Source of the DNA: Minisyncoccota bacterium
GTDB taxonomy: Bacteria; Patescibacteriota; Minisyncoccia; Phycocordibacterales; CSBR16-193
DNA: 64,000 nt
Assembly: GCA_040905715.1 (NCBI GenBank)
Contig: JBBDRA010000003.1
Location: 263,142-327,141 of the forward strand
Direction of reading: 5' to 3'
Part shown: positions 1-64,000 of the stretch, piece by piece
Numbering within the stretch: position 1 is the stretch's first letter
Layout: each line of letters starts with the position of its first letter
Notes under the pieces: model-generated
What the model was told of the DNA's origin: nothing
What the model saw: only the letters and a program-made list of their open reading frames with translations
Databases searched by the model: none
Translations under genes and position numbers: made by a program

Positions 1-1339
1 GCGGGTGTTGTTGAATAAGTTCTTTGCGTGTCGAGAGGCTGGCTTTTTGAGCAAGCACAGTGAGAGCTGCTTCAGTCGGGTCGCCGCTTATAGACCAGAA
101 TTCTTTTTCTGTGTCATATGAAATATTCGCGGTTGAAGCAAGGGTTCCAACAAGTGCTGCACGATGGAGGTGCGGATCGTTCTTTGGGTCAGCGAGGGGA
201 ACACCTTCACGTGTGATATCTCCTTTAGGCTCAAACCCAAATCCATCCACTGTGTAATGTGTGCCATGGCTAAAAACTTCTTGAACAGTAAGTTCGTTCT
301 TGGTGATGGTCCCGGTCTTATCAACCGCGACAACATCTGCTTCGCCAAGTGCTTCAACGGCCTGTAGTTGCTTGACTAGAACGTTACGCTTGCTCATCCT
401 CCAGACACCGGTTGCTAGAACAAGAGTAATAACGATCGGTAACCCTTCGGGAACAGCGGAAACAATAACAGACACACCAAGAGTGAACATATGTTCAAAC
501 TCTTGGCCGACAATAGTACCGTAGGCGACAATACCCGACGCAAGCACAAGAACAATACCAACGATCACATGAGATAGGCGACGGATGTTCGCTTGGAGCG
601 GTATTTCCATATCTATCTTCTCTACTTTTTGAGAGATACGACCTATTTCAGTTGCTGAGCCGGTCGAGGTAACAATGGCCACTGCGTTGCCGGCAACAAT
701 ACTGGTTCCACGATAGACCATGTTGCGCCGGTCACCGAGCGGAAGATCGCTCTCGTCAATCCGGTCACTGTGTTTGCTTATCGCCTCCGATTCACCGGTG
801 AGCGCGGACTCTTTTGCGTGTAGGTTATGACTGGAAATGATCCGTGCATCAGCCGGAACTTTTTCGCCTTCTTTTAAGATAATAATGTCACCCGGAACAA
901 GCTCCTCGTCTTTAATGACCACCTCTTCGCCGTTTCGTTTAACGGTGGCGGAGGTTTCGGCAAATTTCTTAAGCGCAAGAAGCGTGTTTTGTGCCTTATA
1001 TGACTGGATCGTTCCGACGATCGCGTTGAAGAGAAGAATAAAAACGATAATACCACCGTCAATATACTCGCCGAGAGCGAGGACGGTTCCGGCCGCGGCC
1101 ATCAAAAGATAGATGAGCGGGCTTTTGAATTGGCGAATAAATATTGCCAGGAGTGTATCAGTTGCGGCTTCGGGTAGTGTATTGGCACCGTAGAGTTCAC
1201 GGCGCTCTACAACTTCTTTGTCGCTCAGACCGGCCTCTTCCTTTACATCAAGATTTTCGAGAGCGTCACTTGCCTCAAGTTTATACCATGCTGCTTCTCT
1301 TGTATTTTTTCGTTCGTTCGGTTTTTTCGATGAGGTCAT
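1..1339 (-). CDS. P2-type cation-transporting P-type ATPase (Ca2+/Mg2+-type), N-terminal ~445 aa; C-terminus lies beyond window start
   Basis: Manual minus-strand translation (no in-window stop, so absent from the ORF track). The frame is uninterrupted from the ATG (complement of 1337-1339) to nt 1. It shows a cation-ATPase N-terminal domain (GLSDKEVVERRELYGANTL), PEGLP in TM4, and the DKTGTIT phosphorylation motif encoded around nt 300-335. Confidence 0.8.
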   Translation of the reverse strand, partial: MTSSKKPNERKNTREAAWYKLEASDALENLDVKEEAGLSDKEVVERRELYGANTLPEAATDTLLAIFIRQFKSPLIYLLMAAAGTVLALGEYIDGGIIVFILLFNAIVGTIQSYKAQNTLLALKKFAETSATVKRNGEEVVIKDEELVPGDIIILKEGEKVPADARIISSHNLHAKESALTGESEAISKHSDRIDESDLPLGDRRNMVYRGTSIVAGNAVAIVTSTGSATEIGRISQKVEKIDMEIPLQANIRRLSHVIVGIVLVLASGIVAYGTIVGQEFEHMFTLGVSVIVSAVPEGLPIVITLVLATGVWRMSKRNVLVKQLQAVEALGEADVVAVDKTGTITKNELTVQEVFSHGTHYTVDGFGFEPKGDITREGVPLADPKNDPHLHRAALVGTLASTANISYDTEKEFWSISGDPTEAALTVLAQKASLSTRKELIQQHP

Positions 1340-1450
1340 GTAATAAAATGGTTCTATAAAATTCATTTTTCATTATACCTGCTTCACAGCATTCCCGGGT
1401 GTGTATTATTAACATAGGTGAACAAATTAGCGTGATATACTTTTAGTGTT

Positions 1451-3244
1451 ATGTTCGACCCCCAGTTACTTTCCCAGCTTTTTATTTTTGCGGTCCTGGT
1501 GGCCATGATGTCGGAGTTTATAAGAGGAAAGTTACGCTACGATATAGTTTCTCTACTCGCCTTGCTTGCGATCATATTTGCAGGCTTGCTGGCTCCGGAG
1601 GAAGCGTTTGTGAGTTTTGGGCATCCCGCAATTATTATTGTTGCATCGATGTTCATCATTAGTCAGGGGCTTGTGCTCTCCGGCGTGATCGATATTATCG
1701 GTCGTAAGTTCATCTCGATCGGCCATCATCCGATCATTCAACTTTTCTTGCTTATTGTCGTGGTGGCGTTTGTTTCTGCGTTCGTTAATAATATCGGGGC
1801 GCTTGCGTTGTTTTTGCCGATCGCCATTCACGTTGCAAAGGATAATGATATCTCGCCTTCGAAGTTTCTTATACCACTCGCGTTCGCTTCGCACCTTGGA
1901 GGATTTCTTACGTTGATCGGTACGCCAAGGAATATTATTGTTTCAAGTTTTCGAGCTGACGAGTCCGGTTTTGAGCACTTCGGGATGTTTGACTTTGCCC
2001 TGGTCGGATTACCGCTAGCGATCGTTGGTATCATTTTTCTCGCCTTCATTAGCTGGCGCTTGCTCCCAAATCGACGCTGCGGATCGCCGGATAAATGCGA
2101 TCTTTTTGAAGTGAGGAACTATACAACTGAAATAAAAGCAACAGAGGACTCTGAGCTGATCGGTACATATATTAAGGATATACCGGAGCAGACCGGTCTA
2201 GCGTTTGCAATACGAGGTATACAGCGTGGTGAAAGCCACCTCCACCAATTTTCAGGTTTCGAAGTACTCCAAGAAGGGGACGTGCTTATTGTCTCGGCGG
2301 AGCCTGAGGTCCTCACTGAACTGATCGAGTCCGCAAAATTTGAGACACCACAGAGTAAGGCAAAAGAGGCAGGAGTTACGCCGGATGAGGAACAAGGAGA
2401 TGTCGAGGCAGTGGTAACACCTCGATCGGTTCTTGTCGGCAGGTCTTGGGGAAGTATACCGCTTCGTTTGCGATACGGTGTTAATCTCTTGGCGGTGGCT
2501 CGACAAGGAGCAAGGCTTTCAGTTCCGCTCGAAGAGATCACATTCCGTCAAAGTGACATTCTTTTGTTCCAAGGACGTAAGGAGAGTATTAACGACTCCC
2601 TTTCCGCCCTTGGTTGTTATCCGCTTGCTGATAGAGGGCTTTCGTTCGGCAGAAGTCGTCATGTCATCATTTCGTTATCTATTTTTGTTGTCGCTATCGC
2701 GCTCGCAACAATGTCTCTTGTGCCCGTCCATATTGCCTTTCTTGCGGCTGCGCTGGCTATGATACTTACGAATATCATGTCTACCAGACAAGCCTATGAA
2801 AGTATCGAGTGGCCGGTTCTTATTTTACTGGGTTCAATGCTGGCATTCAGCGAAGCCTTTGAATCAAGCGGTAGCGCCGGTGTGATCAGTGACTTTTTGA
2901 TAACTGCGAGTGATACAACTACTCCTCTTGTGCTCCTTGGCATCGTTTTGGTGGCAACGGTAATTGTGTCTGATTTTATTAATTCAACCACAGCAGCTGT
3001 GCTCATGGCGCCGATCGCTATTATTGTCGCGACCGGTATTGGTGCATCGATCGACCCGTTCTTGATGGCTGTTGCGATCGGGTCAGCGGCTGCATTCCTG
3101 ACGCCTGTTGGTCATGAGTCAAACACACTTGTTCTTGGTCCTGGTGGGTATAAGTTTATTGATTATGTAAAAGTTGGTTTGCCGATGGATATTATTATTG
3201 TTGTTGCATCACTTATCCTCCTGCCTATCTTTTGGCCGCTTTAG
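1451..3244 (+). CDS. SLC13/DASS-family permease with two central RCK_C (TrkA-C) domains
   Basis: 597 aa. Multi-TM halves flank a soluble ~200-aa insert with two TrkA-C-like repeats (EVRNYTTEIKATEDSELIG.. and VVTPRSVLVGRSWGSIPLRLRYGVNLLAVAR), the YfbS-like architecture. Confidence 0.65.
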   Translation: MFDPQLLSQLFIFAVLVAMMSEFIRGKLRYDIVSLLALLAIIFAGLLAPEEAFVSFGHPAIIIVASMFIISQGLVLSGVIDIIGRKFISIGHHPIIQLFLLIVVVAFVSAFVNNIGALALFLPIAIHVAKDNDISPSKFLIPLAFASHLGGFLTLIGTPRNIIVSSFRADESGFEHFGMFDFALVGLPLAIVGIIFLAFISWRLLPNRRCGSPDKCDLFEVRNYTTEIKATEDSELIGTYIKDIPEQTGLAFAIRGIQRGESHLHQFSGFEVLQEGDVLIVSAEPEVLTELIESAKFETPQSKAKEAGVTPDEEQGDVEAVVTPRSVLVGRSWGSIPLRLRYGVNLLAVARQGARLSVPLEEITFRQSDILLFQGRKESINDSLSALGCYPLADRGLSFGRSRHVIISLSIFVVAIALATMSLVPVHIAFLAAALAMILTNIMSTRQAYESIEWPVLILLGSMLAFSEAFESSGSAGVISDFLITASDTTTPLVLLGIVLVATVIVSDFINSTTAAVLMAPIAIIVATGIGASIDPFLMAVAIGSAAAFLTPVGHESNTLVLGPGGYKFIDYVKVGLPMDIIIVVASLILLPIFWPL

Positions 3245-3250
3245 AATAGT

Positions 3251-3667
3251 CTATTTCTGCGAAGTATCTTGAGGAGTACGGCACTTATTGCACTTACAGC
3301 CATGTGGTTTGATGTATTCATCAACATACGACTTGCCGTAGTCGTAGGTCAGCTCTTCGCCGGGCTGTATTTTACGCTTAGCGTAGACCTTGATCGTGTG
3401 TTTGATAACGTCGGTCTCGCAGTTCGGCCGACAGGAGTGATTAATGTAACGAGCAATGTTTTCTCGGCCGCTTCCGTCCATGGTCCACTTCGTATTGATC
3501 TCAAAGAGATACTTGTTTGCGCGTCTGTCAGCTTCGTCGTTCGTTATGATCTCGCCGGTGTATTCGATCACAAACTGTCCTTTCTCTATTACTTGATCAG
3601 CAAAAAGACCGAGTCCAGCCTGGGAGCGCTTAACAGAAACGCGTGCTGGTTCTTGTTTTCGATACAT
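3251..3667 (-). CDS. SET-domain protein-lysine N-methyltransferase (minimal SET plus post-SET Cys cluster)
   Basis: 138 aa. N-SET GLGLFA..GQFVIEYTGEII; canonical NHSCRPNC (NHSCxPN) and ELTYDY (ELxxDY) motifs; C-terminal CKCNKC post-SET-like cysteines. Confidence 0.85.
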   Translation of the reverse strand: MYRKQEPARVSVKRSQAGLGLFADQVIEKGQFVIEYTGEIITNDEADRRANKYLFEINTKWTMDGSGRENIARYINHSCRPNCETDVIKHTIKVYAKRKIQPGEELTYDYGKSYVDEYIKPHGCKCNKCRTPQDTSQK

Positions 3668-3742
3668 AGTGGAAATGCATGATACGCATTATTGCTATTC
3701 GATGCAATGTAAAAACCTTATGCTAAATGCTAAAATAGAAAA

Positions 3743-4342
3743 ATGATATCTTCTCGTGCATTTAAATATACGATCATTGGACTGCTTGTTGTTGTGAGTG
3801 TTGCTAGTTGGTATTTCACGATCTCCATTTATCAGAATAATAAGGCGGATATTATTACTGCAGTTGCTGATATTGCTCATGAACTAGCTCTACCGTTCCA
3901 TATGGCCCGAATGGCTGCGCGAGAGCCTGTTACTGAATTGCCGGTGCCGGTCTACGGGGTGGTGCTTGATCAGATCGACGACACGTGGGGTGCGGCACGT
4001 AGCGAGGGTCGGACGCACGACGGGACTGACATTTTTGCCACGCGAGGAACGCCGGTTTTCTCCGCAACTGAGGGATATGTTACTCGAACGAATATTGGTA
4101 CACGTGGTGGTATTAACGTAATGGTGGCCGGTCCGGGCGGGTTGAATTATTACTACGCACATCTAGAGCGGATCGCTGACGGTATTAGACGTGGACAGGC
4201 GGTGACCACTGATACGGTGCTTGGTTTTGTTGGTAACTCCGGCAATGCAACGAATACACCGCCGCATCTTCATTTTGCTCTGTATCCCGAACGATGGGAC
4301 GCGGTTAATCCGTATCCGTTACTCGTTGATCGCTGGGATTAG
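3743..4342 (+). CDS. M23 family (LytM-like) metallo-endopeptidase, membrane anchored
   Basis: N-terminal TM helix. M23 zinc motifs HDGTD (HxxxD) and HLHF (HxH), with GFVGNSGNAT between them. Confidence 0.8.
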   Translation: MISSRAFKYTIIGLLVVVSVASWYFTISIYQNNKADIITAVADIAHELALPFHMARMAAREPVTELPVPVYGVVLDQIDDTWGAARSEGRTHDGTDIFATRGTPVFSATEGYVTRTNIGTRGGINVMVAGPGGLNYYYAHLERIADGIRRGQAVTTDTVLGFVGNSGNATNTPPHLHFALYPERWDAVNPYPLLVDRWD

Positions 4343-4374
4343 TGGCAGGAGGTGAGTATGGTAGGATAGAGCGT

Positions 4375-5058
4375 ATGAATCGTATAACAGTATTTTTTAT
4401 TCTTGTGTTTGTCGTGGCTAGTGCTGCCGGACTCGTGATCTGGATGAGCGCTCAGAGTGAACACGAAGATCTATTGGACCGCTCTCGCTCAGACAGTGTT
4501 GGTTCGGATAGTCTCATTCAAGCATCAGAGGATGATCGCGCAGATACAGAGCACGTTACAACTAATTCAGAACAAGCTACTATGGGAACAAAAAACGTAA
4601 CGCTTACAACATCGAAGGGAGATATTTCAATGGAATTATATGGCGATGATTTTCCAAACACGGTCGGTAACTTCGTAAAACTTGCTAACGAGGAATTTTA
4701 TGACGGCATTATATTTCACCGGGTTATTGAGGGATTTATGATCCAGGGAGGTGATCCGACAGGCACAGGGACCGGCGGACCCGGGTACGCCTTTGAGGAC
4801 GAGCTTAAACCGGAGTCAGAAGCTGCTCAGCGCGGCTATGCCAGAGGAACAGTGGCGATGGCAAACAGTGGTCCGGATACGAACGGAAGTCAGTTCTTCA
4901 TTGTGCACCAAGATGCACCGCTTCCGTATCAATACACGATCTTTGGCCGGGTTACGAGTGGCATGGATGTTGTCGATGCCATAGCAACAAGTGAGACTGA
5001 TGGGGGTGACAAGCCTCTGGAAGACATAGTGATCGAAAAGGCTGTTGTTGAAGAATAA
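4375..5058 (+). CDS. cyclophilin-type peptidyl-prolyl cis-trans isomerase with N-terminal membrane anchor
   Basis: FHRVIEGFMIQGGDPTGTGTGGPGY...TVAMANSGPDTNGSQFFIVH are cyclophilin signatures. Start set at ATG 4375, preceded by AGGA; the track ORF uses a GTG inside the upstream gene. Confidence 0.85.
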   Translation: MNRITVFFILVFVVASAAGLVIWMSAQSEHEDLLDRSRSDSVGSDSLIQASEDDRADTEHVTTNSEQATMGTKNVTLTTSKGDISMELYGDDFPNTVGNFVKLANEEFYDGIIFHRVIEGFMIQGGDPTGTGTGGPGYAFEDELKPESEAAQRGYARGTVAMANSGPDTNGSQFFIVHQDAPLPYQYTIFGRVTSGMDVVDAIATSETDGGDKPLEDIVIEKAVVEE

Positions 5059-5214
5059 GTGGGTGATCACGTGTCACGATACATATGTTTATAAAGTACT
5101 GCCAGAGTACTGCTTGTTTTCTAATTCACTTCGTTCATAAGAAAACAATGGAGCCCAACCACTTTATAAACATACGAACCGCACCACGCTTAGAGTAGGA
5201 GGAAAAGGAAAAAT

Positions 5215-5246
5215 GTCCGAACCCAGGGTTCGGACTTTTTTATTTT
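5215..5246 (+). terminator. rho-independent terminator (gtccgaaccc-agg-gttcggac + T7ATTTT)
   Basis: 7-8 bp GC-containing stem followed by TTTTTTATTTT. Downstream of the cyclophilin gene. Confidence 0.6.
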
Positions 5247-5306
5247 AGCAAGAGGTATTAGTTGCTCTAATCCACACGAGACATGTTCTTCGCCGTGGTA
5301 ATATAA

Positions 5307-6449
5307 ATGTATTACTACGCTAACTACTCAAATGCAATGAAAAATCGTTTTCCGGCCTCGCTTCAGTTATACTTCGGTTTGCTTTTGTTTGGGGTTGCAG
5401 GGTTCTTTCTCACGCTATTTTTGTATCCGCCTACCGGGTTTTACGGCTTCGTTCTATTCGTTGCACTTGGAGGTTTCGGGGTTGCTGCCAATATTTTTAG
5501 GACCAAGCGATCGGGTGAAGAGCTGGTCTGCCCAAGTGGTTCCGATTGTAACGTGGTGGTCAATAGTCGGTTTTCGAAGTTCTTTGGTATCCCGCTTGAG
5601 ATCCTTGGGATGACCTACTTCGCCTTAATTGCGATATCGTACTCAATTCTCCTTTTTATTCCGCAGGCCATTGAAGGAAACCTACTTCTTGTTGTCGCAC
5701 TAGCGACAATGGCGGCAGCACTTTTTTCGCTGTACTTGTTGTTCGTGCAAGCATTCTTGCTCGGCGCATGGTGCATTTGGTGCATTCTTTCTTCTATGTT
5801 CTCGCTGGTGATCTTTGCGATATCGTTTGTTACGCTTGAGCGCGCCGGTGTGCCGGTCTATGATTTTCTCATGAGCATAGAGGGGTTGCTTGAGTTTCTC
5901 AAATTCTTTGGTTATACCTTGGGAGTAGGGGCGTCTACAAGCGCTGTTATGCTCTTCTTTAATTTCTTGAGAGACTTGGACATAAGCGATAAGGAGCTTA
6001 CAACCCTCAAAGGACTCACTGAACTTGTGTGGGCCGGATTTGGCTTTGTGCTTGTGACACTTCTGATATCCTTTATCATGCTGATCTCTGTTGAGGTAGA
6101 GCCTCTGACATCTGTTGCTGCTCCGCTGGTAACTCAGATCGTTGTGCTCCTAACACTCGGCTTTACTCTTGCTGTGTTGATGATCTTGTACGCACCGTTC
6201 CTTGTATTCATGCCGTTCGCTACTAAGAAAGATTCGTGTGCTGAGTGGTTGAACGCACTACGACTTCCGACGTTTATTGTTGGTGGCCTTGTACTTGCAA
6301 GTTGGTACTATGCGTTCACGCTTAATTTCCTCCCGGAGTATTCGCTTTCTCTGCTCCTTGGCGCATACGGTATAATACTTGCCGTTGCCGCTGCTGTTGC
6401 TTGGTTGGTGGAGCGTCGGTTTCGGGCGGTTAAGCAAGGAAATGAGTAG
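5307..6449 (+). CDS. VKOR (vitamin K epoxide reductase) family domain fused to a C-terminal polytopic membrane domain
   Basis: Loop cysteine pair CPSGSDC followed by S..SKFFGIPLEILGMTY, and CIWC (CxxC) in a TM helix, form a VKOR-like core. About 200 further aa of TM helices follow, with no Trx domain. Confidence 0.55.
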   Translation: MYYYANYSNAMKNRFPASLQLYFGLLLFGVAGFFLTLFLYPPTGFYGFVLFVALGGFGVAANIFRTKRSGEELVCPSGSDCNVVVNSRFSKFFGIPLEILGMTYFALIAISYSILLFIPQAIEGNLLLVVALATMAAALFSLYLLFVQAFLLGAWCIWCILSSMFSLVIFAISFVTLERAGVPVYDFLMSIEGLLEFLKFFGYTLGVGASTSAVMLFFNFLRDLDISDKELTTLKGLTELVWAGFGFVLVTLLISFIMLISVEVEPLTSVAAPLVTQIVVLLTLGFTLAVLMILYAPFLVFMPFATKKDSCAEWLNALRLPTFIVGGLVLASWYYAFTLNFLPEYSLSLLLGAYGIILAVAAAVAWLVERRFRAVKQGNE

Positions 6450-6720
6450 TTTGCGTAGATAGAGTGCTAATTCAAGGTGTCGGGGTTGACTTTTACATCT
6501 ATACAAGCTATTATGTTTGCACATCAAATCTCGCGAGTATTTCTCGAGTTCCTCGTTTAGAAACAAGAGTGACTCAGCAGGAAGAAGGAGTCGAACGTAC
6601 AGTGTCTATCACCAGTTCATTCGTCTCAACGCAGCACGCATAAAGCAGTGTTCAACTCCCGGGACGATGAACGGTATGTAAAAGCACCGGCCGTAGTTTA
6701 TTACGGTGCATATTTATTTT

Positions 6721-8004
6721 ATGGAAAGACAGAATCAAAGTCGGTCATATGGCCGAAGTGGCTCATATGGACGAGGAGCTGCAAGTACAGGAAACAGACG
6801 TTCACGACCGTATAACGGTGGAGGAAATAATCGATCACGCTCACGTAACGGTGGTGGTGGTTTTCGAAGTAAAGGACGCGGAGGCGGTCGAAGAGCTGGA
6901 AAGCAGCAGATCGATATCGCACGCTTTATTAACCGAGCAGAACCGGCGGCAGAAGTTAAGGCATACGAGCCACAACACAAATTTGCTGACTTTGCGCTCG
7001 ATGCTCGTCTAAAGAGCAACATTGCTACGAAGGGCTATGTTGACCCAACACCGATTCAGGATCAGATCATCAAACATGTTCTTGAGGGTAAGGATGTGGT
7101 AGGGATCGCTAACACCGGAACCGGTAAGACGGCAGCATTTCTGCTTCCTCTCATTGATAAGGTATTAAATAATCCGAAAGAGCGGGTAATGGTTATTACG
7201 CCGACTCGTGAGCTTGCCCAGCAGATCGAGCAAGAACTTATTTCGTTTACGAAAGGACTACGTATTTTTGCCACATCATGTGTCGGAGGTGCGCCGATCG
7301 GACGACAGATCTCACGCTTGAAACGACACAATCACTTTGTGATCGGAACTCCCGGTCGACTGAAGGACCTGGTAGAGCGACGAGTGCTTTCTCTGAACGG
7401 CTTTAATACGCTTGTTCTGGACGAGGCTGATCGGATGCTTGATATGGGATTTATCGATGACATGAAACAGATCATGGCCGGTATGCCTAAAGAGCGTCAT
7501 ACGCTGTTCTTCTCGGCAACAATGTCGAAGGAGATCACGGCGCTCATCAGCACATTCTTGAAGGAACCGGTAACTGTTTCAGTAAAAACCGGTGACACCT
7601 CAAAGCAGGTGGATCAGGATGTTGTGCGAACGCGAGGTGCGGACAAACTTGATGTTCTTCACGATCTCTTGAATCAATCAGATTTCGAACGTGTACTTGT
7701 TTTTGGTGAGACCAAGCGTGGTGTTGAGAAACTCTCTGCCTTGCTTACCAAACGCGGTATTCGTGCGGAAGCTATTCACGGCAATAAAAGTCAATCTCAA
7801 CGTGAGCGAGCATTGAAGAAATTTAAAGACGGACACGCCAAAGTATTGGTGGCAACTGATGTTGCTGCTCGCGGACTCGATATTAATAACGTCTCGCACG
7901 TTATCAACTACGATACTCCGCAAACCTACGATGACTACGTTCACCGTATCGGCCGAACAGGTCGCGCCGGAAAAACCGGAAAGGCACTGACGTTCATCGG
8001 ATAA
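6721..8004 (+). CDS. DEAD-box ATP-dependent RNA helicase with N-terminal Arg/Gly-rich (RGG-like) tail
   Basis: Motifs ANTGTGKT, PTRELA, VLDEADRML (DEAD), SAT, HRIGRTGRAG. N-terminus is rich in RSR/GGG repeats. ATG 6721 preferred over the GTG at 6706. Confidence 0.9.
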   Translation: MERQNQSRSYGRSGSYGRGAASTGNRRSRPYNGGGNNRSRSRNGGGGFRSKGRGGGRRAGKQQIDIARFINRAEPAAEVKAYEPQHKFADFALDARLKSNIATKGYVDPTPIQDQIIKHVLEGKDVVGIANTGTGKTAAFLLPLIDKVLNNPKERVMVITPTRELAQQIEQELISFTKGLRIFATSCVGGAPIGRQISRLKRHNHFVIGTPGRLKDLVERRVLSLNGFNTLVLDEADRMLDMGFIDDMKQIMAGMPKERHTLFFSATMSKEITALISTFLKEPVTVSVKTGDTSKQVDQDVVRTRGADKLDVLHDLLNQSDFERVLVFGETKRGVEKLSALLTKRGIRAEAIHGNKSQSQRERALKKFKDGHAKVLVATDVAARGLDINNVSHVINYDTPQTYDDYVHRIGRTGRAGKTGKALTFIG

Positions 8005-8031
8005 CGTCGATAGTAGCAGGATGATACAAAA

Positions 8032-8065
8032 ACAGACAGCACGTGCTGTCTGTTTTTGCTTTTGC
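8032..8065 (+). terminator. rho-independent terminator after DEAD-box helicase
   Basis: acagacagcacg/cgtgctgtctgt perfect stem, then TTTTTGCTTTTG. Confidence 0.7.
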
Positions 8066-8154
8066 GCAAATTAATCCTGGCGTACCATCGTGCTTGTAGT
8101 GTATAGTACCTATTAATTATTGGCAGATAGAGTGTGGTCTAAATATAGATATAT

Positions 8155-8712
8155 ATGAAAAAATACAAGAACGGCATAATTATAGTAGTTTTAGCAGTCG
8201 TTGCGATCGGATTTTTTGTTTGGGGCGCAGCAACAACTGATGGGTCAACATGGCGAGACACGAATGTTGCTTGCTTGCCAAACGGTCACACGAACCTTGC
8301 AGTACATATCCACCCAGCGCTTTCAATCACCGTGGATGGTGAGCCTGAATCGATTCCGGCAAATACTGGAGTAAACGCCGGATGTATGGCAGAAGTACAC
8401 ACACATGATACAAGCGGTCTGCTTCACGTTGAGACAGTTGAGCGTAGCCGAATCGATGAACTCACGCTTGCTGATTTCTTTGATGTCTGGGGCAAGGACC
8501 TTGAGCGGGAAGGATACACCCTCACTGCTCGCGTTGACGGTGAGGTGATCGAGGACCCTGCTGGTCTGACATTTGAGGATGAACAGCAGATCGAGCTCGA
8601 ATACGCTAGCTCATCAAACGAAGATGATGCCGAAGAAGGAGAGGCGGAGGATCAGGCAACATCAACATTAGAGCTCGAGGTTGAAAGTGGGGGAAGCAGT
8701 GAGAGTATTTAA
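8155..8712 (+). CDS. hypothetical secreted/membrane-anchored protein with acidic C-terminal tail
   Basis: Signal/TM segment IIIVVLAVVAIGFFVW. His-rich stretches (HIHP, EVHTHD). C-terminal D/E/S-rich tail. Confidence 0.4.
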   Translation: MKKYKNGIIIVVLAVVAIGFFVWGAATTDGSTWRDTNVACLPNGHTNLAVHIHPALSITVDGEPESIPANTGVNAGCMAEVHTHDTSGLLHVETVERSRIDELTLADFFDVWGKDLEREGYTLTARVDGEVIEDPAGLTFEDEQQIELEYASSSNEDDAEEGEAEDQATSTLELEVESGGSSESI

Positions 8713-8750
8713 TCTTTCACCATAGATCGAGTTAGAAGGATAAACGTACA

Positions 8751-8782
8751 AAAGACCGCAGGATATATTCCCGCGGTCTTTT
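8751..8782 (+). terminator. rho-independent terminator
   Basis: aaagaccgc / gcggtcttt 9-bp stem with 13-nt loop, then T-run. Confidence 0.55.
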
Positions 8783-8877
8783 GACATAACGTAAGCTTAT
8801 CTGGATGAGATAGGAGAAAATGATACAATGCGCTGATAATTGAGAAATATCTATAAATCAATAATCTATATAAACTC

Positions 8878-10026
8878 ATGAAGCGGATATTTATATTATT
8901 TATAATTCTGGTGCTCGTTGGCACTGCGGCGTGGTACTTATTTGGAACAGCCCTGACAAACAATGCAGGCTCAAGTGCAACAAGTACGGACCAGCAGCAA
9001 GACGCTAACGGTGATTCAGTCCAGAGGGAAGCAATGCAGGTTATTGCAACAGATCTTGCGGTTCCGTGGGATATTGCCTTCTTGCCCGGCGAGCGAATGC
9101 TGGTAACTGAGCGTGGTGGGAGACTTGTGGAAATGGATCTTGATGGGGAAGATCAAGCACACATCTCAGTCGATGGTGTTGTTCAGAGCGGTGAAGGCGG
9201 ATTGCTTGGTATTGTTCTGCATCCTGAGTTTGAGCAAAATCAACAGATATATCTGTATATGGCCCAGGACACGGATAGAGGAGTGTTCGAGAATAAAGTT
9301 GTGCGCTATCGGTATAATAGTGGGGAGCTTTCTGAAGAGGAAGTGGTCATTGAGGGGATTGAAGGTGCGCAGTATCATGATGGCGGACGAATGGAGTTCG
9401 GCCCGGACGGTCTGCTTTATGTTACTACCGGCGATGCGGGACTGCGTGATCCGGCTCAAGATATAAATTCGCTTTCCGGTAAAACACTGCGTGTGCATCC
9501 GGACGGTTCAATACCGTCGAATAATCCATTTGAGAATGAAGTGTATTCTTACGGTCATCGAAATTCTCAAGGATTGGCCTGGGATGAGAGCGGACGCCTC
9601 TGGAGCACTGAGCACGGTCGTTCCGGTGTACAGAGTGGTATGGACGAGATCAATCTCATCGAGTCAGGCAGTAATTATGGCTGGCCGGAGATAGAGGGAG
9701 ATGAGACCGCAGAGGGGATGATTGCGCCGGCAGAACATTCCGGCCCGGATATTACCTGGGCTCCGGCGAGTGCTACCTACTGGGACGGCAGTATCTTCTT
9801 TGGCGGTCTAAGAGGGGCGGCAGTGTATGAGGCGGTGCTCGATGGTGAGGAGGTAACGGAGATCCGTCAACATTTCTTTGAGGAATTTGGTCGGATTCGC
9901 ACAACCAGACTTGGTCCGGACGGTTATTTCTACTTTACCACTTCAAATCGCGACGGCAGGGGCGAGTCTTCGACAGATGATGACCGCATAATACGTGTTG
10001 ATCCTGAGCAAGTCTTTCGTAACTAA
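8878..10026 (+). CDS. soluble PQQ-dependent glucose/sorbosone dehydrogenase-like beta-propeller (YliI-like aldose sugar dehydrogenase)
   Basis: Signal peptide. Motifs LAVPWDIAFLPGERMLVTERGGRL and GGLLGIVLHPEF, and a ..HGRSG.. propeller blade pattern typical of the GSDH family. Confidence 0.7.
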   Translation: MKRIFILFIILVLVGTAAWYLFGTALTNNAGSSATSTDQQQDANGDSVQREAMQVIATDLAVPWDIAFLPGERMLVTERGGRLVEMDLDGEDQAHISVDGVVQSGEGGLLGIVLHPEFEQNQQIYLYMAQDTDRGVFENKVVRYRYNSGELSEEEVVIEGIEGAQYHDGGRMEFGPDGLLYVTTGDAGLRDPAQDINSLSGKTLRVHPDGSIPSNNPFENEVYSYGHRNSQGLAWDESGRLWSTEHGRSGVQSGMDEINLIESGSNYGWPEIEGDETAEGMIAPAEHSGPDITWAPASATYWDGSIFFGGLRGAAVYEAVLDGEEVTEIRQHFFEEFGRIRTTRLGPDGYFYFTTSNRDGRGESSTDDDRIIRVDPEQVFRN

Positions 10027-10058
10027 CACAACCTGCTTGAACTTGAATAGATAGCAAT

Positions 10059-10088
10059 ACAACACCGGCGGCCATCGCTCGGTGTTGT
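10059..10088 (+). terminator. hairpin after GSDH-like gene (weak terminator candidate)
   Basis: acaacaccg / cggtgttgt 9-bp stem. Only a short T-rich trail. Confidence 0.35.
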
Positions 10089-10180
10089 AACTATTTCTGT
10101 AGCAGAACGTTTGTATTGTAACCAGGTGCATGGGTTTTTGCGCTCCCGCCCAACTGTGCAAATGCGCTAAAAATTTCGGT

Positions 10181-10209
10181 AGATAGTGAAACCCATGAAT
10201 TCACTATCT
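10181..10209. promoter_or_regulatory. 10-bp perfect inverted repeat agatagtgaa-N9-ttcactatct in a 400-nt convergent intergenic region
   Basis: Arms are exact reverse complements. No gene start nearby because both flanking genes converge. Confidence 0.3.
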
Positions 10210-10356
10210 GATCACTAAGCTTTGTGGTAGCAGAGAAGCGTCGGCTTTGAATGAATACGTGTTGTATGCCAGCGTATTTATAACCATCCGCTAATGCTGT
10301 CTGCCTTTATATGAAGACGCAGTGACAGCTGGTTATCTTACAGAGATCGTAACAAT

Positions 10357-10395
10357 AAAATAGAAATAAAAACCGCACAGGGTTAAACCGTGCGG
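10357..10395 (-). terminator. rho-independent terminator for the minus-strand gene ending at 10426
   Basis: ccgcac / gtgcgg stem. On the minus strand it is followed by TTTTTATTTCTATTTT. Confidence 0.55.
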
Positions 10396-10425
10396 CAAGA
10401 TACTCTCCGGTCTGGAAAGATCTGT

Positions 10426-11073
10426 TTATAAACGAATGATCGATGATCGAGAGACAACCCCGTAAGACAGGTCGACGATAAGCTCAAGTCCCTCGCAGGC
10501 TCCGAATTTATGGTCCGTGATCCTGTCGGAGCCAAGTTCCCAGCAGCACCCGCTCCAGGCGATCATTGCCGCCATAAGGATATTATGACCGACAATAAAT
10601 ATGTTGCGTCTCTTGTTTTTTTGAACAGTTTGGAGAAGCCTACTCCAGGCGCTTGTGGCAAGATCCTTGAGTATTTCGCATTCCTTCTCGTGACCACGAA
10701 AACTGTAGGAGTCAAGCGCACTGCTCATGACGCTGTTCATGAAGATCTGCATGCTGTCTCGAATGTACGTATCCGATGCATCCTTGCCTTGAGGGTAGAA
10801 AAGCTCAGGCATTTCTACTCTCCTGATACTGCATTCTTCCATTACCTCCATGATCGTTTTGATTCCTATTGTGGCTTGCGATGTCACGATGAGATCGAAA
10901 ACCTTTGCGCCGTTGTGATTTTGAAAGTATTTCCTCAGCTGCTTGGCGCGGTTCGCTCCTTTTTGAGTGAGTTGCTGTGGCAGGTCCTTGATCTCTGTTG
11001 GGTAGGGTAGTTTGACCTCTTCTGCCGGTAGCACCAAGGTAAAACGTGCCTCATTAGGTCCAAGTGAGCTCAT
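10426..11073 (-). CDS. histidine-phosphatase-superfamily-like protein (phosphoglycerate mutase fold), catalytic RHG motif apparently not conserved
   Basis: Overall pattern follows His-phosphatase branch 1 (..LVLPAEE.. where LVRHGE is expected; C-terminal IFIVGHNILMAAM resembles the VxHG motif). Assignment is tentative. Confidence 0.35.
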   Translation of the reverse strand: MSSLGPNEARFTLVLPAEEVKLPYPTEIKDLPQQLTQKGANRAKQLRKYFQNHNGAKVFDLIVTSQATIGIKTIMEVMEECSIRRVEMPELFYPQGKDASDTYIRDSMQIFMNSVMSSALDSYSFRGHEKECEILKDLATSAWSRLLQTVQKNKRRNIFIVGHNILMAAMIAWSGCCWELGSDRITDHKFGACEGLELIVDLSYGVVSRSSIIRL

Positions 11074-11208
11074 CGGGTGTCCTCCTGATCCGATCTAAAA
11101 AGGTACAACAGACTATACTTTACGGTATAAGGGCGATTCGTCAAATGCTTTTGACGATAGTGTTCTTTTGGTCAGCTGTAGTCGATACGGTATACTACGT
11201 GCATATTT

Positions 11209-12903
11209 ATGAATCAAGATACAGCTCTCGACATCCTCAAGATCGGTGCCAATGTATTTCTCACCGGAGAGCCCGGTTCAGGCAAAACGCACACTATAAA
11301 TCGCTATATTGAGTACCTGGAGCGACACAGCGTAGACCCTGCAGTGACCGCGTCAACCGGTATTGCGGCAACTCACGTGGGAGGTTACACCATCCACTCC
11401 TGGAGCGGGATCGGTGCGCGAACCGAGCTTGATGAGTGGGCACTCGAAGAGCTTACGCAAAAAGAGGCTGTGGTCAAACGAGTGAACAAGACCGATGTGT
11501 TGATCGTTGAGGAGGTCTCGATGCTCGACGCACGGTTTATCGATACGCTCGACGAGGTCCTCCGGGCGCTGCGTCAAAGCGAAGAGCCGTTTGGCGGAAT
11601 GCAGGTCGTGTTCGTCGGTGACTTCTTCCAGTTGCCACCGGTCTCACGTGAGCGGCAGATGCAGTTCGCGTTTCGCTCAAATGCCTGGCGCCAGGCAAAA
11701 CCTGTCGTGTGTTATTTGAGCGAGCAACACCGACAGGAAGATGAGGCATTTCTTTCTCTGCTCACGGCGCTTCGTCGTCGCGATGTGCGAGACGAGCACG
11801 TGGATGCACTTCGGGAACGCAAGATGGATCCGGGTGACCAACTCGATGAACCGGCAACGCAGCTGTACAGTCACAACGCGGACGTCGATCGTATCAACGA
11901 CGAAGAGCTGGGCAAGCTCTCTACAAAGCTCTGTACGTATGAGATGCATTCTGAAGGCACGAAGTCTGTTGTTGAACAGCTTAAACGAGGCTGCCTTTCT
12001 CCGGAGACGCTGACATTAAAGATCGGCGCGGTGGTCATGTTCACCAAGAATAATTTTGAAGAGCGGTATGTGAACGGCACAGTCGGCGAAGTGGTGGATT
12101 TTGACAGTTCTGACAATCCGATCGTCGAGACCACTACCGGCGAGCGTATCACGGTCGGTCCGATGGATTGGGCAGTCGAGCACAACGGCAAGATCCGGGC
12201 CAAGATTAATCAGCTTCCGTTACGTCTTGCCTGGGCGATAACAGTTCACAAGAGTCAGGGAATGAGTATGGACTCGGCGATCGTTGATCTCTCGAAAGCG
12301 TTTGAGTATGGGCAGGGGTATGTGGCGCTCTCACGTGTGCGCACACTTAAAGGTCTTCACTTGATAGGCTTTAACGAGCGTGCGCTTCAGGTGCATCCGG
12401 ATGTAGCTGATCAGGATCAGGAATTTCACAGCCGATCAAAGGCGGCTGAGAAGAGATTTGCTGAATTAGATGCTGCAAAGCTTCAAAAAATGCATGACAA
12501 CTTTTTAACCGCGATCGACGGGACGCTCGGCGAGATAAGCGATGAGGAATTTCATGGGTCAAAGGAAGAAAAGCGAGCCCGCAGCAGTTCCGGCGAGACG
12601 TATGAGAAGACCTTGAACTACCTGAATGAAGGCTGGAAGATCAGTGATATCGCTAAAGAGCGCAGACTAGCGGCATCGACCGTATTTTCACACCTCGAGA
12701 AGTTGGTTAATAACGGTCGGCTTGATCCAAATTCGCTCAAATACCTCTGGGAAGAAACGCAACGCTCGTTCGATGAGTTGGATGATATTCACGGTGCGTT
12801 CAACGAACTCGATACCATAAAACTCACACCTGTGATGAAGCATTTTGATAATGAGTATACGTTTGATGAGTTAAAGTTGGCGAGAATACTGAAATTGGAC
12901 TGA
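11209..12903 (+). CDS. PIF1-family (RecD-like SF1B) helicase with C-terminal helix-turn-helix extension
   Basis: Walker A GEPGSGKT; VTASTGIAAT; IVEEVSMLD; FGGMQVVFVGDFFQLPPV (PIF1 signature); ITVHKSQGM. C-terminal ~80 aa are HTH-like (ISDIAKERRLAASTVFSHLEKL). Confidence 0.8.
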   Translation: MNQDTALDILKIGANVFLTGEPGSGKTHTINRYIEYLERHSVDPAVTASTGIAATHVGGYTIHSWSGIGARTELDEWALEELTQKEAVVKRVNKTDVLIVEEVSMLDARFIDTLDEVLRALRQSEEPFGGMQVVFVGDFFQLPPVSRERQMQFAFRSNAWRQAKPVVCYLSEQHRQEDEAFLSLLTALRRRDVRDEHVDALRERKMDPGDQLDEPATQLYSHNADVDRINDEELGKLSTKLCTYEMHSEGTKSVVEQLKRGCLSPETLTLKIGAVVMFTKNNFEERYVNGTVGEVVDFDSSDNPIVETTTGERITVGPMDWAVEHNGKIRAKINQLPLRLAWAITVHKSQGMSMDSAIVDLSKAFEYGQGYVALSRVRTLKGLHLIGFNERALQVHPDVADQDQEFHSRSKAAEKRFAELDAAKLQKMHDNFLTAIDGTLGEISDEEFHGSKEEKRARSSSGETYEKTLNYLNEGWKISDIAKERRLAASTVFSHLEKLVNNGRLDPNSLKYLWEETQRSFDELDDIHGAFNELDTIKLTPVMKHFDNEYTFDELKLARILKLD

Positions 12904-13072
12904 GTGTGCTTGCTGTTTCTTTATTACTGTATATACTCTGGAAACAATATAGCAAGAAGGATGAGGTGGCCTACGTGAAAGAGGGCGCAGCTCCACTGAA
13001 AGAGTGGAGTATTCTTTGGGTCATATACAGCAGATACATCAATATTATAAATAGAAAAGATAAGCAGGTAGC

Positions 13073-14071
13073 ATGCAGCAGCACAGAAACGTAGTTAAAG
13101 TTGATCAGAAGCCAGCGTTCTCATTTAGTGATCGGGTGGTGAAGCTCCTTAAAAAATATGATCCGGAGAATGTGCACGGGGCACGACGACTTACCTTTGG
13201 AGGCGTCAGTGAAGGAAGGGATGTTTACAACATCACCGCACCGTTTGTATGGAACGGCAAGAAATATTTACTTGGACGAGTAGAAAGCCGTGACTCGGAG
13301 GTGGATACCGAGACGGTGCTTTTTGCAAATGAAGCAACTACAGGGGAATGGATTCGTGAGGAGGCGTTTGCATCACTTTCTCTGCAGGATCCTTTCATCG
13401 CCCAGATTCACGGCCAAGTCGTTATTGGCGGAGTGGAGGTGGCTTTCCGAGAGAAGACCCAGCGACTTACTTACCGGACGGTATTTTACCGAGGAGATAA
13501 CCCGTTTTCTGTAACTCGCTTTGCGCGTGGACCGTGGAAGATGAAGGGTGTGCGCCCGGTTGAGCTAACTGATGGAAGGATCGGTGTCTTTACACGACCG
13601 CAAGGAAGAATAGGTCGACGTGGCCGGATCGGCTTTACGATCATCGGATCACTAAATGAGCTGACTCCTCGACGACTCCTTGCTGCACCTCTACTCTCAA
13701 AGCAGTTTGCTCGCGGCGAGTGGGGCGGGGTGAATGAGGCCACGTGCATGAGCGATGGCAGAATACAAGTACTCGGTCATGTCGCCAGGTTCTCCCAAAG
13801 CGGTCTGCGACATTACTACCCGATCGCGTTTCTGTTTGACCCGTACTCAAGAGGAGTAAGTGATTTTAATATTATTGGATGTCGGAGTGACCTGCCGGCA
13901 GGGGAAACAAAGCGCGAGGATCTACATGATGTAGTGTATCCGGGCGGTATTGTTCGAGACGGGGAAGGGTCCGCGCGCCTGTATGTTGGAGTGAGTGACG
14001 CTGAGGCGGTAGAGGTGGTGATGAACGATCCGTTCACCGGATTAGAATCTCTCGTATTGAATCCAGCGTAA
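13073..14071 (+). CDS. hypothetical protein, possibly DUF1861 / GH43-like beta-propeller fold
   Basis: 332 aa soluble protein with repeated G-rich beta-strand motifs. Only a weak family recollection. Confidence 0.3.
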   Translation: MQQHRNVVKVDQKPAFSFSDRVVKLLKKYDPENVHGARRLTFGGVSEGRDVYNITAPFVWNGKKYLLGRVESRDSEVDTETVLFANEATTGEWIREEAFASLSLQDPFIAQIHGQVVIGGVEVAFREKTQRLTYRTVFYRGDNPFSVTRFARGPWKMKGVRPVELTDGRIGVFTRPQGRIGRRGRIGFTIIGSLNELTPRRLLAAPLLSKQFARGEWGGVNEATCMSDGRIQVLGHVARFSQSGLRHYYPIAFLFDPYSRGVSDFNIIGCRSDLPAGETKREDLHDVVYPGGIVRDGEGSARLYVGVSDAEAVEVVMNDPFTGLESLVLNPA

Positions 14072-14196
14072 CACTCACATCACTGATCAAGCCAAAATAC
14101 TCTGGAAGCACTTCCACACACATTTTCTCTGGACCCGGATAGAACCATATATTTGAAAGGGAAGTTTAGATTAAGAGTGATTAGGGTGTGATTACA

Positions 14197-14229
14197 TAAA
14201 TATAATAAAAAAGAACTCCCGCAGGAGTT
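14197..14229. terminator. bidirectional terminator between convergent genes
   Basis: AAAAAA-gaactcc-cgca-ggagttc-TTTTG. Confidence 0.65.
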
Positions 14230-14260
14230 CTTTTGTGTAATGAATTGAGGAACGCGTGTG

Positions 14261-14803
14261 TCAAACGAGCCGCTTAGCCTCGTTTGGATCGGAAAGATCG
14301 TTTGCAATAACAATCGGATCACTTTCGCCCGATTGCATTCGGTGCAACAGTTCTTCTGTTGGCGAAAGGACGCGGTCTACAACACCTGGAGGAATCCAGA
14401 ATCCAGCACGATCTATTCCGGAATCACCACAGTCCCAACGAAGACAGCCCACGAGCTGCACGGGGTCTTGGTTGTAGACCACTGCATATTCGGGTATCTC
14501 AAAGCTTTTCGTTGGCGTGTAGAGCGTAATCGGCTCAGCAGGGAAGATTGATTTGCCGCACCAGGCGCACTTGATGCAGGCGGCGGCGAGACATTTGGCA
14601 CAGTACTGCTCATGCGGTGGCTGGGTGACGTATACCCATTTACCTGTATCGGGGTCGTGAAATCGTTCCACCCGACGGCACGCTTCTTTACATTTTTTGC
14701 AAAAACATCGCTTCCCGATCATCTTTAATGTCCAGTAGGATCTCCAAAACTTGAAATGCATCTCGAACCCTTTCGTTGGAGTGTTCAGTTTTGACCGGCA
14801 CAA
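14261..14803 (-). CDS. cysteine-rich hypothetical protein (probable zinc-ribbon / metal-binding)
   Basis: CFCKKCKEAC, CAKCLAAACIKCAWCGK and GCLRWDCGD clusters. Divergent neighbour of csoR. Confidence 0.4.
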   Translation of the reverse strand: MCRSKLNTPTKGFEMHFKFWRSYWTLKMIGKRCFCKKCKEACRRVERFHDPDTGKWVYVTQPPHEQYCAKCLAAACIKCAWCGKSIFPAEPITLYTPTKSFEIPEYAVVYNQDPVQLVGCLRWDCGDSGIDRAGFWIPPGVVDRVLSPTEELLHRMQSGESDPIVIANDLSDPNEAKRLV

Positions 14804-14850
14804 CTATACCACGAGATTTTATTAACACAAGTTACCTAACATGTAACGTG

Positions 14851-14880
14851 TTGACCATATACCCCTAGGGGGTATATACT
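14851..14880 (+). promoter_or_regulatory. csoR promoter (TTGACC-N18-TATACT) with embedded perfect palindromic CsoR-type operator TATACCCC-tag-GGGGTATA (14858-14876)
   Basis: -35 TTGACC 14851-14856, -10 TATACT 14875-14880, ATG at 14887 (near-leaderless). 8-bp arms are perfect reverse complements, as in known GC-rich CsoR operators. Confidence 0.65.
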
Positions 14881-14886
14881 GGAAAC

Positions 14887-15156
14887 ATGAAACAAGATAT
14901 TAAAAAACAGCTTCTGAACCGACTTGCTCGGCTTGAGGGGCAGGTGCGCGGTCTGAAGAATATGGTTGAGAATGAAGAGTACTGTGTGGATATTATTACC
15001 CAGTCGCACGCGGTGCGGAGCTCTCTCGGCTCTTTTGAGTCGTTGATGTTGAAGAATCATTTAGAGACGCATGTTCTTGAACAAATAAAGACTGGTGAGG
15101 ACAAGAAGGCGTGCGAAGAGATCATAAAGATCTATAATCTGTCTAATAAAAAATAG
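14887..15156 (+). CDS. csoR: CsoR/RcnR-family metal-sensing transcriptional repressor
   Basis: LNRLARLEGQVRGLKNMVENEEYCVDIITQSHAV is near-identical in pattern to the CsoR signature helix. A palindromic operator overlaps its promoter. A P1B ATPase lies immediately downstream. Confidence 0.85.
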   Translation: MKQDIKKQLLNRLARLEGQVRGLKNMVENEEYCVDIITQSHAVRSSLGSFESLMLKNHLETHVLEQIKTGEDKKACEEIIKIYNLSNKK

Positions 15157-15157
15157 T

Positions 15158-17335
15158 ATGAGCCACGACTGCTGTCAGGGCAATAAACACAGTGAAGCAC
15201 CAAAGAAAGTCGCCGGTGATAGCGGGGAGATGGTTTACACCTGCCCGATGCATCCGGAGATCGAAAAAAGTGCGCCGGGAATGTGTCCGGAGTGCGGGAT
15301 GAGCTTGGTCGCAAAGACGAAAAAGGCAACGAAGCAAGTAACAAAAAAGTCCCTGGGCAAAGGAGTACACGGCAAGCATGCCGGTCACTCGACCAATGTT
15401 TTTTTGAAAAAGTTCTGGATCGCGCTTACGTTGACCGTCCCCCTGGTCCTCTACTCCGATCTCGTTGAGCTTTTTGTTGGACTTGAGATGCCGCGGTTTT
15501 TCGGTTATGAGTATGTGATACTTCTTTTGGGTACGGCGGTCTTCTTCTATGGGGGCTGGGTTTTTCTTGCCGGATCGTACCGCGAGATCCGTGGGCATAT
15601 GCCCGGGATGATGACCTTGATCGCATTGGCTATAGTGGCAGCGTACACCTGGAGTGTGTATGCAACCTTCACGGCGGATATGACGCTTTTCTGGGAGCTG
15701 GGAACTCTTATTACTATAATGCTTTTGGGGCATTGGCTGGAGATGCGCTCGGTTAAAAAAGCGCGCGGGGCATTGAAGGAGCTCTCGGCACTATTGCCTG
15801 ACACGGTGGAGGTAGAGCGTAATGGGAAGATCGAAACGATCTCTGTCGCTGAGCTTAAAAGTGGGGATGTAGTGCATTTGAAACCCGGCGGAAGAGTGCC
15901 GACTGACGGTGAAGTGGTAGAAGGTGTATCTGAGATAGACGAGTCGATCGCTACCGGCGAGTCAAAACCGGTTGCTAAAAAAGAAGGTGATGAGGTTATC
16001 GCCGGTACGATAAATGCCGATGGCTTTCTGAAGATCAAGGTAACCAATGTTGGAGAGGAGACGTTTCTGGCGAACGTCATGCGGCTGGTTGCCGAAGCTG
16101 AGTCTTCAAAGTCGCGTCTGCAGCTCCTCTCTGACAAAGCAGCGTTTGTACTGACACTCGTCGCTGTTTCTGTCGGTGCGATAACGTTCGTGGCCTGGCT
16201 TTCGCTCGGAGGTGAGGTCTCTTTTGCGGTCGCTCGCTTGGTTGCCGTGCTGGTCATTGCCTGTCCGCATGCTCTGGGATTGGCAGTACCGCTGGTTGCC
16301 TCTATCTCAACTGGAATGGCGGCCGAGAACGGCTTTGTGGTCAAGAGTCGTCTGGCGTTGGAGTCGGCTCGATCGGTGGATACGGTCCTGTTCGATAAGA
16401 CCGGCACGCTTACACACGGTGAGTTTTGGCTCGATGAGGTGTTTCCGGCGAACGGGTTCGATACTGCCGATGTTCTAAAGTTTGCCGGTTCAGTCAACAA
16501 AGGCTCGGAGCACGCTATTGCCAAAGCAGTGGTGGAAGGTGTGCGCGAGCAAGGTGTCGAGATTGTGGCCGTTACCGGTTTTGAGCGGGTGCCAGGTAAA
16601 GGGGCAAAGGGTACGGTTGATGGTGCAAAGGTGTTGATCGGAAGCGAGGCTCTTTTGGATGAGGCGGGGTTCGAGATACCTGAGGATATTACAAGCAGTA
16701 TTGATGAGGAGGCCAAGAAGGGGAAGACGGTTGTGCACGCTGTAGTTAATGGCAAATACGCTGGTGCGCTGTCTCTCTCGGACAAGGTGCGTACTGAGTC
16801 AAAGGAGGCAGTTGAAATGCTTCATAAGGAAGGTATTCGGGTGGCTATGGTTACCGGAGATTCAGAGGAGACGGCGGCGTGGGTTTCCAGCAAGCTTGGT
16901 ATAGATGAGTACTTTGCGCGGGTTCTGCCGGAGGAGAAGATAGAAAAGGTTCGCGCGCTCCAGGCGCGCGGAGAACGGGTGGCGATGGTCGGCGATGGGG
17001 TCAACGACGCGCCGGCGTTAGCGCAGGCAGATCTTGGTATTGCTATCGGTGCTGGAACCAATGTGGCCATTGAGTCGGCCGGTATTGTCTTGGTGAGGAA
17101 TGATCTGCGCGATATCGGCAAAATAATTCGCCTGTCGCGTCTAACCTGGAGAAAGATGATTCAGAACCTGTTCTGGGCGACCGGGTATAACATTGTGGCA
17201 CTACCATTGGCGGCGGGCGCTCTGGTTACCTTCGGAGTGCCGGCTATTGATCCGGCGGTTGGGGCGATCTTTATGTCAGCCAGTACGGTGATCGTTGCGT
17301 TCAACGCAGTGTTGATGAGACGGGTGAAATTATAA
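15158..17335 (+). CDS. copB: copper-translocating P1B-type ATPase, CopB-like (CPH motif) with N-terminal CPxCGM heavy-metal-binding domain
   Basis: N-terminus YTCPMHPEIEKSAPGMCPECGMSL (HMBD-type); TM CPH motif (VIACPHALG); DKTGTLT; GDGVNDAPAL; 8-TM P1B topology. Confidence 0.85.
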   Translation: MSHDCCQGNKHSEAPKKVAGDSGEMVYTCPMHPEIEKSAPGMCPECGMSLVAKTKKATKQVTKKSLGKGVHGKHAGHSTNVFLKKFWIALTLTVPLVLYSDLVELFVGLEMPRFFGYEYVILLLGTAVFFYGGWVFLAGSYREIRGHMPGMMTLIALAIVAAYTWSVYATFTADMTLFWELGTLITIMLLGHWLEMRSVKKARGALKELSALLPDTVEVERNGKIETISVAELKSGDVVHLKPGGRVPTDGEVVEGVSEIDESIATGESKPVAKKEGDEVIAGTINADGFLKIKVTNVGEETFLANVMRLVAEAESSKSRLQLLSDKAAFVLTLVAVSVGAITFVAWLSLGGEVSFAVARLVAVLVIACPHALGLAVPLVASISTGMAAENGFVVKSRLALESARSVDTVLFDKTGTLTHGEFWLDEVFPANGFDTADVLKFAGSVNKGSEHAIAKAVVEGVREQGVEIVAVTGFERVPGKGAKGTVDGAKVLIGSEALLDEAGFEIPEDITSSIDEEAKKGKTVVHAVVNGKYAGALSLSDKVRTESKEAVEMLHKEGIRVAMVTGDSEETAAWVSSKLGIDEYFARVLPEEKIEKVRALQARGERVAMVGDGVNDAPALAQADLGIAIGAGTNVAIESAGIVLVRNDLRDIGKIIRLSRLTWRKMIQNLFWATGYNIVALPLAAGALVTFGVPAIDPAVGAIFMSASTVIVAFNAVLMRRVKL

Positions 17336-17348
17336 TTAGATATAAAAT

Positions 17349-17789
17349 ATGCATAAATATAAAAAAAGTATTGGTGCGCTCGCAGGCATTCTAATGTTTG
17401 CTCCCCTGGGCGTTATGGCTCACGGAGGTCCGACGGTTCCTCACGACAGTTCAGCATCTGCGATAATGATGATGCATATGGAAGAAGAGGCTTTAGGTTC
17501 TGATCGGCACGAGGAGATGGAGGTGTTAATGGAAAAGCTTTTTGCCGGTGAGCTTAGTGAAGAAGAGTCAGTGCAACTTGAAAAGCTCTCTCGTGATCAC
17601 TCCGGAGCGTTCAGCATGATGGCAAACCGAATGCATCACCATGATGGACAGCAAGCAATGATCCCCGGAAGCTCGATGTTCTCGAGTGCTACCGGGTGGG
17701 CCGGAGTACTGATGGCTCTGGCGTGGCTGGTGTGGATCGGTGTTGGCGTAGCACTTCTGGCTTTGCTTCTTAAAAAAATAATCAAGTAA
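17349..17789 (+). CDS. Met/His-rich secreted protein with C-terminal TM anchor (putative periplasmic copper-binding protein)
   Basis: Signal peptide. MMMHMEEE and MMANRMHHHD Met/His motifs. C-terminal hydrophobic helix. Sits inside the cop cluster. Confidence 0.5.
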   Translation: MHKYKKSIGALAGILMFAPLGVMAHGGPTVPHDSSASAIMMMHMEEEALGSDRHEEMEVLMEKLFAGELSEEESVQLEKLSRDHSGAFSMMANRMHHHDGQQAMIPGSSMFSSATGWAGVLMALAWLVWIGVGVALLALLLKKIIK

Positions 17790-17792
17790 CAA

Positions 17793-18272
17793 ATGAAAAC
17801 ATCTGCCTCAATCATCGCGGTTGGTATTGGATTAGTAGTTGTGGCTTCCGTAGGCTATGCATTGCTTAGTACGCCTGTTGAAAGCTCCACGCTGCCCCGG
17901 GTCACGGTCCATAAAACTCCTCAGTGTGGTTGTTGCGAAGTATATATCTCGTATCTGAGACAGTACGGCATAGAGGTGGTGGTTAAGGATCACGAAGACC
18001 TCACTCCTCTTAAAAATTCTTTATCTATTCCATCTGAGATGTGGAGTTGCCACACCACCATGATCGGTGAATTTATTGCTGAAGGTCATCTGCCGATCGA
18101 AGCGCTTGAGAAAGGATATGAAGAGCGAAGTGAAATAGCCGGTATTGCCTTGCCGGGTATGCCAAGCGGGTCACCAGGTATGCCGGGACCGAAAGAAGAC
18201 TTCAAGATCAATTCTTTGAGTGAATCGAACGATGAAGGAGTCCGCAACTATCAGCTGTGGTTAACATTGTAA
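17793..18272 (+). CDS. DUF411 (CopG-like) metal-binding protein
   Basis: CGCCEVY, CHTTMIGEFIAEGHLP and GIALPGMPSGSPGMPG motifs match the DUF411 family found in copper-resistance loci. Confidence 0.7.
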   Translation: MKTSASIIAVGIGLVVVASVGYALLSTPVESSTLPRVTVHKTPQCGCCEVYISYLRQYGIEVVVKDHEDLTPLKNSLSIPSEMWSCHTTMIGEFIAEGHLPIEALEKGYEERSEIAGIALPGMPSGSPGMPGPKEDFKINSLSESNDEGVRNYQLWLTL

Positions 18273-18284
18273 CTGTACAAAGGT

Positions 18285-18812
18285 ATGAAGATAAAAAGAA
18301 AATATGTAGCAGGATCTGGCACTGTTGCGATTGCGTTGCTCGCTCCTCGGTTTGCGTTGGCTCACTGTCCGCTATGTACGGCAGGTGCCGGAGTGTTAGC
18401 GGTCGGTGCGTCGTATGTCGGGTTATCTACTGCCGTAGTAGGTGTGTTGATAGGCGCGTTCGCACTCGCGCTTGGGTACTGGTTGGCCGGGATGATCAAG
18501 AATCAGTACGTGTCGTATCAGTACGGGGTAATTGTCACGCTGACATTTCTTTTAACGGTCATCCCTATAATGCCGCTTATTCGGGAGTATCGCCCGGTGT
18601 ACCTCCCGTTCATTGGTGAGTACGGTACAACTTATACTCTGAATATATTTTTGGTTGGATCGATCCTAGGGGCGCTGATCGTGGCGAGCGCGCCGTACGT
18701 AAGTAAGGGTGTTACACAGATGCGAGAAGGAGCGAGGGCACCGTATCAAGGTGTTACGGTCACGATCGCTCTGCTTGTGCTCGTCTCGGTAGTAATCCAG
18801 TTCATTGTGTAG
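18285..18812 (+). CDS. hypothetical polytopic membrane protein with HCPLC motif
   Basis: Five or six predicted TM helices. N-terminal AHCPLCTAG cysteine pair. In the cop cluster. Confidence 0.45.
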   Translation: MKIKRKYVAGSGTVAIALLAPRFALAHCPLCTAGAGVLAVGASYVGLSTAVVGVLIGAFALALGYWLAGMIKNQYVSYQYGVIVTLTFLLTVIPIMPLIREYRPVYLPFIGEYGTTYTLNIFLVGSILGALIVASAPYVSKGVTQMREGARAPYQGVTVTIALLVLVSVVIQFIV

Positions 18813-18820
18813 CAGGCACT

Positions 18821-19264
18821 ATGTTTGAACTATTTATAAGTATTATCGCTTTGTTTCTCGGTGGCTTGGCGGCTAAGAGTCTTTTTCCGGGACTGTGTGC
18901 CTTGTGCTTTGCAACCGCCGGAACATGGCTTCTTGGTTTGAGCGTGTTCGTGTTTAGTCTCGAGGCATCGTTGGGGATACAAGAGATCGATCCGGTCATG
19001 TTGGCGGTGCTTATGGGCGGCAGCGCGGTGGGCTTGCTTTATTACCTTTCTGCACGACTGCCGGAGCAATACGGATTTTTCAAGCTCCCGTTCCTGCTGA
19101 CACTTTTCTGGTTGGTCTATCTCATGCTTGCACATGAGCATATGTTCGGCGCTGCTATCCTGGTTGCGGGTGTGTGGGCTGTGTTCATCGGTATGTTTTC
19201 ACTAAAGGATACCCATACTAGGCAATGGGTTACGAAGATCATTGCCTGTTGTCGGGATTGGTAG
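18821..19264 (+). CDS. hypothetical membrane protein
   Basis: 147 aa, 4-5 hydrophobic helices, directly downstream in the same strand run. Confidence 0.4.
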   Translation: MFELFISIIALFLGGLAAKSLFPGLCALCFATAGTWLLGLSVFVFSLEASLGIQEIDPVMLAVLMGGSAVGLLYYLSARLPEQYGFFKLPFLLTLFWLVYLMLAHEHMFGAAILVAGVWAVFIGMFSLKDTHTRQWVTKIIACCRDW

Positions 19265-19329
19265 CGCAATACACAGGTACATTTTAATAAGGTGGTGATA
19301 GAATTAAACTAAAGTAACAATAACGATTT

Positions 19330-19878
19330 ATGGCCTACGCAATATATAAAAATAATCCGTTCGCTGAGTTTTTATTTGCTAATACAAAGATGGCCGGCTT
19401 CTGGCTCGTGGTTCGCCTATATCTGGGCTGGCAGTGGACTGCTGCCGGGTGGGGGAAGGTGACCAGTGAGAGCTGGACCGGAGCGGAAGCCGGAAGCTCG
19501 GTCGCCGGTTTTGTAAGCGGCGCACTTGAAAAAACATCGGGGTCTCATCCCGACGTAGCCGGCTGGTATGCCTGGTTTCTTGAGAACGTTGTACTACCCA
19601 ATGCCGAGGTGTGGGGATACATGATCGCCTACGGTGAACTTCTGGTGGGCATTGCCCTGATCATCGGTCTTCTGACCGGTATTGCTGCATTCTTTGGACT
19701 GTTCATGAACCTCAATTTCATGCTTGCCGGTACGGTTAGCAGTAATCCGGTATTATTCACACTGGCGATCGGCCTGGTTTTGGCTTGGAAGGTGGCCGGG
19801 CATTGGGGTGTTGATCGATGGCTTTTACCTAAATTAGGCACGCCGTGGCAGCCGGGAGATGTATTTAAACGTTCATAA
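19330..19878 (+). CDS. DoxX-family membrane protein
   Basis: VRLYLGWQWTAAGWGKV and the downstream TM pattern resemble DoxX/DoxD small membrane proteins. Confidence 0.5.
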   Translation: MAYAIYKNNPFAEFLFANTKMAGFWLVVRLYLGWQWTAAGWGKVTSESWTGAEAGSSVAGFVSGALEKTSGSHPDVAGWYAWFLENVVLPNAEVWGYMIAYGELLVGIALIIGLLTGIAAFFGLFMNLNFMLAGTVSSNPVLFTLAIGLVLAWKVAGHWGVDRWLLPKLGTPWQPGDVFKRS

Positions 19879-20193
19879 TTTCACTACACAGTGTATTCTC
19901 CGAAGTTGCAATTTTCTGTCTTGAGGTGACATAAGGATAGTCAGCCTAATTTGACATATTGAAAAAACATTAGGTGCTTTAGTAGGTAATCGGCACGCCA
20001 CCCAATTCTTGTTTTTGGAGTGATCTCAAAAAGGGCCTTCATATATCGCTGTACTGATCATGTCTTGTGTGGTCATATTCCTGTCATTACTGGACCACAT
20101 ATACAACTTTGAATTAGTACGATCAAAATAATTGACATATATGTCCAGCTGATAGAATTGCTTATCGCCCATTACGTATTAAAACTCTAAAAC

Positions 20194-22341
20194 GTGGGCA
20201 TAAAAATGGATCTATATAAGATATCTCAGAAGATTGCATGGGTTAGGACGGTAGCTATTATCAGTCTTCTAGCAATTTCTGGAACTCTTGTGCTTCCAGC
20301 TCACTCGATGCTAGCAGTAGACAACGCTTCAGAAAGTATTCACGTACAGTGGCCTACACAGGGCCGTTCTGATACGCTCGAGCATACATTTCTGGCGGAA
20401 GTTGAAGACATGAATACGGACAGCTACGAGCTGTACTGGTCTGTCGATGGCGGTGATCGTGTCGCTATGAGCGATCGGGATGGATTTGAACAGACTTGGA
20501 TCAATTTCAGTAGCTGGTACTGGAATGAGGACGGACCGTATGAACTACGTTTTATTGCCGTGGATGACGATGGCGATGAAATAGCTCGTACCGGACTGTC
20601 TCTCTATCGTGTTGAAGTTAATGGAAACAAAAGCAACATGGTGACCGATAGTGAGGTTAGTAGTACTAAACGAGAACCGATCGAGGTTGCTGATAGTGAT
20701 GAGGTTGTAGACAGGGAAGAGGAGGAAAGTGTAGACGATGAGAATAAGACAGAGAAAAGGGCCGAGTCAACGGACGATGAGGAAGTGAGTGAGGAAAGTG
20801 AGTTATCTGAAAATACAGATGTGAATGCTGGTGAGGATTCAGGTAGCGAATCTTCTGATGAGGAGTCAGAAGAGCTAACCAGTGAAGAGGCGAGTGCTAA
20901 CAGCGAAGAGAATAATGATGAAGAGAATGAATCACTCAGTGATCTAGAAGAGGAAAGCAATGACAACGAGTCCTCAAGTGACGACTCTGCTGACAAAAAA
21001 TCAGAAGAGTTAGATGAAGAGAGTGAAAATGATTCTGACATTTCTGAGTGGTTTACTATTACCGGTAACGTAGAAGATAGTGGTGTAGGTGATACTACCG
21101 AGGTTTCGTTTACTGTTGTGAACACCGGAGGCCCTGCAGAGGATACTATAGTTGACCTTGAGATCTTTAACGAAGAAGGCTCTCAGGTATACCAAGACTA
21201 TAAGATCGATCAGTCATTTGAAAATGATCAGGATCGAGACTATCAGTTCACATGGAAGCCTGATACCGCCGGCACATACAGTGCCTCAGTCGGTATCTTC
21301 AAGCCGTCATGGTCATCTATCTATAGCTGGCATGATGACATTGCCTCGTTCGAGATAGTTGATAACGGGTCATCGTCATCTGAAGAAAATGATGACGGTT
21401 CTGAATCAGTGGAGTCTAATGACTCAGATCCACAGGATCAGGACGACTTGTTGAACGGCGATAGTAGCGAAATCTCGATGAGCGAAAGTGACTTCTATAA
21501 TGAAGAAGGTCCTGCGGACCGACAGTACGATGAGTGGAAGGACGATCGACCGGAAGATGCTGAGTTGATCAAAAAAATCGTTGATCAGCCGATAGCCAAG
21601 TGGTTCGGTGGCTGGAACAACGATATTAAAAGCGACGTAGACGCGTATGTCTCAAAGGCACACAAGCAAGGAAAGACGCCGGTAATGGTGGCATACAATA
21701 TTCCTGATCGCGACTGTGGCTCGCACTCAGCCGGTGGATTAAGTAGCCTTTCTGAGTATGAGCAATGGATAAATGATTTTGCTGACGGTATTGATGGCCG
21801 TGATTCGATCGTTATCCTTGAGCCCGATGCTGCTGCGTTGACCAACTGTCTGGATGATAACGAACGTGAAGCACGCCTGATCGTTCTTGGTGAGGCGGCA
21901 GCAGTTCTTCGTGACCACGGAGCTAAGGCGTACATCGATGCAAGTCATGCAAACTGGCTTAGCGCTAATGATATGGCCGATCGACTGAAGAGTGCCGGTA
22001 TTGAAAAAGCAAGTGGGTTTGCATTGAATACCTCGAACTTTGTCTCTACCGAAAAGAATCTTCAGTACGGACGAGATATCTCAAAGCAGACAAACGGTGC
22101 GCATTTTGTCATTGACACGTCCCGAAACGGAAATGGTGCAGCGAGTGACAATGAGTGGTGTAATCCGGAAGGTCGCGCATTAGGTCAGAAACCGACCTTT
22201 GTCGACAACGACCCGCTCCTGGACGCATTTATTTGGACGAAGGTTCCGGGTGAGTCGGATGGTAAATGCAACGGAGGACCTGCTGCAGGTGTGTGGTGGC
22301 CAGAGTACGCACTCGGTCTTGCGGAGCGAGCTGATTGGTAA
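20194..22341 (+). CDS. secreted glycoside hydrolase family 6 (cellulase) with Ig-like N-domain and long acidic Ser/Glu/Asp-rich linker
   Basis: Signal peptide. C-terminal catalytic domain carries GH6 hallmarks: VAYNIPDRDCGS (PDRDC), VILEPDAAAL (EPDSL), YIDASHANWL (DAGHAGW), FIWTKVPGESDG. The middle ~250 aa are low-complexity acidic. Confidence 0.85.
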   Translation: MGIKMDLYKISQKIAWVRTVAIISLLAISGTLVLPAHSMLAVDNASESIHVQWPTQGRSDTLEHTFLAEVEDMNTDSYELYWSVDGGDRVAMSDRDGFEQTWINFSSWYWNEDGPYELRFIAVDDDGDEIARTGLSLYRVEVNGNKSNMVTDSEVSSTKREPIEVADSDEVVDREEEESVDDENKTEKRAESTDDEEVSEESELSENTDVNAGEDSGSESSDEESEELTSEEASANSEENNDEENESLSDLEEESNDNESSSDDSADKKSEELDEESENDSDISEWFTITGNVEDSGVGDTTEVSFTVVNTGGPAEDTIVDLEIFNEEGSQVYQDYKIDQSFENDQDRDYQFTWKPDTAGTYSASVGIFKPSWSSIYSWHDDIASFEIVDNGSSSSEENDDGSESVESNDSDPQDQDDLLNGDSSEISMSESDFYNEEGPADRQYDEWKDDRPEDAELIKKIVDQPIAKWFGGWNNDIKSDVDAYVSKAHKQGKTPVMVAYNIPDRDCGSHSAGGLSSLSEYEQWINDFADGIDGRDSIVILEPDAAALTNCLDDNEREARLIVLGEAAAVLRDHGAKAYIDASHANWLSANDMADRLKSAGIEKASGFALNTSNFVSTEKNLQYGRDISKQTNGAHFVIDTSRNGNGAASDNEWCNPEGRALGQKPTFVDNDPLLDAFIWTKVPGESDGKCNGGPAAGVWWPEYALGLAERADW

Positions 22342-22411
22342 GAACTTCCTTGGGCAGATACTGCCAGTAAGTGGAGCTTGCTCCAACTGGGTTAGAAGGA
22401 AGTATTGACGC

Positions 22412-22445
22412 AAAAAACACTTCACCGATCTGGTGAAGTGTTTTC
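22412..22445. terminator. bidirectional terminator between GH6 gene and the glycan operon
   Basis: AAAAAA-acacttcacc-gatct-ggtgaagtgt-TTTT, a 10-bp perfect stem. Confidence 0.75.
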
Positions 22446-22492
22446 GTGTACAGTTTTTGTCTACTCAGTAGCTTACTTTTAAGCAGGAGGAT

Positions 22493-24016
22493 CTAGTTTA
22501 CTACCTGTGCTTCAACTTGTGGCGAATCATCATACCAATCCGGTACCTCGTATACATATAGCTCAAGGCCGGGCGAATACTCTTTACGATATATCTCTGT
22601 AAAATTATTATCAAAGTATCTCTTTACTTCTTCTTGGTATCCCTGATCGTAACTGAGTAGAAGCCAAATGCGCTCATGCCACGGTGCTGATTGGCGCATA
22701 ACAAGATTCATATCTTCTTCTGAAAATGGCGGAAGCTCTTGTCCGCGGTACCTCTCCCACGGGGGAATCATGTAAACGCCGGCATGCCCTTTGTAGTAGT
22801 AGTCAAATGGATATACTGAGAATGAAGCAGACAGAACCACCATATCACGAGCTGTTACTTCTTTATTGATGTCTGCAACTGCTTCACGATAATTTTCTCG
22901 AACCGGGGTTTCAGGATGGTATGCCTGAATAGTGAGGGTTGAAATCATTAGAAAAACAAGGGCAATCTGGACAGTAGTTGAGAGAGGGCGGGCATAATTA
23001 ATAACAATCCAGGCAACGAACAGGAAGATCGGCATGACTGCGAGCACCATGTAACGGGAAAGAAAGATCGGAGTGATCAGGATGCTTACCAAAAACACAA
23101 TCGCAACCGGTAAGATAAAACCAACTAAGAGATAAGAGGTTACCGGTGATGTTGAGCGTTGATTGCGTAGTGCGAAGAATCCGGCCAGAGCAATAAGCGG
23201 CCAAAGTGAGACAATCATTGAGTTTATTGGGTCCGGTTGAAATCCAAAGAAAAAATGGGAAAAAACATTGAAGAGGTTCACCGGTGTCGGCGTAACGAGG
23301 AATGGTTGTGATCCAACACCACCATCTACACCCATAAATACATAAAGGAGCCAGGGAGAAAACGCAAGAACAACGACCAGTGCCGACGCCAGAAAAGACA
23401 AAAATGCTCCTGAATGAAATTGCTTCTGATTGAAGAAGAAATATACTGCTTGAACCAACAGAACAAACGAAAAGAAGTAGTGGGTGTATATGCCGATAAT
23501 AGCGATCAGTGTATAGCATGCCCAAACCCAGACCGGCTGCTTGCGCCACAGTCTCAGATAAAAATAATGACTCAGAGTGGTAAGGAGAGCAAAAAGTGTG
23601 TACATGCGGACCTCGTTACCAAACCAGTTCATGAAAGGGGAGATGGTGAAAAGAGTGGTTGCAAACAAACCAGTTGCCCGATTGTACGCGATCTCTCCCA
23701 GCTTATAGAGTGCCGGTATGGTTAGCAGGAAGAAGAGGAGGGACAAGATTCGTCCGTTAACTACCGTTGGCTCCAGTACGGATTGCCAGACATGTAGAGT
23801 TAGGTGATAGGCGGGAACATGTACATTGTCAGACAGTATTTTGATGATCTCTCGAGGACTTTGGCTCGTTTGCCATAAGCTTTGCGCTTCATCGAGACGT
23901 ATTCCTTCGTATAGAAAGAATATATGTGATACTGCTGCTGCAAACACCACAAGCGTGATAAGCGTAAGGAGTGTTGTTTTTTCTGAAATATGTGATGATC
24001 GGTCGGTCGGTAGCAT
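22493..24016 (-). CDS. GT-C fold membrane glycosyltransferase, ArnT/PMT-like (GT39/GT83, PMT_2 domain)
   Basis: 507 aa polytopic protein. First periplasmic loop has LDEAQSLW (DE motif), followed by a PMT_2-like TM pattern. Last gene of the 5-gene minus-strand operon. Confidence 0.7.
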   Translation of the reverse strand: MLPTDRSSHISEKTTLLTLITLVVFAAAVSHIFFLYEGIRLDEAQSLWQTSQSPREIIKILSDNVHVPAYHLTLHVWQSVLEPTVVNGRILSLLFFLLTIPALYKLGEIAYNRATGLFATTLFTISPFMNWFGNEVRMYTLFALLTTLSHYFYLRLWRKQPVWVWACYTLIAIIGIYTHYFFSFVLLVQAVYFFFNQKQFHSGAFLSFLASALVVVLAFSPWLLYVFMGVDGGVGSQPFLVTPTPVNLFNVFSHFFFGFQPDPINSMIVSLWPLIALAGFFALRNQRSTSPVTSYLLVGFILPVAIVFLVSILITPIFLSRYMVLAVMPIFLFVAWIVINYARPLSTTVQIALVFLMISTLTIQAYHPETPVRENYREAVADINKEVTARDMVVLSASFSVYPFDYYYKGHAGVYMIPPWERYRGQELPPFSEEDMNLVMRQSAPWHERIWLLLSYDQGYQEEVKRYFDNNFTEIYRKEYSPGLELYVYEVPDWYDDSPQVEAQVVN

Positions 24017-24028
24017 ATGATGAGATGA

Positions 24029-25678
24029 TTATGAGTTTGAGTGTGGTCCGCGGCCCCCCTGATCTGTTGATGCAAAAGAAGCAGATGGATTTGGAGCACC
24101 ATGTACTATTTGAATGCGCCGTCGTGGTCTATTGCTCCAGCGACGAAAAGGTTGCTTGAACCAGTTAATCGCGCTTCTCCTCTGGGCCGGTGCGGCAGCG
24201 TATATGAAGGGAATAAATACACTCACATAAATAGTTGTCCAAGCAATGTTGTTCATGATGGATGGCGAAAGACCTTCGCGACTTATTCCGACAACTATTG
24301 CAATAGCCGCCAATGTTATGTACAAGATCTGAGGAAGCGCTAGGTATAAGAAGTTTCCATTGAGTGCTTTTTTTGAGGTGACAGCGAATACACTTTTGTG
24401 TCGTAAGAGGGCTGAGGCTAAAGCTGAGAGATGTATGTTGAACATACTTATTGAGAAAGCAAGCGATCCAAAGGTAAATGAATAGTTGCTCGCGCGTTGG
24501 ATCGTGTAAAGCGTGGTTATGATGTAAGGTAGAAATATTAGTGCGAGGGTCATTGTGGCAACATCGAATGGAACTATTCCAAAAAAGAGGTAGATCAAAG
24601 GTATAAGCGCAAAGGCGATCACGATGATCCCGGATAAGAAGTAAGAGACCGAGGAGAGATACAGTATTCGCTGACGAAAGGTAAGACCGCGACAGAAAAC
24701 AAGATTGTATCGGAAAATAATATCAAGCGCTCCTCGCGCCCAGCGGTGTTGCTGTTTGTAATAGGAGAAAAAATCCTCCGGCGCAAGCCCTTCTGCTAGC
24801 ACTTTCGGCACGTAGATCGATTTCCAACCCTGTTGATGGAGGAACATACCGGTTGCAAGGTCTTCCGCGATACTTTCTTCGCACATTCCTCCGATCTTTT
24901 CGAGTGCGCTACGGCGGATCACCATGTTTGTGCCGCATAGCGTTGTTGCGTTGAGTCGGTCTTTTCCTCGCACGATCGGTCCGTAGAATAATTGTTGTTG
25001 CGCCCAGGCAACTCTGGTAATAAAGCTAAGTCCCGCGTTGTAATAGAATTGCGGTGTCTGAATATACGCTACATTTGGATCGGCACAGTACGGCATGGTT
25101 TGAGTTAAAAAATCGGTGTGTGGTTGGTAGTCGGCATCAAAAACAACAATGAAAGGGGCATGGGTGTGCCTAAGTCCGTTATTAATATTTCCAGCCTTGG
25201 CACCACCTGGCGTTTTTCTAGTAATGCAGGAAATGCCGCATTCGTAGGCAAGACGTTCGATGTCTTGCCAATTATCTTTACCTGCAACGTAGCCGTCATT
25301 TAAAATAGTGATCGAAAAATTCGGATAGACCATTGCCTTGGTCGCAAGAACAGTTCCGCGAACGGTTTCAATCGGTTCTCCGGCTACTGTGATAAATATG
25401 TCTACAGGCGGGGTAAAAGATGCATTTTTATAGTGATGCACTTTTTTCCCATACACTGTGTACAGGAAAGTTAGTGATTGCCATAAGAAATAAAGTTGCC
25501 CGATCACCAGGACCGTGAAAAGCCAACCACTTGAATATGGCAGCCAAAACGCAATAATGACAAAGTAACTGATCGCCAAGAGTGTATTAATGAGTACAAG
25601 CCAGTAGGGTACGTGTGAGTCACGCAGGAATTGCTTGTCGTCTGGTCGAAACGGTTGTGGGGTAGTGGCTGATGTCAT
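24029..25678 (-). CDS. processive family-2 glycosyltransferase, cellulose-synthase-like (BcsA/Csl/HAS superfamily)
   Basis: VDIFITVAGEP (D), KAGNIN, VVFDADYQP (DxD), AEDLATGM (TED-like), QQHRWARG (QxxRW). Two N-terminal and ~4 C-terminal TM helices. No convincing PilZ domain. Confidence 0.8.
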   Translation of the reverse strand: MTSATTPQPFRPDDKQFLRDSHVPYWLVLINTLLAISYFVIIAFWLPYSSGWLFTVLVIGQLYFLWQSLTFLYTVYGKKVHHYKNASFTPPVDIFITVAGEPIETVRGTVLATKAMVYPNFSITILNDGYVAGKDNWQDIERLAYECGISCITRKTPGGAKAGNINNGLRHTHAPFIVVFDADYQPHTDFLTQTMPYCADPNVAYIQTPQFYYNAGLSFITRVAWAQQQLFYGPIVRGKDRLNATTLCGTNMVIRRSALEKIGGMCEESIAEDLATGMFLHQQGWKSIYVPKVLAEGLAPEDFFSYYKQQHRWARGALDIIFRYNLVFCRGLTFRQRILYLSSVSYFLSGIIVIAFALIPLIYLFFGIVPFDVATMTLALIFLPYIITTLYTIQRASNYSFTFGSLAFSISMFNIHLSALASALLRHKSVFAVTSKKALNGNFLYLALPQILYITLAAIAIVVGISREGLSPSIMNNIAWTTIYVSVFIPFIYAAAPAQRRSAINWFKQPFRRWSNRPRRRIQIVHGAPNPSASFASTDQGGRGPHSNS

Positions 25679-26934
25679 GATGAAGAAGGGTACGATGTTA
25701 CGAGTGCTGTGTAATTTGGAAGTAGCTCATTGTAAAGACCGACACTAAACCACCGCCAATTTGTACCGTAGTAGCCAGGATCATCTTTCCAGGCATACCA
25801 TGTTGGGTTATAAAGATTTATCATCTTTTCTGTATATATTTCTTCGGCACTTTCTGGATCGGCGACCATAAAATAGCCCAGTGTTCCCGCGTACATTGAA
25901 GCGGATTCAAAGTTATCAATGATCGTGCCGTCATGACCATAGGAGGCCTGAAGCTTTTTTTCTGATCTCCATTGAGTTCCTAAAAAATCCATTTTTTCCA
26001 GAAGTTCTTTTGATCGCTCGTCCTGAAACCACTGCCAGTCAAGAGCAAGTCGCCACGGTGTTCGAAGAGCTTCAAAACCAAAGTTAGTAGTGAGATCAGG
26101 ATTATCAGATGCTATGATCTCGCCGGTGGTAGTATCTATCTCGATCCAATCAGGGGGAAGAACGGCGCTCGTCTCTGTATTGAGCGGTTGCTCCATTGAT
26201 CTCTCAATAATTTCGTAAGAATGTGAGGCCAGATCGTTCCAGCGGTGTTCCGGATCCTCATCTATCTGCGCAAATATTTTATAGGCGTAGGGAGCTAGGT
26301 ATGACGGGTTCACTATCACTGAGTTTTTCGGTAGCGTTTTTTCAACGTTGTTTGCTAAAAGATACGGGTCGCCATTGATCACGATCACTTCCTTGTTCCA
26401 GATATCAGTTATTACTTGGCGTGCCTCTATAAGGTACTGTTCGTCTTGCCATCTACCATAGGCGAGTGCGAGCGCAAGAGCAATATCCGTGTCGGCATCA
26501 CTAGCTGTATTGTGGCCACCATGCTCATCAAGAACACCGTAGGATCCGTCTTCTCGTTGTCCGAAAAGCCAGCTGAAGAGGTGGTCTTCGCCGTCTCGGC
26601 GTAAGTTATCTTTCGTCCAACGCCAGTTATTGTCAAAGGTTTCTTTATCATCCATCCAGACAGCTCTGAGCATGGTATAGCTTTGACCTTCTGATGTCGT
26701 AATATTTCCACGTTCGCGATCGAGGGTTCGATGAGTTCCTGCTTCTAAGTAGTCGTTCTTGTAGTTTTCCCAGAGACCGTTCATAACATCACGATTAGAG
26801 TAGATAATCGTGTTGTTGTATTGTAAAAAGTCCGTGAGGTTGAATATCGTATTTATGATCACAAAAATACCGATGAGAAACCCGAGCATCGTGATCGTAA
26901 CAGTGAGCTTTTTTTGTTTCGGGGTCATTCCCAT
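25675..26934 (-). CDS. glycoside hydrolase family 8 endoglucanase (BcsZ-like), N-terminal membrane anchor
   Basis: Catalytic TTSEGQSYTMLRAV. GH8 signature ASDADTDIALALALAYGRW. Stop overlaps the start of the downstream GT2 (ATGA). Start set at the ATG complement of 26932-26934. Confidence 0.85.
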   Translation of the reverse strand: MGMTPKQKKLTVTITMLGFLIGIFVIINTIFNLTDFLQYNNTIIYSNRDVMNGLWENYKNDYLEAGTHRTLDRERGNITTSEGQSYTMLRAVWMDDKETFDNNWRWTKDNLRRDGEDHLFSWLFGQREDGSYGVLDEHGGHNTASDADTDIALALALAYGRWQDEQYLIEARQVITDIWNKEVIVINGDPYLLANNVEKTLPKNSVIVNPSYLAPYAYKIFAQIDEDPEHRWNDLASHSYEIIERSMEQPLNTETSAVLPPDWIEIDTTTGEIIASDNPDLTTNFGFEALRTPWRLALDWQWFQDERSKELLEKMDFLGTQWRSEKKLQASYGHDGTIIDNFESASMYAGTLGYFMVADPESAEEIYTEKMINLYNPTWYAWKDDPGYYGTNWRWFSVGLYNELLPNYTALVTSYPSSS

Positions 26935-26944
26935 AGAAGTATGA

Positions 26945-27286
26945 TTAAACAGCTTGATCGTTGCCGGCGATGATACGCCTCTCTGATTCACGGGCGCGCT
27001 CAGCGGCTGCGTAGTAGATAACAAGGTTGCGAACGTAAATTAATAGAGCAAGGCCCTGTCCCGCGATAAACACAATATCAACGCGGTAGATAGCGTAAAC
27101 CAAGATCATAGCCGCTCCGGCGATCGACAGGTACCAAAATGAGAGCGGCACGACAGTTTCCCTGGCTCGTTCGCTGGCGATCCACTGAACAATGAACCGT
27201 AAAAAGAACACGAATTGAGCCCCAAATCCGAAGAGCACCCAGGGATTAGACAGTTCAGAGAGAATGTAGGTAATAATGTTTGACAT
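26945..27286 (-). CDS. LAB_N (lipid-A-biosynthesis N-terminal domain)-like small membrane protein, putative polyprenyl-P-sugar flippase partner of GtrB-like GT2
   Basis: FGAQFVFFLRFIVQWIASERARETVVPLSFWYLSIAGAAMILVYAIYRVDIVFIAGQGLALLIYVRNL matches the LAB_N consensus pattern. It sits 5 nt downstream of the GT2. Confidence 0.7.
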   Translation of the reverse strand: MSNIITYILSELSNPWVLFGFGAQFVFFLRFIVQWIASERARETVVPLSFWYLSIAGAAMILVYAIYRVDIVFIAGQGLALLIYVRNLVIYYAAAERARESERRIIAGNDQAV

Positions 27287-27291
27287 AAGAT

Positions 27292-28242
27292 CTATTGGTG
27301 GACAATGGTACGAATGTGGTAGTTCATCTGATTATTTGTTTTGAAAAAACTTCTAATATTTAGATCTATAAGTAGACCCATCATAAAGAACTGAGCTCCC
27401 ATAAGTATGAGAAAAATACCAAGGAGAGGCCAGATTCGATTAGCTATATCTACTCCAAAAATTATTCGTTCAATCGCCATCCACGCGATAAAAAGTCCCC
27501 CCAGAAAAATAGATAATAAACCAACCACACCGAAAAGATGTAATGGCCGCGCCCCAAACCTATTCCAGAATCCTATGGCAAGCATATCCACAAGACTTTT
27601 AAAACCGCGTCGTAAATTATCGTATTTACTTACACCGTGTATTCGTGGATAGTGATTAACAACAACTTCGGTGACAGCGAATCCTCGAGCTGAGAGTAGT
27701 GCTGGTATGAATCGGTGGGTTTCTCCGTACAGATCAAGATTGGAAAAACATTCACGTCGATATATTTGGAGCGCACATCCTGAGTCATGGATTGTGTCAT
27801 TGAAGATCACTTTACGTAAAGCGTTAGCTGTTCGTGATGTAATTCTTTTAGATAATGTGTCGTTACGTTTCTTGCGCCATCCCACTACCACATCGTAGCC
27901 CTCGTCTATTTTTACAAGAAGTTTTGAAATATCAGCCGGATCATTCTGAAGGTCGCCATCTAAGCTTATAATAAGGTCGCCACGTGAATTCTTGATACCC
28001 GCATCCATAGCAGCGGTTTTACCATAATTACCGCGAAATTGAATAAAGGTGAGCGGTTTTAAATGTTTACAAACTTCAGCGGTTCCATCGGTCGAACCGT
28101 CATCAATAAAGATCAACTCAAAATGTCGATCAAGTTTAGATAATGACTCTATAAGGCGATTGTAGAGATCAATTATGTTATCGCGTTCGTTGTATAACGG
28201 CACAACAACGGAGAGATCTATGTGCTGTATAAGTTGATTCAT
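27292..28242 (-). CDS. polyprenyl-phosphate glycosyltransferase, GT2 (GtrB/ArnC/DPM1-like) with C-terminal TM helices
   Basis: LSVVVPLYNERDNI, IFIDDGSTDGT, GNYGKTAAMDAGI and LDGDLQNDP motifs. Two C-terminal TM segments. Confidence 0.85.
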   Translation of the reverse strand: MNQLIQHIDLSVVVPLYNERDNIIDLYNRLIESLSKLDRHFELIFIDDGSTDGTAEVCKHLKPLTFIQFRGNYGKTAAMDAGIKNSRGDLIISLDGDLQNDPADISKLLVKIDEGYDVVVGWRKKRNDTLSKRITSRTANALRKVIFNDTIHDSGCALQIYRRECFSNLDLYGETHRFIPALLSARGFAVTEVVVNHYPRIHGVSKYDNLRRGFKSLVDMLAIGFWNRFGARPLHLFGVVGLLSIFLGGLFIAWMAIERIIFGVDIANRIWPLLGIFLILMGAQFFMMGLLIDLNIRSFFKTNNQMNYHIRTIVHQ

Positions 28243-28530
28243 GGTGAATAGAGTGTTAAAAATTTGCTTTTTCTGTCTGGTTTGGGAACCAGATTAGCAG
28301 AAGAAATGGCTGATAATACAATGTATGATAGATGCGCACTGTCACTACTAAAACACCGCATATAGGAATGCTCTACTGAACGAGATGTGCCTTTGGATGC
28401 GCGCTGTATCTATCAGTATAGACACCAGGAGTGAGACACTATTACAGGAACATCCGCATATGTCCTTAATGTGCTGACGAAAGGTTCGTATTTCTCATCC
28501 ACAGGCAGGGAGGTGACGGGGGCTTGAGGT

Positions 28531-29130
28531 TTGATAGTATTAAACGAAGTATGGCGTTATTATCTCACCCGACTTTTATATCTATCTATGAATAATCCAT
28601 TCGAATCGCCGGACGTTAACCTATCGAAGGGGCAACAGGAGAACTCTCAGTCCAATGAAGGCGCAGAAGAAGGTGCAGAGAGCCGAGAACAGGTCAAGGA
28701 AGAAGTAAGCTTGCGACTCGTGGGTGAGTATGATGAGCGCGCTAAAAATCAACAAACTGAGATGGAGCAAAACCCAACGCTTCGCTTGAGAGGTGCTGAG
28801 CAAGATGTTGAGGCGGTGTGCGACATGGTAGCGTGTCAGGCAGAGGTTGATCATGGGGTGATGAGGCAGATACTAGAAGAGCTACAGGCAGAGAATGATG
28901 CTAAGGATACAAATCAGATCGACTTTCTCTATGAAGTGGTGGCAGCGAAATTCGAAGAAACCCTACGCCGAAGGGAGGCCTTTGCTGAGATGCTCGCAGA
29001 CGTACAGCATCAGTTTCCTGCACTTGCCGACGAGCTTCGTAAGCGATTTTCAGACATTGACGCTATGTATACCAGAAGCGAGGAGGCGTTTGAGAAAAGT
29101 AACGTTACTACGAATAAGAAGGCAGCATAA
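28531..29130 (+). CDS. hypothetical acidic soluble protein
   Basis: No recognisable motifs. Stop overlaps the start of the GH15-like gene (TAATG). The true start may be the internal MNNPF. Confidence 0.4.
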   Translation: MIVLNEVWRYYLTRLLYLSMNNPFESPDVNLSKGQQENSQSNEGAEEGAESREQVKEEVSLRLVGEYDERAKNQQTEMEQNPTLRLRGAEQDVEAVCDMVACQAEVDHGVMRQILEELQAENDAKDTNQIDFLYEVVAAKFEETLRRREAFAEMLADVQHQFPALADELRKRFSDIDAMYTRSEEAFEKSNVTTNKKAA

Positions 29131-30194
29131 TGACTGACGCACGCACGGAAGCACAACCACATATTGAAAACTTGCATGCACTCAGGGCACCCTCGGGCCT
29201 CTTTTTGGCGTCCGCTCAAGATGTCTCTACCGGTTATGACAAGGCTTGGTTGCGGGATAATTTTTACATGTCACTGGCTTTTGAGCGGATAGGTGACTGG
29301 GAGACAGTTGAGCAAACTTGGCGAGGTATAGTAAGTATTTTTACCAAGCATAAGGATAAGCTCAGTTGGGCTACGAAAAACAAACCGTATGAAAGCTGGC
29401 AGTACATTCACGCACGATATAATCCCGAAACATTTGATGAGTATTGGGAGGAGTGGGGGAACAAGCAGAATGACGCAGTGGGCGCGATACTTTTCGCGCT
29501 GTGTACGTGTAATAAGGCCGGTGTTGATATTTTGAATACAAAGGAAGATCAGGAAGTGGTTCAGTTATTGGTGAATTATCTCAATACAATTGAATACTGG
29601 CATGATCCGGACAACGGTGTCTGGGAAGAGTACGAAGAAGTTCACGCATCCTCGATCGGTCCATGTGTGGCTGCGCTTAAGCTTCTGCGTGAATATGACT
29701 GGATCGAGATCCCCGAGGATCTGATTGAAAAAGGCGAGCAGGCACTTGCTAACCTTCTGCCCCGCGAATCGGAGAGCAAGTACTGCGATCTCGCGCTTCT
29801 TTCTCTTATATATCCTTATGATCTGTTGGATCATGAAATAGTCGATACTATTTTGAATAATTTAGAGTATCAGTTCGACCGAGACAGAGGCGTTATTCGC
29901 TACAAGAGTGACCACTATTACAATAAGAATAAAGATGGCCATGCTGAGGAAGCAGAATGGACTATGGGCTTTCCGTGGCTGTCCATCATTTACAGCAAGC
30001 GAGGAGATCTTGAAAAAGCAAAGCGGTATCTCGATAAAACTCGAGAGGTGATGACTGATGATAAGAAGTTACCGGAACTTTATTATTCGAACTCTTCCAC
30101 GCCCAATGAGAATATTCCGCTTGGTTGGTCGGAAAGCTTGTTCGTTGTTGCTCTTATAGAGTATGAGCAGGCTGCTGGTAAGACTGAAAAATAG
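29130..30194 (+). CDS. GH15-like (glucoamylase/glucodextranase-type) six-hairpin glycoside hydrolase
   Basis: GYDKAWLRDNFY (Y..WxRD), DNGVWEE (GLWEE catalytic motif), GVIRYKSDHYY (GRYxxDxY) and EAEWTMGFPWLS (GxPW). Confidence 0.6.
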   Translation: MTDARTEAQPHIENLHALRAPSGLFLASAQDVSTGYDKAWLRDNFYMSLAFERIGDWETVEQTWRGIVSIFTKHKDKLSWATKNKPYESWQYIHARYNPETFDEYWEEWGNKQNDAVGAILFALCTCNKAGVDILNTKEDQEVVQLLVNYLNTIEYWHDPDNGVWEEYEEVHASSIGPCVAALKLLREYDWIEIPEDLIEKGEQALANLLPRESESKYCDLALLSLIYPYDLLDHEIVDTILNNLEYQFDRDRGVIRYKSDHYYNKNKDGHAEEAEWTMGFPWLSIIYSKRGDLEKAKRYLDKTREVMTDDKKLPELYYSNSSTPNENIPLGWSESLFVVALIEYEQAAGKTEK

Positions 30195-30211
30195 AACATA
30201 TACTATACAGT

Positions 30212-30391
30212 ATGCTAAGACATTTAATACAACCGGGTGAATGGATACTTATTGCTTCCGGGTTGCTTATGCTTGTAAGTGTTGGGCTGATCTATTTTGG
30301 ATTGAATTTTACTGCTTGGCTTGCTGCAAAGGCGCTTTACGGTGTCGGAGTGGTTCTGATCGTTATCAAGCTTTTCTATGATAAGAAATAG
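30212..30391 (+). CDS. small (59 aa) two-TM membrane protein, hypothetical
   Basis: ORF just below the track cutoff. Two clear hydrophobic helices. Fills the gap between the GH15-like gene and the next membrane protein. Confidence 0.35.
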   Translation: MLRHLIQPGEWILIASGLLMLVSVGLIYFGLNFTAWLAAKALYGVGVVLIVIKLFYDKK

Positions 30392-30393
30392 AT

Positions 30394-31395
30394 ATGGAGA
30401 TAGGAATTGAAAATTTCATAGCTTTTTTTCGTCAAGCAGGACTAGCTGCTGCCGGAGCAGGTGCACTCTGGGGCTGTGTTTTCTTGTTCTGTGCCCGAAG
30501 GTCTGAGTCGGAAGCTTCTCAGGTCATTTTTCACTGGATCGCTCGGCGTCTCGAGCTGCTTATGTATGGAGGTATTATTGTTGCTACATCAAGCTGGCTC
30601 GCTCTCTCTTTTCTGTATGAAGCTTTTGCGCACGAGGGTATCACGCTGTACCCCTCGGTAGAGCAGACAGTAGCTGCGTTTCCGATTACTGCTCCGGGGT
30701 ACCTGCTGTTGGTTTTCTTGAGCTGTTTCGGGTTGATCGTACAGCTTATTTGGCCGCGAGTGTTTAACCATATCTCTTTTGGTTATTTTTTAGCTTTATT
30801 CGCCACGCTCCTTTTCTTGACCGGTCTATCGAGCGCTTGGACCGGTGATTTATCGAGCGAAAAGGGGTTCTTTGTGATTCATGGCGTTCATTCTATTTTT
30901 ACCCTTGGGACAGTGGTCGTGTTGGATTTTCTGATACTTACTTCCAAACCTCATCGTATTATTCAGCAGCATGTTTTTCCGCTTTTCCCATGGATAAGTG
31001 CGGTTATCTGGGTAGGGCTTGGGTTTGATTTTCTTAGTGTTGCACTCGTGTTCGACCAGGCGTTTATGGAAACGTCACGGTTCTTCTTCTCCCAAACAGT
31101 TATAGGTATTCTTATTATTAACGGTACGCTGTTATCAGGCCCGATCACGCGCAAGATCCTTGGATCACTTGAGCTCGGGTTTGAATCTATCGGGCGCCGT
31201 TGGATGACGGTAGCCGAGCTAGCAGGGGTGATCTCGATCACGTCTTGGACAGCAATTACTTTTGTTGATTTTTTCCCGGAGGTACCGTTCTCATATCCCC
31301 AGCTTATCGGGCTGTATGTCCTTGTTGTCGTAGTTCTTTTTTCCGGCCACTATCTCTGGGAGAGGCTACATTCGTGCGAATCTAGGGCGGTGTAA
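30394..31395 (+). CDS. hypothetical polytopic membrane protein
   Basis: 333 aa, about 9 hydrophobic helices, no catalytic motifs recognised. Confidence 0.45.
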   Translation: MEIGIENFIAFFRQAGLAAAGAGALWGCVFLFCARRSESEASQVIFHWIARRLELLMYGGIIVATSSWLALSFLYEAFAHEGITLYPSVEQTVAAFPITAPGYLLLVFLSCFGLIVQLIWPRVFNHISFGYFLALFATLLFLTGLSSAWTGDLSSEKGFFVIHGVHSIFTLGTVVVLDFLILTSKPHRIIQQHVFPLFPWISAVIWVGLGFDFLSVALVFDQAFMETSRFFFSQTVIGILIINGTLLSGPITRKILGSLELGFESIGRRWMTVAELAGVISITSWTAITFVDFFPEVPFSYPQLIGLYVLVVVVLFSGHYLWERLHSCESRAV

Positions 31396-31459
31396 GTGTG
31401 GAAAGCGCTTCCTGGACAAATAAATAATCTCTGCTATACTATATCTCTTAGGTACGAAG

Positions 31460-31807
31460 GTGTATTCGTCACAGGTAATTACAACCCATTCAGAAAGGGA
31501 AACGAGAATGGACAGCGGAACTCTTGCGGAAGGGACTCCACCCGCACCTGATCACGTCGAGCAGTATGCTCGCGTAAAGCTTTGGGTGGAAAACGGATCG
31601 ATCAATCTTTGCTTTACGTCAGATCGGTCGACGGTTGAGAAATTGTGGGAGGTTTTCCGCGAACACCTGATTTGTATCGAGAAGTGTAACGTACACGTCG
31701 TTACGTACATGCGACTCCGTCAGGACTCTCTTGATGGAGTCGCTCGACTTCTTCGAGACGAAGGAGTGCCTGTCGAGATCTCAGGTGCTGACGAAGCCAG
31801 TGCCTAA
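31460..31807 (+). CDS. hypothetical small soluble protein
   Basis: 115 aa ORF followed by a hairpin terminator. Start uncertain. Confidence 0.35.
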   Translation: MYSSQVITTHSERETRMDSGTLAEGTPPAPDHVEQYARVKLWVENGSINLCFTSDRSTVEKLWEVFREHLICIEKCNVHVVTYMRLRQDSLDGVARLLRDEGVPVEISGADEASA

Positions 31808-31852
31808 GAACGGCTCTTTATTTGTTTTGCCGCTACTGCGGCTTCACACAGC

Positions 31853-31891
31853 AACCGCGCCACACTTTCAAGTGTGTTGCGGTTTTTTATT
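31853..31891 (+). terminator. terminator-like hairpin with T6 tail
   Basis: aaccgcg..ccacac..gtgtg..tgcggtt, then TTTTTTATT. Confidence 0.45.
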
Positions 31892-31913
31892 AACTGGAGG
31901 TAAAATGGAAAAT

Positions 31914-33749
31914 TTAGTTACACTGTACTCTTTGGAGGTTTAGCTCTTCTGCTATCACGCCGCAGAGTTTCTGAAGACTCGAGTCTTCCCTTAGAATATG
32001 GGATTCATTCGGAAGTTCAACAAGCGTTGTGTTCTTGCCAAGTGTTCGGGCGTACGCATGGTAGTCAATAGATTGAGCAGAGGGTATCGTTGAGTCGTTT
32101 TCGCCATAGAAGAGTAAGATCGGGGTGTTGTCAGGGACTTCTGGCAGGCCGCTGAATACAGAGGCACTAAAGTATTGTTCTAGATTATGAAGGTCGGGAG
32201 CACCGTTAAAGTAGCGAGCAAAAAGGGAGTCGGGAATAGCTGTTAATAAGGTGTACCAGTTGGTGACACCATTGATCGAGATCGCACTGTCAAAAAGATC
32301 AGGCTCCTCAGTTATGGCCCGGAGCGCAAGATAGCCACCGTAGCTGTTACCGATCAAATGCACTTTATCGATATTGTCTCGGCTGGCCTGGGACTGAGTT
32401 GCTTTCACGATGTCATTGACCTCTACTTTACCAATATTGCCAACAAGTCGTTCCTGGTCTTGAGCGGAATATCCTTCGCTGCCTGTGTAGTCGAGACGAA
32501 GAACGCTTGCGCCCGACTCAACGAGCTCTATCAGCACGGCATCATAGACGGCGTAGCTCAGGTAAGGGTGAAAACTGAGGCTTGTCTGGCGCTTGGGGCC
32601 GCCGTGAAGCCAGACAAAGAGGGTGTTGGTAGTATTGCCTTCCTCGGGCTCCCAGAGAACAGCGTTACGGCCGTTATATTCAACCGCGGTTCGGGATATA
32701 GTATCAAGCGCTGATGGGGTGGTTGTATGAGTGAGTTCAGTAAGTGTTTCGGCTTCGGGGTTATAGGCTGTAACAACTGTTTGCGCATCATTATGAGATA
32801 GGAACAAAAGCTTGCCATCTATTTCCCGTATGTACTGACCGTATGAGACGTTCTCTGCAACAAGGGTCCGGTCACCGTTAGTAGAGATACGGAACAGGTC
32901 ATACGAGTAGAATCCATTATTGTTATCGATCAGGTAGAGATCATTTCCGACATAAAGATAGTCTCGCACAGTAGTACCTCGGGTGAGCTCTTTCTCTGCT
33001 GTGTCACTGCTGTAGGGTAGAGGTGCTGTGGTAAGGGTAGTGTGACCGTCTTGTCCTTGTGTCACAAATACGACTTCATCCTCAGTGTCATTGAATTCAA
33101 CGAATGCGGGTTCAGTTGCATCAATAGAGGTCAGTGTTTTGTTGTCTAGGTTCCAGAGGCGGTGCTCCCCGAAGGAGTAGTTGTAGGCGCTTACATAGGT
33201 GCCTCGAGGAGATACCTGAAAGAAGGGGAATGTGCGCTGAGTGGTCGTCATTCGCTCTACAGTGTTGTCAGCTATAGTATAGCGAATAAGATCACCGCTT
33301 ACTGTTGCAGCAAGAAGGTAAGAGCCGTTATTACTGAACCGAAGCCTGGTAGTGTGATCGGTAAATGGCAAGACGCGGCGCAGAACCGGATCCCCGGAAT
33401 CTATTGTGTAGAGAAAATGCAGGGATTTGTCCGCTAGCTTAATGGTGTATACAGCGGTATCCCCATTAGGGCCGGTTTCGTAGGTGTGGTCGCCAAGGAT
33501 TGCAGGGTAGAGGCTAGTGTCCTTATCTACCTGTGTGCATTCGCCGCTGGAGATCGAGCAACGACTAAATTGCTCAACACTTGGACCGTTATGCTCAAGT
33601 AAAACGTCTGATTCTCGTACTTCCTTTATGGATGAATATGACACATCATCGATCGTGCTAGAAAAAACTATGCCGGGGATGCCAAGCAAGCACACAAGAA
33701 TAAAGGGATATAAATAGTATGTGGTAGGTTTCATGATAATTGTAGACAC
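31914..33749 (-). CDS. S9 family serine peptidase (prolyl oligopeptidase / acylaminoacyl-peptidase type) with N-terminal beta-propeller, secreted
   Basis: Signal peptide. Propeller repeats (Y..S.DG..L). C-terminal alpha/beta-hydrolase with nucleophile elbow GNSYGGY (GxSxG), and LFYGENDSTIP..H residues. Confidence 0.8.
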   Translation of the reverse strand: MSTIIMKPTTYYLYPFILVCLLGIPGIVFSSTIDDVSYSSIKEVRESDVLLEHNGPSVEQFSRCSISSGECTQVDKDTSLYPAILGDHTYETGPNGDTAVYTIKLADKSLHFLYTIDSGDPVLRRVLPFTDHTTRLRFSNNGSYLLAATVSGDLIRYTIADNTVERMTTTQRTFPFFQVSPRGTYVSAYNYSFGEHRLWNLDNKTLTSIDATEPAFVEFNDTEDEVVFVTQGQDGHTTLTTAPLPYSSDTAEKELTRGTTVRDYLYVGNDLYLIDNNNGFYSYDLFRISTNGDRTLVAENVSYGQYIREIDGKLLFLSHNDAQTVVTAYNPEAETLTELTHTTTPSALDTISRTAVEYNGRNAVLWEPEEGNTTNTLFVWLHGGPKRQTSLSFHPYLSYAVYDAVLIELVESGASVLRLDYTGSEGYSAQDQERLVGNIGKVEVNDIVKATQSQASRDNIDKVHLIGNSYGGYLALRAITEEPDLFDSAISINGVTNWYTLLTAIPDSLFARYFNGAPDLHNLEQYFSASVFSGLPEVPDNTPILLFYGENDSTIPSAQSIDYHAYARTLGKNTTLVELPNESHILREDSSLQKLCGVIAEELNLQRVQCN

Positions 33750-33869
33750 ATTTGTTGTCCTAAGATGACAAAATGGTAGTAAACATTACTCTTGTACTAA
33801 TGTTATCTAAGATGACGGAAGTAGTATAGGTCTGTACATATCCTATAAATTCTGGTATTATCATTTTCA

Positions 33870-34451
33870 ATGAAAGCACTACTACTTGAACTTCCGCATT
33901 ACCTTATATGGAGCATGGGTATTTTTTCTACGGGGGCTGTGTTCGGGGCGGGCACCTTCTTCATGGCACCTGAATTTACAGCAATAATGCTCATAGATCT
34001 CTCTGAGTTTGCCGGTGACGTATTTGCGGGGTCACAGCGTGAGGCGTTTATGTTCATTTTCTTTAATAACGTAACTAAAGTTTTTGGGGCAATGATGTTG
34101 GGCTCTCTTTTTGCTATTGTGCCGACTTTGTCACTGATCGTTAATGGCTTTGTTCTTGGTCTTGTTTTTTCATATTCTCTTGCTGCTACAGGTGGGCCGC
34201 TTGCATTCATTGCGGCTGTTGTTCCTCACGGTATTTTTGAGTTACCTGCATTCATAGTTGCATCGGCCGTCGGGTTGCTCTTGGGTGTTTGCGTAATTAA
34301 GCGTGTCCGTCATGAGGTTGGCACGTCAATAACAAGCTTGTATATTTGGTCAGGTCAGTTATTTATTATCCTCATTGCTCCGCTTCTTCTTGTTGCGGCG
34401 ATGATAGAGGTGTATGTAACACCTCTTGTTATTCACGCCTTGATAAGTTAA
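33870..34451 (+). CDS. SpoIIM/DUF95-family membrane protein
   Basis: VVPHGIFELPAFIVASAVGLLLG and the preceding TM pattern match DUF95. Confidence 0.5.
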   Translation: MKALLLELPHYLIWSMGIFSTGAVFGAGTFFMAPEFTAIMLIDLSEFAGDVFAGSQREAFMFIFFNNVTKVFGAMMLGSLFAIVPTLSLIVNGFVLGLVFSYSLAATGGPLAFIAAVVPHGIFELPAFIVASAVGLLLGVCVIKRVRHEVGTSITSLYIWSGQLFIILIAPLLLVAAMIEVYVTPLVIHALIS

Positions 34452-34453
34452 CT

Positions 34454-34981
34454 ATGGCATATACAGGCAAATTTATTATCACCGGTCCGATCGGCTCAGG
34501 AAGAACAAGCCTGATCCAACACTTGTCCGGACTTGGTTATTGGTGCGCACAGGACGCATCAGAGGAGGTCTTAAAGAATATAAAAAGCCGGAAAAGTTAT
34601 GCTTTTAATCAGGCAGGGATCGATCTTGGTAAAGAATTGTATTCTTCAGCACCGAGTGAGCAAGCTTGCTTCTTTGACGGCGGAATTCCAGATATAGTTG
34701 CAAATGCTCGCCAGAGTAATGATTCCGGCACCGAAGAGTATGAGGAGGTTGCGCGTATGTATCGGTATAAGAATCCTATCTTTTTTCTCCCGTACTGGAG
34801 AGCTCTTGCCGGAGATGATGTTCACAGTGAGGCAATCGCAACATCGAGGATAATGGAACGGCATCTTTTTGAGGTATATCGGGATCTGGGTTACAACATA
34901 TTTACGCTTCCTCGTGACAGTATTCAGGAGCGTGCCGGACTTGTTTTATCGATCATAGGCGGTCAAAAGGACAATGACTGA
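34454..34981 (+). CDS. P-loop NTPase (AAA-type / nucleoside-kinase-like), hypothetical
   Basis: FIITGPIGSGRTSL Walker A at the N-terminus. Start set at ATG 34454, immediately after the upstream stop. Confidence 0.5.
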   Translation: MAYTGKFIITGPIGSGRTSLIQHLSGLGYWCAQDASEEVLKNIKSRKSYAFNQAGIDLGKELYSSAPSEQACFFDGGIPDIVANARQSNDSGTEEYEEVARMYRYKNPIFFLPYWRALAGDDVHSEAIATSRIMERHLFEVYRDLGYNIFTLPRDSIQERAGLVLSIIGGQKDND

Positions 34982-35018
34982 TTGAGTGGTGCTTGTACGA
35001 AAGATTATCTCCCAATGA

Positions 35019-35975
35019 GTGTCTTACCCTATAAAGGGGCTCTTATGTGATGGCCGTGGCGGTATTACAAAAGCCGTAGCTAAGACGTTGTGTCTAAATT
35101 CCTTCTATTATATGTCCACCACTATTTCCACTTACAGTATTACGAAGAGCATAATCGCCGTTCCTGATCGGATCGCAGCTTTTAGCGTGCATGTTTTGCG
35201 ATCGTATGTAAGGCAGGCACCAGCATTTATGATGGTGGGCTTATTGAAACTTGCCGCCCTAACCATTATTTCTCAGGCTCTGTTGCAGACCATTTACCTT
35301 CCTTACAGCAGCCCCGACCTCGTTACACCGGTAAGTCTCCTTCTATTTCTTGGTGTTGTTATTGTCTATACGTGGAGCCTCTTGGTATTTATTGTTCTTG
35401 TGAAAGGACGTCATACTCACATGGGATTTATTGATGCGGTTAGAGAGAGTATTAGACTGTTGCCGTCGTTTTGGCTGTTAGCTGCGCTTGTGGGAACAGT
35501 TGTTGCTGTCAGCAGTATGTTTCTGGTTCTGCCGGGTATTGTATTAGCTGTTTGGTTCGCGCCTGTATTTTTCGTACTCGTGTATGAGCATCAGCGTGGA
35601 TGGCGAGCACTGGAGACAAGTTTTGAATATGCAGTCGAGCATTTTTGGAGTGTGTTGGTATCTCTGGTCCTCTTTGTCCTCTTTGTTTACAGTATATATA
35701 ACGGTGTGTACATTCTTGTAGCGGATAGCGCTATAGTTCTTAATCAGGGATTCTTAGAGGTATGGCAGATCGATCAGTGGGTGATCATACCGGTCGTCTC
35801 AGTGCTTACCTGGTCTGTTATTTTGCCGCTGGCGGTAACGTTTTCCGCGATAGCCTATGAACGTTTAACAGGTAGAGTTACGATCGAATCATTCCATGTA
35901 TTTCAGCCATATTTTAGCAAGATGTATAGGCTATTGATGTCGTTTAGCCATCGTCATGGCCACCGACACCCGTAA
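35019..35975 (+). CDS. hypothetical polytopic membrane protein
   Basis: Multiple TM helices. C-terminal HRHGHRHP His-rich tail. Start uncertain. Confidence 0.4.
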   Translation: MSYPIKGLLCDGRGGITKAVAKTLCLNSFYYMSTTISTYSITKSIIAVPDRIAAFSVHVLRSYVRQAPAFMMVGLLKLAALTIISQALLQTIYLPYSSPDLVTPVSLLLFLGVVIVYTWSLLVFIVLVKGRHTHMGFIDAVRESIRLLPSFWLLAALVGTVVAVSSMFLVLPGIVLAVWFAPVFFVLVYEHQRGWRALETSFEYAVEHFWSVLVSLVLFVLFVYSIYNGVYILVADSAIVLNQGFLEVWQIDQWVIIPVVSVLTWSVILPLAVTFSAIAYERLTGRVTIESFHVFQPYFSKMYRLLMSFSHRHGHRHP

Positions 35976-35999
35976 GGGCATGCATGATACACTGCAGGT

Positions 36000-37160
36000 A
36001 TGAGCACTGAACCGCTTGCGGCCCGAATTAGGCCCGGATCACTAGATGAATTTATAGGACAGGATCATTTGGTGGGTCTGGACAAGCCTTTGCGTATTGC
36101 CGTAGACAAGCAGCACCGGTTTTCGTTTGTTCTATGGGGGCCACCGGGAGTAGGTAAGACCACCCTGGCCAGGATATATGCCAAGGCTTTGGGCGGAGAA
36201 TTGTTTGAACTTTCAGCGGTTTCTGCCGGTAAAGCAGACGTCAAGAAGGTGCTTGCACATGAGACCGAAGATCCAAAGATACTTTTTCTCGATGAGATAC
36301 ATCGATTTAATAAAGCACAACAAGATTTTCTTTTGCCATATGTAGAGTCTGGTGATCTAACTTTGGTCGGGGCAACAACCGAAAATCCGAGTTTTGAAGT
36401 GATCGGGCCGCTACTTTCACGTTGCCGAGTCTTTACATTAAAACAACTTTCGTATGACGAGTTGAATCAGATCATCGATAGAACAGGTGTTGAAGTCAAG
36501 AAAAAGGCGCGGGACTGGCTGATAGAGCTAGCAAACGGTGATGCACGACAACTTATATCAATGATAGAAAGCGTAGCTGCAATATACACAACAGTCACTT
36601 CTGAGGCTATTGAGAATACTATTCAAGAACGTAAGCTTCGTTATGATAAAGAGGGTGATGAGCATTACAGTACGATCAGTGCATATATAAAATCCATGCG
36701 CGCGAGTCAGCCAAGTGCTGCGTTATACTACCTGGCTCGAATGATCGAGTCAGGAGAGGATCCTTTATTTATCGCTCGTCGAATGGTGATATTCGCAAGC
36801 GAAGACATAGGGATGGCTCAACCAACCGCGCTGGTGGTGGCGAATGAAGTATTTCGAGCAGTTGAGATCATTGGTTTGCCGGAGGCGCAGATCAATCTTG
36901 CCCACGGGACTGTATATATGGCAGAGGCAGCGAAAGATAAAAAAGCGTATGAAGCGTATTTTGAGGCACTGGGTGATGTGAAAGAGTACGGCAATCTTGA
37001 GATTCCGCTTACAATTCGCAATGCTCCCACTGAGCTAATGAAAAACCTTGGCTACGGCAAGGGGTACGAAAAATATACTGAGGAGGATCTCATGCCTGAT
37101 ACGCTTAAAGGGAAAGGGTATTATAAGAAAAGAGACTTAGAAGAAAATAACAATACATAA
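36000..37160 (+). CDS. rarA: replication-associated recombination protein A (RarA/MgsA AAA+ ATPase)
   Basis: FIGQDHLVG.., Walker A GPPGVGKTT, LFLDEIHRFNKAQQD, and MgsA-type C-terminal helical domain (ALYYLARMIESGEDP). Confidence 0.85.
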   Translation: MSTEPLAARIRPGSLDEFIGQDHLVGLDKPLRIAVDKQHRFSFVLWGPPGVGKTTLARIYAKALGGELFELSAVSAGKADVKKVLAHETEDPKILFLDEIHRFNKAQQDFLLPYVESGDLTLVGATTENPSFEVIGPLLSRCRVFTLKQLSYDELNQIIDRTGVEVKKKARDWLIELANGDARQLISMIESVAAIYTTVTSEAIENTIQERKLRYDKEGDEHYSTISAYIKSMRASQPSAALYYLARMIESGEDPLFIARRMVIFASEDIGMAQPTALVVANEVFRAVEIIGLPEAQINLAHGTVYMAEAAKDKKAYEAYFEALGDVKEYGNLEIPLTIRNAPTELMKNLGYGKGYEKYTEEDLMPDTLKGKGYYKKRDLEENNNT

Positions 37161-37162
37161 GC

Positions 37163-37372
37163 ATGCCTTTCGCAACTCCTGGAAGTATTCTTATAGTCGT
37201 AGGAATTATTCTTGTTCTGATCGGGTTAGGTGTTGCAGGCTGGCTTGGCCCCGTTGGTCGACTGCCGGGTGATATTTTAATAGAGCGTGAAGGGTTTCGT
37301 CTGTACTTTCCGATCGCAACGCTCATTTTGATCAGTGTCGTTGTCTCGCTTATACTTTGGATCATAAAATAA
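37163..37372 (+). CDS. DUF2905 small membrane protein
   Basis: 69 aa, two TM helices, LPGDILIEREGFRLYFP motif. Confidence 0.65.
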   Translation: MPFATPGSILIVVGIILVLIGLGVAGWLGPVGRLPGDILIEREGFRLYFPIATLILISVVVSLILWIIK

Positions 37373-37382
37373 CCCCTGGCAC

Positions 37383-37424
37383 TACGGTGTGCCAGGGGGG
37401 TACTTCTCTTTTTTCGTTTCTTCG
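37383..37424 (+). terminator. terminator after DUF2905 gene
   Basis: cccctggcac / gtgccagggg 10-bp stem. T6 tract begins 7 nt after the stem. Confidence 0.5.
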
Positions 37425-37539
37425 TCTTATTTTTCGCGTCGGGCAGCCTCCTTTCTTTTTACTGTCTGCCGTGTGAGATGGTAGCGAAAATACTAGCCAG
37501 ATGCAAACGTTCTCAACGTACAGCTCTCAGTCACTGGAG

Positions 37540-38721
37540 TTAGTGCTGAGTTATTTCCATGAGTCTCTTGAATTTTTCATCGCTTTCTTGTGTGCCCGGG
37601 GAGCCTGGTTTTATGCCGTAGCAACCACATCCTACGGCAAGATCGGCAATAAAATCTTCTGTTGTTTCAATGTAGTTATGATCTATGATACAGCGAAGGG
37701 ATGCATTGTGAGCGGATCGAATAACAGCCAACATGTCCGAAAGTGTGGGTGAATTATTTGGTGAAATAGAAACAGCGGAAATACCTTGCTCCTCCTGAGC
37801 TACTTGTAAAATATCACTATTACTTTCTAACACCTCTCCGCCTACGATATCGAGGTCTTCGTGTCGCTGTTTCATAATATGAAATTCATTGAATTCATCG
37901 GCAGTGAACGGATCCTCGACGGAGCTAACGTGAAATCTTTCAATTAGATGGTCGTAGTAGTCGTGTAATTGCTGTGCGGATAGACTCTGTTGGTCGAGAT
38001 GATACTTTCCGTCTTTGAAGAATTTGTTTGCATTAGCGTTAAGAGCGAGCTGTATTTTTACCTCGGGAAAGGCTTCTGCAACACCTTCCAAAATTAACTC
38101 TAACGCTTCCTGGTTGAATTCGATAGAGTGCGGTGAGTATGCGCCGTCGCTTCCGATAGGAAGGTCGTTTTCTTGAGTTTTGAGTCTGAGTACAGTTCCG
38201 AGGGCTGTTTTTATGTCACGTATAACTTTGTGTGAGCGTCTGACGTTATCTGTTTGTGGGATAATATAAAATGATTGAAAGGCGAGTGGAGATGCACCCT
38301 TACTACCCCCTGACACAAGACTTGAGTAGAGTAAGGGTATCGGTGATCCACCATTCGTTACTGAAATATTCCTGAGATGCTCATAAAGTGGAACATCGAG
38401 TACCTGGGCTGCGGTTTTTGCGGCCGCAATACTGATGCTGCTAAGGGCGGCGACAGTATCTGCAGAATTGTCTGTGGTACTTAAGACCTGCTTTAAAATA
38501 TCGTCCACTTCTTGTTGATGTGCAGCATCGATACCGGCGAGTGCGTTTGTTAGTTGTTCTTGGAGCTTGTTAGTTGTTTCGTTGTTGCTCGGAATGTCTT
38601 CTGCAGCTGCGGTCTGGTACATATTTGAACCTTCAGTCGTATGTATTGTCGCAGCAAGAATAGAAGATCCGTTGCTCGAGGTTTTTTGTAACTCAATTGT
38701 ATTTATGATGGCATTGCTCAT
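37540..38721 (-). CDS. enolase-superfamily protein, divergent; catalytic/metal residues appear substituted (possible pseudo-enolase)
   Basis: Clear enolase blocks: VPLYEHL, SVEDPF (SIEDPF), ..TEDFIADLAVG.. (ETEDxTIADLAVG), FFKDGKYHL. By-eye alignment places Ser/Lys at the GGEHA Glu, Asn at the AMDxAASE Asp, and SPNN in place of KxNQIG. Confidence 0.55.
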   Translation of the reverse strand: MSNAIINTIELQKTSSNGSSILAATIHTTEGSNMYQTAAAEDIPSNNETTNKLQEQLTNALAGIDAAHQQEVDDILKQVLSTTDNSADTVAALSSISIAAAKTAAQVLDVPLYEHLRNISVTNGGSPIPLLYSSLVSGGSKGASPLAFQSFYIIPQTDNVRRSHKVIRDIKTALGTVLRLKTQENDLPIGSDGAYSPHSIEFNQEALELILEGVAEAFPEVKIQLALNANANKFFKDGKYHLDQQSLSAQQLHDYYDHLIERFHVSSVEDPFTADEFNEFHIMKQRHEDLDIVGGEVLESNSDILQVAQEEQGISAVSISPNNSPTLSDMLAVIRSAHNASLRCIIDHNYIETTEDFIADLAVGCGCYGIKPGSPGTQESDEKFKRLMEITQH

Positions 38722-38833
38722 GATGTGTACATAGTATCACAGCAAAGACGTATCGGAATGAAGACTTGTTCACATATGGGTAATTTATTTAACCCTTTCG
38801 TGTCTTACAATAGAGTGAGATAAGAGTGACAAT

Positions 38834-39739
38834 ATGATTGATACTCACCCGGTACTTATTTTTGGAGGAGGTGAGATGGGGCAGGCGCTCACTCATCTTG
38901 TTAATGTGAACGAATCGCCAGACCAGGCGATCGTTTTTGATGTAAATAAAAATAGGTCAAAATGCAGTGCTGACGAATTGCGGGAGGTGCTGCCTAAAAG
39001 TCGGATCATTTTTATTTCGGTTCCGTCTCATGCGATCGAACATGTAACATCAGTAATAAATGAATTACGTAGCACTGATCAGCCGGTAGTGGCTCTTACG
39101 AAAGGAATGACCCGTGAAAGTGATCGATTCACCGGTGAGGTTCTTCGTGAGGAACTTGGCGAGAGCGTGGCGGTTCTTACGGGACCAATGCTCGCTGAAG
39201 AGATCAGCGGTGGCCTACCGACTCAGGCGCTGTGTGCCGGAAGCAAAGACGCGTATCAAGAGCTGAGAGATGTTTTGCCTTTGTCTCAATTTGAACTTGA
39301 ATACACTCCGGACATTATTGGTGCTTCTGTATGTGGTTTGCTTAAAAATATATACAGTATCGGATTCGGTATTGCTGACGGACTTGAGCTGGGCGGTAAT
39401 TTTCGAGGCTTGCTAGCGACGACGGCGTTGTCTGAGATGATGAGTATTGTGGAGCGTTTTGGAGGTGAGCGAGCGACCGCACTTACAGCTGCCGGAATCG
39501 GTGATCTGATCGCGACCGTATCGAGTTCATACTCAAACAATTATGCTGCCGGTCTTATGTTGGCACGCCGTGGGCATACTGACATTGTCAGTGAAGGTCG
39601 TTGTTCAATGAAGTCGTTTGCGCGTCGTTTTCCTGAGGAATCTTCTTTTGCCCTGCTTTCAAATGTAAAACGGATCATCCTAGAAGAGCAGTCAGTCGAT
39701 CACTTTCGTGACTATCTTATGCGTACTGCTCATGTCTGA
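38834..39739 (+). CDS. gpsA: NAD(P)H-dependent glycerol-3-phosphate dehydrogenase
   Basis: LIFGGGEMGQAL Rossmann motif, SVPSHAIEHV, LTKGM, LTGPMLAEEISGGLPT, and GLLKNIYSIGFGIADGLELGGN, closely parallel to GpsA blocks. Confidence 0.85.
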   Translation: MIDTHPVLIFGGGEMGQALTHLVNVNESPDQAIVFDVNKNRSKCSADELREVLPKSRIIFISVPSHAIEHVTSVINELRSTDQPVVALTKGMTRESDRFTGEVLREELGESVAVLTGPMLAEEISGGLPTQALCAGSKDAYQELRDVLPLSQFELEYTPDIIGASVCGLLKNIYSIGFGIADGLELGGNFRGLLATTALSEMMSIVERFGGERATALTAAGIGDLIATVSSSYSNNYAAGLMLARRGHTDIVSEGRCSMKSFARRFPEESSFALLSNVKRIILEEQSVDHFRDYLMRTAHV

Positions 39740-40913
39740 TCATATATTTCTTGTTCTTGATAGTGGGGTGAGCGAGGCTAAGGCGTATGTGTTCGATGCA
39801 CATGATTCGGTGTTGGGACGTGCGTATCAGCCCATCTCAAAGACACGACCGAACAGTGGGTGGGTTGAGCAAGATCCGGACGAATTGATCAGCGCGGCTC
39901 GTGCAGCGCTTTCTGTCGCTGTCGATCAAAGCAACGTGTCCCCGAATACCATTATTTCTATGGGTATAGCAAATCAACGGGAGACTGTTGTAGCGTGGGA
40001 CCTTGCTACAGGCGAGGCTTTAGCCCCGGCAATATTGGGGGATGACTCCCGTACGCAAGGGTGGTGTGAACAATTCTATGGGGATGTGGCGGATAGAATA
40101 CGAGAAAAAACAGGTCTGCTTGTACGCGCCACGTTTTCAGCATCAAAAATACGCTGGTTGCTGGATATGAACAGCGACGTTGTTAAAGCCGAAGAGGAAG
40201 GGAAATTGGCGGTCGGTACGGTTGATTCGTGGTTGCTGTTTAAACTTTCAGAGGAAGGTATGCATATGTGTGACATGACCAACGCTTCGCGCACCCTTCT
40301 GTACAATATTCATGGTCTTACTTGGGACCGTGAGCTTCTGGAATTATTCGGTATCGATCCGGAAATACTCCCATCGGTTCGATCATCTCGAGCACTGTAC
40401 GGCACTCTGAGATCTGATATATGTGGCTGTCCGGCTCCGATAGAAGTTATGTGTGGTGATCAACAGGCGAGCATGGCGGCAGCTGGTTTTACCTCGCATA
40501 TGACCAAGGTCTCCTATGGCTCAAAGACACATGTAATGCAGACGCTCGGGGATGAGTTTTTACTTGAAGACTCTTTTCTTACGACACTGACCCCGGATGC
40601 ACCGATCGGTTCAGTGCAGTATGCGCTTGAAGCAAGCATCTGTGACACTGGTGAAAAAGTAACAGACGCTCTTGGTCATGAAGAACAACTTAAAAAAGTG
40701 CTGGATGATATCGTACGGCAAGTAGATTCTTCTCTGTCAGACCTGCCGTACCCAACAGACACGCTGATCGTTGACGGCGGCATTACTCAGAATGATCATT
40801 TAATACGATTACAAGCAGATGTAACGGGCGCCGAGGTCGTTCGACAGCCGATCTATGACGGAGCTGCGCTTGGAGTAATGAGACTTCTTTCATCTATTCA
40901 CCATGGCGCTTGA
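39732..40913 (+). CDS. FGGY-family carbohydrate kinase, glycerol-kinase-like (shortened)
   Basis: LVLDSG...GWVEQDPDEL, GIANQRETVVAWD, VGTVDSWLLFKL, CDMTNASRTLLYNIHGLTWD, GDQQASM, VDGGITQND all match GlpK blocks. It is about 110 aa shorter than canonical GlpK. Overlaps the gpsA stop. Confidence 0.7.
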   Translation: MSDHIFLVLDSGVSEAKAYVFDAHDSVLGRAYQPISKTRPNSGWVEQDPDELISAARAALSVAVDQSNVSPNTIISMGIANQRETVVAWDLATGEALAPAILGDDSRTQGWCEQFYGDVADRIREKTGLLVRATFSASKIRWLLDMNSDVVKAEEEGKLAVGTVDSWLLFKLSEEGMHMCDMTNASRTLLYNIHGLTWDRELLELFGIDPEILPSVRSSRALYGTLRSDICGCPAPIEVMCGDQQASMAAAGFTSHMTKVSYGSKTHVMQTLGDEFLLEDSFLTTLTPDAPIGSVQYALEASICDTGEKVTDALGHEEQLKKVLDDIVRQVDSSLSDLPYPTDTLIVDGGITQNDHLIRLQADVTGAEVVRQPIYDGAALGVMRLLSSIHHGA

Positions 40914-41145
40914 ATGTAATTACAGCTATAAAGACCTCTACAAGGCTGCGTTTGGTAAAGAGCCAACGTTCGCTGATTTAAAAGTACTGAAGAATCTACC
41001 TTACCCGACTCGAGAGAGAGTGGTTCAAAACTGGATCGAGCGGGCTGGATGGATCAGTAAAACGGTGCACAGTGATGACGGCAAGTCCTATCGTATGTTC
41101 AAGCCACCAAGTGCTCTTGATGCTGATGATGAAGAGGTGTTGTAA
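40903..41145 (+). CDS. hypothetical small protein
   Basis: 80 aa ORF overlapping the glpK-like stop. No motifs. Confidence 0.3.
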   Translation: MALECNYSYKDLYKAAFGKEPTFADLKVLKNLPYPTRERVVQNWIERAGWISKTVHSDDGKSYRMFKPPSALDADDEEVL

Positions 41146-41382
41146 GAGATCGTGTTTGAAAGGGAATATATATAAAAACCCGCCGAGCTCTACCGTAATG
41201 GTGGCTCAAGGCGGGGTTAAAAGGGGATGTATTGCTACAGAATGGCAAGATCGTTTAGGTGATCTCAAACCGCTCTGCGTGTATCCCAAATGTGTGTGTT
41301 CAACTGATAGTAGTGTAGCAAATTGACAGCTTTTGTCAACTACTACTGACACAATATTTGGGTGCTTTCTTCTGTCTTTGAA

Positions 41383-41423
41383 TATAAAACCCCGATACGA
41401 GCTGGGCGTTGCTCGTATCGGGG
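41383..41423 (-). terminator. rho-independent terminator for minus-strand gene ending at 41444
   Basis: Perfect 13-bp stem ccccgatacgagc / gctcgtatcgggg. On the minus strand it is followed by TTTTATATT. Confidence 0.7.
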
Positions 41424-41443
41424 CGGAGGGGAAGAAACAGCCA

Positions 41444-41899
41444 CTAGTTAACAGTAGCTTGTGTGTGACGGTGCCGACGAGTGTTCTCAAAGACGACCGT
41501 TGCGTTGAGGGGGAGCTCGTAACGAATCGGCTCTTGGCCGGTTTGCAGTCGGCTGTTGTCGGTGCTTGCCACTTCAAGATAGAGGTCTTCATCGAAGTTA
41601 ATGCACACAACATTCGGGTGAGCGTTGATGTCTGCCCTCATTCGCTTTAGCGCATTGAGGCTGACAGTGCAGGCCGCGATCCCACCCTTGGCGCACTGAT
41701 CGATGAAGGCGGTAGTGAATGAAGTGCCGATGATGGCGATAACTCGTTTTTTTTGAAGTTTTTCGATGACATTCGACCATTCCTGGGGGGATCCGGAAGG
41801 TGGGAGTAGTAGGACCACTTCTTTCTCGTCCGTGTCCGGCAACTCCTCCTCAAGGCCATGATGCACATTAAAACCCAGTCCGCCGCATAGCGCACACAT
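41444..41899 (-). CDS. hypothetical protein with N-terminal CxxC
   Basis: 151 aa, MCALCGG N-terminus. Followed by a perfect 13-bp stem terminator. No family recognised. Confidence 0.4.
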   Translation of the reverse strand: MCALCGGLGFNVHHGLEEELPDTDEKEVVLLLPPSGSPQEWSNVIEKLQKKRVIAIIGTSFTTAFIDQCAKGGIAACTVSLNALKRMRADINAHPNVVCINFDEDLYLEVASTDNSRLQTGQEPIRYELPLNATVVFENTRRHRHTQATVN

Positions 41900-42016
41900 C
41901 TGCTTCTCCTTTGCGTAAGAACCATATAAATCCGTTTCTGTCTATACAATAGACCTTTGTGCATAAATTGCAAGCTGTGGACAATATATTTTGACACTAC
42001 AACAGCAGGTAACATA

Positions 42017-43342
42017 CTAGCCCCAAAACCACGAAAGAAGAACGAGAGCAAGCGCGATGAGCGGCAGGTAGCGAACTGACGTAATGACCCACCAAGCAGT
42101 TTTACGCCACGGAGTACCTAGATTATCAACAAGAGTTGCTCGTGGAAGTAGCCACGTAATAAGCGCCCCACCGACGATCGCTGAGGCAACCACGATCTGG
42201 TTAGCGGCAAAGAGATCAAGAACTTGTAGAAATGGTGTGCCGCCGACAGTTAGCTCAAGCGGTGAAAAACTTAGGGCTGCGAGTGTGCCAAGAGGGAACA
42301 CCAGAAGAAAAGAAATAAATACAGCTTTCCAATCGCTTAGGCGCCACTCCTCTTTGAACGCTGTCTTTACAACCTCCATCCCCGCAACACATGAACTAAA
42401 GGCGGCTAAGAAAAATAACCAGAAAAATAGAATAGCCAAAGTTGCTCCGTACGGCACAAAATCAAATGCATAAGGCAGCGCCTCAAATGCGAGGCGTGTT
42501 CCTTCGTCGGGATTGAGACCAACAGTGAATACCAGCGGAAAGAGCATTAGACCGGCCACGATCGCAAAGGAGGTCTCGACGATGGTGACAAAAAAGGTGG
42601 CCCGTGGAATGTTCGTCTTTTGAGGAAGGAAACTTCCGTACGTGATCAAGTATCCTTGACCGACAGCAAGAGAGTAAAAAGCTTGCCCGAACGCAAGCAG
42701 CCAAAGCGATGGCTGTGCGAATGAGGCAAGGTCAGGATTAAATAAAAATAAAACTGCTTCGCCGGCTCCCGGTAGGGTTAAACTGTACGCTGTGAGTACG
42801 AATACAATGATCGCTAAAAGCGGCATAAGAAGCTTTGCAAAGATCTCGATCGCTCGTACACCCACAATAACAATGAGAGCAGTCAGACCCGAAACGATCA
42901 TAAAGTAATGCAGAGAGTCGTAGCCTGAGAGAAATTCAGAGAACGGTTTAATGCCGGTTGTTGAGCTCCCGATCGCGTAAGCGAGTGTCCAGCCGGTAAT
43001 TACGATGTAGTAGCTCATAATGATAATAGTCAGACCTACAACGAGCCATCCAAACCAGCCAGCCGGCCGTAGGATCCTGCGAAAAGTACGCACCGGAGAT
43101 CCGCGCTGAAGCCGACCGGCCGAAAGCTCCAGCATCATAAGAGGCGTTCCAAGAAAAATAACCGCAATAAGGTATGCGATAACAAAGGCAGCGCCGCCGT
43201 TCTCACCTGCTAGGTAGGGGAAGCGCCAGATGTTACCCAGTCCAACAGCGGCAGCAATGGTGGCGTACACAAATGCACGCTCAGAACTCCACTGCACTCG
43301 GTGTTCACCAAACACATTTCGTAAGGATTGAAATAGATTCAT
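42017..43342 (-). CDS. neurotransmitter:sodium symporter (NSS/SLC6, LeuT-like) family transporter
   Basis: GLGNIWRFPYLAGENGGAAFVIAYL in TM1 is the NSS signature. 11-12 TM helices. Confidence 0.85.
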   Translation of the reverse strand: MNLFQSLRNVFGEHRVQWSSERAFVYATIAAAVGLGNIWRFPYLAGENGGAAFVIAYLIAVIFLGTPLMMLELSAGRLQRGSPVRTFRRILRPAGWFGWLVVGLTIIIMSYYIVITGWTLAYAIGSSTTGIKPFSEFLSGYDSLHYFMIVSGLTALIVIVGVRAIEIFAKLLMPLLAIIVFVLTAYSLTLPGAGEAVLFLFNPDLASFAQPSLWLLAFGQAFYSLAVGQGYLITYGSFLPQKTNIPRATFFVTIVETSFAIVAGLMLFPLVFTVGLNPDEGTRLAFEALPYAFDFVPYGATLAILFFWLFFLAAFSSCVAGMEVVKTAFKEEWRLSDWKAVFISFLLVFPLGTLAALSFSPLELTVGGTPFLQVLDLFAANQIVVASAIVGGALITWLLPRATLVDNLGTPWRKTAWWVITSVRYLPLIALALVLLSWFWG

Positions 43343-43458
43343 GAAGTGTTGGCTAACTATACGTTAGTTAAAAAAGTATATCACGATGAATTATATGAGT
43401 GTTTACTCATATCTTATTTATCCACACATTGTTATTGTAATAAAAGTAATGTGTTGCG

Positions 43459-43467
43459 TGTTATAAT
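43459..43467 (+). promoter_or_regulatory. extended -10 element TGtTATAAT upstream of the H1-like gene
   Basis: TG at 43459-43460, TATAAT at 43462-43467. No good -35. The leader to ATG 43632 would be ~160 nt. Confidence 0.3.
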
Positions 43468-43631
43468 TAGTAGCAAGAAAACGCCACAAGAGAAGACGAC
43501 GTTTTCGGGCCATTACGAATCTTCTGCTGCCAGCACACTCATGGATACAACGAAGTGCGGTCGACTGCAGAAGAACGCGCACCTGTTTGTCCGATTGTGG
43601 GCAGGCACGGCGCAATTAACCACAGTTCCTT

Positions 43632-43868
43632 ATGCCAGCAAAAAAGAAATCAACTTCAAAGCGCAAGAGCGCTGCTCGAAAGTCGAGCGCGCGTAAGACG
43701 TCGGCAAAACGAAAGCCGGCAAAGAAGAAGTCAACGGCACGAAAAACAACAGCGAAGCGAAAGCCTGCAAAGAAGAAAGCAGCTGCAAAACGAAAACCAG
43801 CTAAGAAAAAGTCGACCGCAAAAAGAAAAACAGCTCGCAAGAAGACAAGTACACGAAGAAAGCGATAG
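43632..43868 (+). CDS. lysine/alanine-rich histone H1-like nucleoid protein (Hc2/AlgP-type tail) built from AKRKPAKKK repeats
   Basis: 78 aa, about 45 percent Lys/Arg. Three tandem AKRKPAKKK(S/A)(T/A) units. An extended -10 (TGtTATAAT) lies upstream and a hairpin terminator downstream. Confidence 0.7.
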   Translation: MPAKKKSTSKRKSAARKSSARKTSAKRKPAKKKSTARKTTAKRKPAKKKAAAKRKPAKKKSTAKRKTARKKTSTRRKR

Positions 43869-43887
43869 GTGACATTTTCTCACGCTT

Positions 43888-43923
43888 AGAAAAATCACTC
43901 ACAGTACTGTGGGTGATTTTTCT
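43888..43923. terminator. bidirectional terminator between H1-like gene and ATP-grasp gene
   Basis: AAAAA-atcactcacag-ta-ctgtgggtgat-TTTTT (one G-U pair). Confidence 0.65.
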
Positions 43924-43998
43924 GTATTGACTCTCACACTACCTTCAGCTTAGATGTGTTGTGTGGTTGGGGTTGTAGGTCGTAGCAGGTGGTGTAAA

Positions 43999-44904
43999 TT
44001 AGTTTTCAGAACCTGAGACATGTGACAGCGAAGCATTCGCAGCTGTTTTTGATACGGCGTACTCTAATAGTAACTTTGCTATATTTTTGTTGGTATATGT
44101 TTCAAACATGTGAAATTGGGGAGAAGTGTTCACTTCAAGAACATACCATGTTCCGTTGTAATGCGTAAGGTCTATTCCTGCTATTTCTATGTTTTGGTAC
44201 TGTGCTGCGCGCTCACAGATGCTGATCGCTTCATCAGGAAGAGGAAGATGGTCTTTGTGATTACCCGGTCGATTCATTCTGAATTCTCCGTCATCTCTCG
44301 TGCGCCGGTATGAGTCTATGTACTGACCGTTAATAACGATGGCACGAATATCGTGGTCTACCGGGAGATATTCTTGGAGAATAACTCGTGGCCCGAGTTT
44401 GTCATATGCTTGACAGAGTGACGCAGCATTTTCTACTAAAATAACGTTGCGCCCCATGCTTCCGATCGTGGATTTCATAACCACAGGAAAGACAAGGGTA
44501 GGCGTGACGCTCTCGAGTGCTTGTGCGTTCTGGATCATAAGATAATTCGGCATCGGTATCGTGTGGTCAGCCGCACGTAAGAATAGCTTGTCCATGCTAA
44601 TCGATCCGTTCGCTGTGTTTTCCTCTATGATAGTCGCGCCGTGTCGCTGTAGATATTTTGCGATAACCATAACCTCGTTGTCAGCATCGCCGATCCCTCT
44701 AAAAATATAACAGTCGCTGTTAGTAACGTTTCGTCCGTTAGCATCAAAGAGACCGAACACATTGTTCTGTTCGCTCAGTATCAAAGACGAAACGGAAACA
44801 GCTTCAAATGTCACGCCAAGTTTCTCTGCCTCTTCTGCTAGTCGCTGTACGTCGTGTCCGGTAGGGTTGCCGATCAAGGTAATGTTCATAGTGTCATTAT
44901 ACAA
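43999..44904 (-). CDS. ATP-grasp ligase, RimK/GshB-like
   Basis: VILQEYLPVDHDIRAIVINGQ.., FRMNRPGNHKDHLP, WYVLEVNTSPQF are ATP-grasp motifs. Confidence 0.7.
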   Translation of the reverse strand: MYNDTMNITLIGNPTGHDVQRLAEEAEKLGVTFEAVSVSSLILSEQNNVFGLFDANGRNVTNSDCYIFRGIGDADNEVMVIAKYLQRHGATIIEENTANGSISMDKLFLRAADHTIPMPNYLMIQNAQALESVTPTLVFPVVMKSTIGSMGRNVILVENAASLCQAYDKLGPRVILQEYLPVDHDIRAIVINGQYIDSYRRTRDDGEFRMNRPGNHKDHLPLPDEAISICERAAQYQNIEIAGIDLTHYNGTWYVLEVNTSPQFHMFETYTNKNIAKLLLEYAVSKTAANASLSHVSGSEN

Positions 44905-44962
44905 ATCATATACAGTTAGGCGAATACAAAGGCGGTATATGTCAGTATGCTAGTATTAGGAT

Positions 44963-45376
44963 GTGAATAAGAGAGAATACATAGCACGCGGAATTATCTG
45001 TAGAAGAGATGAGATACTTTTGTGTAAAAATGTAGATCACGGACATCTTTACTTACCCGGTGGTCATGTTGAAGATGGTGAGTCCTCACAAGAGGCGTTG
45101 AAAAGGGAGATGCGAGAGGAGTCCGGCCGGGAAGTTATCGCAACAAGATTTGTGACAACCTTTGAAAACGAGTTCACGCAAAACGGCAGAGAGATACAGG
45201 AGCGGTGTGATGTATATTTGGCGCAGCTTGATATCGTTGAGGCTGTTCATAGTAAAGAGAAGCATATTGGCTTTCAGTGGATCTCTTTGGACCAGCTACA
45301 AACAGTACGTTTTTTGCCCGAGAAGATCTTGCTGACAGTTTTAGATATAATTCAAGCGAATAGATCTTTTTGGTAG
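44963..45376 (+). CDS. NUDIX hydrolase
   Basis: Nudix box GGHVEDGESSQEALKREMREESG. Confidence 0.85.
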   Translation: MNKREYIARGIICRRDEILLCKNVDHGHLYLPGGHVEDGESSQEALKREMREESGREVIATRFVTTFENEFTQNGREIQERCDVYLAQLDIVEAVHSKEKHIGFQWISLDQLQTVRFLPEKILLTVLDIIQANRSFW

Positions 45377-45457
45377 TGCAGTATCTTCTCTGGTATTTGT
45401 GTTAGAATATTGCTTAATTGTCAGGTTCTTTATTAATTACTTAATTCCTTATATATA

Positions 45458-46372
45458 ATGAAACAATTTATCGTAATACTAGTGATCGTTCTGATAGCTT
45501 TGGGTGTATTCGGTTGGACGCAGGGTTGGTTTAACAGTGATCTCACTACTGAACCTGATACCGAGCAAGATGGTGAAAATGATGAGAACTCAACAGGCAC
45601 AACAACCGATAAGGAAGATGGAGTTGGACTGGATGAAGATGGTGGAGTCATCGGTTCGTCTGCGGGTGATCGTGACATTATGGCGTATCAGTACGGCGAT
45701 GGTTCTACGGAACTACTCTTTGTGGGTGGTGTTCATGGTGGATATAGCGCAAATACCGCACTGGTCGCGTTCGAGGTAATGGATTGGCTGGAAGAGAATC
45801 CGAATGTTATTCCGGAGAATGTGAAGGTAACTGTTATCCCTGTCTTGAATCCGGACGGACTGAACGAAGTTGTTGGTACAACGGGTCGGTTCTCAGTGTC
45901 TGATATTCCGTCTGGAGATCGATCAGCCGGTCGGTTTAACGCAAACAATGTAGATTTGAATCGTAACTTCGATTGTAACTGGCAGTCTACCGGCACATGG
46001 CAAAGTCAGGAAGTTGATGCCGGAGACAGCGTATTCTCTGAACCGGAAAGTCAGGCACTTCGAGACTATATTCGTTCAAACGAACCTGACGCAGCGGTCG
46101 TATTCTTTAGTGCGGCGGGTGAGGTAGTTGCTTCAAGCTGTAACAACGATTCACTCCCGGAAACACAGCAGATGGTCAGTACCTACGCTAATGCGTCCGG
46201 GTACACCGCACAGGAAACGTTCGGATACTATGACATTACCGGAGACGCGGTTGATTGGATGGCTAAGCAAGGTATCCCGGCTATTAGTGTAGTGCTTGGA
46301 TCACATAATTCAGCTGAATGGAGCAAGAATAGAGCGGGTATTGAGGCATTGTTTGAGCGGTACGAAAACTAG
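45458..46372 (+). CDS. M14-like zinc carboxypeptidase / gamma-D-glutamyl peptidase-like, membrane anchored (paralog 1)
   Basis: N-terminal TM. GGVHGGY.., NPDGLN, and the M14 block GRFNANNVDLNRNFDCNW. Tandem paralog of the next gene. Confidence 0.6.
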   Translation: MKQFIVILVIVLIALGVFGWTQGWFNSDLTTEPDTEQDGENDENSTGTTTDKEDGVGLDEDGGVIGSSAGDRDIMAYQYGDGSTELLFVGGVHGGYSANTALVAFEVMDWLEENPNVIPENVKVTVIPVLNPDGLNEVVGTTGRFSVSDIPSGDRSAGRFNANNVDLNRNFDCNWQSTGTWQSQEVDAGDSVFSEPESQALRDYIRSNEPDAAVVFFSAAGEVVASSCNNDSLPETQQMVSTYANASGYTAQETFGYYDITGDAVDWMAKQGIPAISVVLGSHNSAEWSKNRAGIEALFERYEN

Positions 46373-46415
46373 CAACGCACTGTAAGCCATAAGAAATAAA
46401 TCGGAATCTATAAAA

Positions 46416-47294
46416 ATGGATAAAAAAACATGGGTCATTATTAGCGTTGTTGCCTGTGTCGGACTCGGTCTTATTATTTTGTTTCTCCTTCTTCCCGGAG
46501 ATTCAGAGCCGGCCAAAACTGCAACGTCAACACCGGAGATAACAAGGGACGAGCCGGTGCGTAGCGTGATCGGTACATCGGTAGAAGGCCGTGAGATAGA
46601 GGCGTATACGTTTGGAAACAGTGAAAAACATGTTGCGTTTGTCGGAGGTATTCACGGTGGATATGAATGGAACAGCATTCTTCTGGCGTATCAAATGATG
46701 GATCATCTGGAGGAGTACCCCGAGGTGATACCAGATGATGTGCGTGTTACTATTATTCCATCGGCGAATCCTGACGGGCTGGCACGTGTTATGGGTACAA
46801 CAACCGGACGATTTGCTGCAGCTGATGCGCCGCCTACGGAGCAGACGACAGAAGGTCGGTTTAATGCGAATGGGGTTGACCTCAATCGGAACTTTGATTG
46901 TAACTGGGCGCCTGAGAGTAGTTGGCGTGGCGAGACTGTGAGCGCAGGTACCGAAGCGTTCTCAGAGCCGGAAGCTATTGCGATCCGCACCTTTGTTCAA
47001 AATACAGATCCTGATGCGGTGATCTTCTGGCACAGTGCGGCCGGGGCGGTTTACGGATCCGAGTGTAATGACGGAATCCTTCCGGGAACGCTCGAGATCA
47101 TGAATACGTACGCTGACGCTGCCGGCTATGCCGCAGTGCCGTCGTTCGATGCGTATCCTATTACCGGCGATGTGGAGGGCTGGCTGGCTTCTATCGGTGT
47201 TCCATCGATTACGGTTGAACTCAGTACGCATGAAGATCTGGAGTGGGAAAAGAACAAAGCCGGGGTAGAAGCGATCCTTCGAAGTGTTGAGTAA
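46416..47294 (+). CDS. M14-like zinc carboxypeptidase-like, membrane anchored (paralog 2)
   Basis: GGIHGGYEWNS, NPDGLA, GRFNANGVDLNRNFDCNW. Collinear with paralog 1 over the whole length. Confidence 0.6.
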   Translation: MDKKTWVIISVVACVGLGLIILFLLLPGDSEPAKTATSTPEITRDEPVRSVIGTSVEGREIEAYTFGNSEKHVAFVGGIHGGYEWNSILLAYQMMDHLEEYPEVIPDDVRVTIIPSANPDGLARVMGTTTGRFAAADAPPTEQTTEGRFNANGVDLNRNFDCNWAPESSWRGETVSAGTEAFSEPEAIAIRTFVQNTDPDAVIFWHSAAGAVYGSECNDGILPGTLEIMNTYADAAGYAAVPSFDAYPITGDVEGWLASIGVPSITVELSTHEDLEWEKNKAGVEAILRSVE

Positions 47295-47353
47295 GGGTCG
47301 GAATTAGATAGTGGGGGTGTGTATCCGTCACCGTTATCTAACGTAAAGTTCTT

Positions 47354-47596
47354 ATGGAAATACCAAAAATACCTCCCGGATATACCGGACCTGAAAATTC
47401 AAGTGACCGGGTACAGCCCGTTTCTCCGGTGCCGGAAAAACAGAAGACGAGCGCAAACCCGGAACAGAAACACCACGAACGACAGGGAAGAAGGGGGAGA
47501 GATGAGGTAATCGAAGAGGATAATAGCAATAGCTCGAAAGCAGACAGCGGACCATCGGACAACGGGCTTGGCGGAACACTTGACGTAACCGGTTAA
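47354..47596 (+). CDS. hypothetical small basic/acidic protein
   Basis: 80 aa ORF ending just before a strong bidirectional terminator. Composition is low complexity. Confidence 0.25.
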   Translation: MEIPKIPPGYTGPENSSDRVQPVSPVPEKQKTSANPEQKHHERQGRRGRDEVIEEDNSNSSKADSGPSDNGLGGTLDVTG

Positions 47597-47604
47597 CGAT
47601 CAAC

Positions 47605-47646
47605 AAAAAACTGCTTGACTCCAGATCAATGGTCAAGCAGTTTTTT
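47605..47646. terminator. bidirectional terminator
   Basis: AAAAAA-ctgcttgac-N12-gtcaagcag-TTTTTT. Confidence 0.7.
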
Positions 47647-47685
47647 AATATTCTCGGTCTAGAAAGGTAGATAGAAGATCTCGGT

Positions 47686-48021
47686 CTATTCGAACTCTTC
47701 GTCGATAGCATTAAGGTCTTCGTAAATTTCATCATCGTTGGTGCCTCTAAGTTCTTCTTCCAGGTCTTCTGTAGAATCAAGGGATGTTTCTCCTGAAGAC
47801 AACCAAAAGTAAAATCCACCAAGGCCAATGAGAAGAATAACAACTACAATAATGCCGATAACAGATCTTCCCTTGCTATTGCTCTCAGGTTCTGGATCGT
47901 GGGCCAGTAGTTGCTCGTCGATCTGATCTTGTTTCGGTGCTCTATTTTGCTCAGGTCTCTCAGAGATCGGTTGATCGTCCTGCATTTCATTGTTTTGTGG
48001 CTGATTGTCCGTCTGGTCCAT
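47686..48021 (-). CDS. hypothetical small membrane-anchored acidic protein
   Basis: 111 aa, single TM (VIGIIVVVILLIGLGGFYFW), acidic flanks. Confidence 0.4.
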   Translation of the reverse strand: MDQTDNQPQNNEMQDDQPISERPEQNRAPKQDQIDEQLLAHDPEPESNSKGRSVIGIIVVVILLIGLGGFYFWLSSGETSLDSTEDLEEELRGTNDDEIYEDLNAIDEEFE

Positions 48022-48053
48022 GATTTGTGTGCTTACTTATATGTAGATAATAA

Positions 48054-48797
48054 TTAATTTTCTTTGTTCTCTTCATCACTGGGCAAGATGTCTTTCGTGT
48101 ATGTATTCAGAGCTCTCACAACTTCTTCTTTGGATAGATGAACACTGTCCCTGGCCTCAAGCACGAACGCACGAATGCTGAGGTTTGATGCGGTACCATC
48201 AAGTTCATCTTGTATTGCAGTAAGGGTCACCTCGATGTCGTTGTGTGCGGTATCGATCGCGTCCCGTGCATCGGCTAGAGCGGCCTCACTTGAAGTTGTG
48301 TCGCTTGCGTTTTCTTCTGCTCTCGCCAGCCTCTCTTCAAGTTTATCAAGTATGTTGCTGTGGTTATCAAGTATGTTTCGTAAATTCCCGCTCAAGCGCT
48401 CAAGGATCAGAAGGACTCTATCCTTTGCTTGATGATCAAGGTCAGCTCGGCGTTCCTCACGTTCCTGAAGCAACATTTCTCGTCGCTTTGTAACCCGGTC
48501 CTGGATAGACTTGCGGCGTTCCTTGGCAAGCTCTCTCATTTCTACGCCTCGAGTGCCGGTAGCTGTCTTCATTTCGTCACGAACTTCTCGAGCTTCTTCA
48601 CGACTAGAAGTGGCTTGAGTGCCGGGTCGTTCGCGAGCGTGCTCTGCTTGCATTTCCTGTGCGTTTGCTCTTCTTTCGGTTGGCGTGGCTTTAGTAGGCT
48701 GAGCTGTTGCGATCGAAGGTGCGAGCACTGCAAGACCGAGGAGTGCACATAACACTGTCTGTGTTGGTTTCTCTGGGTGTGTCATGTATGTTGGCAT
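48054..48797 (-). CDS. secreted coiled-coil protein, hypothetical
   Basis: Start reassigned to MPTYMTHPEK.. with signal peptide LCALLGLAVLAPSIATA. The rest is Arg/Glu-rich coiled coil. The track ORF extends upstream through a palindrome and is probably too long. Confidence 0.45.
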   Translation of the reverse strand: MPTYMTHPEKPTQTVLCALLGLAVLAPSIATAQPTKATPTERRANAQEMQAEHARERPGTQATSSREEAREVRDEMKTATGTRGVEMRELAKERRKSIQDRVTKRREMLLQEREERRADLDHQAKDRVLLILERLSGNLRNILDNHSNILDKLEERLARAEENASDTTSSEAALADARDAIDTAHNDIEVTLTAIQDELDGTASNLSIRAFVLEARDSVHLSKEEVVRALNTYTKDILPSDEENKEN

Positions 48798-48930
48798 CTT
48801 ATTATTTGATAATTCTATGTTGCGTGTACAAGAATACGTACTGTCGCTTGGGCAATTATTGCATAGTTCCGTTAGGTTTTCTGTGTGGATAGTCAGTCTC
48901 GTGTAAAAAAACACGTAAAAAACCGTAAAG

Positions 48931-48986
48931 AAAACACGTATCAGTTTATCCGATACGTGTTTTCTGTGTACCTTGTGCACAAGGTA
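48931..48986. promoter_or_regulatory. two adjacent perfect palindromes (aaaacacgtatc-N9-gatacgtgtttt and gtaccttgtgcacaaggtac) in a divergent promoter region; operator candidates
   Basis: The 12-bp arms and the 20-bp palindrome are exact. A direct repeat aaaacacgta also occurs at 48907-48916. Confidence 0.4.
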
Positions 48987-49412
48987 CACGCGCTTTGCTC
49001 CATTATGCCTCGGGGCAGGGGTGAGAGTTCTCAGCTTTCACTTCTGCCATACAGACCGGAGGTTTTAGGCGGCTGTCGATGAAGCTATTTCATCAAGCTT
49101 TTCATTAAATTTGGGGAGTTTTCTCTTCCAAGGTCGTCTGAGTAGGCGGCCCTGGAGCAAGAGCGCAGAATGGATAAGATCACACCTTCACCGATCAGGT
49201 TTTTGCCCTTACAGAGTCGGTCTGATCGCACCGTTCTATCATTCATCCTCATCCAACAATTCATTCATCACGTCGGTAGTTGCCCCTCTCATGGTGACAA
49301 CTGTCGTCTATTATATCGAAGGGAATTAGGCAATTCAAAATAAAAGATGTGGATAAGGTAGTGAGAAGACACGCAGTCAGTTACGTATATTAGCTCATGT
49401 TACAATAGACGA

Positions 49413-49967
49413 ATGAGTGAATCTCTTACGTATACTATTCGCCGTGTGCGACGAGCGAAACGAATGAGAATTATCATTCATCAAGACGGTACTGTTGTGG
49501 TGACCAAACCGTGGTGGGCACGGAAGAAAACAGCTGAGGCGTTCCTTTTGAAAAATCAAGAATGGGTTCTTGAAAAAGTTCGGGCGATAACAACAGGTGC
49601 CGATCCGGACCTTACTTCTACAGACGAACATCATTACGAGGAACATAAAGAGGCGGCCCGGGCACTCGTTCATGCAAAACTCGAGCAATGGAATCGCTTG
49701 TATGCGTTCACGTATCATCGCGTTTCAATTCGCAACCAAAAAACGAGATGGGGGAGCTGTAGCGCCTCCGGTAATTTGAATTTTAGCTACAAGATATTGT
49801 TTTTGCCGGAGCGGCTGCAAGACTATCTTGTTGTTCATGAACTGTGTCATCTTAAAGAGATGAATCACTCACAACGTTTCTGGGCGCTGGTCGGACAGGC
49901 ATTACCGGGATATCGAACGCTGTATAAAGAACTTCATCTTCAAGGCGATACAGTTGATCAGGAGTAA
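49413..49967 (+). CDS. DUF45/YgjP-like (SprT/WLM-type) zinc metallopeptidase
   Basis: HEXXH in VVHELCHLKEMNH, and KTRWGSCS upstream, typical of the M48-like YgjP family. Confidence 0.7.
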   Translation: MSESLTYTIRRVRRAKRMRIIIHQDGTVVVTKPWWARKKTAEAFLLKNQEWVLEKVRAITTGADPDLTSTDEHHYEEHKEAARALVHAKLEQWNRLYAFTYHRVSIRNQKTRWGSCSASGNLNFSYKILFLPERLQDYLVVHELCHLKEMNHSQRFWALVGQALPGYRTLYKELHLQGDTVDQE

Positions 49968-50002
49968 CAAAATGCATACCCATATAGTAAAATATAGTAC
50001 GT

Positions 50003-51124
50003 ATGGCAACATTTATTTTCGATACAACACAGAATGCGGATCTCTATTATGCCATCCGACGATCAATGGATGATCCGGTATTTTTTCTTGAGCAGGACAG
50101 CGGGAAGCAGTTTGTTTTTTTGAATAAGATTGAATATGGCGCTTTTACTGAGCAGAACTCTGTGCCGAGCTTAACCGCGATCGAGCTTGAACCTTTTATC
50201 GATCGAGCAAAGGGAATTGAAGGAGATGATCCTCTACGCTTAAAAGTGGCTCTGATTATTTTAAAAGAGTACGGATTGGAGGAACAAGCTATAACTGTGC
50301 CGGCGAGCTTCCCGGTTCAGATGGCGGACTATCTTAGGAAGAACTCTATTGCGCTTAAGCCTGACTCATCGCTATTCCCGGGTCGAGCTTGTAAGAAAGA
50401 TGGTGAGATCAACGCTCTGCGCAAGAGTTTGACAAATACCGCTGATGCGTTTGCCTTTGTCGAGGGCATGCTACAGGAGGCATCGATCAGAAATAGCGAG
50501 CTTATGCTTGCCGGAGAAGTGTTGACGAGCGAGCGTGTTAAACGAGAGGTTGCAAAGTTCCTGTTTGATCGAGACATGGTGAGCGATTCTGGCATTATTG
50601 TCGCGAGCGGTGCGCAGACCGCGATGCCTCACCATGGTGGTGCCGGGGCGCTTTTGGCGAACGAGCCGATCATTGTTGATATATTTCCCCGAGATCAGCA
50701 TACCGGTTATTACGGTGATATGACCAGGACATATATTAGAGGAGAGCCATCAGAGCGTGTTAGAGTGATGTACCAGGCCGTACATGAAGCGCATCAGGTC
50801 GCGTTTGGCATGTTGGCTTCCGGGGTACCTGCTCGTGAGGTGCACAAAGCGGCCGCTGCAGTGTTCGAGCGACACGGTTTTATAACAGATGAAGATTCCG
50901 GATTTATTCATGCGACCGGACACGGTCTTGGTGTTGCTGTGCATGAGGCACCCGCGGTCTCAGCAAGCAGTGAGGACACCCTTGAGGCGGGTAATGTTAT
51001 AACCATTGAACCGGGTCTATATTATTCTGAAAGCGGTGGCGTTCGGATCGAAGACGTTGCTCTCATTACGGATGACGGGTACGTAACACTTTGTGACGAT
51101 CAGGTTGATGAATGGGTCATCTAA
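50003..51124 (+). CDS. M24 family metallopeptidase (Xaa-Pro aminopeptidase / prolidase type)
   Basis: Creatinase-like N-domain. C-terminal pita-bread domain with DMTRTY, HATGHGLGVAVHEAP, VITIEPGLY, GVRIEDV. Confidence 0.8.
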   Translation: MATFIFDTTQNADLYYAIRRSMDDPVFFLEQDSGKQFVFLNKIEYGAFTEQNSVPSLTAIELEPFIDRAKGIEGDDPLRLKVALIILKEYGLEEQAITVPASFPVQMADYLRKNSIALKPDSSLFPGRACKKDGEINALRKSLTNTADAFAFVEGMLQEASIRNSELMLAGEVLTSERVKREVAKFLFDRDMVSDSGIIVASGAQTAMPHHGGAGALLANEPIIVDIFPRDQHTGYYGDMTRTYIRGEPSERVRVMYQAVHEAHQVAFGMLASGVPAREVHKAAAAVFERHGFITDEDSGFIHATGHGLGVAVHEAPAVSASSEDTLEAGNVITIEPGLYYSESGGVRIEDVALITDDGYVTLCDDQVDEWVI

Positions 51125-51131
51125 AACCTAT

Positions 51132-51509
51132 ATGAAACACAACAAAACAGATGCCGAGTGGCACAATTTGCTTACTCCACAACAGTATCGGGTGATGCGT
51201 GAGCAGGGGACCGAACCACCTTTCTCAGGGAAACTCATTGAAAAAAATGAGGGAGGTGTGTATACGTGCAGCGCATGCGGCAGCGAGTTGTTTTCCGTTG
51301 ACGCAAAATTCGAGAGTGGAAGCGGCTGGCCGAGTTTCGATAAAGCCATCAAGGGAGCAGTGATCTTCAATGAAGACGATTCCGGCCTCGAGAAGCGAGT
51401 CGAAGTGCAGTGTGCGGATTGCGGCTCTCATTTGGGTCACGTGTTTAATGACGGGCCGGAAGAGTCAACCGGTAAGCGTTACTGTATTAATGCAGTTTGC
51501 TTGAAGTAA
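51132..51509 (+). CDS. msrB: peptide-methionine (R)-S-oxide reductase
   Basis: CSACGSELF...GSGWPSF...RVEVQCADCGSHLGHVFNDGP is the SelR/MsrB signature with the zinc CxxC pairs. Confidence 0.9.
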   Translation: MKHNKTDAEWHNLLTPQQYRVMREQGTEPPFSGKLIEKNEGGVYTCSACGSELFSVDAKFESGSGWPSFDKAIKGAVIFNEDDSGLEKRVEVQCADCGSHLGHVFNDGPEESTGKRYCINAVCLK

Positions 51510-51566
51510 AAAATAGATAAATAGTTAGAATAGGAGTTACGTACAAGAAGGCCGCCCATTTCTGGT

Positions 51567-52739
51567 ATGATAGGAAGTATTATGTTCAAACGTCTACGAC
51601 AATCACTCGGCCTACGATTTAAACGACGTTTGACCCGTTGGCAGGCGTGGTTTGAGCGCAATGAAAGAGTAATCGTCCCGCTCGCTCTTTTAGGGGGTTT
51701 TATATTTGATTTCCTCACCTTGACCAGGATCGATCAGCTGTACGAGAACCTTGTTTTGTTAGCGTACCTTGTGTTGGCAGCAGCAGGTATTACGTTCGTT
51801 CACTTCTACGAAAGCTGGACCTATCATCGTATGGTCCGAGAGAACGGCTTTGTCGATCGCATGCTTGGCTATCTGCATGCGCCAACGCCGTTTATTATAC
51901 AGTTCGCATTCGGTGCGTTGTTCAGCGGTTTTTCAGTTTTCTATATGCGAAGCGGCGCCTTCACCGCCAGTTGGCCGTGGTTTTTGGTGTTGGTCGGTCT
52001 CATGGTCGGTAACGAGTTTTTCCGTAAACAGTATATACGACTGTCGTTTCAAGTAGCTGTTTTCTTCTTTGCACTATATTCATACGCTATCTTCTCCGTG
52101 CCAATGCTGGTCGGTGCGATCGGGTGGTGGGTGTTTCTCCTAAGTGGCATCGTTTCGTTTGTTTTGATCTTTGGATTTCTATACTTCTTGAGATCAATTA
52201 TCCCGACAAGATTTAATCAAAGCAAAAACGGCCTCTTGGCAGCAATTATCGGCATTTTTGCTGTTGTTAATGTTTTCTACTTTACGAACATTCTTCCTCC
52301 GATCCCGCTGTCATTGAAAGATATCGGTGTGCATCATCATATCACTCGTGCTGATGGTGGTGGGTACAACGTAATTACCGAACCGCGTCCCTGGTATAAC
52401 TTCTTTTCATTCTCAGATGACCATCATGTGATAGAGGGAGATGACGCGTATGTTTTTAGTGCCGTCTTTGCTCCAACCGGTCTTCAAACCGAGGTGGCCC
52501 ATCACTGGTACTTTTATAACGAGAAGACGTCGCGCTGGATTAGTCAGAACCGGGTGTCGTTTGCAGTTATCGGCGGACGAGATGGCGGTTTCCGTGGTTA
52601 TTCTCGCAAAGACAGTATATCGCCTGGTAGTTGGCGGGTAGACGTAGAGACGCCAAGCGGACAGTTGATCGGGCGGATCAGGTTCAATGCCATTCGAGTT
52701 GCCGGTACTCCTGATCTTGAGACAAGGATTATTGAGTAG
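51567..52739 (+). CDS. hypothetical polytopic membrane protein with C-terminal soluble domain
   Basis: About 7 TM helices then a ~120-aa beta-rich domain. No motifs. Confidence 0.4.
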   Translation: MIGSIMFKRLRQSLGLRFKRRLTRWQAWFERNERVIVPLALLGGFIFDFLTLTRIDQLYENLVLLAYLVLAAAGITFVHFYESWTYHRMVRENGFVDRMLGYLHAPTPFIIQFAFGALFSGFSVFYMRSGAFTASWPWFLVLVGLMVGNEFFRKQYIRLSFQVAVFFFALYSYAIFSVPMLVGAIGWWVFLLSGIVSFVLIFGFLYFLRSIIPTRFNQSKNGLLAAIIGIFAVVNVFYFTNILPPIPLSLKDIGVHHHITRADGGGYNVITEPRPWYNFFSFSDDHHVIEGDDAYVFSAVFAPTGLQTEVAHHWYFYNEKTSRWISQNRVSFAVIGGRDGGFRGYSRKDSISPGSWRVDVETPSGQLIGRIRFNAIRVAGTPDLETRIIE

Positions 52740-52759
52740 AGGTGTGCTGTGCTTACAAA

Positions 52760-52797
52760 TATATAATGAAAAACCCCTGCGAGCGTGTCGCAGGGGG
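52760..52797 (-). terminator. terminator for the RD-rich protein gene (minus strand)
   Basis: cccctgcga / tcgcagggg 9-bp stem. The minus strand reads TTTTTCATTATATATTT after it. Confidence 0.6.
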
Positions 52798-52824
52798 AGA
52801 GGGAGAAGGCGATGAGGTCGCTGC

Positions 52825-53307
52825 TTAGTGCCGGTATCGACGATCACGTCGATCACGTCGACGATAATCTCGATCATCGTCGTAGCTTATCCGGTTACGG
52901 TCTCGTCGGTCACCGTAGTCGCGCCGACCAGAGTCCCAGCGGGAATCACGATCGTGACTTTCCCAAACGCAGTTCCGGTTATCACGACGGTCACTAAATC
53001 TTCCAGTGTGGCGTTCACGACCAAAGCGTCGATCAGTCCGCACTTCGATCGGGTATAAACTTCGTTCTGGTCTCACGGTAATCGTGCTGCGTGGTTGGCG
53101 AACTCGTCGATCGTTCCGATCACTGTGCTGACCTCGCTCGAGATACTCAATGCGCTCCTTCAGGACAGCAGTTTCTCGTTCAAGCTGTTGGACGCGGTCT
53201 TCGAGATCGTTGACCTTCTGGTCGTTGCCTGTCTGACCGTACGCCATTGTATGGAGTCCCAGTAGGAACATCAGTGTCGCCACGGTAGCAGGGACAAGAA
53301 TTCTCAT
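52825..53307 (-). CDS. secreted protein with coiled coil and Arg/Asp-rich (RD-repeat) C-terminal tail
   Basis: Signal peptide MRILVPATVATLMFLLGLHTMAYG, coiled coil (LEDRVQQLERETAVLKERIEYLE), then an RDRRDR-type low-complexity tail. Confidence 0.5.
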   Translation of the reverse strand: MRILVPATVATLMFLLGLHTMAYGQTGNDQKVNDLEDRVQQLERETAVLKERIEYLERGQHSDRNDRRVRQPRSTITVRPERSLYPIEVRTDRRFGRERHTGRFSDRRDNRNCVWESHDRDSRWDSGRRDYGDRRDRNRISYDDDRDYRRRDRRDRRYRH

Positions 53308-53432
53308 CTTTATTCTCCCGTGTAAAATGTGCAAAAGTACAAATCAAACGTGTTTAGTTATACATTACCTATAAAAACGTGTTGTGTCAATAGGGCTTGC
53401 CGGAGGATGTATATGCTACACTTACTGGTACT

Positions 53433-54296
53433 ATGCTACGAATCGGAGCACATAAATCCAGTTCGGGTGGTTACACGACAGGCGTTGCGGAGGTACATGA
53501 AATAGGCGGTAACTGTCTTCAGATCTTTTCGTCTGCGCCACGAAATTGGCGACCGGGTAATCCTACTGAGGAGGATAAGCAAACATTCCTAGAACTTCGT
53601 AAAGAATATGATATCGATCCGGTATATTTTCACGCCTCGTACATGATCAATCTAGCTGGAAGTCCGGAAAACCGAGAGAAATCTATTAACGCGCTGGTAG
53701 CTGAACTTGTTATAGCTCATAAGTTCAATGTGCGCGGAAGCGTGATCCATCTTGGTTCATTTAAAAACGGCGTACGAGAAACAAATGATCAGGGATTATT
53801 CGCAGAAGAAGCAGCGTATGACGTTCTGTTCAAAAGTATTGAGCGAATACTTACAGAGACGCCTGACGACATCTTGTTCATTATTGAGAACATGGGCATG
53901 CGCAAGATAGGCATGTCGCTTGAGGAGATCGGTTATATTGTGAAGAAACTCAATTCTCCACGAGTGAAGATTTGCCTTGATACTTGTCATTTGCACGCTG
54001 CGGGGTACGACATCTCTTCGCCGGAAAAGCTCGATGCTTTTTTGGACAAGTTCGATCAACTGATCGGACTGGATCTGCTTGAGCTGTGGCATGTAAACGA
54101 TAGTCGCGATACATTCGGCGCCTTGCGTGATCGTCACGAGAACATTGGTGAAGGTAGTGTGGGAAGTGGTGTTTTTGAGGCACTGATAAACAGCACTCGT
54201 GTTAATGATAGACCGTTTATAATTGAGACACCAGGCTTTAGCGGCGGTGGACCTGACAAAGAAAATCTAGATCGACTTAAAGCTTTTGTCCACTGA
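53433..54296 (+). CDS. nfo: endonuclease IV (AP endonuclease, TIM-barrel)
   Basis: MLRIGAH.S..GG start, HASYMINL, ICLDTCHLHAAGYD, WHVNDS are Endo IV zinc-ligand blocks. Confidence 0.85.
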   Translation: MLRIGAHKSSSGGYTTGVAEVHEIGGNCLQIFSSAPRNWRPGNPTEEDKQTFLELRKEYDIDPVYFHASYMINLAGSPENREKSINALVAELVIAHKFNVRGSVIHLGSFKNGVRETNDQGLFAEEAAYDVLFKSIERILTETPDDILFIIENMGMRKIGMSLEEIGYIVKKLNSPRVKICLDTCHLHAAGYDISSPEKLDAFLDKFDQLIGLDLLELWHVNDSRDTFGALRDRHENIGEGSVGSGVFEALINSTRVNDRPFIIETPGFSGGGPDKENLDRLKAFVH

Positions 54297-54400
54297 GATG
54301 TGAGACGACACTGAATAAAATAGTTATCCACTTATACCTTCGGCAATATTGACAAAAAGGTTATATAATGAGGAAAGAAGAGATTATTATATAATGTACA

Positions 54401-54805
54401 TTGCTTGTGGAATTTTCAACAGAATTACTCGGAAAAATAGCCAGCGTTTATTTACTCATCGTTGGTATTTCGTTGTTGGTGAGACAGAAGAGCTGGATGT
54501 CGATCGTGAGAAAGATCCAGACAAGGCCGGGTACGCTTATGCTCGTTGCGTTTGCTGAGCTTGCGCTTGGTCTGCTTATTGTTATTACCCACAACGTATG
54601 GGTCACTGATTGGGCGGTGGTTGTAACTATTATCGGATGGTTAATGGTGGTAGAAGGTATCATGAATATGGTCCTTCCCCACGGTGTTATCGAGCGAATG
54701 ATCAAGTACTTTAACAAACCTAAATGGTATGTTGTTGGAGGCATCTTCTCGATCATGGTCGGTGTGTATCTGGCATCATTCTCATTTGGACTTGCTTTGT
54801 TCTAA
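54401..54805 (+). CDS. hypothetical small membrane protein
   Basis: 134 aa, 4 TM helices. Confidence 0.4.
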   Translation: MLVEFSTELLGKIASVYLLIVGISLLVRQKSWMSIVRKIQTRPGTLMLVAFAELALGLLIVITHNVWVTDWAVVVTIIGWLMVVEGIMNMVLPHGVIERMIKYFNKPKWYVVGGIFSIMVGVYLASFSFGLALF

Positions 54806-54943
54806 CCACTGACTCGGTCATTGAGCAAAGATGTAAAAACCGTTCGCTAGTGGGCGGTTTTTGCTATTGTCTAGCGCATGTTCTCTTGATGTGTGTGAGG
54901 TTGTATTGAGTTAGTGGAGTGGGTGATATGGTATGATGCTTCT

Positions 54944-55789
54944 ATGAGTCAAGATAAATACAGTGCGGTGTGGGTATCGTATTCAGGATTAAGTACGTTC
55001 CTGAAATGTCCGCGAGCCTATTACCTACAGTATATGTATAAAGATCCGCAAACGCGACGCAAGATCTCTGAGATGACCCCGCACCTTGCACTTGGTCAGG
55101 TTGTGCACAATACGATCGAGCCGTTGGCGAACGTCCCGGCTGAAAAACGATTCGATCAGCCGATCATGGATATTTTTGAGCGCCACTGGTCTACGATCAG
55201 TGGCGAGAAAGGTGGGTTTATAAGCATTGAGGAGGAAGTAGAAATGAAAGAACGAGGTAGATCTATGATCAAACGAGTTGTTGAGCATCCGGGCGCATTA
55301 AAACGAAAAGCAACTCGCATTCCTCCGACGCCGAGTGGTATGCCACCAAACTTTTATCTTTCTGAGGAGGATAACATTATTCTATGCGGAAGTATCGACT
55401 GGCTCGAGTATCTTGAGGACACAGACAGCGTCCACATAATTGATTTTAAAACCGGTAAACGAGAAGAAGAGGGCAGATCGTTGCAGCTGCCGATGTATTT
55501 ATTGCTTGCACGTAATTTACAAAAACGTTCGGTAGCAAAGGCGAGTTACTGGTATCTCGATCGATCAGATACTCTTGATGAAAAAGAGTTGCCGACATAC
55601 GAGGATGCATTTGAGCAAGTTTTAACTGAGTCAAGAAAGTTAAAAAAAGCACGAGAAGCAAAGGATCTTTCTTGCCCGCAGGGCGGCAGCTGTTTTGCCT
55701 GTAGTTCATTTGAGAAAATTATTGTGGGCGAAGCGACCTGTATTGGTTCAAATGAGATGAATAAAGACGTGTATGTCGTATCTCGCTAA
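54944..55789 (+). CDS. PD-(D/E)XK nuclease, Cas4/RecB-like with Fe-S cysteines
   Basis: N-terminal KCPRAYY Cys; GSIDWLEY / HIIDFKTGK (D, D/ExK); QLPMYLLL (QhxxY); C-terminal CPQGGSCFAC (C-x5-C-x2-C). Confidence 0.7.
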   Translation: MSQDKYSAVWVSYSGLSTFLKCPRAYYLQYMYKDPQTRRKISEMTPHLALGQVVHNTIEPLANVPAEKRFDQPIMDIFERHWSTISGEKGGFISIEEEVEMKERGRSMIKRVVEHPGALKRKATRIPPTPSGMPPNFYLSEEDNIILCGSIDWLEYLEDTDSVHIIDFKTGKREEEGRSLQLPMYLLLARNLQKRSVAKASYWYLDRSDTLDEKELPTYEDAFEQVLTESRKLKKAREAKDLSCPQGGSCFACSSFEKIIVGEATCIGSNEMNKDVYVVSR

Positions 55790-56735
55790 ATGTGTGACAG
55801 GACGAGTGAAAAGCAAGGTGGTGCTTGCGGTGATGATCGCGAGTATTTTTGTAGGTGTAGTAGTCGCGATCGGATTTCTTGCCTTCACGGTAGATGAACT
55901 CACCGATCAACAAGCGAGTATTGAGCAGGATTTGGCAGACATTACAGGGGAGTTGCAAACTACTAGCGTATCACTTGAGCAGGCCCAATTAGCGCTCGAT
56001 ACGATCATTGAAAATAATCAAGAACTTCAAGAGAAGCTAGCTCTTGCTCAGGAAAATCGAGAAAATACTGAACGTGTGCTGAGTCAGACCAGAGAGCAGG
56101 TCGGTGAACTCGAAGTTGAGTTGGATGGAAAGATAGGCGAGGAGCAGCTTAGTGCGCTTGTTCAGGAGTGGGAGCCCCGTATCGCCCGAATAGAATGCGT
56201 GTTTCGTAATAATGATGGGGGCACCTCGCGTTCAAATGCCTCTGCGGTCTCCGTGCTTCGGCAGGGAGAAGTGCAATTCATAACAAATAAGCATGTGTTG
56301 GTCCAGAAGGGTCATTCACTGGTAAATTGCGAATTGGCTGTGCCGGGAATCGGTGATGGCTTGCGTGTAGAACCTGAGTCAGCCGAATTTTCAGGCACAC
56401 TCGATATCGCCTATGTTACCTTGTCTGATCAGCCGGCTGAGCTTGTGGCAGAGGCGTCGGGCGTTAGAGTCTGTAGTGAGCCGCCGTCATTTGGCTCAAG
56501 AGTGCTTATACTCGGCTATCCAGCGACCGGTTCCAAAAGCGGGATAACCGCAACAGACGGGATACTATCCGGGTTTGAAGAAAATTACTATATTACGTCC
56601 GCCAAGATAGAGCGCGGTAATTCCGGCGGGGCGGCAGTTCTTGTAAAAGAAGGTTGCTTTATCGGCTTGCCGACATTGGTGGTGGTTGGTCAGGTGGAAT
56701 CTTTGGCGCGAATTCTGCCTGTTACGTCTCTCTAG
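55773..56735 (+). CDS. membrane-anchored coiled-coil protein with C-terminal trypsin-like (S1) serine protease domain
   Basis: N-terminal TM, about 90-aa coiled coil, then ITNKHVL (His), LDIAYV (Asp), GNSGGA (Ser) triad. Start overlaps the upstream nuclease by 17 nt. Confidence 0.65.
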   Translation: MSYLAKCVTGRVKSKVVLAVMIASIFVGVVVAIGFLAFTVDELTDQQASIEQDLADITGELQTTSVSLEQAQLALDTIIENNQELQEKLALAQENRENTERVLSQTREQVGELEVELDGKIGEEQLSALVQEWEPRIARIECVFRNNDGGTSRSNASAVSVLRQGEVQFITNKHVLVQKGHSLVNCELAVPGIGDGLRVEPESAEFSGTLDIAYVTLSDQPAELVAEASGVRVCSEPPSFGSRVLILGYPATGSKSGITATDGILSGFEENYYITSAKIERGNSGGAAVLVKEGCFIGLPTLVVVGQVESLARILPVTSL

Positions 56736-56742
56736 AATCTAG

Positions 56743-56767
56743 AATAACTAAACGAAAGTTAGTTATT
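56743..56767. terminator. AT-rich hairpin between convergent protease and PPC genes
   Basis: aataactaa-acgaaag-ttagttatt. Weak because it is all A/T. Confidence 0.3.
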
Positions 56768-57190
56768 TGGAAGGTCGAGGAGCGGTAGGCATGAGCGTTC
56801 ATCGTAGGTTCTTTGAAGAGGGTCATGGGTAAACAGTGTTATCTCACACGTTGGCTCCGCAATAGCTTCTTTGAGGTGTCCGCCACATGCTTGATGATCT
56901 GCTCCGGCAAGTGTGATGTGCGCATGTATCAGTAGCGTCTCGTCATAGAGAGCTACATTTCCTGTGAGGTTAGTGATCTCGTGAGGTTTTGTGATATCAG
57001 AATACGTATACTCAAAATTATTTATGTGATACATGCCGATCGTTGCTGAGCGGACGGCACCGATACCAAAGAACGATCCGCCATTGATTTTTTGATCTGC
57101 ACAAAATTCTTCAAGTGTTTGTTTGATCCCGTCGCCCTGAGGGATGCGAATAATATAACCAAATGTAGTGTGTTGGTACGACATGTTCAA
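56759..57190 (-). CDS. PPC/DUF296 domain protein (PD1-like predicted DNA-binding)
   Basis: GYIIRIPQGDGIKQTLEEFC..GSFFGIGAV..IGMYH....HAHITLAGADHQACGGHL pattern of the PPC domain. Confidence 0.65.
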   Translation of the reverse strand: MNMSYQHTTFGYIIRIPQGDGIKQTLEEFCADQKINGGSFFGIGAVRSATIGMYHINNFEYTYSDITKPHEITNLTGNVALYDETLLIHAHITLAGADHQACGGHLKEAIAEPTCEITLFTHDPLQRTYDERSCLPLLDLPNN

Positions 57191-57262
57191 AAGTATTGGG
57201 ATAGAGACTAGTAATAAGTGTAAAAAGCTAGGTTAAGTATATCGTAAAAAACAAGAGATATT

Positions 57263-57295
57263 AAAAAACCACCATACGCTCAGGGCGTATGGTGG
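57263..57295 (-). terminator. rho-independent terminator after csrA
   Basis: ccaccatacgc / gcgtatggtgg 11-bp stem. The minus strand is followed by TTTTTTAATATC. Confidence 0.7.
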
Positions 57296-57318
57296 GTCAC
57301 TGGTTTGAGTTGCCTTAG

Positions 57319-57519
57319 CTACAGCAGGTCCTCGATCGCAACGCCTTCTCTTCTTTTTGCTTCAGCAAGCTCTCGGCGGTTTATCTCGACATCCTTTGGA
57401 AAGTCAAACCCCAGGCGAACTTTATCGCCATGAACTTCAACCACTCGGATAACGCCGATCGGATTTCTCGGGTCACCAACCACAATTTCCTCTCCCACTC
57501 TTCTGGTAAGGGCCAGCAT
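57319..57519 (-). CDS. csrA: carbon storage regulator CsrA
   Basis: MLALTRRVGEEIVVGD...IRVVEVHGDKVRLGFDFPKDVEINRRE matches CsrA throughout. Strong SD AAGGAGG 5 nt upstream of this ATG. Hairpin terminator downstream. Confidence 0.85.
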   Translation of the reverse strand: MLALTRRVGEEIVVGDPRNPIGVIRVVEVHGDKVRLGFDFPKDVEINRRELAEAKRREGVAIEDLL

Positions 57520-57598
57520 AACTCCCTCCTTGTAAAAGGTACATCGTCCGTGTAAATCACTCGGCAAAGGTAAATAACTATACTGATTTTTCCTAAAT

Positions 57599-58402
57599 AT
57601 GCAAGAAACAGGTATACTGGACTCTATGCAGGACCGCTCGGAAAAAAATAAAAGTAGACAAGGAAAGACGGAGACCGAGCCTGATAGGGAAGAGTTTCCG
57701 GATCAGCGACTCTTTGAGCCGGACCCGGAATTAGAAGGAAGGCCGCCGGGTTTTTGGGAGCAGGTCTGGCCGTTTATTCGCTTTGTGGGTGCTGGCCTTG
57801 CTGTCGGTGGTTTGTTGTACGTTTCCGGAGCGTATCAAGCCTTTCTTTTGCGCGAGACTCCACAAAGTGTTCGCCAGGAACCTATACCCTCGAAAGTAGA
57901 ATCGGAACTAGTAACAGTGCCGGTACACGTTTTCCTGGTAACAACTAATACCAGTAATTTTGGCACACAAAGAGATATAGAAAACGCCGAACGATTGGTC
58001 GAGAATGCCGGTAACATCTGGGCGCAGGCTAATATACGCTTTTCCCTGTCCGGTGTTCAGCGTCTTGAAGTGAGTCCGTTTGACATAGATCAGTTTCATC
58101 GAGATCCACAAGCGTTCGTCTCAAGCGTCTTTCAATATAATGACCGACAGATAAATATATTTTTAACAGGTACACTTTCGGGTCTGAACGGCGTTGCTTT
58201 CGGTGGAACGGAGGGTCTCGCTGTTGCCGACAGAGTTAGTCATTTTGACTTTCGAACACTGGCGCACGAGATCGGTCATCTTTTTGGTTTAGGCCATACA
58301 CAACGATCAAAATGGCTTATGTCTCAAGGGGCATACGGCAATGAGCTGTCTCTGGAGGAGATCCAAATCGCTCGAACACATGCTAAGCGGCTTGTGGATT
58401 AA
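57599..58402 (+). CDS. metzincin-type zinc metalloprotease (HEIGHLFGLGH, matrixin/M10-like) with N-terminal TM anchor
   Basis: HExxHxxGxxH motif HEIGHLFGLGH followed by LMS (Met-turn). Single TM near the N-terminus. Confidence 0.7.
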   Translation: MQETGILDSMQDRSEKNKSRQGKTETEPDREEFPDQRLFEPDPELEGRPPGFWEQVWPFIRFVGAGLAVGGLLYVSGAYQAFLLRETPQSVRQEPIPSKVESELVTVPVHVFLVTTNTSNFGTQRDIENAERLVENAGNIWAQANIRFSLSGVQRLEVSPFDIDQFHRDPQAFVSSVFQYNDRQINIFLTGTLSGLNGVAFGGTEGLAVADRVSHFDFRTLAHEIGHLFGLGHTQRSKWLMSQGAYGNELSLEEIQIARTHAKRLVD

Positions 58403-58498
58403 TCGGTTTTTTTCTCACTATTACGTGATATGATAGTGTACCAGTAGTCAGTAGGTTGGTTACCGCTAAGATTTATTTATAAAATAGAGATCATAAAC

Positions 58499-59257
58499 AT
58501 GGAAATGGAAAACGAAACACAACAAGATGTAACACAAGACAAACAGTCGAGTGAGCAACAGAGCGCTCCGACAAACTCAGGCGGCGCAAATAAAATGTTG
58601 ATCGGGGGGATCGTTGTCGTAGTTATAGCTGCTATCATCGGTGCTGCTATGTGGTTCCTTGGCGGCGATATGTCTACAAACGCTGACCCATCTGCCGCTG
58701 TTGCGGTGGTAAATGGTGAGGAGATCACCCGGGCCGAGTATGATGCACAGCTACAGAATGTAGAGCAGTCATTTCAGGCACAGGGCCAAACGGTTACTGA
58801 TGAAATAAGACAGCAGCTACTTAATAGCCTTATTGAACGAGAGCTTATAGTTCAGTACGCACAAGAGAACAACATTACTGCCTCTTCTGAAGATGTAGAC
58901 GAACAGTACGAGCGGTTCTCATCTCAGTTTGGTGACGAGGAGGAATTTAATAGTTTTCTCGAGAGTCAGTCTGTAACAGAAGCAGAGGTACGAGAAGATA
59001 TTGAGAAGCAACTTGTTGTTCAGGCGGTACTTGAAGCACAAGCAGAAGGAGCAGGGCTTGGTGAAGTGTCTGATGAGGATGTGCAGGCTCGCTATGATGA
59101 GCTTGTTGCCGGAACAGGAGAAGGACAGGAGGCTCCAGAGCTTTCTGAAGTAGAGCCACAGGTACGAGCTCAGTTAGAACAAGAGCAGCAAGGAGAGGTG
59201 TACGAAGCATTTGTTGCTGAATTGCGACAGGATGCTGATATAGAAGTGCTCCTCTAG
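58499..59257 (+). CDS. membrane-anchored SurA N-terminal-domain chaperone-like protein (no PPIase domain)
   Basis: TM anchor, then AVAVVNGEEITRAEYDAQLQN... and NSLIERELIVQYAQENNI, typical of SurA_N / PpiD N-domains. Confidence 0.55.
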   Translation: MEMENETQQDVTQDKQSSEQQSAPTNSGGANKMLIGGIVVVVIAAIIGAAMWFLGGDMSTNADPSAAVAVVNGEEITRAEYDAQLQNVEQSFQAQGQTVTDEIRQQLLNSLIERELIVQYAQENNITASSEDVDEQYERFSSQFGDEEEFNSFLESQSVTEAEVREDIEKQLVVQAVLEAQAEGAGLGEVSDEDVQARYDELVAGTGEGQEAPELSEVEPQVRAQLEQEQQGEVYEAFVAELRQDADIEVLL

Positions 59258-59283
59258 TACTTTTACTTTAAAAGACAGAATAG

Positions 59284-59322
59284 CCAAAGCAAAACGCCGT
59301 AACAAACGGCGTTTTGCTTTGG
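59284..59322 (+). terminator. long GC hairpin after SurA-N-like gene
   Basis: ccaaagcaaaacgccg / cggcgttttgctttgg 16-bp perfect stem. U-rich descending arm but no separate T tract. Confidence 0.5.
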
Positions 59323-59412
59323 TGGCTGTATTGAAAGAGGGTATACTGAATCAACTCACACGATGTGTGGCCAATTATTTAAAAGTACTCGTTCACATTA
59401 ATTTGATCTACC

Positions 59413-60225
59413 ATGTTCATTACCGCAATAACTGACTGTCAGGACGATAATGCGATCAACCGCATGATGACACGTGCTTTGTCACTTTTGGATACCGGCA
59501 CATTCTCTGGCGTTACTCGGCTTACAAGCGGTCTAAATAGACGAGCAGAACTCGAAGCTGCTGGTAATCTTGTTGATATACTAGACGCGTCTGAGGGTCG
59601 TCCGGGTATTGTTATGGGCAATGTTGCTCCCCGGAATGGTGATGCGCACGACCGGTGGGATAATGGAACACCTTTTGGCTACTTTCGTTACCGGGAAACA
59701 CTGGTTGTAACAACAATCGATGGAGCCATGCTATCGCTTGTTAAAAAGCTGGGTATTGTAGATACGATCAATAGTATCGATATGGAAAAAGTGGTTACGG
59801 ATGAACTTGACCATACAACCATTTCATACGCTCCCGGGAAAATTCTGGGGTCACAGTTTCGAAGTTTTGATTTTCTTCCACGTGTTGCTGTGCACTTGTA
59901 TCAACACGGGGATGTTACCTCTATACCTAAGTCACTTGAAGGTGTTCCGGATGTGAACAACGTCATCTGGTGGATCGACAGTTTTGGTAACTGTAAGACA
60001 ACTCTGACACCGGAAGATATACAGCATCGACCAGATGAGCCGATAGAGACGGAGTTCGGACCGATCGGATATAGGTACTCGCTCAAGAGCGTGCCGGACG
60101 GTGAGACTGCGCTTATTGTCGGCAGCTCCGGTTTTAAAGAGACTCGTTTTCTAGAGATCGCAACCCAGGGCGGGAACGCTGCTAAGGAGATATCAGCGAA
60201 CGTAGGTGATTCAGTGCTTCTGTAG
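59413..60225 (+). CDS. DUF62 / SAM hydroxide adenosyltransferase (SAM hydrolase, fluorinase-like) family protein, tentative
   Basis: Block similarity to fluorinase: ITAITDCQDDNA vs AFMSDLGTTDDS; IDSFGNCKTTL vs IDHPFGNVWTNI. Overall length and order are consistent. Confidence 0.4.
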   Translation: MFITAITDCQDDNAINRMMTRALSLLDTGTFSGVTRLTSGLNRRAELEAAGNLVDILDASEGRPGIVMGNVAPRNGDAHDRWDNGTPFGYFRYRETLVVTTIDGAMLSLVKKLGIVDTINSIDMEKVVTDELDHTTISYAPGKILGSQFRSFDFLPRVAVHLYQHGDVTSIPKSLEGVPDVNNVIWWIDSFGNCKTTLTPEDIQHRPDEPIETEFGPIGYRYSLKSVPDGETALIVGSSGFKETRFLEIATQGGNAAKEISANVGDSVLL

Positions 60226-60243
60226 CGCACACAGGGAGTAGTT

Positions 60244-60277
60244 CTAAACAGCTCAACCGTCGGTTGAGCTGTTTAGT
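60244..60277. terminator. bidirectional hairpin between convergent DUF62-like and MFS genes
   Basis: ctaaacagctcaacc-gtcg-ggttgagctgtttag, a 15-bp perfect stem. Confidence 0.6.
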
Positions 60278-60306
60278 GGGTGTTGAGCGTCCCCGGATCG
60301 GTTTGG

Positions 60307-61518
60307 TTAACCGAGAATGGCATCAAAATCCTCGCTGTCGGCGGTCATAAAGTAGAAGTTAACTGCTGCCAGTATCAACAGTGCGGCGATAGTTATGACG
60401 AAGGCGATCTCGAAGACGTTCGCAAAAAGAAAAATGCCGGCAAAGAGGAAAAGCTTCACGCTCATCGCGGTCACGTTTTTGAGTACAGCTGTTTTGAGCG
60501 GATCAATACGTCGAGCGCGAATAAATAGGTTACTGTCGAGCGGAATACTGACGAAGAGCGCAAAGATACCGACAAGTACGATACTGATGTAGTAAAACGG
60601 ACTCCAGTCAATGGTCATGCGAATAACCCAGATCAAGGCAAGCGCCAGAGCGCCGGTCATGATAAGTTTTTCCCGGGTTCGGGCATTTATACGGCGGGTA
60701 AAGAGAGAAAAAATAATTGTCGTAGCAGCGATCAGTACCGGTATTACCGCTACGGATTCGATAGATTGAAAGATCAGGAAAATAAAGATCGGCCAGAGAA
60801 CTAATTCTGAAAAGTTATGGATCGAATACAATCCATTGGTAATGAAATTGTTCTTCTCAACAGGACTTTTGAAAAAATTCAAAAAGGAAGAGAAACGGTC
60901 CCATTGGGTTGGCTTGTCAGAAAATGTGTTCACATAGATAAGCGGTATGATCGAAGCGAAGAACAACGTGATACTTGCTGCCAGTAGCATTGTTTGACTA
61001 CCAAAGGCAAGAATGATCGCGCCGGCGATCGGCCCCATCATGGTGGCAACTTGCTTGGCACTGTAGAGGGCGCCGGTTTTGCCGTTGGTCTGTTTCGGGT
61101 CATCGTTACTTTTGATAAACAGATAAAGGTGGGCAACCCAGTACAGTGCGTCGTAGAGAGCGCCGAGAAAGGCGAGGGCAATAAGGATCACGAAGCTGTC
61201 TACTGTTAGAAAGTCAAATGCAATAAAATATCCAATGATCGCAAAATTTGATAAGACAATGACCCAGCGAGCGCCAATACGACGAATAAGGTCACCGGCA
61301 AGAAAGTTAAGGGGGACGTTTATTAAGTGGAAGAGGAAGTAGTAGCCGATAATGGCATTAAGTGAGTAGCCCATCTGATACATCAGGATCGGAATAAAAA
61401 TGGTGATCAGTGAACGGGCGATAACATGCAGCCAGATGGAGAGTTCAAACAACCAGAAATCATCTTTCAGCAAATTTCTGATCGCGTGGTGATGATGGTA
61501 GAAATGAAATAACTGCAT
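60307..61518 (-). CDS. MFS transporter
   Basis: 403 aa, 12 TM helices in 6+6 arrangement, with a basic loop (TRRINARTREK) between TM2 and TM3. Confidence 0.7.
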   Translation of the reverse strand: MQLFHFYHHHHAIRNLLKDDFWLFELSIWLHVIARSLITIFIPILMYQMGYSLNAIIGYYFLFHLINVPLNFLAGDLIRRIGARWVIVLSNFAIIGYFIAFDFLTVDSFVILIALAFLGALYDALYWVAHLYLFIKSNDDPKQTNGKTGALYSAKQVATMMGPIAGAIILAFGSQTMLLAASITLFFASIIPLIYVNTFSDKPTQWDRFSSFLNFFKSPVEKNNFITNGLYSIHNFSELVLWPIFIFLIFQSIESVAVIPVLIAATTIIFSLFTRRINARTREKLIMTGALALALIWVIRMTIDWSPFYYISIVLVGIFALFVSIPLDSNLFIRARRIDPLKTAVLKNVTAMSVKLFLFAGIFLFANVFEIAFVITIAALLILAAVNFYFMTADSEDFDAILG

Positions 61519-61682
61519 ATTTTTGATAGAGTGCCGTAGCCGACGCTTTTAGAGAAAGAATATCACAAGACTCTGATTTGAAAACGTATTGCTTTGTATC
61601 AACGAGTTCAGGCGGTGGAGCACGTATCAAAAAGTGTTTCAGTATTTGATGCCGGGACATGTTACTATTTGGATATACTCGT

Positions 61683-62705
61683 ATGGAACTATTTACACGC
61701 TCAGATCAAAATCCGATCCTTGCTCCGGATCCTTCTCATTCGTGGGAGTCGCGCGCAGTGTTCAATCCGGCTGTTACTGAATTGAACGGTACGATCTATA
61801 TGCTCTACCGAGCGATCGGAGATGATGAAAATTATATTTCTCGACTCGGACTCGCGACAAGTACAGACGGCATCTCGTTTAAGCGCTCAAGCGAGCCCTG
61901 GCTCGCGCCGTCAACCGCGGACGATCGTTGGGGCACAGAAGATCCGCGTATGACTCGTATTGACGACACGGTCTTTATAACCTACACCGCGATCTCTCAG
62001 CCGGTAAAAGAAACAGAAAGCGCAATGCGCACAGATCCGCTTCTGGCACAGGTTAACCTGGTCTCTACAACAGACTTTTCGTATTACTCGCACCAAGGTC
62101 TTATAACGCCGGACTACTCGGATAACAAAGACACACTTCTTTTTCCGGAAAAAATAAACGATTGTTATGTATTGCTTCATCGTCCGCATCGTTGGTCAAA
62201 AGAATGGTACCGGGAGTCCGGTCAAAATGCCGCGGCCAACGTACCGGTGCCAATAGATGGTCTTCCGGAAAAACCAAGTATCTGGATCTCATATTCAAAA
62301 GATCTGATCACGTGGTTCGATCACTCGGTGGTTATGGAGCCAACGCATGACACAGATGAGAAGATCGGTGCCGGTGCTCCGCCGATCAGAACTGAGCAGG
62401 GCTGGCTGCTTCTGTACCACCATGTGACAAATCATTCCGGAGTCAAACGTATGTACGCGGCAAAAGCCGCATTGCTTGATATCAACGATCCCTCTCAGAT
62501 CATATCGCGAACTCGGGAGCATGTTCTCGAACCGCGGGAAGCATATGAGACGACCGGTGATGTTGCTGACGTTGTATTTCCGACCGGTGCGTTTATTCGC
62601 GGCGGTGATCTGTATATGTACTACGGCGCCGCGGATACGTATTGCGCACTTGCCACCGCACCGATCACTGCCGTTCTTGATGCGCTTGAAATACACACGT
62701 CCTGA
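61683..62705 (+). CDS. GH130 / DUF377 glycosidase (beta-mannoside phosphorylase-like 5-bladed propeller)
   Basis: DQNPILAPDPSHSWESRAVFNPAVTELNGTIYMLYRAIG, GLATSTDGISF, WGTEDPRMT are GH130 hallmark blocks. Confidence 0.75.
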   Translation: MELFTRSDQNPILAPDPSHSWESRAVFNPAVTELNGTIYMLYRAIGDDENYISRLGLATSTDGISFKRSSEPWLAPSTADDRWGTEDPRMTRIDDTVFITYTAISQPVKETESAMRTDPLLAQVNLVSTTDFSYYSHQGLITPDYSDNKDTLLFPEKINDCYVLLHRPHRWSKEWYRESGQNAAANVPVPIDGLPEKPSIWISYSKDLITWFDHSVVMEPTHDTDEKIGAGAPPIRTEQGWLLLYHHVTNHSGVKRMYAAKAALLDINDPSQIISRTREHVLEPREAYETTGDVADVVFPTGAFIRGGDLYMYYGAADTYCALATAPITAVLDALEIHTS

Positions 62706-62743
62706 TCTAAAAAGCCATAGATGCCGTGTGCTATAATGAACGT

Positions 62744-63334
62744 ATGATATTTACCTCAAAGATAAAATTGGCTTTAGAGCGTGCGACAACCCTTCACGAC
62801 GGTCAGTATCGCAAGGATGGAAGTACTCCATATATTGCCCATCCGGTCGCGGTCGCAATGATCCTGGCGCAGTACACGAGTGATGAAGATATTATCTGCG
62901 CTGGTCTACTGCACGATGTACTCGAAGATGTTGCTGGCTATTTTGAGCAAGACATGAGAGTGGAGTTTGGTGATACGATAACCGACATTGTCAAAGGAGT
63001 GACGGAACCCAAAGATCCAAACAAAGATGTCTCTGAGCAATTGCCGTGGCGTGAGATCAAGGAGAAGTACATGGAGAACCTGAGAACAGCTCCGAGTGGT
63101 TCGGTTATGGTTGCTGCCGCCGACAAGATCCACAATCTCGAGTCATTTATATCACTCATCGAGAGAGAGGGTAAAAATACATGGAAGATATTCAATTCTG
63201 CGCCGGAAGAGCGTATTTGGTATTTTGATCAAGTGCTTGCCATTGTTGCGGATAGGGTCGAGAACGAACTTGTCGACAAATTCAGAGAGTTAAATATTCA
63301 ATTTCAAGAAGCAATAGCGACGAGAAGCTTATAG
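62744..63334 (+). CDS. HD-domain (p)ppGpp hydrolase-like protein (small alarmone hydrolase, RelA/SpoT HD type)
   Basis: HDGQYRKDGSTPYIAHPVAVAMIL...AGLLHDVLED is the RelA/SpoT HD signature. Confidence 0.75.
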   Translation: MIFTSKIKLALERATTLHDGQYRKDGSTPYIAHPVAVAMILAQYTSDEDIICAGLLHDVLEDVAGYFEQDMRVEFGDTITDIVKGVTEPKDPNKDVSEQLPWREIKEKYMENLRTAPSGSVMVAAADKIHNLESFISLIEREGKNTWKIFNSAPEERIWYFDQVLAIVADRVENELVDKFRELNIQFQEAIATRSL

Positions 63335-63340
63335 GTTTCT

Positions 63341-64000
63341 ATGGAGAGAACTAAGAAAAAAGTTGCGGTGTTTGATATCGACGGGACTATTTTTCGTTCG
63401 AGTTTATTGATAGAGCTTGTTGAGAATTTGATCGATCGCGGACTGTTTCCACAGGAAGCGCGCGAGCTGTATCGTAAAGAGCGGGCCGGTTGGCTCGATC
63501 GAACGAGTGGGTATGAAGCGTACATCAACGCTGTTGTGCGTTCTTTTTTAAAGCACATTAAGGGTGTTCCATTCCTTGAGTTTGATGAGATCGCAAGTGA
63601 CATGGTCGATCGGCATCGTTCTCGAGTGTATCGCTTTACCCGTGATCTTATTGCCCAGCTTAAAAGTGAGGACTTTTATTTATTAGCGATCTCACAATCT
63701 CCCAAAGGGGTGCTAGACAAGTTTTGTGACAGTTTCGGTTTCGACAAAGTCTACGGTCGATTTTACGAGCTTGGCCCGGGTGATCGGTTTACCGGCAAAG
63801 TGGTCGATGAACATCTGATAGCGAACAAGGCAAATATTGTGAAGCGGGCAGTTGAGAAAGAAGGGTTGACCCTGGAAGGTTCCTACGGTGTCGGCGATAC
63901 AGAAGACGACATGCCATTTCTTGAACTCGTGACTCACCCGATCGCTTTCAATCCTAATAGCGGTTTGTACCGATATGCGAAGATAAACGATTGGCGAGTG
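63341..64000 (+). CDS. HAD-superfamily hydrolase (HAD-IB/phosphoserine-phosphatase-like), C-terminus beyond window end
   Basis: VAVFDIDGTIF (DxDGT motif I), LLAISQSPK (motif II-like), VGDTEDDMPFL (motif IV). Confidence 0.65.
   Translation, partial: MERTKKKVAVFDIDGTIFRSSLLIELVENLIDRGLFPQEARELYRKERAGWLDRTSGYEAYINAVVRSFLKHIKGVPFLEFDEIASDMVDRHRSRVYRFTRDLIAQLKSEDFYLLAISQSPKGVLDKFCDSFGFDKVYGRFYELGPGDRFTGKVVDEHLIANKANIVKRAVEKEGLTLEGSYGVGDTEDDMPFLELVTHPIAFNPNSGLYRYAKINDWRV

Follow-up and report, generated by a model that had tools for sequence, protein, structure and literature searches.

Does a gene that aligns with enolase along its length, and whose product appears to have lost the residues that carry out the reaction, still encode the glycolytic enzyme, and if it does not, for what has it been kept? 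Enolase is among the most conserved enzymes, and metabolic reconstructions of CPR/Patescibacteria record its presence or absence as a matter of routine. A Pfam-level enolase match in a CPR genome can nevertheless represent a derivative that is probably catalytically dead, and counting such a match would wrongly close lower glycolysis in a model. The gene considered here, from a Paceibacterota genome, raises this question in an extreme form.

Enolase homology, fold and active site

The coding sequence (37540..38721, (-)) lies within the window, by which we mean the whole 64-kb stretch of DNA that was analysed. It begins with ATG, has an intact open reading frame and encodes a protein of 393 residues that is identical in sequence to MEX0672708.1, MEX0924530.1, MEX1087240.1 and MEX2563977.1, all four of which are labelled 'hypothetical protein WDZ82_01160' from Candidatus Paceibacterota at NCBI. 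Pfam Enolase_C matches residues 129–391 (1e-40), Enolase_N matches residues 48–116 only, which correspond to the C-terminal half of that domain, and PDB enolases are matched at up to 1e-42. Judged by these matches, the homology of the protein to enolase is far beyond chance. The eno equivalog model, TIGR01060, matches with an E-value of 9e-52, yet the score of 176 bits lies below the cutoff of 300, and this cutoff is also missed by the two orthologues described below (179 and about 129 bits). The archaeal enolase-like model PRK08350 (NF006223) aligns to an N-domain fragment only, at 40 bits against a cutoff of 624, Pfam MR_MLE_C reaches 18.2 bits (cutoff 29.4), and the ManD and GalD models reach ~16 bits (cutoffs 430–550). 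An AF2 model computed from a 71-sequence alignment has a pLDDT of 93.1 and a pTM of 0.91, and compares with solved enolases from E. coli, Legionella, M. jannaschii, yeast and human at TM values of 0.86–0.91 (~0.9 for the E. coli and M. jannaschii enzymes). Pfam, the AF2 model and the TM comparisons thus agree on the two-domain architecture of enolase, an N-terminal alpha+beta domain followed by a C-terminal TIM-like barrel.

Key residues were mapped by HMMER pairwise alignment with the yeast, Candida, Campylobacter and M. jannaschii enolases and by MAFFT, using yeast ENO1 numbering; in the MAFFT alignment, all twelve reference positions of the yeast ENO1 sequence used fell on the expected motifs. 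Both approaches indicate that eight of the 11 aligned key residues have been lost. Within the barrel segment that carries the degenerate active-site positions (residues 141–354; 37660..38301, (-)), H159 is replaced by K141, E168 by S150, E211 by D192, D246 by N228, D320 by G295, K345 by S320, R374 by N349 and S375 by Y350, while E295 (E269), H373 (H348) and K396 (K371) are kept. The twelfth residue, the Mg(II) ligand Ser39, lies in the L1 lid loop (yeast 36–60), a segment which in all three members of the clade is ~18 residues shorter than in yeast and lacks the SGASTG motif; in the window protein the canonical SGASTG..EA..LRD stretch, with its Ser39, is replaced at about residues 40–47 (38581..38604, (-)).

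The same kind of degeneration was seen in the orthologues, P0002 and P0003, whose active-site signatures read ARADNEGTHGDK and SRADDQGVHGQR in place of the canonical SHEEDEDKHRSK. Across the three proteins, the general base K345 has become S, T or V, and the general acid E211 is an aspartate in every member. In loop L2, E168 is replaced by S, A and A, and H159 by K, R and R. The Mg(I) ligands D246, E295 and D320 correspond to N228, E269 and G295 in the window protein, and to N/E/G and D/Q/G in its orthologues. At the phosphate/carboxylate site, R374 has changed to N, G and G, and S375 to Y, D and Q, whereas H373 is kept and K396 is represented by K, K and R; E295, H373 and K396 are all retained in two of the three members. 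The full canonical signature is found in nearly all of the 117 other homology matches, and 118 of 149 further matches to a profile of the trio carry it exactly, a count that includes eight sequences lacking only the Ser39 column. The triad and base that define the wider enolase superfamily (MR/MLE/MAL-type) are also lacking from the window protein, which has a single carboxylate across the first two metal positions and a glycine at the third. Judged by sequence, this protein falls short on each feature that defines the enolase equivalog; the fold alone is kept.

These alignments bear on an earlier note on this DNA, which had been made by eye from the sequence and had described the product as a clear enolase homologue that has apparently lost its catalytic base and metal ligands. 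The homology is borne out by the Pfam, TIGR01060 and PDB matches, and the losses prove more extensive than the note had them: the protein cannot be a conventional enolase, since it lacks the base, the acid, two of the three Mg(I) ligands, the phosphate-binding residues and the loop with Ser39. The replacement of a metal-ligand Asp by Asn and the loss of the catalytic Lys were correctly read (D246 to N228 and K345 to S320), as was the retention of one His and one Lys (H373 and K396), and S, N and S occupy the positions equivalent to E168, D246 and K345. The note had further placed the loss of a Glu in the GGSHAG motif: there is indeed a change at this motif, but it affects His159, which has become Lys, and the Glu that has been lost is Glu168, which lies nine residues beyond, where QEF has become QSF. 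It had overlooked E211D, D320G, R374N, S375Y and the deletion in L1.

Clade, ancestry and gene neighbourhood

Among ~15 billion proteins, only two orthologues were identified, P0002 (59% identity) and P0003 (54%), both of them Paceibacterota 'hypothetical proteins'. When 1.84 billion representative proteins were searched with the trio profile without a word index, the score dropped from 780 bits for P0001 to 237 bits for the runner-up. A pattern scan at the DNA level matched P0003's own contig alone among the GTDB species genomes, and a similar scan of JGI metagenomes yielded no member of the clade. Given the 237-bit runner-up and the near-empty scans, the clade is therefore very small. Every recovery of the three proteins traces back to one of three NCBI MAG assemblies or of four Logan runs (SRR27977658, -61, -62 and -63), and the clade as it stands consists of three sequences from MAGs that were deposited together, one of them (the source of the P0003 contig) titled isolate LejiaA_56_15. 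The bacterium is tiny and uncultured, its habitat is given as a high-altitude salt lake, and one MAG is named from Lejia; a literature search turned up no publication about the Lejia MAGs.

The nearest relatives of the trio are canonical short CPR enolases of other lineages, at 30–35% identity. In a tree rooted on the Erwinia enolase, which was built by neighbour-joining only and in which long-branch artefacts are possible, the trio was nested among these short CPR enolases, and its stem was the longest internal branch (0.254 versus a median of 0.015). A midpoint root was also tried and was set aside as uninformative, as it was placed on the long stem of the trio itself. The trio shares 22–28% identity with the yeast and Erwinia enolases, versus 35–45% for the canonical short forms. 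On the evidence of the tree, of sequence distances and of shared motifs, the trio appears to descend from canonical enolases of the short (~400 aa) CPR type.

The gene neighbourhood is shared by the three genomes. As the earlier note had read it, the window gene lies between a DUF2905 gene and a pair of genes identified by Pfam and NCBIfam as gpsA and a short FGGY/GlpK-like kinase. The first of the pair, a gpsA-like NAD(P)H glycerol-3-phosphate dehydrogenase gene (38834..39739, (+)), is the divergent neighbour in all three genomes, and the second, encoding a kinase of 393 aa when counted from its conserved MSD start (39732..40913, (+)), is also a conserved neighbour. Beyond these two genes lies a SNF-family transporter and, on the opposite side, MgsA, again in all three genomes; the gene immediately downstream differs from genome to genome (DUF2905, PaaX_M or PMSR). 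The divergent intergenic region shared with gpsA (38722..38833) contains short promoter-like motifs conserved in the three genomes, and an alignment of this region revealed no clear shared operator. A terminator-like hairpin with a 10-bp stem, eight G-C pairs and a T-rich tail (37373..37398, (-)), which was detected by consensus scan only, sits ~140 nt downstream of the stop codon of the enolase-like gene. The hairpin is consistent with the gene being a monocistronic unit. For the nearest canonical CPR enolases (P0004, P0005 and P0008), the context is either a glycerate kinase–eno–PPDK arrangement or unrelated genes. A metagenome scan with the FGGY kinase recovered distant glpK loci only (identity <=41%). 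Two of these with an enolase nearby (L031 and L059), in which the layout is enolase variant, APH-like kinase and glpK, were considered as positional relatives and rejected on the grounds of their high GC content and different layout.

Constraint and the role of the protein

All three orthologous reading frames are full length and indel-poor, at 54–63% identity to one another, and include runs of 12–15 consecutive invariant residues. Pairwise dN within the trio is 0.27–0.38, with dS saturated (2.2 or undefined), so that dN/dS is to be read as an upper bound; values of dN for the neighbouring gpsA and FGGY kinase genes are comparable (0.21–0.28), and MgsA evolves more slowly (0.12). A neutral pseudogene would have lost both the 393-codon frame and the invariant runs at such synonymous divergence. 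The gene is thus not a decaying pseudogene, and the protein is maintained by purifying selection. Together with the long stem, the pattern is one of a burst of divergence, then renewed purifying selection.

The constraint is not distributed as it is in active enolases. As the clade consists of three sequences, the conservation statistics are coarse, with 46.5% of columns invariant overall and five of 14 core active-site positions invariant, whereas in the control all 14 of these positions are invariant (Fisher p = 0.0006). This control was made up of three trios of canonical short CPR enolases, matched to it in their overall fraction of invariant columns (0.45–0.61). Ten canonical enolases have 62 invariant columns in common, of which only 18 persist in all three members. 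In sliding windows, conservation in the trio falls at each active-site loop: from 0.80 in the control to 0.27 at L1, from 0.67 to 0.27 in the D246 region, and from 0.87 to 0.40 at both the K345 loop and the H373 loop. Conversely, three blocks are hyper-conserved relative to the control. These are a segment of the N-domain (residues 61–75, LAGIDAAHQQEVDDI; 38497..38541, (-)), where 0.87 of positions are invariant versus 0.47, a helix block (residues 165–182, KVIRDIKTALGTVLRLKT; 38176..38229, (-)), at 0.87–0.93 versus 0.13–0.27, and a block of helix and strand (residues 207–226, LELILEGVAEAFPEVKIQLA; 38044..38103, (-)), at 0.87 versus 0.07–0.13. In the AF2 model, the last two map to helix 160–182 and to helix 203–217 plus strand 223–228. 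Since polar residues too are invariant within them, the blocks at 165–182 and 207–226 hint at a candidate new interaction surface.

Because the catalytic machinery is almost entirely gone from a copy that is intact and selected, the protein most likely does a different, non-enzymatic job. Homology, loss of essential residues and purifying selection, the features by which a pseudoenzyme is recognised, are all present, and we infer a lack of activity. The reading that we prefer is accordingly that the protein is an enolase-derived pseudoenzyme, which has probably been kept for a role other than that of enolase, with binding or scaffolding the likely candidates. The protein would not be expected to interconvert 2-phosphoglycerate and PEP, and would instead serve as a scaffold or regulator that binds a protein partner or, possibly, a ligand. 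In this scenario, a short (~400 aa) canonical CPR enolase would have been the ancestor, and a burst of divergence in the stem branch leading to a very small group of Paceibacterota would have removed the base K345 and the acid E211 (now the shorter D), along with E168 and H159, two of the three Mg(I) ligands, the phosphate-binding R374 and S375, and the whole Ser39 lid loop. The two-domain enolase fold would have been retained, with purifying selection no longer guarding the active site and constraint now holding the fold together with a different group of residues, in helices 165–182 and 207–226 and in the N-domain at 61–75. If so, the protein would be a clean natural example of constraint that, once function was lost, left the active site and settled on a new surface, and a tractable one for probing non-glycolytic roles of the enolase fold in bacteria, within the reach given by three sequences from co-deposited MAGs.

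The alternative that survives best, although we regard it as unlikely, is that the protein is a neofunctionalised enzyme or sensor, in which a remodelled pocket accepts another three-carbon phosphate or acid, possibly in connection with the neighbouring glycerol-3-phosphate genes. Several polar residues of the pocket are conserved in the trio (D192, D270, E296, H348 and E352 without variation, K/R141 and K/R371 with conservative replacement), so that a remodelled ligand or metal site is possible. In addition, two members have N228 with E269 and the third has D228 with Q269, as if acid and amide had traded places, one of each being preserved. However, the superfamily metal triad at the ends of strands beta3–5 is broken (N/E/G), no conserved candidate base takes the place of K345 (S/T/V), and pocket positions 167, 168, 345, 374 and 375 vary among the three orthologues, a variability not expected of a catalytic site. 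Constraint is also strongest on helices that lie away from the active-site loops. As for a connection with glycerol-3-phosphate, all three genomes preserve the divergent layout of the gene with respect to gpsA and the FGGY kinase, but as these genomes are related, the common gene order may simply be inherited and says little about any link in function.

The earlier note had proposed a repurposed paralogue, should a canonical eno occur elsewhere in the genome. No second enolase or other glycolytic gene was found in the 64-kb window, in a further 10 kb past its starting edge or on the orthologues' contigs. Enolase is patchy in CPR bacteria and absent from some lineages (Jaffe et al. 2020, PMC7304191), and the nearest relatives of the trio belong to other lineages; degeneration of a sole copy is therefore as plausible as divergence of a paralogue, and the gene may equally be the only eno descendant of its lineage. 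A more specific proposal, which we consider a long shot, is that the canonical eno has been lost and that its sole descendant now serves as a regulator, scaffold subunit or ligand sensor of a module made up of GpsA and the truncated GlpK-like kinase. Were this true, it would be the first bacterial example in which a core glycolytic enzyme has turned wholly into a non-catalytic part of lipid-precursor metabolism, here that of an ultra-small symbiont.

It is highly improbable that the protein is still the working enolase of the cell, with a non-canonical catalytic arrangement. Such a reading could draw on the preserved fold, on the three key residues kept in two of the three members and on the absence of any other enolase from the ~74 kb examined. 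Against it, K345, E168, H159, D246, D320, R374, S375 and the Ser39 lid are all gone together, and the residues that replace them are not conserved between orthologues. For comparison, the single substitutions K345A, E168Q or E211Q in yeast enolase are reportedly near-lethal for its activity, which falls roughly 10^5-fold (Poyner et al. 1996). The window gene also lies outside the glycerate kinase–eno–PPDK operon of its canonical nearest relatives. Equally remote is the idea that the gene is a functionless relic, either a slowly decaying pseudogene or an annotation artefact, to which the strong divergence, the lost catalytic residues, the reductive evolution of CPR genomes and the patchiness of enolase among them might point, since it is largely refuted by the dN and dS data, and since the intact frames and invariant blocks, the confident fold prediction and the recovery of the identical protein on seven contigs (from four or more sequencing runs plus an NCBI assembly, and under four NCBI accessions) also speak against it.

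Relation to other enolase-like proteins

The short CPR enolases (~400 aa, Minisyncoccia/Paceibacteria; P0004, P0005 and P0121) are the closest sequences to the trio and have the same two-domain fold. They also share with it a TDN motif after strand 2, the motif ADLA..GC.G(I/L)K.G.P and a short C-terminus. By contrast, they possess all 12 key residues, where the window protein has three of the 11 that can be aligned and no L1, the seat of the twelfth. They pass TIGR01060, P0004 with 417 bits compared with 176 for the window protein, and they occur in glycerate kinase–eno–PPDK operons, compared with a position beside gpsA and an FGGY kinase.

The earlier note did not recognise an enolase with such substitutions as described. 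This holds for bacteria, as no bacterial pseudo-enolase was found in the literature searched, but eukaryotes do have inactive homologues. Arabidopsis ENO3 (PMC7479207), Bombyx BmEno2 and BmEnoC (PMC5237310) and Taenia solium TsEno4 (PMC6167496) are inactive or residue-altered enolase homologues that are presumed to have other roles. Like the window protein, these are members of the family without activity or with altered metal or substrate residues; unlike it, they arose independently as paralogues beside active enolases, whereas the window protein is bacterial and CPR-derived, and its degeneration is more extreme.

The use of the enolase fold for binding also has a precedent in moonlighting active enolases, such as those of the E. 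coli degradosome, where the partner is RNase E, and the plasminogen-binding enolases of cell surfaces. Complexes of E. coli enolase with RNase E (2fym and 5ohg) are among the best structural matches to the window protein. Moonlighting enolases stay fully active, however, and for the window protein neither an RNase E-type partner nor a signal for surface export was identified; its constrained surface (165–182 and 207–226) is specific to its lineage.

For the window protein, then, the label phosphopyruvate hydratase is inappropriate. The reverse error concerns other degenerate enolase-like proteins, which pass the eno model and will be annotated automatically under that name. Sporadic metagenome homologues in which metal ligands or catalytic residues have been exchanged (the P0077 group, P0087/P0118, P0166 and P0223) are unrelated to the trio; they keep K345 and mostly E168 and E211, and score 323–497 bits, above the eno cutoff.

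Substituted enolase homologues

Enolase homologues with substituted metal ligands or catalytic residues were found among the database proteins in several unrelated groups, comprising P0077, P0089, P0096, P0097, P0099, P0102 and P0111; P0087 and P0118; P0019 and P0065; and P0166, P0223, P0236 and P0184. The P0077 group carries the changes D246N/D320S/H373Q/S375G (yeast enolase numbering), while 9 of the 12 key residues are changed in P0166. These proteins score 323–497 bits against the enolase equivalog model TIGR01060, above its cutoff of 300, and automatic annotation is likely to label them phosphopyruvate hydratase.

A further enolase variant was seen in two high-GC metagenome loci, L031 (2059–5928) and L059 (3498–7485), where it adjoins an APH-family kinase-like gene, and a full-length glpK is divergent from both. 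This variant has SARSGETED, corresponding to H373A, and PAGASRGS where SGASTG would be expected; it may belong to an enolase-like subfamily of its own, within a gene cluster that is conserved.

The probable pseudo-enolase and its immediate neighbours

The pseudo-enolase (window 37540–38721, minus strand) and its two Paceibacterota orthologues each contain exactly three cysteines (C344, C365 and C367 in the window protein), all invariant, two of which form a GCGC motif at the position occupied by FGC in canonical short CPR enolases. These cysteines may have a part in metal binding, redox chemistry or packing. The pseudo-enolase and DUF2905 genes are convergent, with a strong terminator-like hairpin between them (37373–37398; 10-bp stem with 8 G-C pairs) which, judged from its sequence, could act bidirectionally.

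On the plus strand, the GlpK-like FGGY kinase gene (39732–40913) has an 8-nt overlap with the gpsA stop. At 393 aa, its product falls about 100 residues short of the usual glycerol kinase length; it scores 310 bits against TIGR01311 (cutoff 590) and matches FGGY_C only partially. The 3' end of the kinase gene is in turn overlapped by a conserved 80-aa ORF (40903–41145, plus strand) for which no Pfam match was found, and this overlap is conserved in all three genomes carrying the pseudo-enolase.

Sugar-related genes and composition of the window

The window of this CPR genome also includes a polysaccharide gene cluster (20194–30194) encoding a 715-aa GH6 protein, a PMT_2-like glycosyltransferase, a 549-aa cellulose-synthase-like GT2 protein, a GH8 protein, a second GT2 and a GH15-like protein. 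The pairing of the cellulose-synthase-like GT2 with GH8 resembles bcsA/bcsZ. Elsewhere, the window contains a very strong match to DUF1861 (13073–14071; 341 bits) and a soluble glucose/sorbosone dehydrogenase (GSDH; 8878–10026; 277 bits); both are sugar-related functions, and glycolytic genes are otherwise absent from this genome region.

No tRNA genes were detected in the 64-kb window (1–64000). All 2-kb bins have a positive GC skew, and the whole window therefore lies on one replichore.

Follow-up and report, generated by a model that had tools for sequence, protein, structure and literature searches.

The window analyzed here is a stretch of 64,000 nucleotides (nt) of DNA from an uncultured Candidatus Paceibacterota (CPR/Patescibacteria) bacterium, the name borne by a protein identical to the SNF-family transporter encoded beside the gene under study. 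This gene, designated below as the lysine-rich gene, lies between the divergently oriented SNF gene and a convergent gene for a RimK-like ligase; a NUDIX hydrolase and two M14 carboxypeptidases are also encoded nearby. It starts with an ATG at 43632, ends with a TAG at 43866–43868, and encodes 78 amino acids (aa). It has been called as a gene in assembly record GCA_040879545.1 (contig JBBDKD010000006.1). The features of the locus are collected in Table 1.

Table 1. Features of the lysine-rich gene and its surroundings (positions in the window).
Feature	Position	Strand	Remarks
SNF-family Na+-dependent transporter	42017–43342	−	divergent from the lysine-rich gene
Extended −10 element TGTTATAAT	43459–43467	+	read from the sequence; no −35; predicted transcription start near 43474
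Predicted 5′ leader, ~160 nt	43474–43631	+	core at 43477–43526; two inverted repeats
CDS, 78-aa polycationic protein	43632–43868	+	14 basic clusters; net charge +40; ~8.8 kDa
Repeat core	43704–43844	+	three AKRKPAKKK units and degenerate AKRKTARKK
Exact AKRKPAKKK unit 1	43704–43730	+	from aa 25
Exact AKRKPAKKK unit 2	43752–43778	+	from aa 41
Exact AKRKPAKKK unit 3	43785–43811	+	from aa 52
Degenerate fourth unit, AKRKTARKK	43818–43844	+	from aa 63
Bidirectional intrinsic terminator hairpin	43887–43924	both	17-bp stem between an A-run and a U-run
RimK-like ATP-grasp ligase	43999–44904	−	convergent to the lysine-rich gene

The 78-aa protein, MPAKKKSTSKRKSAARKSSARKTSAKRKPAKKKSTARKTTAKRKPAKKKAAAKRKPAKKKSTAKRKTARKKTSTRRKR, is built from very few kinds of residues (K28 A15 R12 S9 T9 P4 M1). 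Lysine and arginine account for 51% of the chain, D and E are absent, and the net charge is +40. The chain lacks aromatic, acidic, and aliphatic-hydrophobic residues, a signal peptide, and any globular domain. An AlphaFold2 model computed without an alignment showed no fold (pTM 0.23), with a single helix at residues 62 to 77. Proline amounts to four residues (5%), so an earlier reading of the sequence alone, which had described the protein as Lys/Ala/Pro-rich, has to be corrected: it is rich in Lys, Arg, Ala, Ser, and Thr. Of the 520 open reading frames (ORFs) in the window with a length of 35 aa or more, this was the only one of at least 40 aa with such a composition. The other ORF that passed the composition filter (61235–61342) is 35 aa long and nonrepetitive.

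The entire chain consists of 14 clusters of two to four K/R residues separated by spacers of two or three small residues (Ala, Ser, Thr, or Pro), giving modules with a period of 5 to 6 aa. Charge autocorrelation peaked at lags of 5, 6, and 11, a result matched by 0 of 2000 shuffled sequences. The regularity of the 14 charge clusters is a deeper pattern than the nonapeptide repeat, which the sequence-only reading had taken to make up almost the entire protein. Three exact AKRKPAKKK units do exist, but they cover 27 of the 78 residues. Nor are they simple tandem copies followed by (S/A)T: the residues after them are ST, AA, and ST, and the first two units lie 16 aa apart. At the DNA level, Tandem Repeats Finder reported a 33-nt period (2.7 copies, 75% match) in the repeat core, and a repeat search found four copies at spacings of 48, 33, and 33 nt with identities of 62 to 80%. 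The three exact units differ from one another at 7 of 27 nucleotide positions, all seven at third codon positions and all seven synonymous. Since the DNA units are only 62 to 80% identical and have diverged synonymously, rapid slippage within a population is not expected.

Three reading frames are open across the region. The additional frames are open because K/R/A/S/T/P codons never make the TAx/CAx triplets from which stops would arise in the +1 or the register-shifted antisense frame. One of them is an antisense, Phe-rich ORF of 74 aa (43616–43840, minus strand). As this ORF shares third codon positions with the plus frame and scored best of all six by codon-usage log-likelihood (27.8 bits versus 5.0 for the plus frame), we compared substitution patterns in all six frames. 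When the four repeat units were compared with one another, plus frame 0 showed 29 synonymous and 28 nonsynonymous codon differences with a mean BLOSUM62 score of +0.75. The antisense frame showed 25 synonymous and 31 nonsynonymous differences with radical replacements (mean BLOSUM62 of −1.42); since it has the same third positions, part of the synonymous-site signal is not frame specific. The remaining frames had at most eight synonymous differences. The combination of many synonymous changes with conservative replacements was found in plus frame 0 alone.

An orthologue was found in a related Paceibacterota metagenome-assembled genome (GCA_040879455.1, designated L009; positions 4521–4709), where it occupies the matching position and orientation beside an SNF gene whose product is 80% identical to that in the window. 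The L009 ORF encodes 62 aa, MPAAKKRSASKRKSARKSSAKRSSARKSSAKRKPAKRKSTTKRKTTAKRKTARKKTSARKRR, and is not called as a gene in its assembly. The GC content is 52.5% in L009 versus 46 to 47% here. In the pairwise alignment of the two genes, a single comparison with the sole orthologue found, 19 of 62 codons are unchanged; the others comprise 25 synonymous and 18 nonsynonymous differences (mean BLOSUM of +1.0). Differences at codon positions 1, 2, and 3 number 19, 12, and 36, respectively. All indels are multiples of three and include one entire 11-codon unit and one 5-codon module. The six-frame control was repeated on the ungapped blocks of this alignment. The plus frame again combined 25 synonymous and 18 nonsynonymous differences with a mean BLOSUM of +1.0; for the antisense frame, the values were 20 and 24 with a mean of −1.79, and the other frames had at most four synonymous differences. 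The 5- to 6-aa charge period (0 of 2000 shuffles) is present in both proteins. The unique composition in the window and the syntenic orthologue show that the lysine-rich ORF is more than a chance occurrence.

The comparison of repeat numbers with a related genome thus gave a clear result: there are 14 basic modules in the 78-aa protein and 11 in the orthologue, with one 11-codon unit cleanly lost. The sequence-only reading had suggested that DNA-level repeats might make the gene prone to length variation. This holds between species (78 versus 62 aa); slippage as its source has weak support, as the units are diverged and there are no long identical tracts.

Both comparisons bear on the possibility that the antisense ORF is the gene, or that the region is a noncoding purine-rich tract. 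The antisense frame is open in both genomes, leads by codon usage, is itself rich in synonymous changes (20 to 25, at third positions common with the plus frame), and would be codirectional with the RimK-like and SNF genes. Yet its openness follows automatically from the codons used on the other strand, and its replacements are radical (mean BLOSUM of −1.4 to −1.8, versus +0.75 to +1.0 in the plus frame). Changes such as CGA to AGA and AAG to CGC are silent or conservative in the plus frame alone. The antisense ORF would start at a TTG just 47 nt past a strong terminator and has no promoter, whereas the ATG of the plus ORF is kept in the orthologue and its promoter and terminator are conserved. 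We therefore rejected the antisense ORF as a product and consider this alternative extremely unlikely. There is no Shine-Dalgarno (SD) sequence before the ATG at 43632. Almost no gene in the window has one, so its lack does not count against the gene; a subgroup of Parcubacteria without an anti-SD motif has been described (PMC9297842). Overall, the orthologue and the substitution pattern bear out the 78-aa stand-alone gene proposed by the sequence-only reading: the ORF is very probably a real protein-coding gene, the plus frame is under purifying selection for the charge pattern and the small-residue spacers, and we infer that it is translated in vivo.

The gene was absent from the syntenic site in two other relatives, one with an SNF protein 77% identical to that in the window (L010) and one with an SNF protein 63% identical. 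The search for SNF neighbors in genomes also returned a contig that ends within the SNF gene. A search for RimK neighbors in metagenomes yielded one relative (L003, 57%), which has no lysine-rich ORF downstream of RimK. A functional link between the lysine-rich gene and the RimK-like ligase was considered and rejected: the two genes are convergent, and the ligase is absent at the L009 locus, where tblastn detected no remnant. The L003 contig, with RimK present and the lysine-rich gene missing, also disfavors such a link.

The expression signals proposed by the sequence-only reading, an extended −10 element of the gene’s own and a strong terminator, are both present here and in L009. The element TGTTATAAT lies ~165 nt before the ATG. 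A consensus promoter scan, which requires a −35 element, did not report it, but the pairwise alignment shows the promoter block containing it, CGTGTTATAAT, to be identical in the two genomes. On the opposite strand (43383 to 43375), the SNF gene likewise has a conserved extended −10, TGATATACT. Since each gene has a conserved extended −10, the two are likely driven by back-to-back promoters. Many genes in the window appear, by eye, to have a −10-like element 10 to 25 nt before the start codon, unlike the lysine-rich gene with its much longer leader.

Downstream, the terminator hairpin has a free energy of −24.4 kcal/mol (z = −4.5; 0 of 200 shuffled sequences were equally stable). It is common to the lysine-rich gene and the convergent RimK-like gene, with a hairpin and U-run on either strand. 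The stem is GAAAAAUCACUCACAG...CUGUGGGUGAUUUUUC here and GAAAAACACUCCGC...GCGGAGUGUUUUUC at the same place in L009. Position and shape are thus kept despite a changed stem sequence, a pattern of the kind a functional hairpin would leave. Together, these elements indicate that the lysine-rich gene is independently transcribed.

The predicted 5′ leader contains the most conserved part of the locus. Its core, the first 50 nt, is 92% identical to L009, the highest identity of any 50-nt window in the 1.9-kb syntenic alignment; identity is 69.6% for the SNF coding sequence and 65 to 72% for other coding regions. The leader contains two potential hairpins. In the first, GAAAACG-N16-CGUUUUC (43477–43506), the arms are kept and the interior varies. 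In the second, UCUUCUGC...GCAGAAGA (approximately 43520–43574), the arms are likewise kept, with one compensatory pair, and the interior varies. Folding of the whole leader was not more stable than that of shuffled sequences (z = −0.66), and an Rfam search of the leader at gathering and permissive thresholds revealed no family. The only permissive Rfam matches were meaningless miRNA and ctRNA matches, which fell on the terminator hairpin. A 29-mer from the leader was absent from viral contigs. Coding on either strand of the leader was rejected, since the frames break between the two genomes. From the two sequences compared, the leader is probably a regulatory element, either an RNA element or a DNA operator. 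The sequence-only reading had found these signals consistent with a highly expressed protein, but a consensus −10 and a terminator are uninformative about expression level. The long conserved leader suggests controlled expression, possibly with feedback, rather than simply high expression.

Sequence homology searches with the 78-aa protein were uninformative because of its low complexity. A word-index search gave no match at E ≤ 1e-3 and six weak matches at E ≤ 10. A phmmer search of 1.84 billion representative sequences gave two irrelevant matches (an actinobacterial-looking tail-anchored protein and a T-box protein), and the exact sequence was absent from a collection of 15 billion. A peptide-pattern search of viral contigs gave 260 matches, none of which was confirmed. 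A PDB sequence search (E up to 10) and a PHROGs search yielded no match.

The permissive search did turn up two look-alike ORFs, both on unrelated contigs. One (P0006, in L006 and L007) encodes 47 aa from an internal ATG, preceded by an AGGAGG SD, and reads MPAKKRTT...SRKKR. The other (P0003, in L004 and L005) encodes 45 aa from an internal ATG, MPVKKKKVAKRKPAKKK... Both share the MPAKK/MPVKK start, AKRKPAK[KR]K units, a “+++..” charge pattern, and a K+R content of 51 to 58%; since the search selects on shared 5-mers, homology and convergence are inseparable in this comparison. Each ORF is flanked by a promoter-like or SD signal and a terminator of its own. They differ in that their genomic contexts are unrelated and there is no common leader; the leader described above is not found at the look-alike genes in L006 and L004. 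SLH-domain, riboflavin, and RelA genes on the L004 contig set it apart from a CPR genome. Both look-alikes are called with wrong starts in their records. Genes of this type are probably undercounted, since the L009 orthologue is uncalled, the look-alikes are mis-started, and phmmer returned essentially nothing.

Profile searches against Pfam and NCBIfam matched only Hc2 and Burkholderia H1-like models, all below threshold. Pfam HC2 (PF07382) scored 20 bits against a cutoff of 40 (14.8 bits for the L009 orthologue), NCBIfam histone_lik_HC2 (NF038052) 16.8 bits against 135, and hist_H1_lk_Burk (NF038053) 17.5 bits against 80. No linker-histone, histone-fold, or HU/IHF domain was detected with Pfam or NCBIfam, there is no predicted fold, and no similarity to ribosomal protein families was seen in either database. 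The sequence-only reading had placed the composition with that of Hc2, BpH1, and H1 tails. The evenly spaced basic clusters and the identity of the only family matches agree with this, but with scores so far below the cutoffs, membership in these families does not follow. On the available matches, the 78-aa protein cannot be placed in any named family; what it shares with Hc2, BpH1, and H1 tails is architecture and composition.

Hc2 is the best, though weak, model match. It binds both DNA and RNA and consists of evenly spaced basic pentamers in variable repeat number (PMC2848022). Like the 78-aa protein, it has a domain-free lysine-rich repeat region with even basic spacing, A/T/P/S spacers, and no acidic residues in the basic region, and repeats are gained and lost in frame between strains or species. 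Hc2 is, however, 165 to 237 aa long, with conserved flanks and pentamers containing two basic residues that are grouped into 36-aa elements (PMC2848022). It also has a nonrepetitive C-terminal part, whereas the 78-aa protein consists of modules only, with two to four basic residues per 5- to 6-aa module and a higher-order unit of 11 aa. Hc2 is found in chlamydiae; the host here is a CPR bacterium, for which no developmental cycle is known.

BpH1-type proteins likewise string together basic pentamers with spacers of small residues; they have no acidic residues, a variable number of repeats, and DNA-binding activity (PMC2848022). The resemblance extends to the BpH1, Burkholderia, and Ralstonia H1-like proteins as a group, which have Lys/Ala-rich pentamer repeats, length polymorphism, and presumed nonspecific DNA binding. 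These proteins are 149 to 231 aa long and contain less Arg, Ser, and Thr and more Ala and Pro than the 78-aa protein. Compared with Hc2 or BpH1, the latter is less than half as large and carries three basic residues per module instead of two. The C-terminal domain of eukaryotic H1 and SPKK-type motifs are similar as disordered K/A/S/T/P polycations, and the S/T residues beside the basic clusters could in principle be phosphorylated. Linker histones H1/H5 differ in having a winged-helix globular domain, which the 78-aa protein lacks; it also has no nucleosome context and only 5% Pro. The AlgP/PhaF tails share the lysine-rich disordered repeat, DNA or polyanion binding, and variable repeat number. 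These proteins differ in their structured helical N-terminal domain and in a KPAA period of 4 residues, each repeat containing one basic residue; the 78-aa protein has neither the KPAA motif nor such a domain.

The locus combines the properties of a generic bacterial lysine-rich H1-like polycation: a high K/R content, no D/E, regular spacing of charge, a variable number of modules, and stand-alone expression signals. The protein thus extends the known class of lysine-rich H1-like bacterial proteins in a minimal form and does not point to a new mechanism or system. From its composition and the behavior of its analogues, we consider it somewhat more likely than not that the protein is a disordered polycation with nonspecific affinity for nucleic acid and acts as a minimal nucleoid-associated protein, the best supported of its possible roles. 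It would bind the phosphate backbone or grooves electrostatically, without sequence specificity, neutralizing charge and condensing or coating DNA and probably also RNA, as a functional analogue of the H1 C-terminal tail, Hc2, and BpH1. The number of modules is evolutionarily adjustable, with 14 here and 11 in the orthologue. Expression would be driven by the conserved extended −10 through the long, possibly feedback-regulating leader and would end at the bidirectional terminator.

A polycation binds any polyanion, and composition alone cannot pick DNA over rRNA, mRNA, or polyphosphate (polyP). The protein could accordingly be an RNA- or ribosome-associated polycation, serving as an rRNA counter-ion, a chaperone, or a translational repressor, rather than a nucleoid protein. 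Hc2 has a high affinity for RNA and a repressive effect on translation (PMC2848022), and Parcubacteria have an Ala/Lys-rich extension on uS19 and reduced ribosomes, with the anti-SD missing in subgroups (PMC9297842); the genome studied here is SD-less. The highly conserved leader could serve as an autoregulatory RNA target. Against this, the gene does not adjoin ribosomal or translation genes, the protein resembles no ribosomal protein family, and absence from the syntenic site of the 77% relative would be unusual for a core ribosomal component. We regard this role as possible but rather unlikely.

The same charge density (+40 in 78 aa) would be expected to bind polyP strongly, and there is a precedent: AlgP, a lysine-rich H1-like protein, is located at polyP granules and keeps them spaced by means of its repeat tail (PMC9239181). 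It is conceivable that the 78-aa protein tethers or organizes such a polyanion in the manner of the AlgP KPAA tail. Since it has neither an AlgP-like helical N-terminal domain nor KPAA repeats, and no polyP genes were seen near the locus, we find this very unlikely.

The sequence-only reading had also taken the gene, together with a SET-domain gene, as a hint of a chromatin-like modification axis. The SET gene is real (138 aa, 3251–3667, minus strand; PF00856, 98.8 bits), but it lies 40 kb from the lysine-rich gene among unrelated genes for a CitMHS transporter, an M23 peptidase, and a cyclophilin. Methylation of the 78-aa protein by this enzyme would be compatible with a nucleoid role. The protein has 28 lysines available, the chlamydial cpnSET interacts with Hc1 and Hc2 and uses Hc1 as a methylation substrate, and MC1-alpha is methylated by the archaeal Go1-SET; on the other hand, the Chlamydia trachomatis NUE failed to methylate Hc1 (PMC3980110). 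Given the distance between the genes and this mixed precedent, we consider a substrate relationship improbable.

A broader view is that ultrasmall (45- to 78-aa), domain-free “basic-triplet” polycations form a widespread, unnoticed family. The genes would have been missed since gene callers skip or mis-start them and their scores are canceled out by HMM tools. In Paceibacterota without SD sequences, such as this one, the protein would be a principal nucleoid or ribosome counter-ion, its dosage set by the structured leader, acting as an autoregulatory RNA or operator, and its charge tuned by SET methylation of lysines or, alternatively, by Ser/Thr phosphorylation. We offer this wider picture as speculation that is unlikely to hold in full.

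To our knowledge, nothing is known experimentally about DNA packaging in CPR/Patescibacteria, whose cells are tiny and whose genomes are reduced. A minimal, stand-alone polycation resembling the tail of H1 would be a simple candidate for this function.

Of all 50-nt stretches in the syntenic region, the best conserved lies in the 5′ leader of the gene for the 78–amino acid lysine-rich H1-like protein (K-rich gene). When the window was compared to L009, the corresponding locus of a related Paceibacterota MAG (GCA_040879455.1), identity in this stretch was 92%, compared to ~70% in the coding sequence. Two inverted repeats in the leader, GAAAACG-N16-CGTTTTC and TCTTCTGC...GCAGAAGA, are conserved between the two loci. 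The leader sequence is non-coding, and an Rfam search of it matched no family. It may function as an RNA element or, alternatively, as a DNA operator. The neighboring Na+-dependent transporter gene (SNF) has its own extended −10 element. The predicted promoters of the two genes are thus divergent and back to back, separated by 76 nt, and the interval between them includes a conserved block (43399–43428).

Features of the K-rich gene locus and of other parts of the window
Feature	Window position	Strand	Remarks
Minimal SET-domain protein, 138 aa	3251–3667	−	PF00856, 98.8 bits
Extended −10 of SNF transporter, TGATATACT	43375–43383	−	Conserved; ~26 nt upstream of SNF ATG
5′ leader of K-rich gene	43474–43631 (core 43477–43526)		L009 counterpart 4710–4847 (−)
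Antisense Phe-rich ORF, 74 aa	43616–43840	−	Open in window and orthologous locus
RimK-like ATP-grasp ligase, NUDIX hydrolase, two M14 carboxypeptidases	43999–47294		

Shine-Dalgarno (SD) sequences are essentially absent from the genome. In a window-wide survey covering the start sites of the 40 ORFs that reach 200 aa or more, even a partial SD motif was found at just 4, and the sole full AGGAGG lies upstream of 10426–11073, overlapping an opposite-strand ORF. Many genes in the window apparently carry a TATAAT-like element merely 10 to 25 nt upstream of the ATG, a spacing suggestive of very short leaders. Scarce SD motifs and apparent short leaders are consistent with the Parcubacteria subgroup described as lacking the anti-SD (PMC9297842).

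Downstream of the K-rich gene, the clustering of a ligase with carboxypeptidases recalls enzymes for the addition and removal of amino acid tails. The related MAG retains the NUDIX and both M14 genes (L009 1507–3860); RimK is absent there, and tblastn revealed no remnant. In L003, a locus with a 57% RimK homolog, no K-rich gene is present 3′ of this homolog (2091–2412); translations of ORFs in this interval resemble what would result from reading through a region of tRNA-like or structured RNA. The SET-domain protein of this CPR bacterium weakly resembles Legionella LegAS4/AnkI in the SET portion of the latter.

The antisense ORF scores higher by codon usage than the real K-rich gene. We rejected it as a gene; K/R/A/S/T/P codons automatically leave such an antisense frame open. 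No gene whatsoever is called at the L009 ortholog (4521–4709, minus strand). Calls for two look-alike mini-ORFs on unrelated contigs, P0006 (L006 1664–1807) and P0003 (L004 10071–10207), begin at upstream in-frame starts, while an internal MPAKK/MPVKK start is indicated by an SD in L006 and by a TATAAT in L004. Gene callers miss or mis-start small polycation genes, and the Phe-rich antisense ORF is a possible trap for gene finders.

Follow-up and report, generated by a model that had tools for sequence, protein, structure and literature searches.

We found that the nuclease and the protease encoded by two overlapping genes of an ultrasmall Paceibacteria (CPR) bacterium are best explained as products of two vertically inherited housekeeping genes that probably function independently of each other, and that in this lineage the genes are probably co-transcribed and translationally coupled, a reading to which we give a probability of about 0.65. 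The window, by which we mean the whole 64,000-nucleotide (64 kb) stretch of DNA analysed here, contains the two-gene unit, with the following components:

54833-54864, plus strand: terminator-like hairpin (14-bp stem, then a T run) found by terminator scan 3' of the DUF308 gene
54944-55789, plus strand: gene for a stand-alone PD-(D/E)XK nuclease of the RecB family with a four-cysteine cluster (281 aa)
55773-55789, plus strand: 17-nt overlap of the nuclease and protease reading frames, from the sequence
55773-56735, plus strand: gene for a membrane-anchored, PDZ-less HtrA/DegS-like serine protease (320 aa)
56759-57190, minus strand: convergent PCC-domain gene, the 3' boundary of the unit

The hairpin is the 5' boundary of this unit. 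The 17-nt overlap noted in the original prediction is real when the protease is read from the ATG at 55773, a start codon that sits within conserved Tyr-Val codons (TATGT) at the nuclease C-terminus. Other in-frame starts are a GTG at 55806 and an ATG at 55833, the latter used in one database entry (300 aa); we rejected 55833 in favour of 55773 because the protease N-terminus (M-[S/F]-[Y/F/W]) and the exact 17-nt overlap are both conserved in three related loci (L007, L167, and L168), whose proteases share just 36-54% identity with that of the window. Within the window's family-level lineage the nuclease and protease genes appear to be co-transcribed, and their translation is probably coupled.

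The nuclease belongs to the PD-(D/E)XK superfamily, having passed the threshold of PDDEXK_1 (PF12705) and kept the catalytic motifs. This was its best-scoring Pfam model (E 6.9e-25, residues 11-253), with a score of 88.8 bits against a gathering cutoff of 22 and model positions 2-240 of 247 covered, and the proposed assignment to a Cas4-like, RecB-family nuclease was upheld by domain search, though through PF12705 and with PF01930 under its cutoff. The motifs lie at the following positions:

55007-55009, plus strand: C22
55397-55399, plus strand: D152
55442-55450, plus strand: D167-x-K169
55484-55498, plus strand: Q181..Y185
55673-55702, plus strand: C244/C250/C253

The claim that the protein carries all of these motifs (D, D/ExK, QhxxY, and one N-terminal plus three C-terminal cysteines) is correct because the residues are invariant in an alignment of 27 homologues, in which C22, H55, D152, D167-F-K169 (DFKTGK), Q181-L-x-x-Y185, C244, C250, and C253 do not vary. 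The invariant cysteines have the 1+3 spacing of an "iron staple" and the fold matches Fe-S nucleases, suggesting that the cysteines are placed to hold an Fe-S cluster, the binding of which is predicted. An AlphaFold2 model (pLDDT 94) had as its top Foldseek matches ACE1 (9iac/9iab, TM 0.63), followed by the nuclease domains of AdnA, AddB, and Dna2. No hydrophobic segment was found in the protein, and its predicted location is cytoplasmic. The nuclease would thus be a soluble cytoplasmic enzyme of the RecB family with a predicted Fe-S cluster, as in AddB, AdnA, Cas4, ACE1, and Dna2, and its role would be in recombinational repair or in the processing of imported DNA.

Homologues of the nuclease number more than 5000 and occur throughout Patescibacteria. 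Identity was at least 49% in all sampled loci, spanning Paceibacteria, Microgenomates, and WS6, and clustering of the family at 50% identity gave about 90 clusters, nearly all of them stand-alone proteins of about 280 aa. Judged by this sequence conservation, an identity of at least about 50% across the phylum is what a core gene would show and not a patchy defence gene, and the nuclease is among the most conserved uncharacterised proteins that we met across Patescibacteria. A protein identical to the nuclease of the window has been recorded for a Candidatus Paceibacterota MAG (GCA_040876875.1). When 1.84 billion representatives were searched with a profile, the matches were essentially all stand-alone proteins, with no helicase-nuclease or protease-nuclease fusions of the Rosetta stone type; the nearest long relative in the representative library was a 1047-aa protein of AddB-like architecture, matched at residues 792-1026 (E 2e-19). 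In phage, there was a single distant exonuclease match at 27% identity. A phylogenomic study of Cas4 (PMC5704561) has already reported that genes of the solo-Cas4 family are common in CPR and inherited vertically.

The protease was likewise as originally described, a coiled-coil S1 protease with a single transmembrane (TM) helix, and consists of three parts:

55818-55892, plus strand: signal-anchor TM helix, about residues 16-40 (hydropathy maximum 2.9)
55893-56180, plus strand: coiled-coil stalk of about 96 aa, residues 41-136 (AlphaFold2 helix and heptad periodicity)
56181-56732, plus strand: S1C-type protease domain, residues 137-320 (alignment, Pfam, and fold matches)

The anchor is the only hydrophobic segment in the protein. 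The AlphaFold2 model (pLDDT 89.6) runs as one unbroken helix from residue 14 to 136, and residues 41-136 have heptad periodicity (p ~0.015), with LIVMF residues at 52% of a/d positions vs 25% overall; the stalk also gave weak matches to the coiled coils of SMC/Rad50. Pfam Trypsin_2 matched residues 165-299 (E 3.7e-11), and the catalytic triad H174/D211/S284, with its serine in GNSGG, is invariant in 32 homologues. The protease domain gave profile matches to DegS, DegQ, DegP, and HtrA (E ~1e-8) and resembled those of Deg2, DegS, and HtrA1 in Foldseek searches (E ~1e-11). The fold and the His-Asp-Ser triad are those of the HtrA family (S1C), shared with DegS, DegP/DegQ, HtrA1, and plant Deg2/Deg9, but the C-terminal PDZ domain of that family is lacking: Pfam found none, and the chain ends just past the last protease strand (residues 309-316 of 320). 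Also unlike the HtrA family, the protein has a coiled coil of about 96 aa between its anchor and its protease domain, four invariant cysteines (C142, C186, C234, and C295 in the 32-homologue alignment), and an invariant C-terminal ESLARIL motif.

Like DegS, the protein is held in the membrane by a TM helix at its N-terminus, and its protease domain is predicted to be extracytoplasmic. The N-terminal flank of the helix carries the amino terminus and four K/R residues but nothing acidic, the C-terminal flank three acidic residues but nothing basic, and among 119 homologues 87% have the greater positive charge on the N-terminal side, so that the positive-inside rule predicts an N-in/C-out topology. 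The protein would then be a type-II membrane protein with a short cytoplasmic N-terminus, a TM helix, and a stalk carrying the domain outside the cell, where it would probably serve in the turnover of envelope or surface proteins or at the host interface. Judged by source names, the protease family is confined to Paceibacteria, and no phage or mobile-element relatives were matched. A distinctive PDZ-less HtrA-like protease with a long stalk in Paceibacteria could bear on the cell surface biology of these episymbionts.

We found that the two genes are seldom neighbours. Taking the nuclease as the starting point, we found the protease within 3 kb at 6 of 80 species-level loci; seen from the protease side, among the 39 loci with sufficient flank, the nuclease was adjacent in four, about 2.8 kb away in three, and not found in the remaining 32. 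Conservation of the pair elsewhere, which the original prediction had named as a check, was therefore mostly not borne out, and adjacency in most lineages with both genes, as expected of a conserved gene pair, was not observed. Linkage is limited to three monophyletic clades, each arranged differently: nuclease then protease with the 17-nt overlap in the window's clade; Pif1 helicase, protease, and nuclease in that order in the second; and the two genes on opposite strands 2.8 kb apart in the third. Packing on the same strand is tight in two of the three, the genes either overlapping by 17 nt or lying 2-63 nt apart. Three clades with three arrangements look like decaying vertical synteny, and we infer that the nuclease and protease function independently. 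Linkage in three clades is nonetheless more than two randomly chosen genes would be expected to show when a genome has about 700 genes, and this excess could reflect weak selection for co-expression. One observation is a counterpoint to independence: the 17-nt overlap has been retained though the protease has diverged to 36% identity.

A functional coupling outside defence, in which the pair would be co-regulated for the acquisition and processing of host macromolecules or DNA in an episymbiont or would tie a DegS-like envelope-stress protease to DNA repair, is in our judgement unlikely. Linkage in three clades with differing gene orders, together with the tight co-directional spacing in two, is consistent with such a coupling, as are the Nfo gene two genes upstream of the pair in the window and the Pif1-like helicase, Fpg-like, and RecG-like clusters near the protease elsewhere, the last two labelled by eye from their sequences. 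However, the genes are unlinked in about 80-90% of sampled lineages, and the commonest neighbours of the protease are apparently translation genes (infC and rplT, assigned by eye), a sign that the synteny may be incidental, small genomes of this type being rich in genes for information processing. Nor do we see a mechanism by which a nuclease in the cytoplasm could be connected with a protease domain outside it.

Comparison with known nucleases bears on the possibility that the nuclease alone is a solo-Cas4- or ACE-like defence or guide-generating enzyme with its partner elsewhere (for example a pAgo) and with the protease irrelevant to it. Among solved structures, pAgo-associated ACE1 was the best match to the nuclease both by profile (E 7e-5) and by fold (Foldseek E 7e-8, TM 0.63). 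The study of ACE1 describes a protein of about 278 aa with a PD-(D/E)XK core bearing D-DxK and 1+3 cysteines that hold an Fe4S4 cluster, and an ssDNA endonuclease unable to unwind duplex DNA. The window nuclease is like ACE1 in length, in its D-DxK core, and in its one N-terminal and three C-terminal cysteines, and an undefined defence or repair role has been proposed for the solo-Cas4 genes enriched in small-genome bacteria (PMC5704561). Unlike ACE1, which is restricted to pAgo operons, the nuclease has no long-A pAgo in its operon, where its partner is a Trypsin_2 protease, and it is conserved throughout Patescibacteria. Identity to ACE1 is about 17%, and the four ORFs of at least about 600 aa include none encoding an Argonaute, being a P-type ATPase, a GH6 glycosidase, an S9 peptidase, and a CitMHS transporter. 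A core DNA-metabolism enzyme fits better with a gene that is near-universal and strongly conserved in the phylum and whose recurrent neighbour is a Pif1/RecD2-like helicase, and we regard a solo defence nuclease as quite unlikely.

The nuclease also resembles the nuclease domains of AddB, AdnA, and Dna2 in fold and cysteine pattern (Foldseek E 3e-7 to 1e-3), and it gave weak matches to the nuclease regions of the addB and rexB NCBIfam models, with scores far under their cut-offs. Unlike AddAB and RecBCD, it is a stand-alone protein of 281 aa without a helicase or helicase-like domain and has no AddA/UvrD partner nearby. The view that it stands outside any nearby AddAB system agrees with the Pfam results, in which none of the 10 large ORFs scanned encoded AddAB or RecBCD. 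With Cas4 and solo-Cas4 it shares the nuclease superfamily, the motifs, and the four-cysteine arrangement, but it falls under the curated Cas4 cut-offs (PF01930, 17.7 vs 22.7 bits; TIGR00372, 29.9 vs 65 bits) and carries about 130 aa of additional helical sequence at its N-terminus. It further differs from CRISPR-associated Cas4 in its housekeeping neighbours and in the absence of an array: no CRISPR array was found in the window, in which no 23-mer is present more than twice. This, with no PADLOC match among the 10 neighbours and no cas genes seen, supports the earlier statement that the nuclease is not linked to CRISPR.

The genes around the pair are of a housekeeping kind, encoding Nfo, DUF308, PCC, CsrA, M10 peptidase, SurA-like, and SAM hydroxide adenosyltransferase (SAM_HAT) proteins. 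The downstream block of PCC, CsrA, and M10 peptidase genes is syntenic in L167 and L168, with the SurA-like and SAM_HAT genes also present in L167. No tRNA or structured RNA was found in the window, and no base-composition anomaly was visible. PADLOC searches with the nuclease gave weak matches to Cas4 and to the Argonaute-associated (Aga) Cas4-like nuclease model (2e-8), and those with the protease gave a weak match to the protease domain of RT-protease type XI (2e-6) plus coiled-coil noise. For both proteins these were domain-level matches, far weaker than the match of the nuclease to PF12705, and they fell in unrelated systems, with no two-gene system in PADLOC-DB v2 matched by both. No defence genes were found among those screened. 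A literature search found nothing specific on the nuclease-protease pair in CPR, on a link between Pif1 and the nuclease in CPR, or on the RecBCD/AddAB status of Patescibacteria.

That the nuclease and the stalked protease form a co-expressed module in at least two Paceibacteria clades, for host attack and the handling of imported DNA or for membrane-triggered defence, seems to us very doubtful; were it true, their repeated linkage in different gene orders would reflect selection. Least probable is the proposed two-gene anti-phage or abortive-infection module, with the membrane protease sensing or executing and the nuclease degrading DNA, which despite the tight operon with its conserved overlap, the ACE1 accessories of Argonaute defence as the closest solved relatives of the nuclease, and the weak PADLOC matches is opposed by the separation of the two genes in most lineages, the phylum-wide rather than patchy conservation of the nuclease, housekeeping neighbours free of PADLOC matches, unremarkable base composition, a protease without phage or mobile-element relatives, predicted compartments that place the protease domain outside and the nuclease inside the cell, and the domain-level nature of those matches. 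The pair is of little importance as a defence candidate because the evidence favours ordinary vertically inherited genes.

If the nuclease is one of two independent housekeeping enzymes, it most likely cuts ssDNA or DNA ends made by a separate helicase, and the best candidate would be a Pif1/RecD2-like SF1B helicase that is its neighbour in other clades. The window also encodes this helicase:

11209-12903, plus strand: Pif1/RecD2-like SF1B helicase with a C-terminal HTH_40 domain (564 aa; Pfam PIF1 E 7e-35, HTH_40 E 1.6e-16)

Among the 10 large ORFs scanned, it and a DEAD-box gene (6706-8004) were the only helicases, and it scored below the cutoff of the RecD2 equivalog model (84.5 bits vs 500). 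From gene order in a few clades, this helicase appears to be a more plausible partner of the nuclease than the protease is, as a candidate. Together they may constitute an end-processing enzyme of the Dna2 or AddB kind, split between two proteins and used across Patescibacteria, a possibility that we consider likelier than a nuclease-protease module, and their neighbourhood offers a testable idea for the processing of DNA ends or imported DNA in reduced genomes. In this genome the helicase gene is 42 kb from the nuclease. In L010 and L013, where the protease is missing from the arrangement, its orthologue immediately precedes the nuclease gene; in eight distinct loci it stands upstream of the protease and nuclease, and in L058 it is 1.8 kb upstream.

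The nuclease and protease genes form an overlapping pair in the window, as the original prediction had observed; its interpretation of the pair as a two-component defence module was not supported. With a hairpin upstream and a convergent PCC-domain gene downstream, the two ORFs look like a self-contained two-gene unit:

54833-54864, terminator-like hairpin with a 14-bp stem, upstream of the pair and 3' of the DUF308 gene
54944-55789, + strand, nuclease ORF, 281 aa counted from its ATG
55773-56735, + strand, protease ORF, 320 aa
56759-57567, - strand, PCC-domain and CsrA genes side by side, the convergent PCC-domain gene ending at 56759 downstream of the pair

The predicted overlap amounts to 17 nt common to both reading frames (55773-55789). 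Overlap with the nuclease stop is exactly as long at three homologous loci, L007 (7830-7846), L167 (6001-6017), and L168 (2700-2716), even though protease identity to the window is only 36-54% there. The proteases of these three loci begin M-[S/F]-[Y/F/W], and in all four the protease ATG falls within the Tyr-Val codons (TATGT) conserved at the C-terminal end of the nuclease. Because N-terminus form, overlap length, and ATG position are all kept, the overlap is real and conserved in the window's lineage, and we can reasonably infer translational coupling of the two genes. An alternative protease start at ATG 55833 (300 aa, in one database entry) is outweighed by the conservation of the N-terminus and the 17-nt overlap.

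The nuclease belongs to the RecB family of Fe–S nucleases, matching PDDEXK_1 (PF12705) in Pfam with an E-value of 6.9e-25. The Cas4/RecB-nuclease motifs and cysteine pattern first read from the sequence were borne out by residues invariant across 27 homologues: C22, H55, D152, D167-F-K169, Q181..Y185, C244, C250, and C253. Both Cas4 models scored it under their curated cut-offs. The closest solved structures to its confident AlphaFold2 model (pLDDT 94) were those of the Argonaute-associated Cas4-family protein ACE1 (9IAC/9IAB, TM 0.63), followed by the nuclease domains of AdnA, AddB, and Dna2. ACE1, of ~278 aa, carries an Fe4S4 cluster and is a ssDNA endonuclease incapable of unwinding duplex DNA (PMC12094033). 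In the strict sense the nuclease is none of Cas4, ACE1, or AddB. No Argonaute-sized ORF was found. Because it contains no hydrophobic segment, it should be cytoplasmic. An identical protein is recorded in the Candidatus Paceibacterota MAG GCA_040876875.1 (contig JBBDOW010000011), which places the window in a Patescibacteria/CPR bacterium. Solo-Cas4-family genes have been reported as abundant and vertically inherited in CPR genomes (PMC5704561).

The protease matched Trypsin_2 (Pfam, E 3.7e-11), and its triad of H174, D211, and S284 (GNSGG) was invariant in the alignment, as were four cysteines and a C-terminal ESLARIL motif. The predicted architecture of one transmembrane segment, coiled coil, and S1 domain held: a hydrophobic anchor at residues 16-40 is followed by heptad periodicity over residues 41-136 (p about 0.015), and AlphaFold2 modelled residues 14-136 as a single helix. 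The anchor is flanked by basic residues on its N-side and acidic residues on its C-side, likewise in 87% of 119 homologues, so by the positive-inside rule the protease domain would face outward. Profile and fold searches grouped the catalytic domain with DegS, DegP/DegQ, HtrA1, and plant Deg2/Deg9; the protein is HtrA-like in catalytic domain but unusual in architecture, with a coiled-coil stalk and no PDZ domain.

Conservation of the pair was the original prediction's own test, and the two genes proved mostly unlinked. Scanning one genome per species yielded 80 nuclease loci, each sharing at least 49% identity with the query, spanning Paceibacteria, Microgenomates (Woese-, Levy-, Shapiro-, and Blackburnbacteria), and WS6; a protease homologue lay within 3 kb in only six. 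Among 80 metagenome loci sampled from the protease side, the nuclease was adjacent in 4, ~2.8 kb away on the opposite strand in 3, and absent from 32 with flanks of at least 1.2 kb on both sides, while 41 had flanks too short for judgement. A neighbour-joining tree of the nuclease placed the linked cases in three monophyletic clades with one arrangement each:

Clade 1, nuclease then protease with the 17-nt overlap: the window, L007, L167, and L168
Clade 2, Pif1 helicase, protease, then nuclease: 8 loci, Vogelbacteria included
Clade 3, the two genes separated by 2.8 kb and encoded on opposite strands: 4 loci

L031 falls near clade 1, with a 1.2-kb gap between its two genes. Downstream of the clade 1 pair, L167 and L168 share the PCC, CsrA, and M10 peptidase block, L167 additionally carrying SurA-like and SAM_HAT genes; the genes upstream vary. 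Such a distribution marks vertically inherited synteny, since broken up in most lineages, rather than an obligate module. Finding three linked arrangements is nonetheless more than would be expected of two genes taken at random from the ~700 of such a genome, and on this ground we leave a minority probability that co-expression brings some benefit; a functional role for the clade-specific pairing seems very unlikely.

One locus from Staskawiczbacteria, L080, holds two nuclease copies (4554-5417 and 7001-7840, ~1.6 kb between them), and every other sampled locus a single copy. Many TPA_asm MAG records with a Patescibacteria-type nuclease, including L025, L030, L037, L038, and L044, bear titles such as 'uncultured Gammaproteobacteria', 'Pseudomonadales', or 'Saccharibacteria', labels that, from gene content, are probably mis-assigned.

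Genomic context also argued against a defence module. The neighbours are of a housekeeping kind (Nfo, DUF308, PCC, CsrA, a metallopeptidase, a SurA-like chaperone, and a SAM hydroxide adenosyltransferase), the M10/reprolysin-like peptidase (+) coming after PCC/CsrA. PADLOC matched none of ten tested neighbours and gave weak, domain-level matches to the nuclease and protease themselves. As predicted, no CRISPR-like repeat was found in the 64-kb window; it likewise held no tRNA genes (ARAGORN) or Rfam families above gathering score. No AddAB/RecBCD system turned up among the ten large ORFs scanned. Searches of 50,697 phage records returned no protease homologues and a single nuclease match, an exonuclease at 27% identity.

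A Pif1/RecD2-like helicase offers a better candidate partner:

11209-12903, + strand, Pif1/RecD2-like SF1B helicase with a C-terminal HTH_40 domain
Orthologues: L010 5323-6981; L013 5260-6918; L004 5282-6907

In L010 and L013, where the protease is absent, the orthologue directly precedes the nuclease; in L058 it is 1.8 kb upstream, and in all eight clade 2 loci it comes upstream of protease and nuclease. RecB-family ssDNA/end nucleases depend on a helicase for duplex DNA, and AddAB, AdnAB, and Dna2 combine the two activities. Because the helicase adjoins the nuclease in other Paceibacteria clades and such nucleases need one, we infer that the nuclease probably works with it rather than with the protease, which suggests a split helicase–nuclease pair. 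A search of 1.84 billion representative proteins gave no fusion of the two, so the partnership is proposed from gene order.

Elsewhere, this stretch of a CPR genome includes a cluster of polysaccharide (cellulose-type) genes (20194-27024) and other features:

20194-22341, + strand, GH6 glycosidase
22493-24016, - strand, PMT_2 glycosyltransferase
24029-25678, - strand, GT2/cellulose-synthase-like gene
25675-27024, - strand, GH8 glycosidase
45458-46372 and 46416-47294, + strand, tandem M14 carboxypeptidase genes, as annotated by Pfam on the identical contig L001
52825-53334, - strand, 169-aa ORF

The 169-aa ORF had no PADLOC match, and its corresponding called gene no recorded Pfam match. Its hydrophobic N-terminus is followed by a short segment resembling a coiled coil, then by a repetitive tail extremely rich in Arg and Asp (…RDRNRISYDDDRDYRRRDRRDRRYRH).
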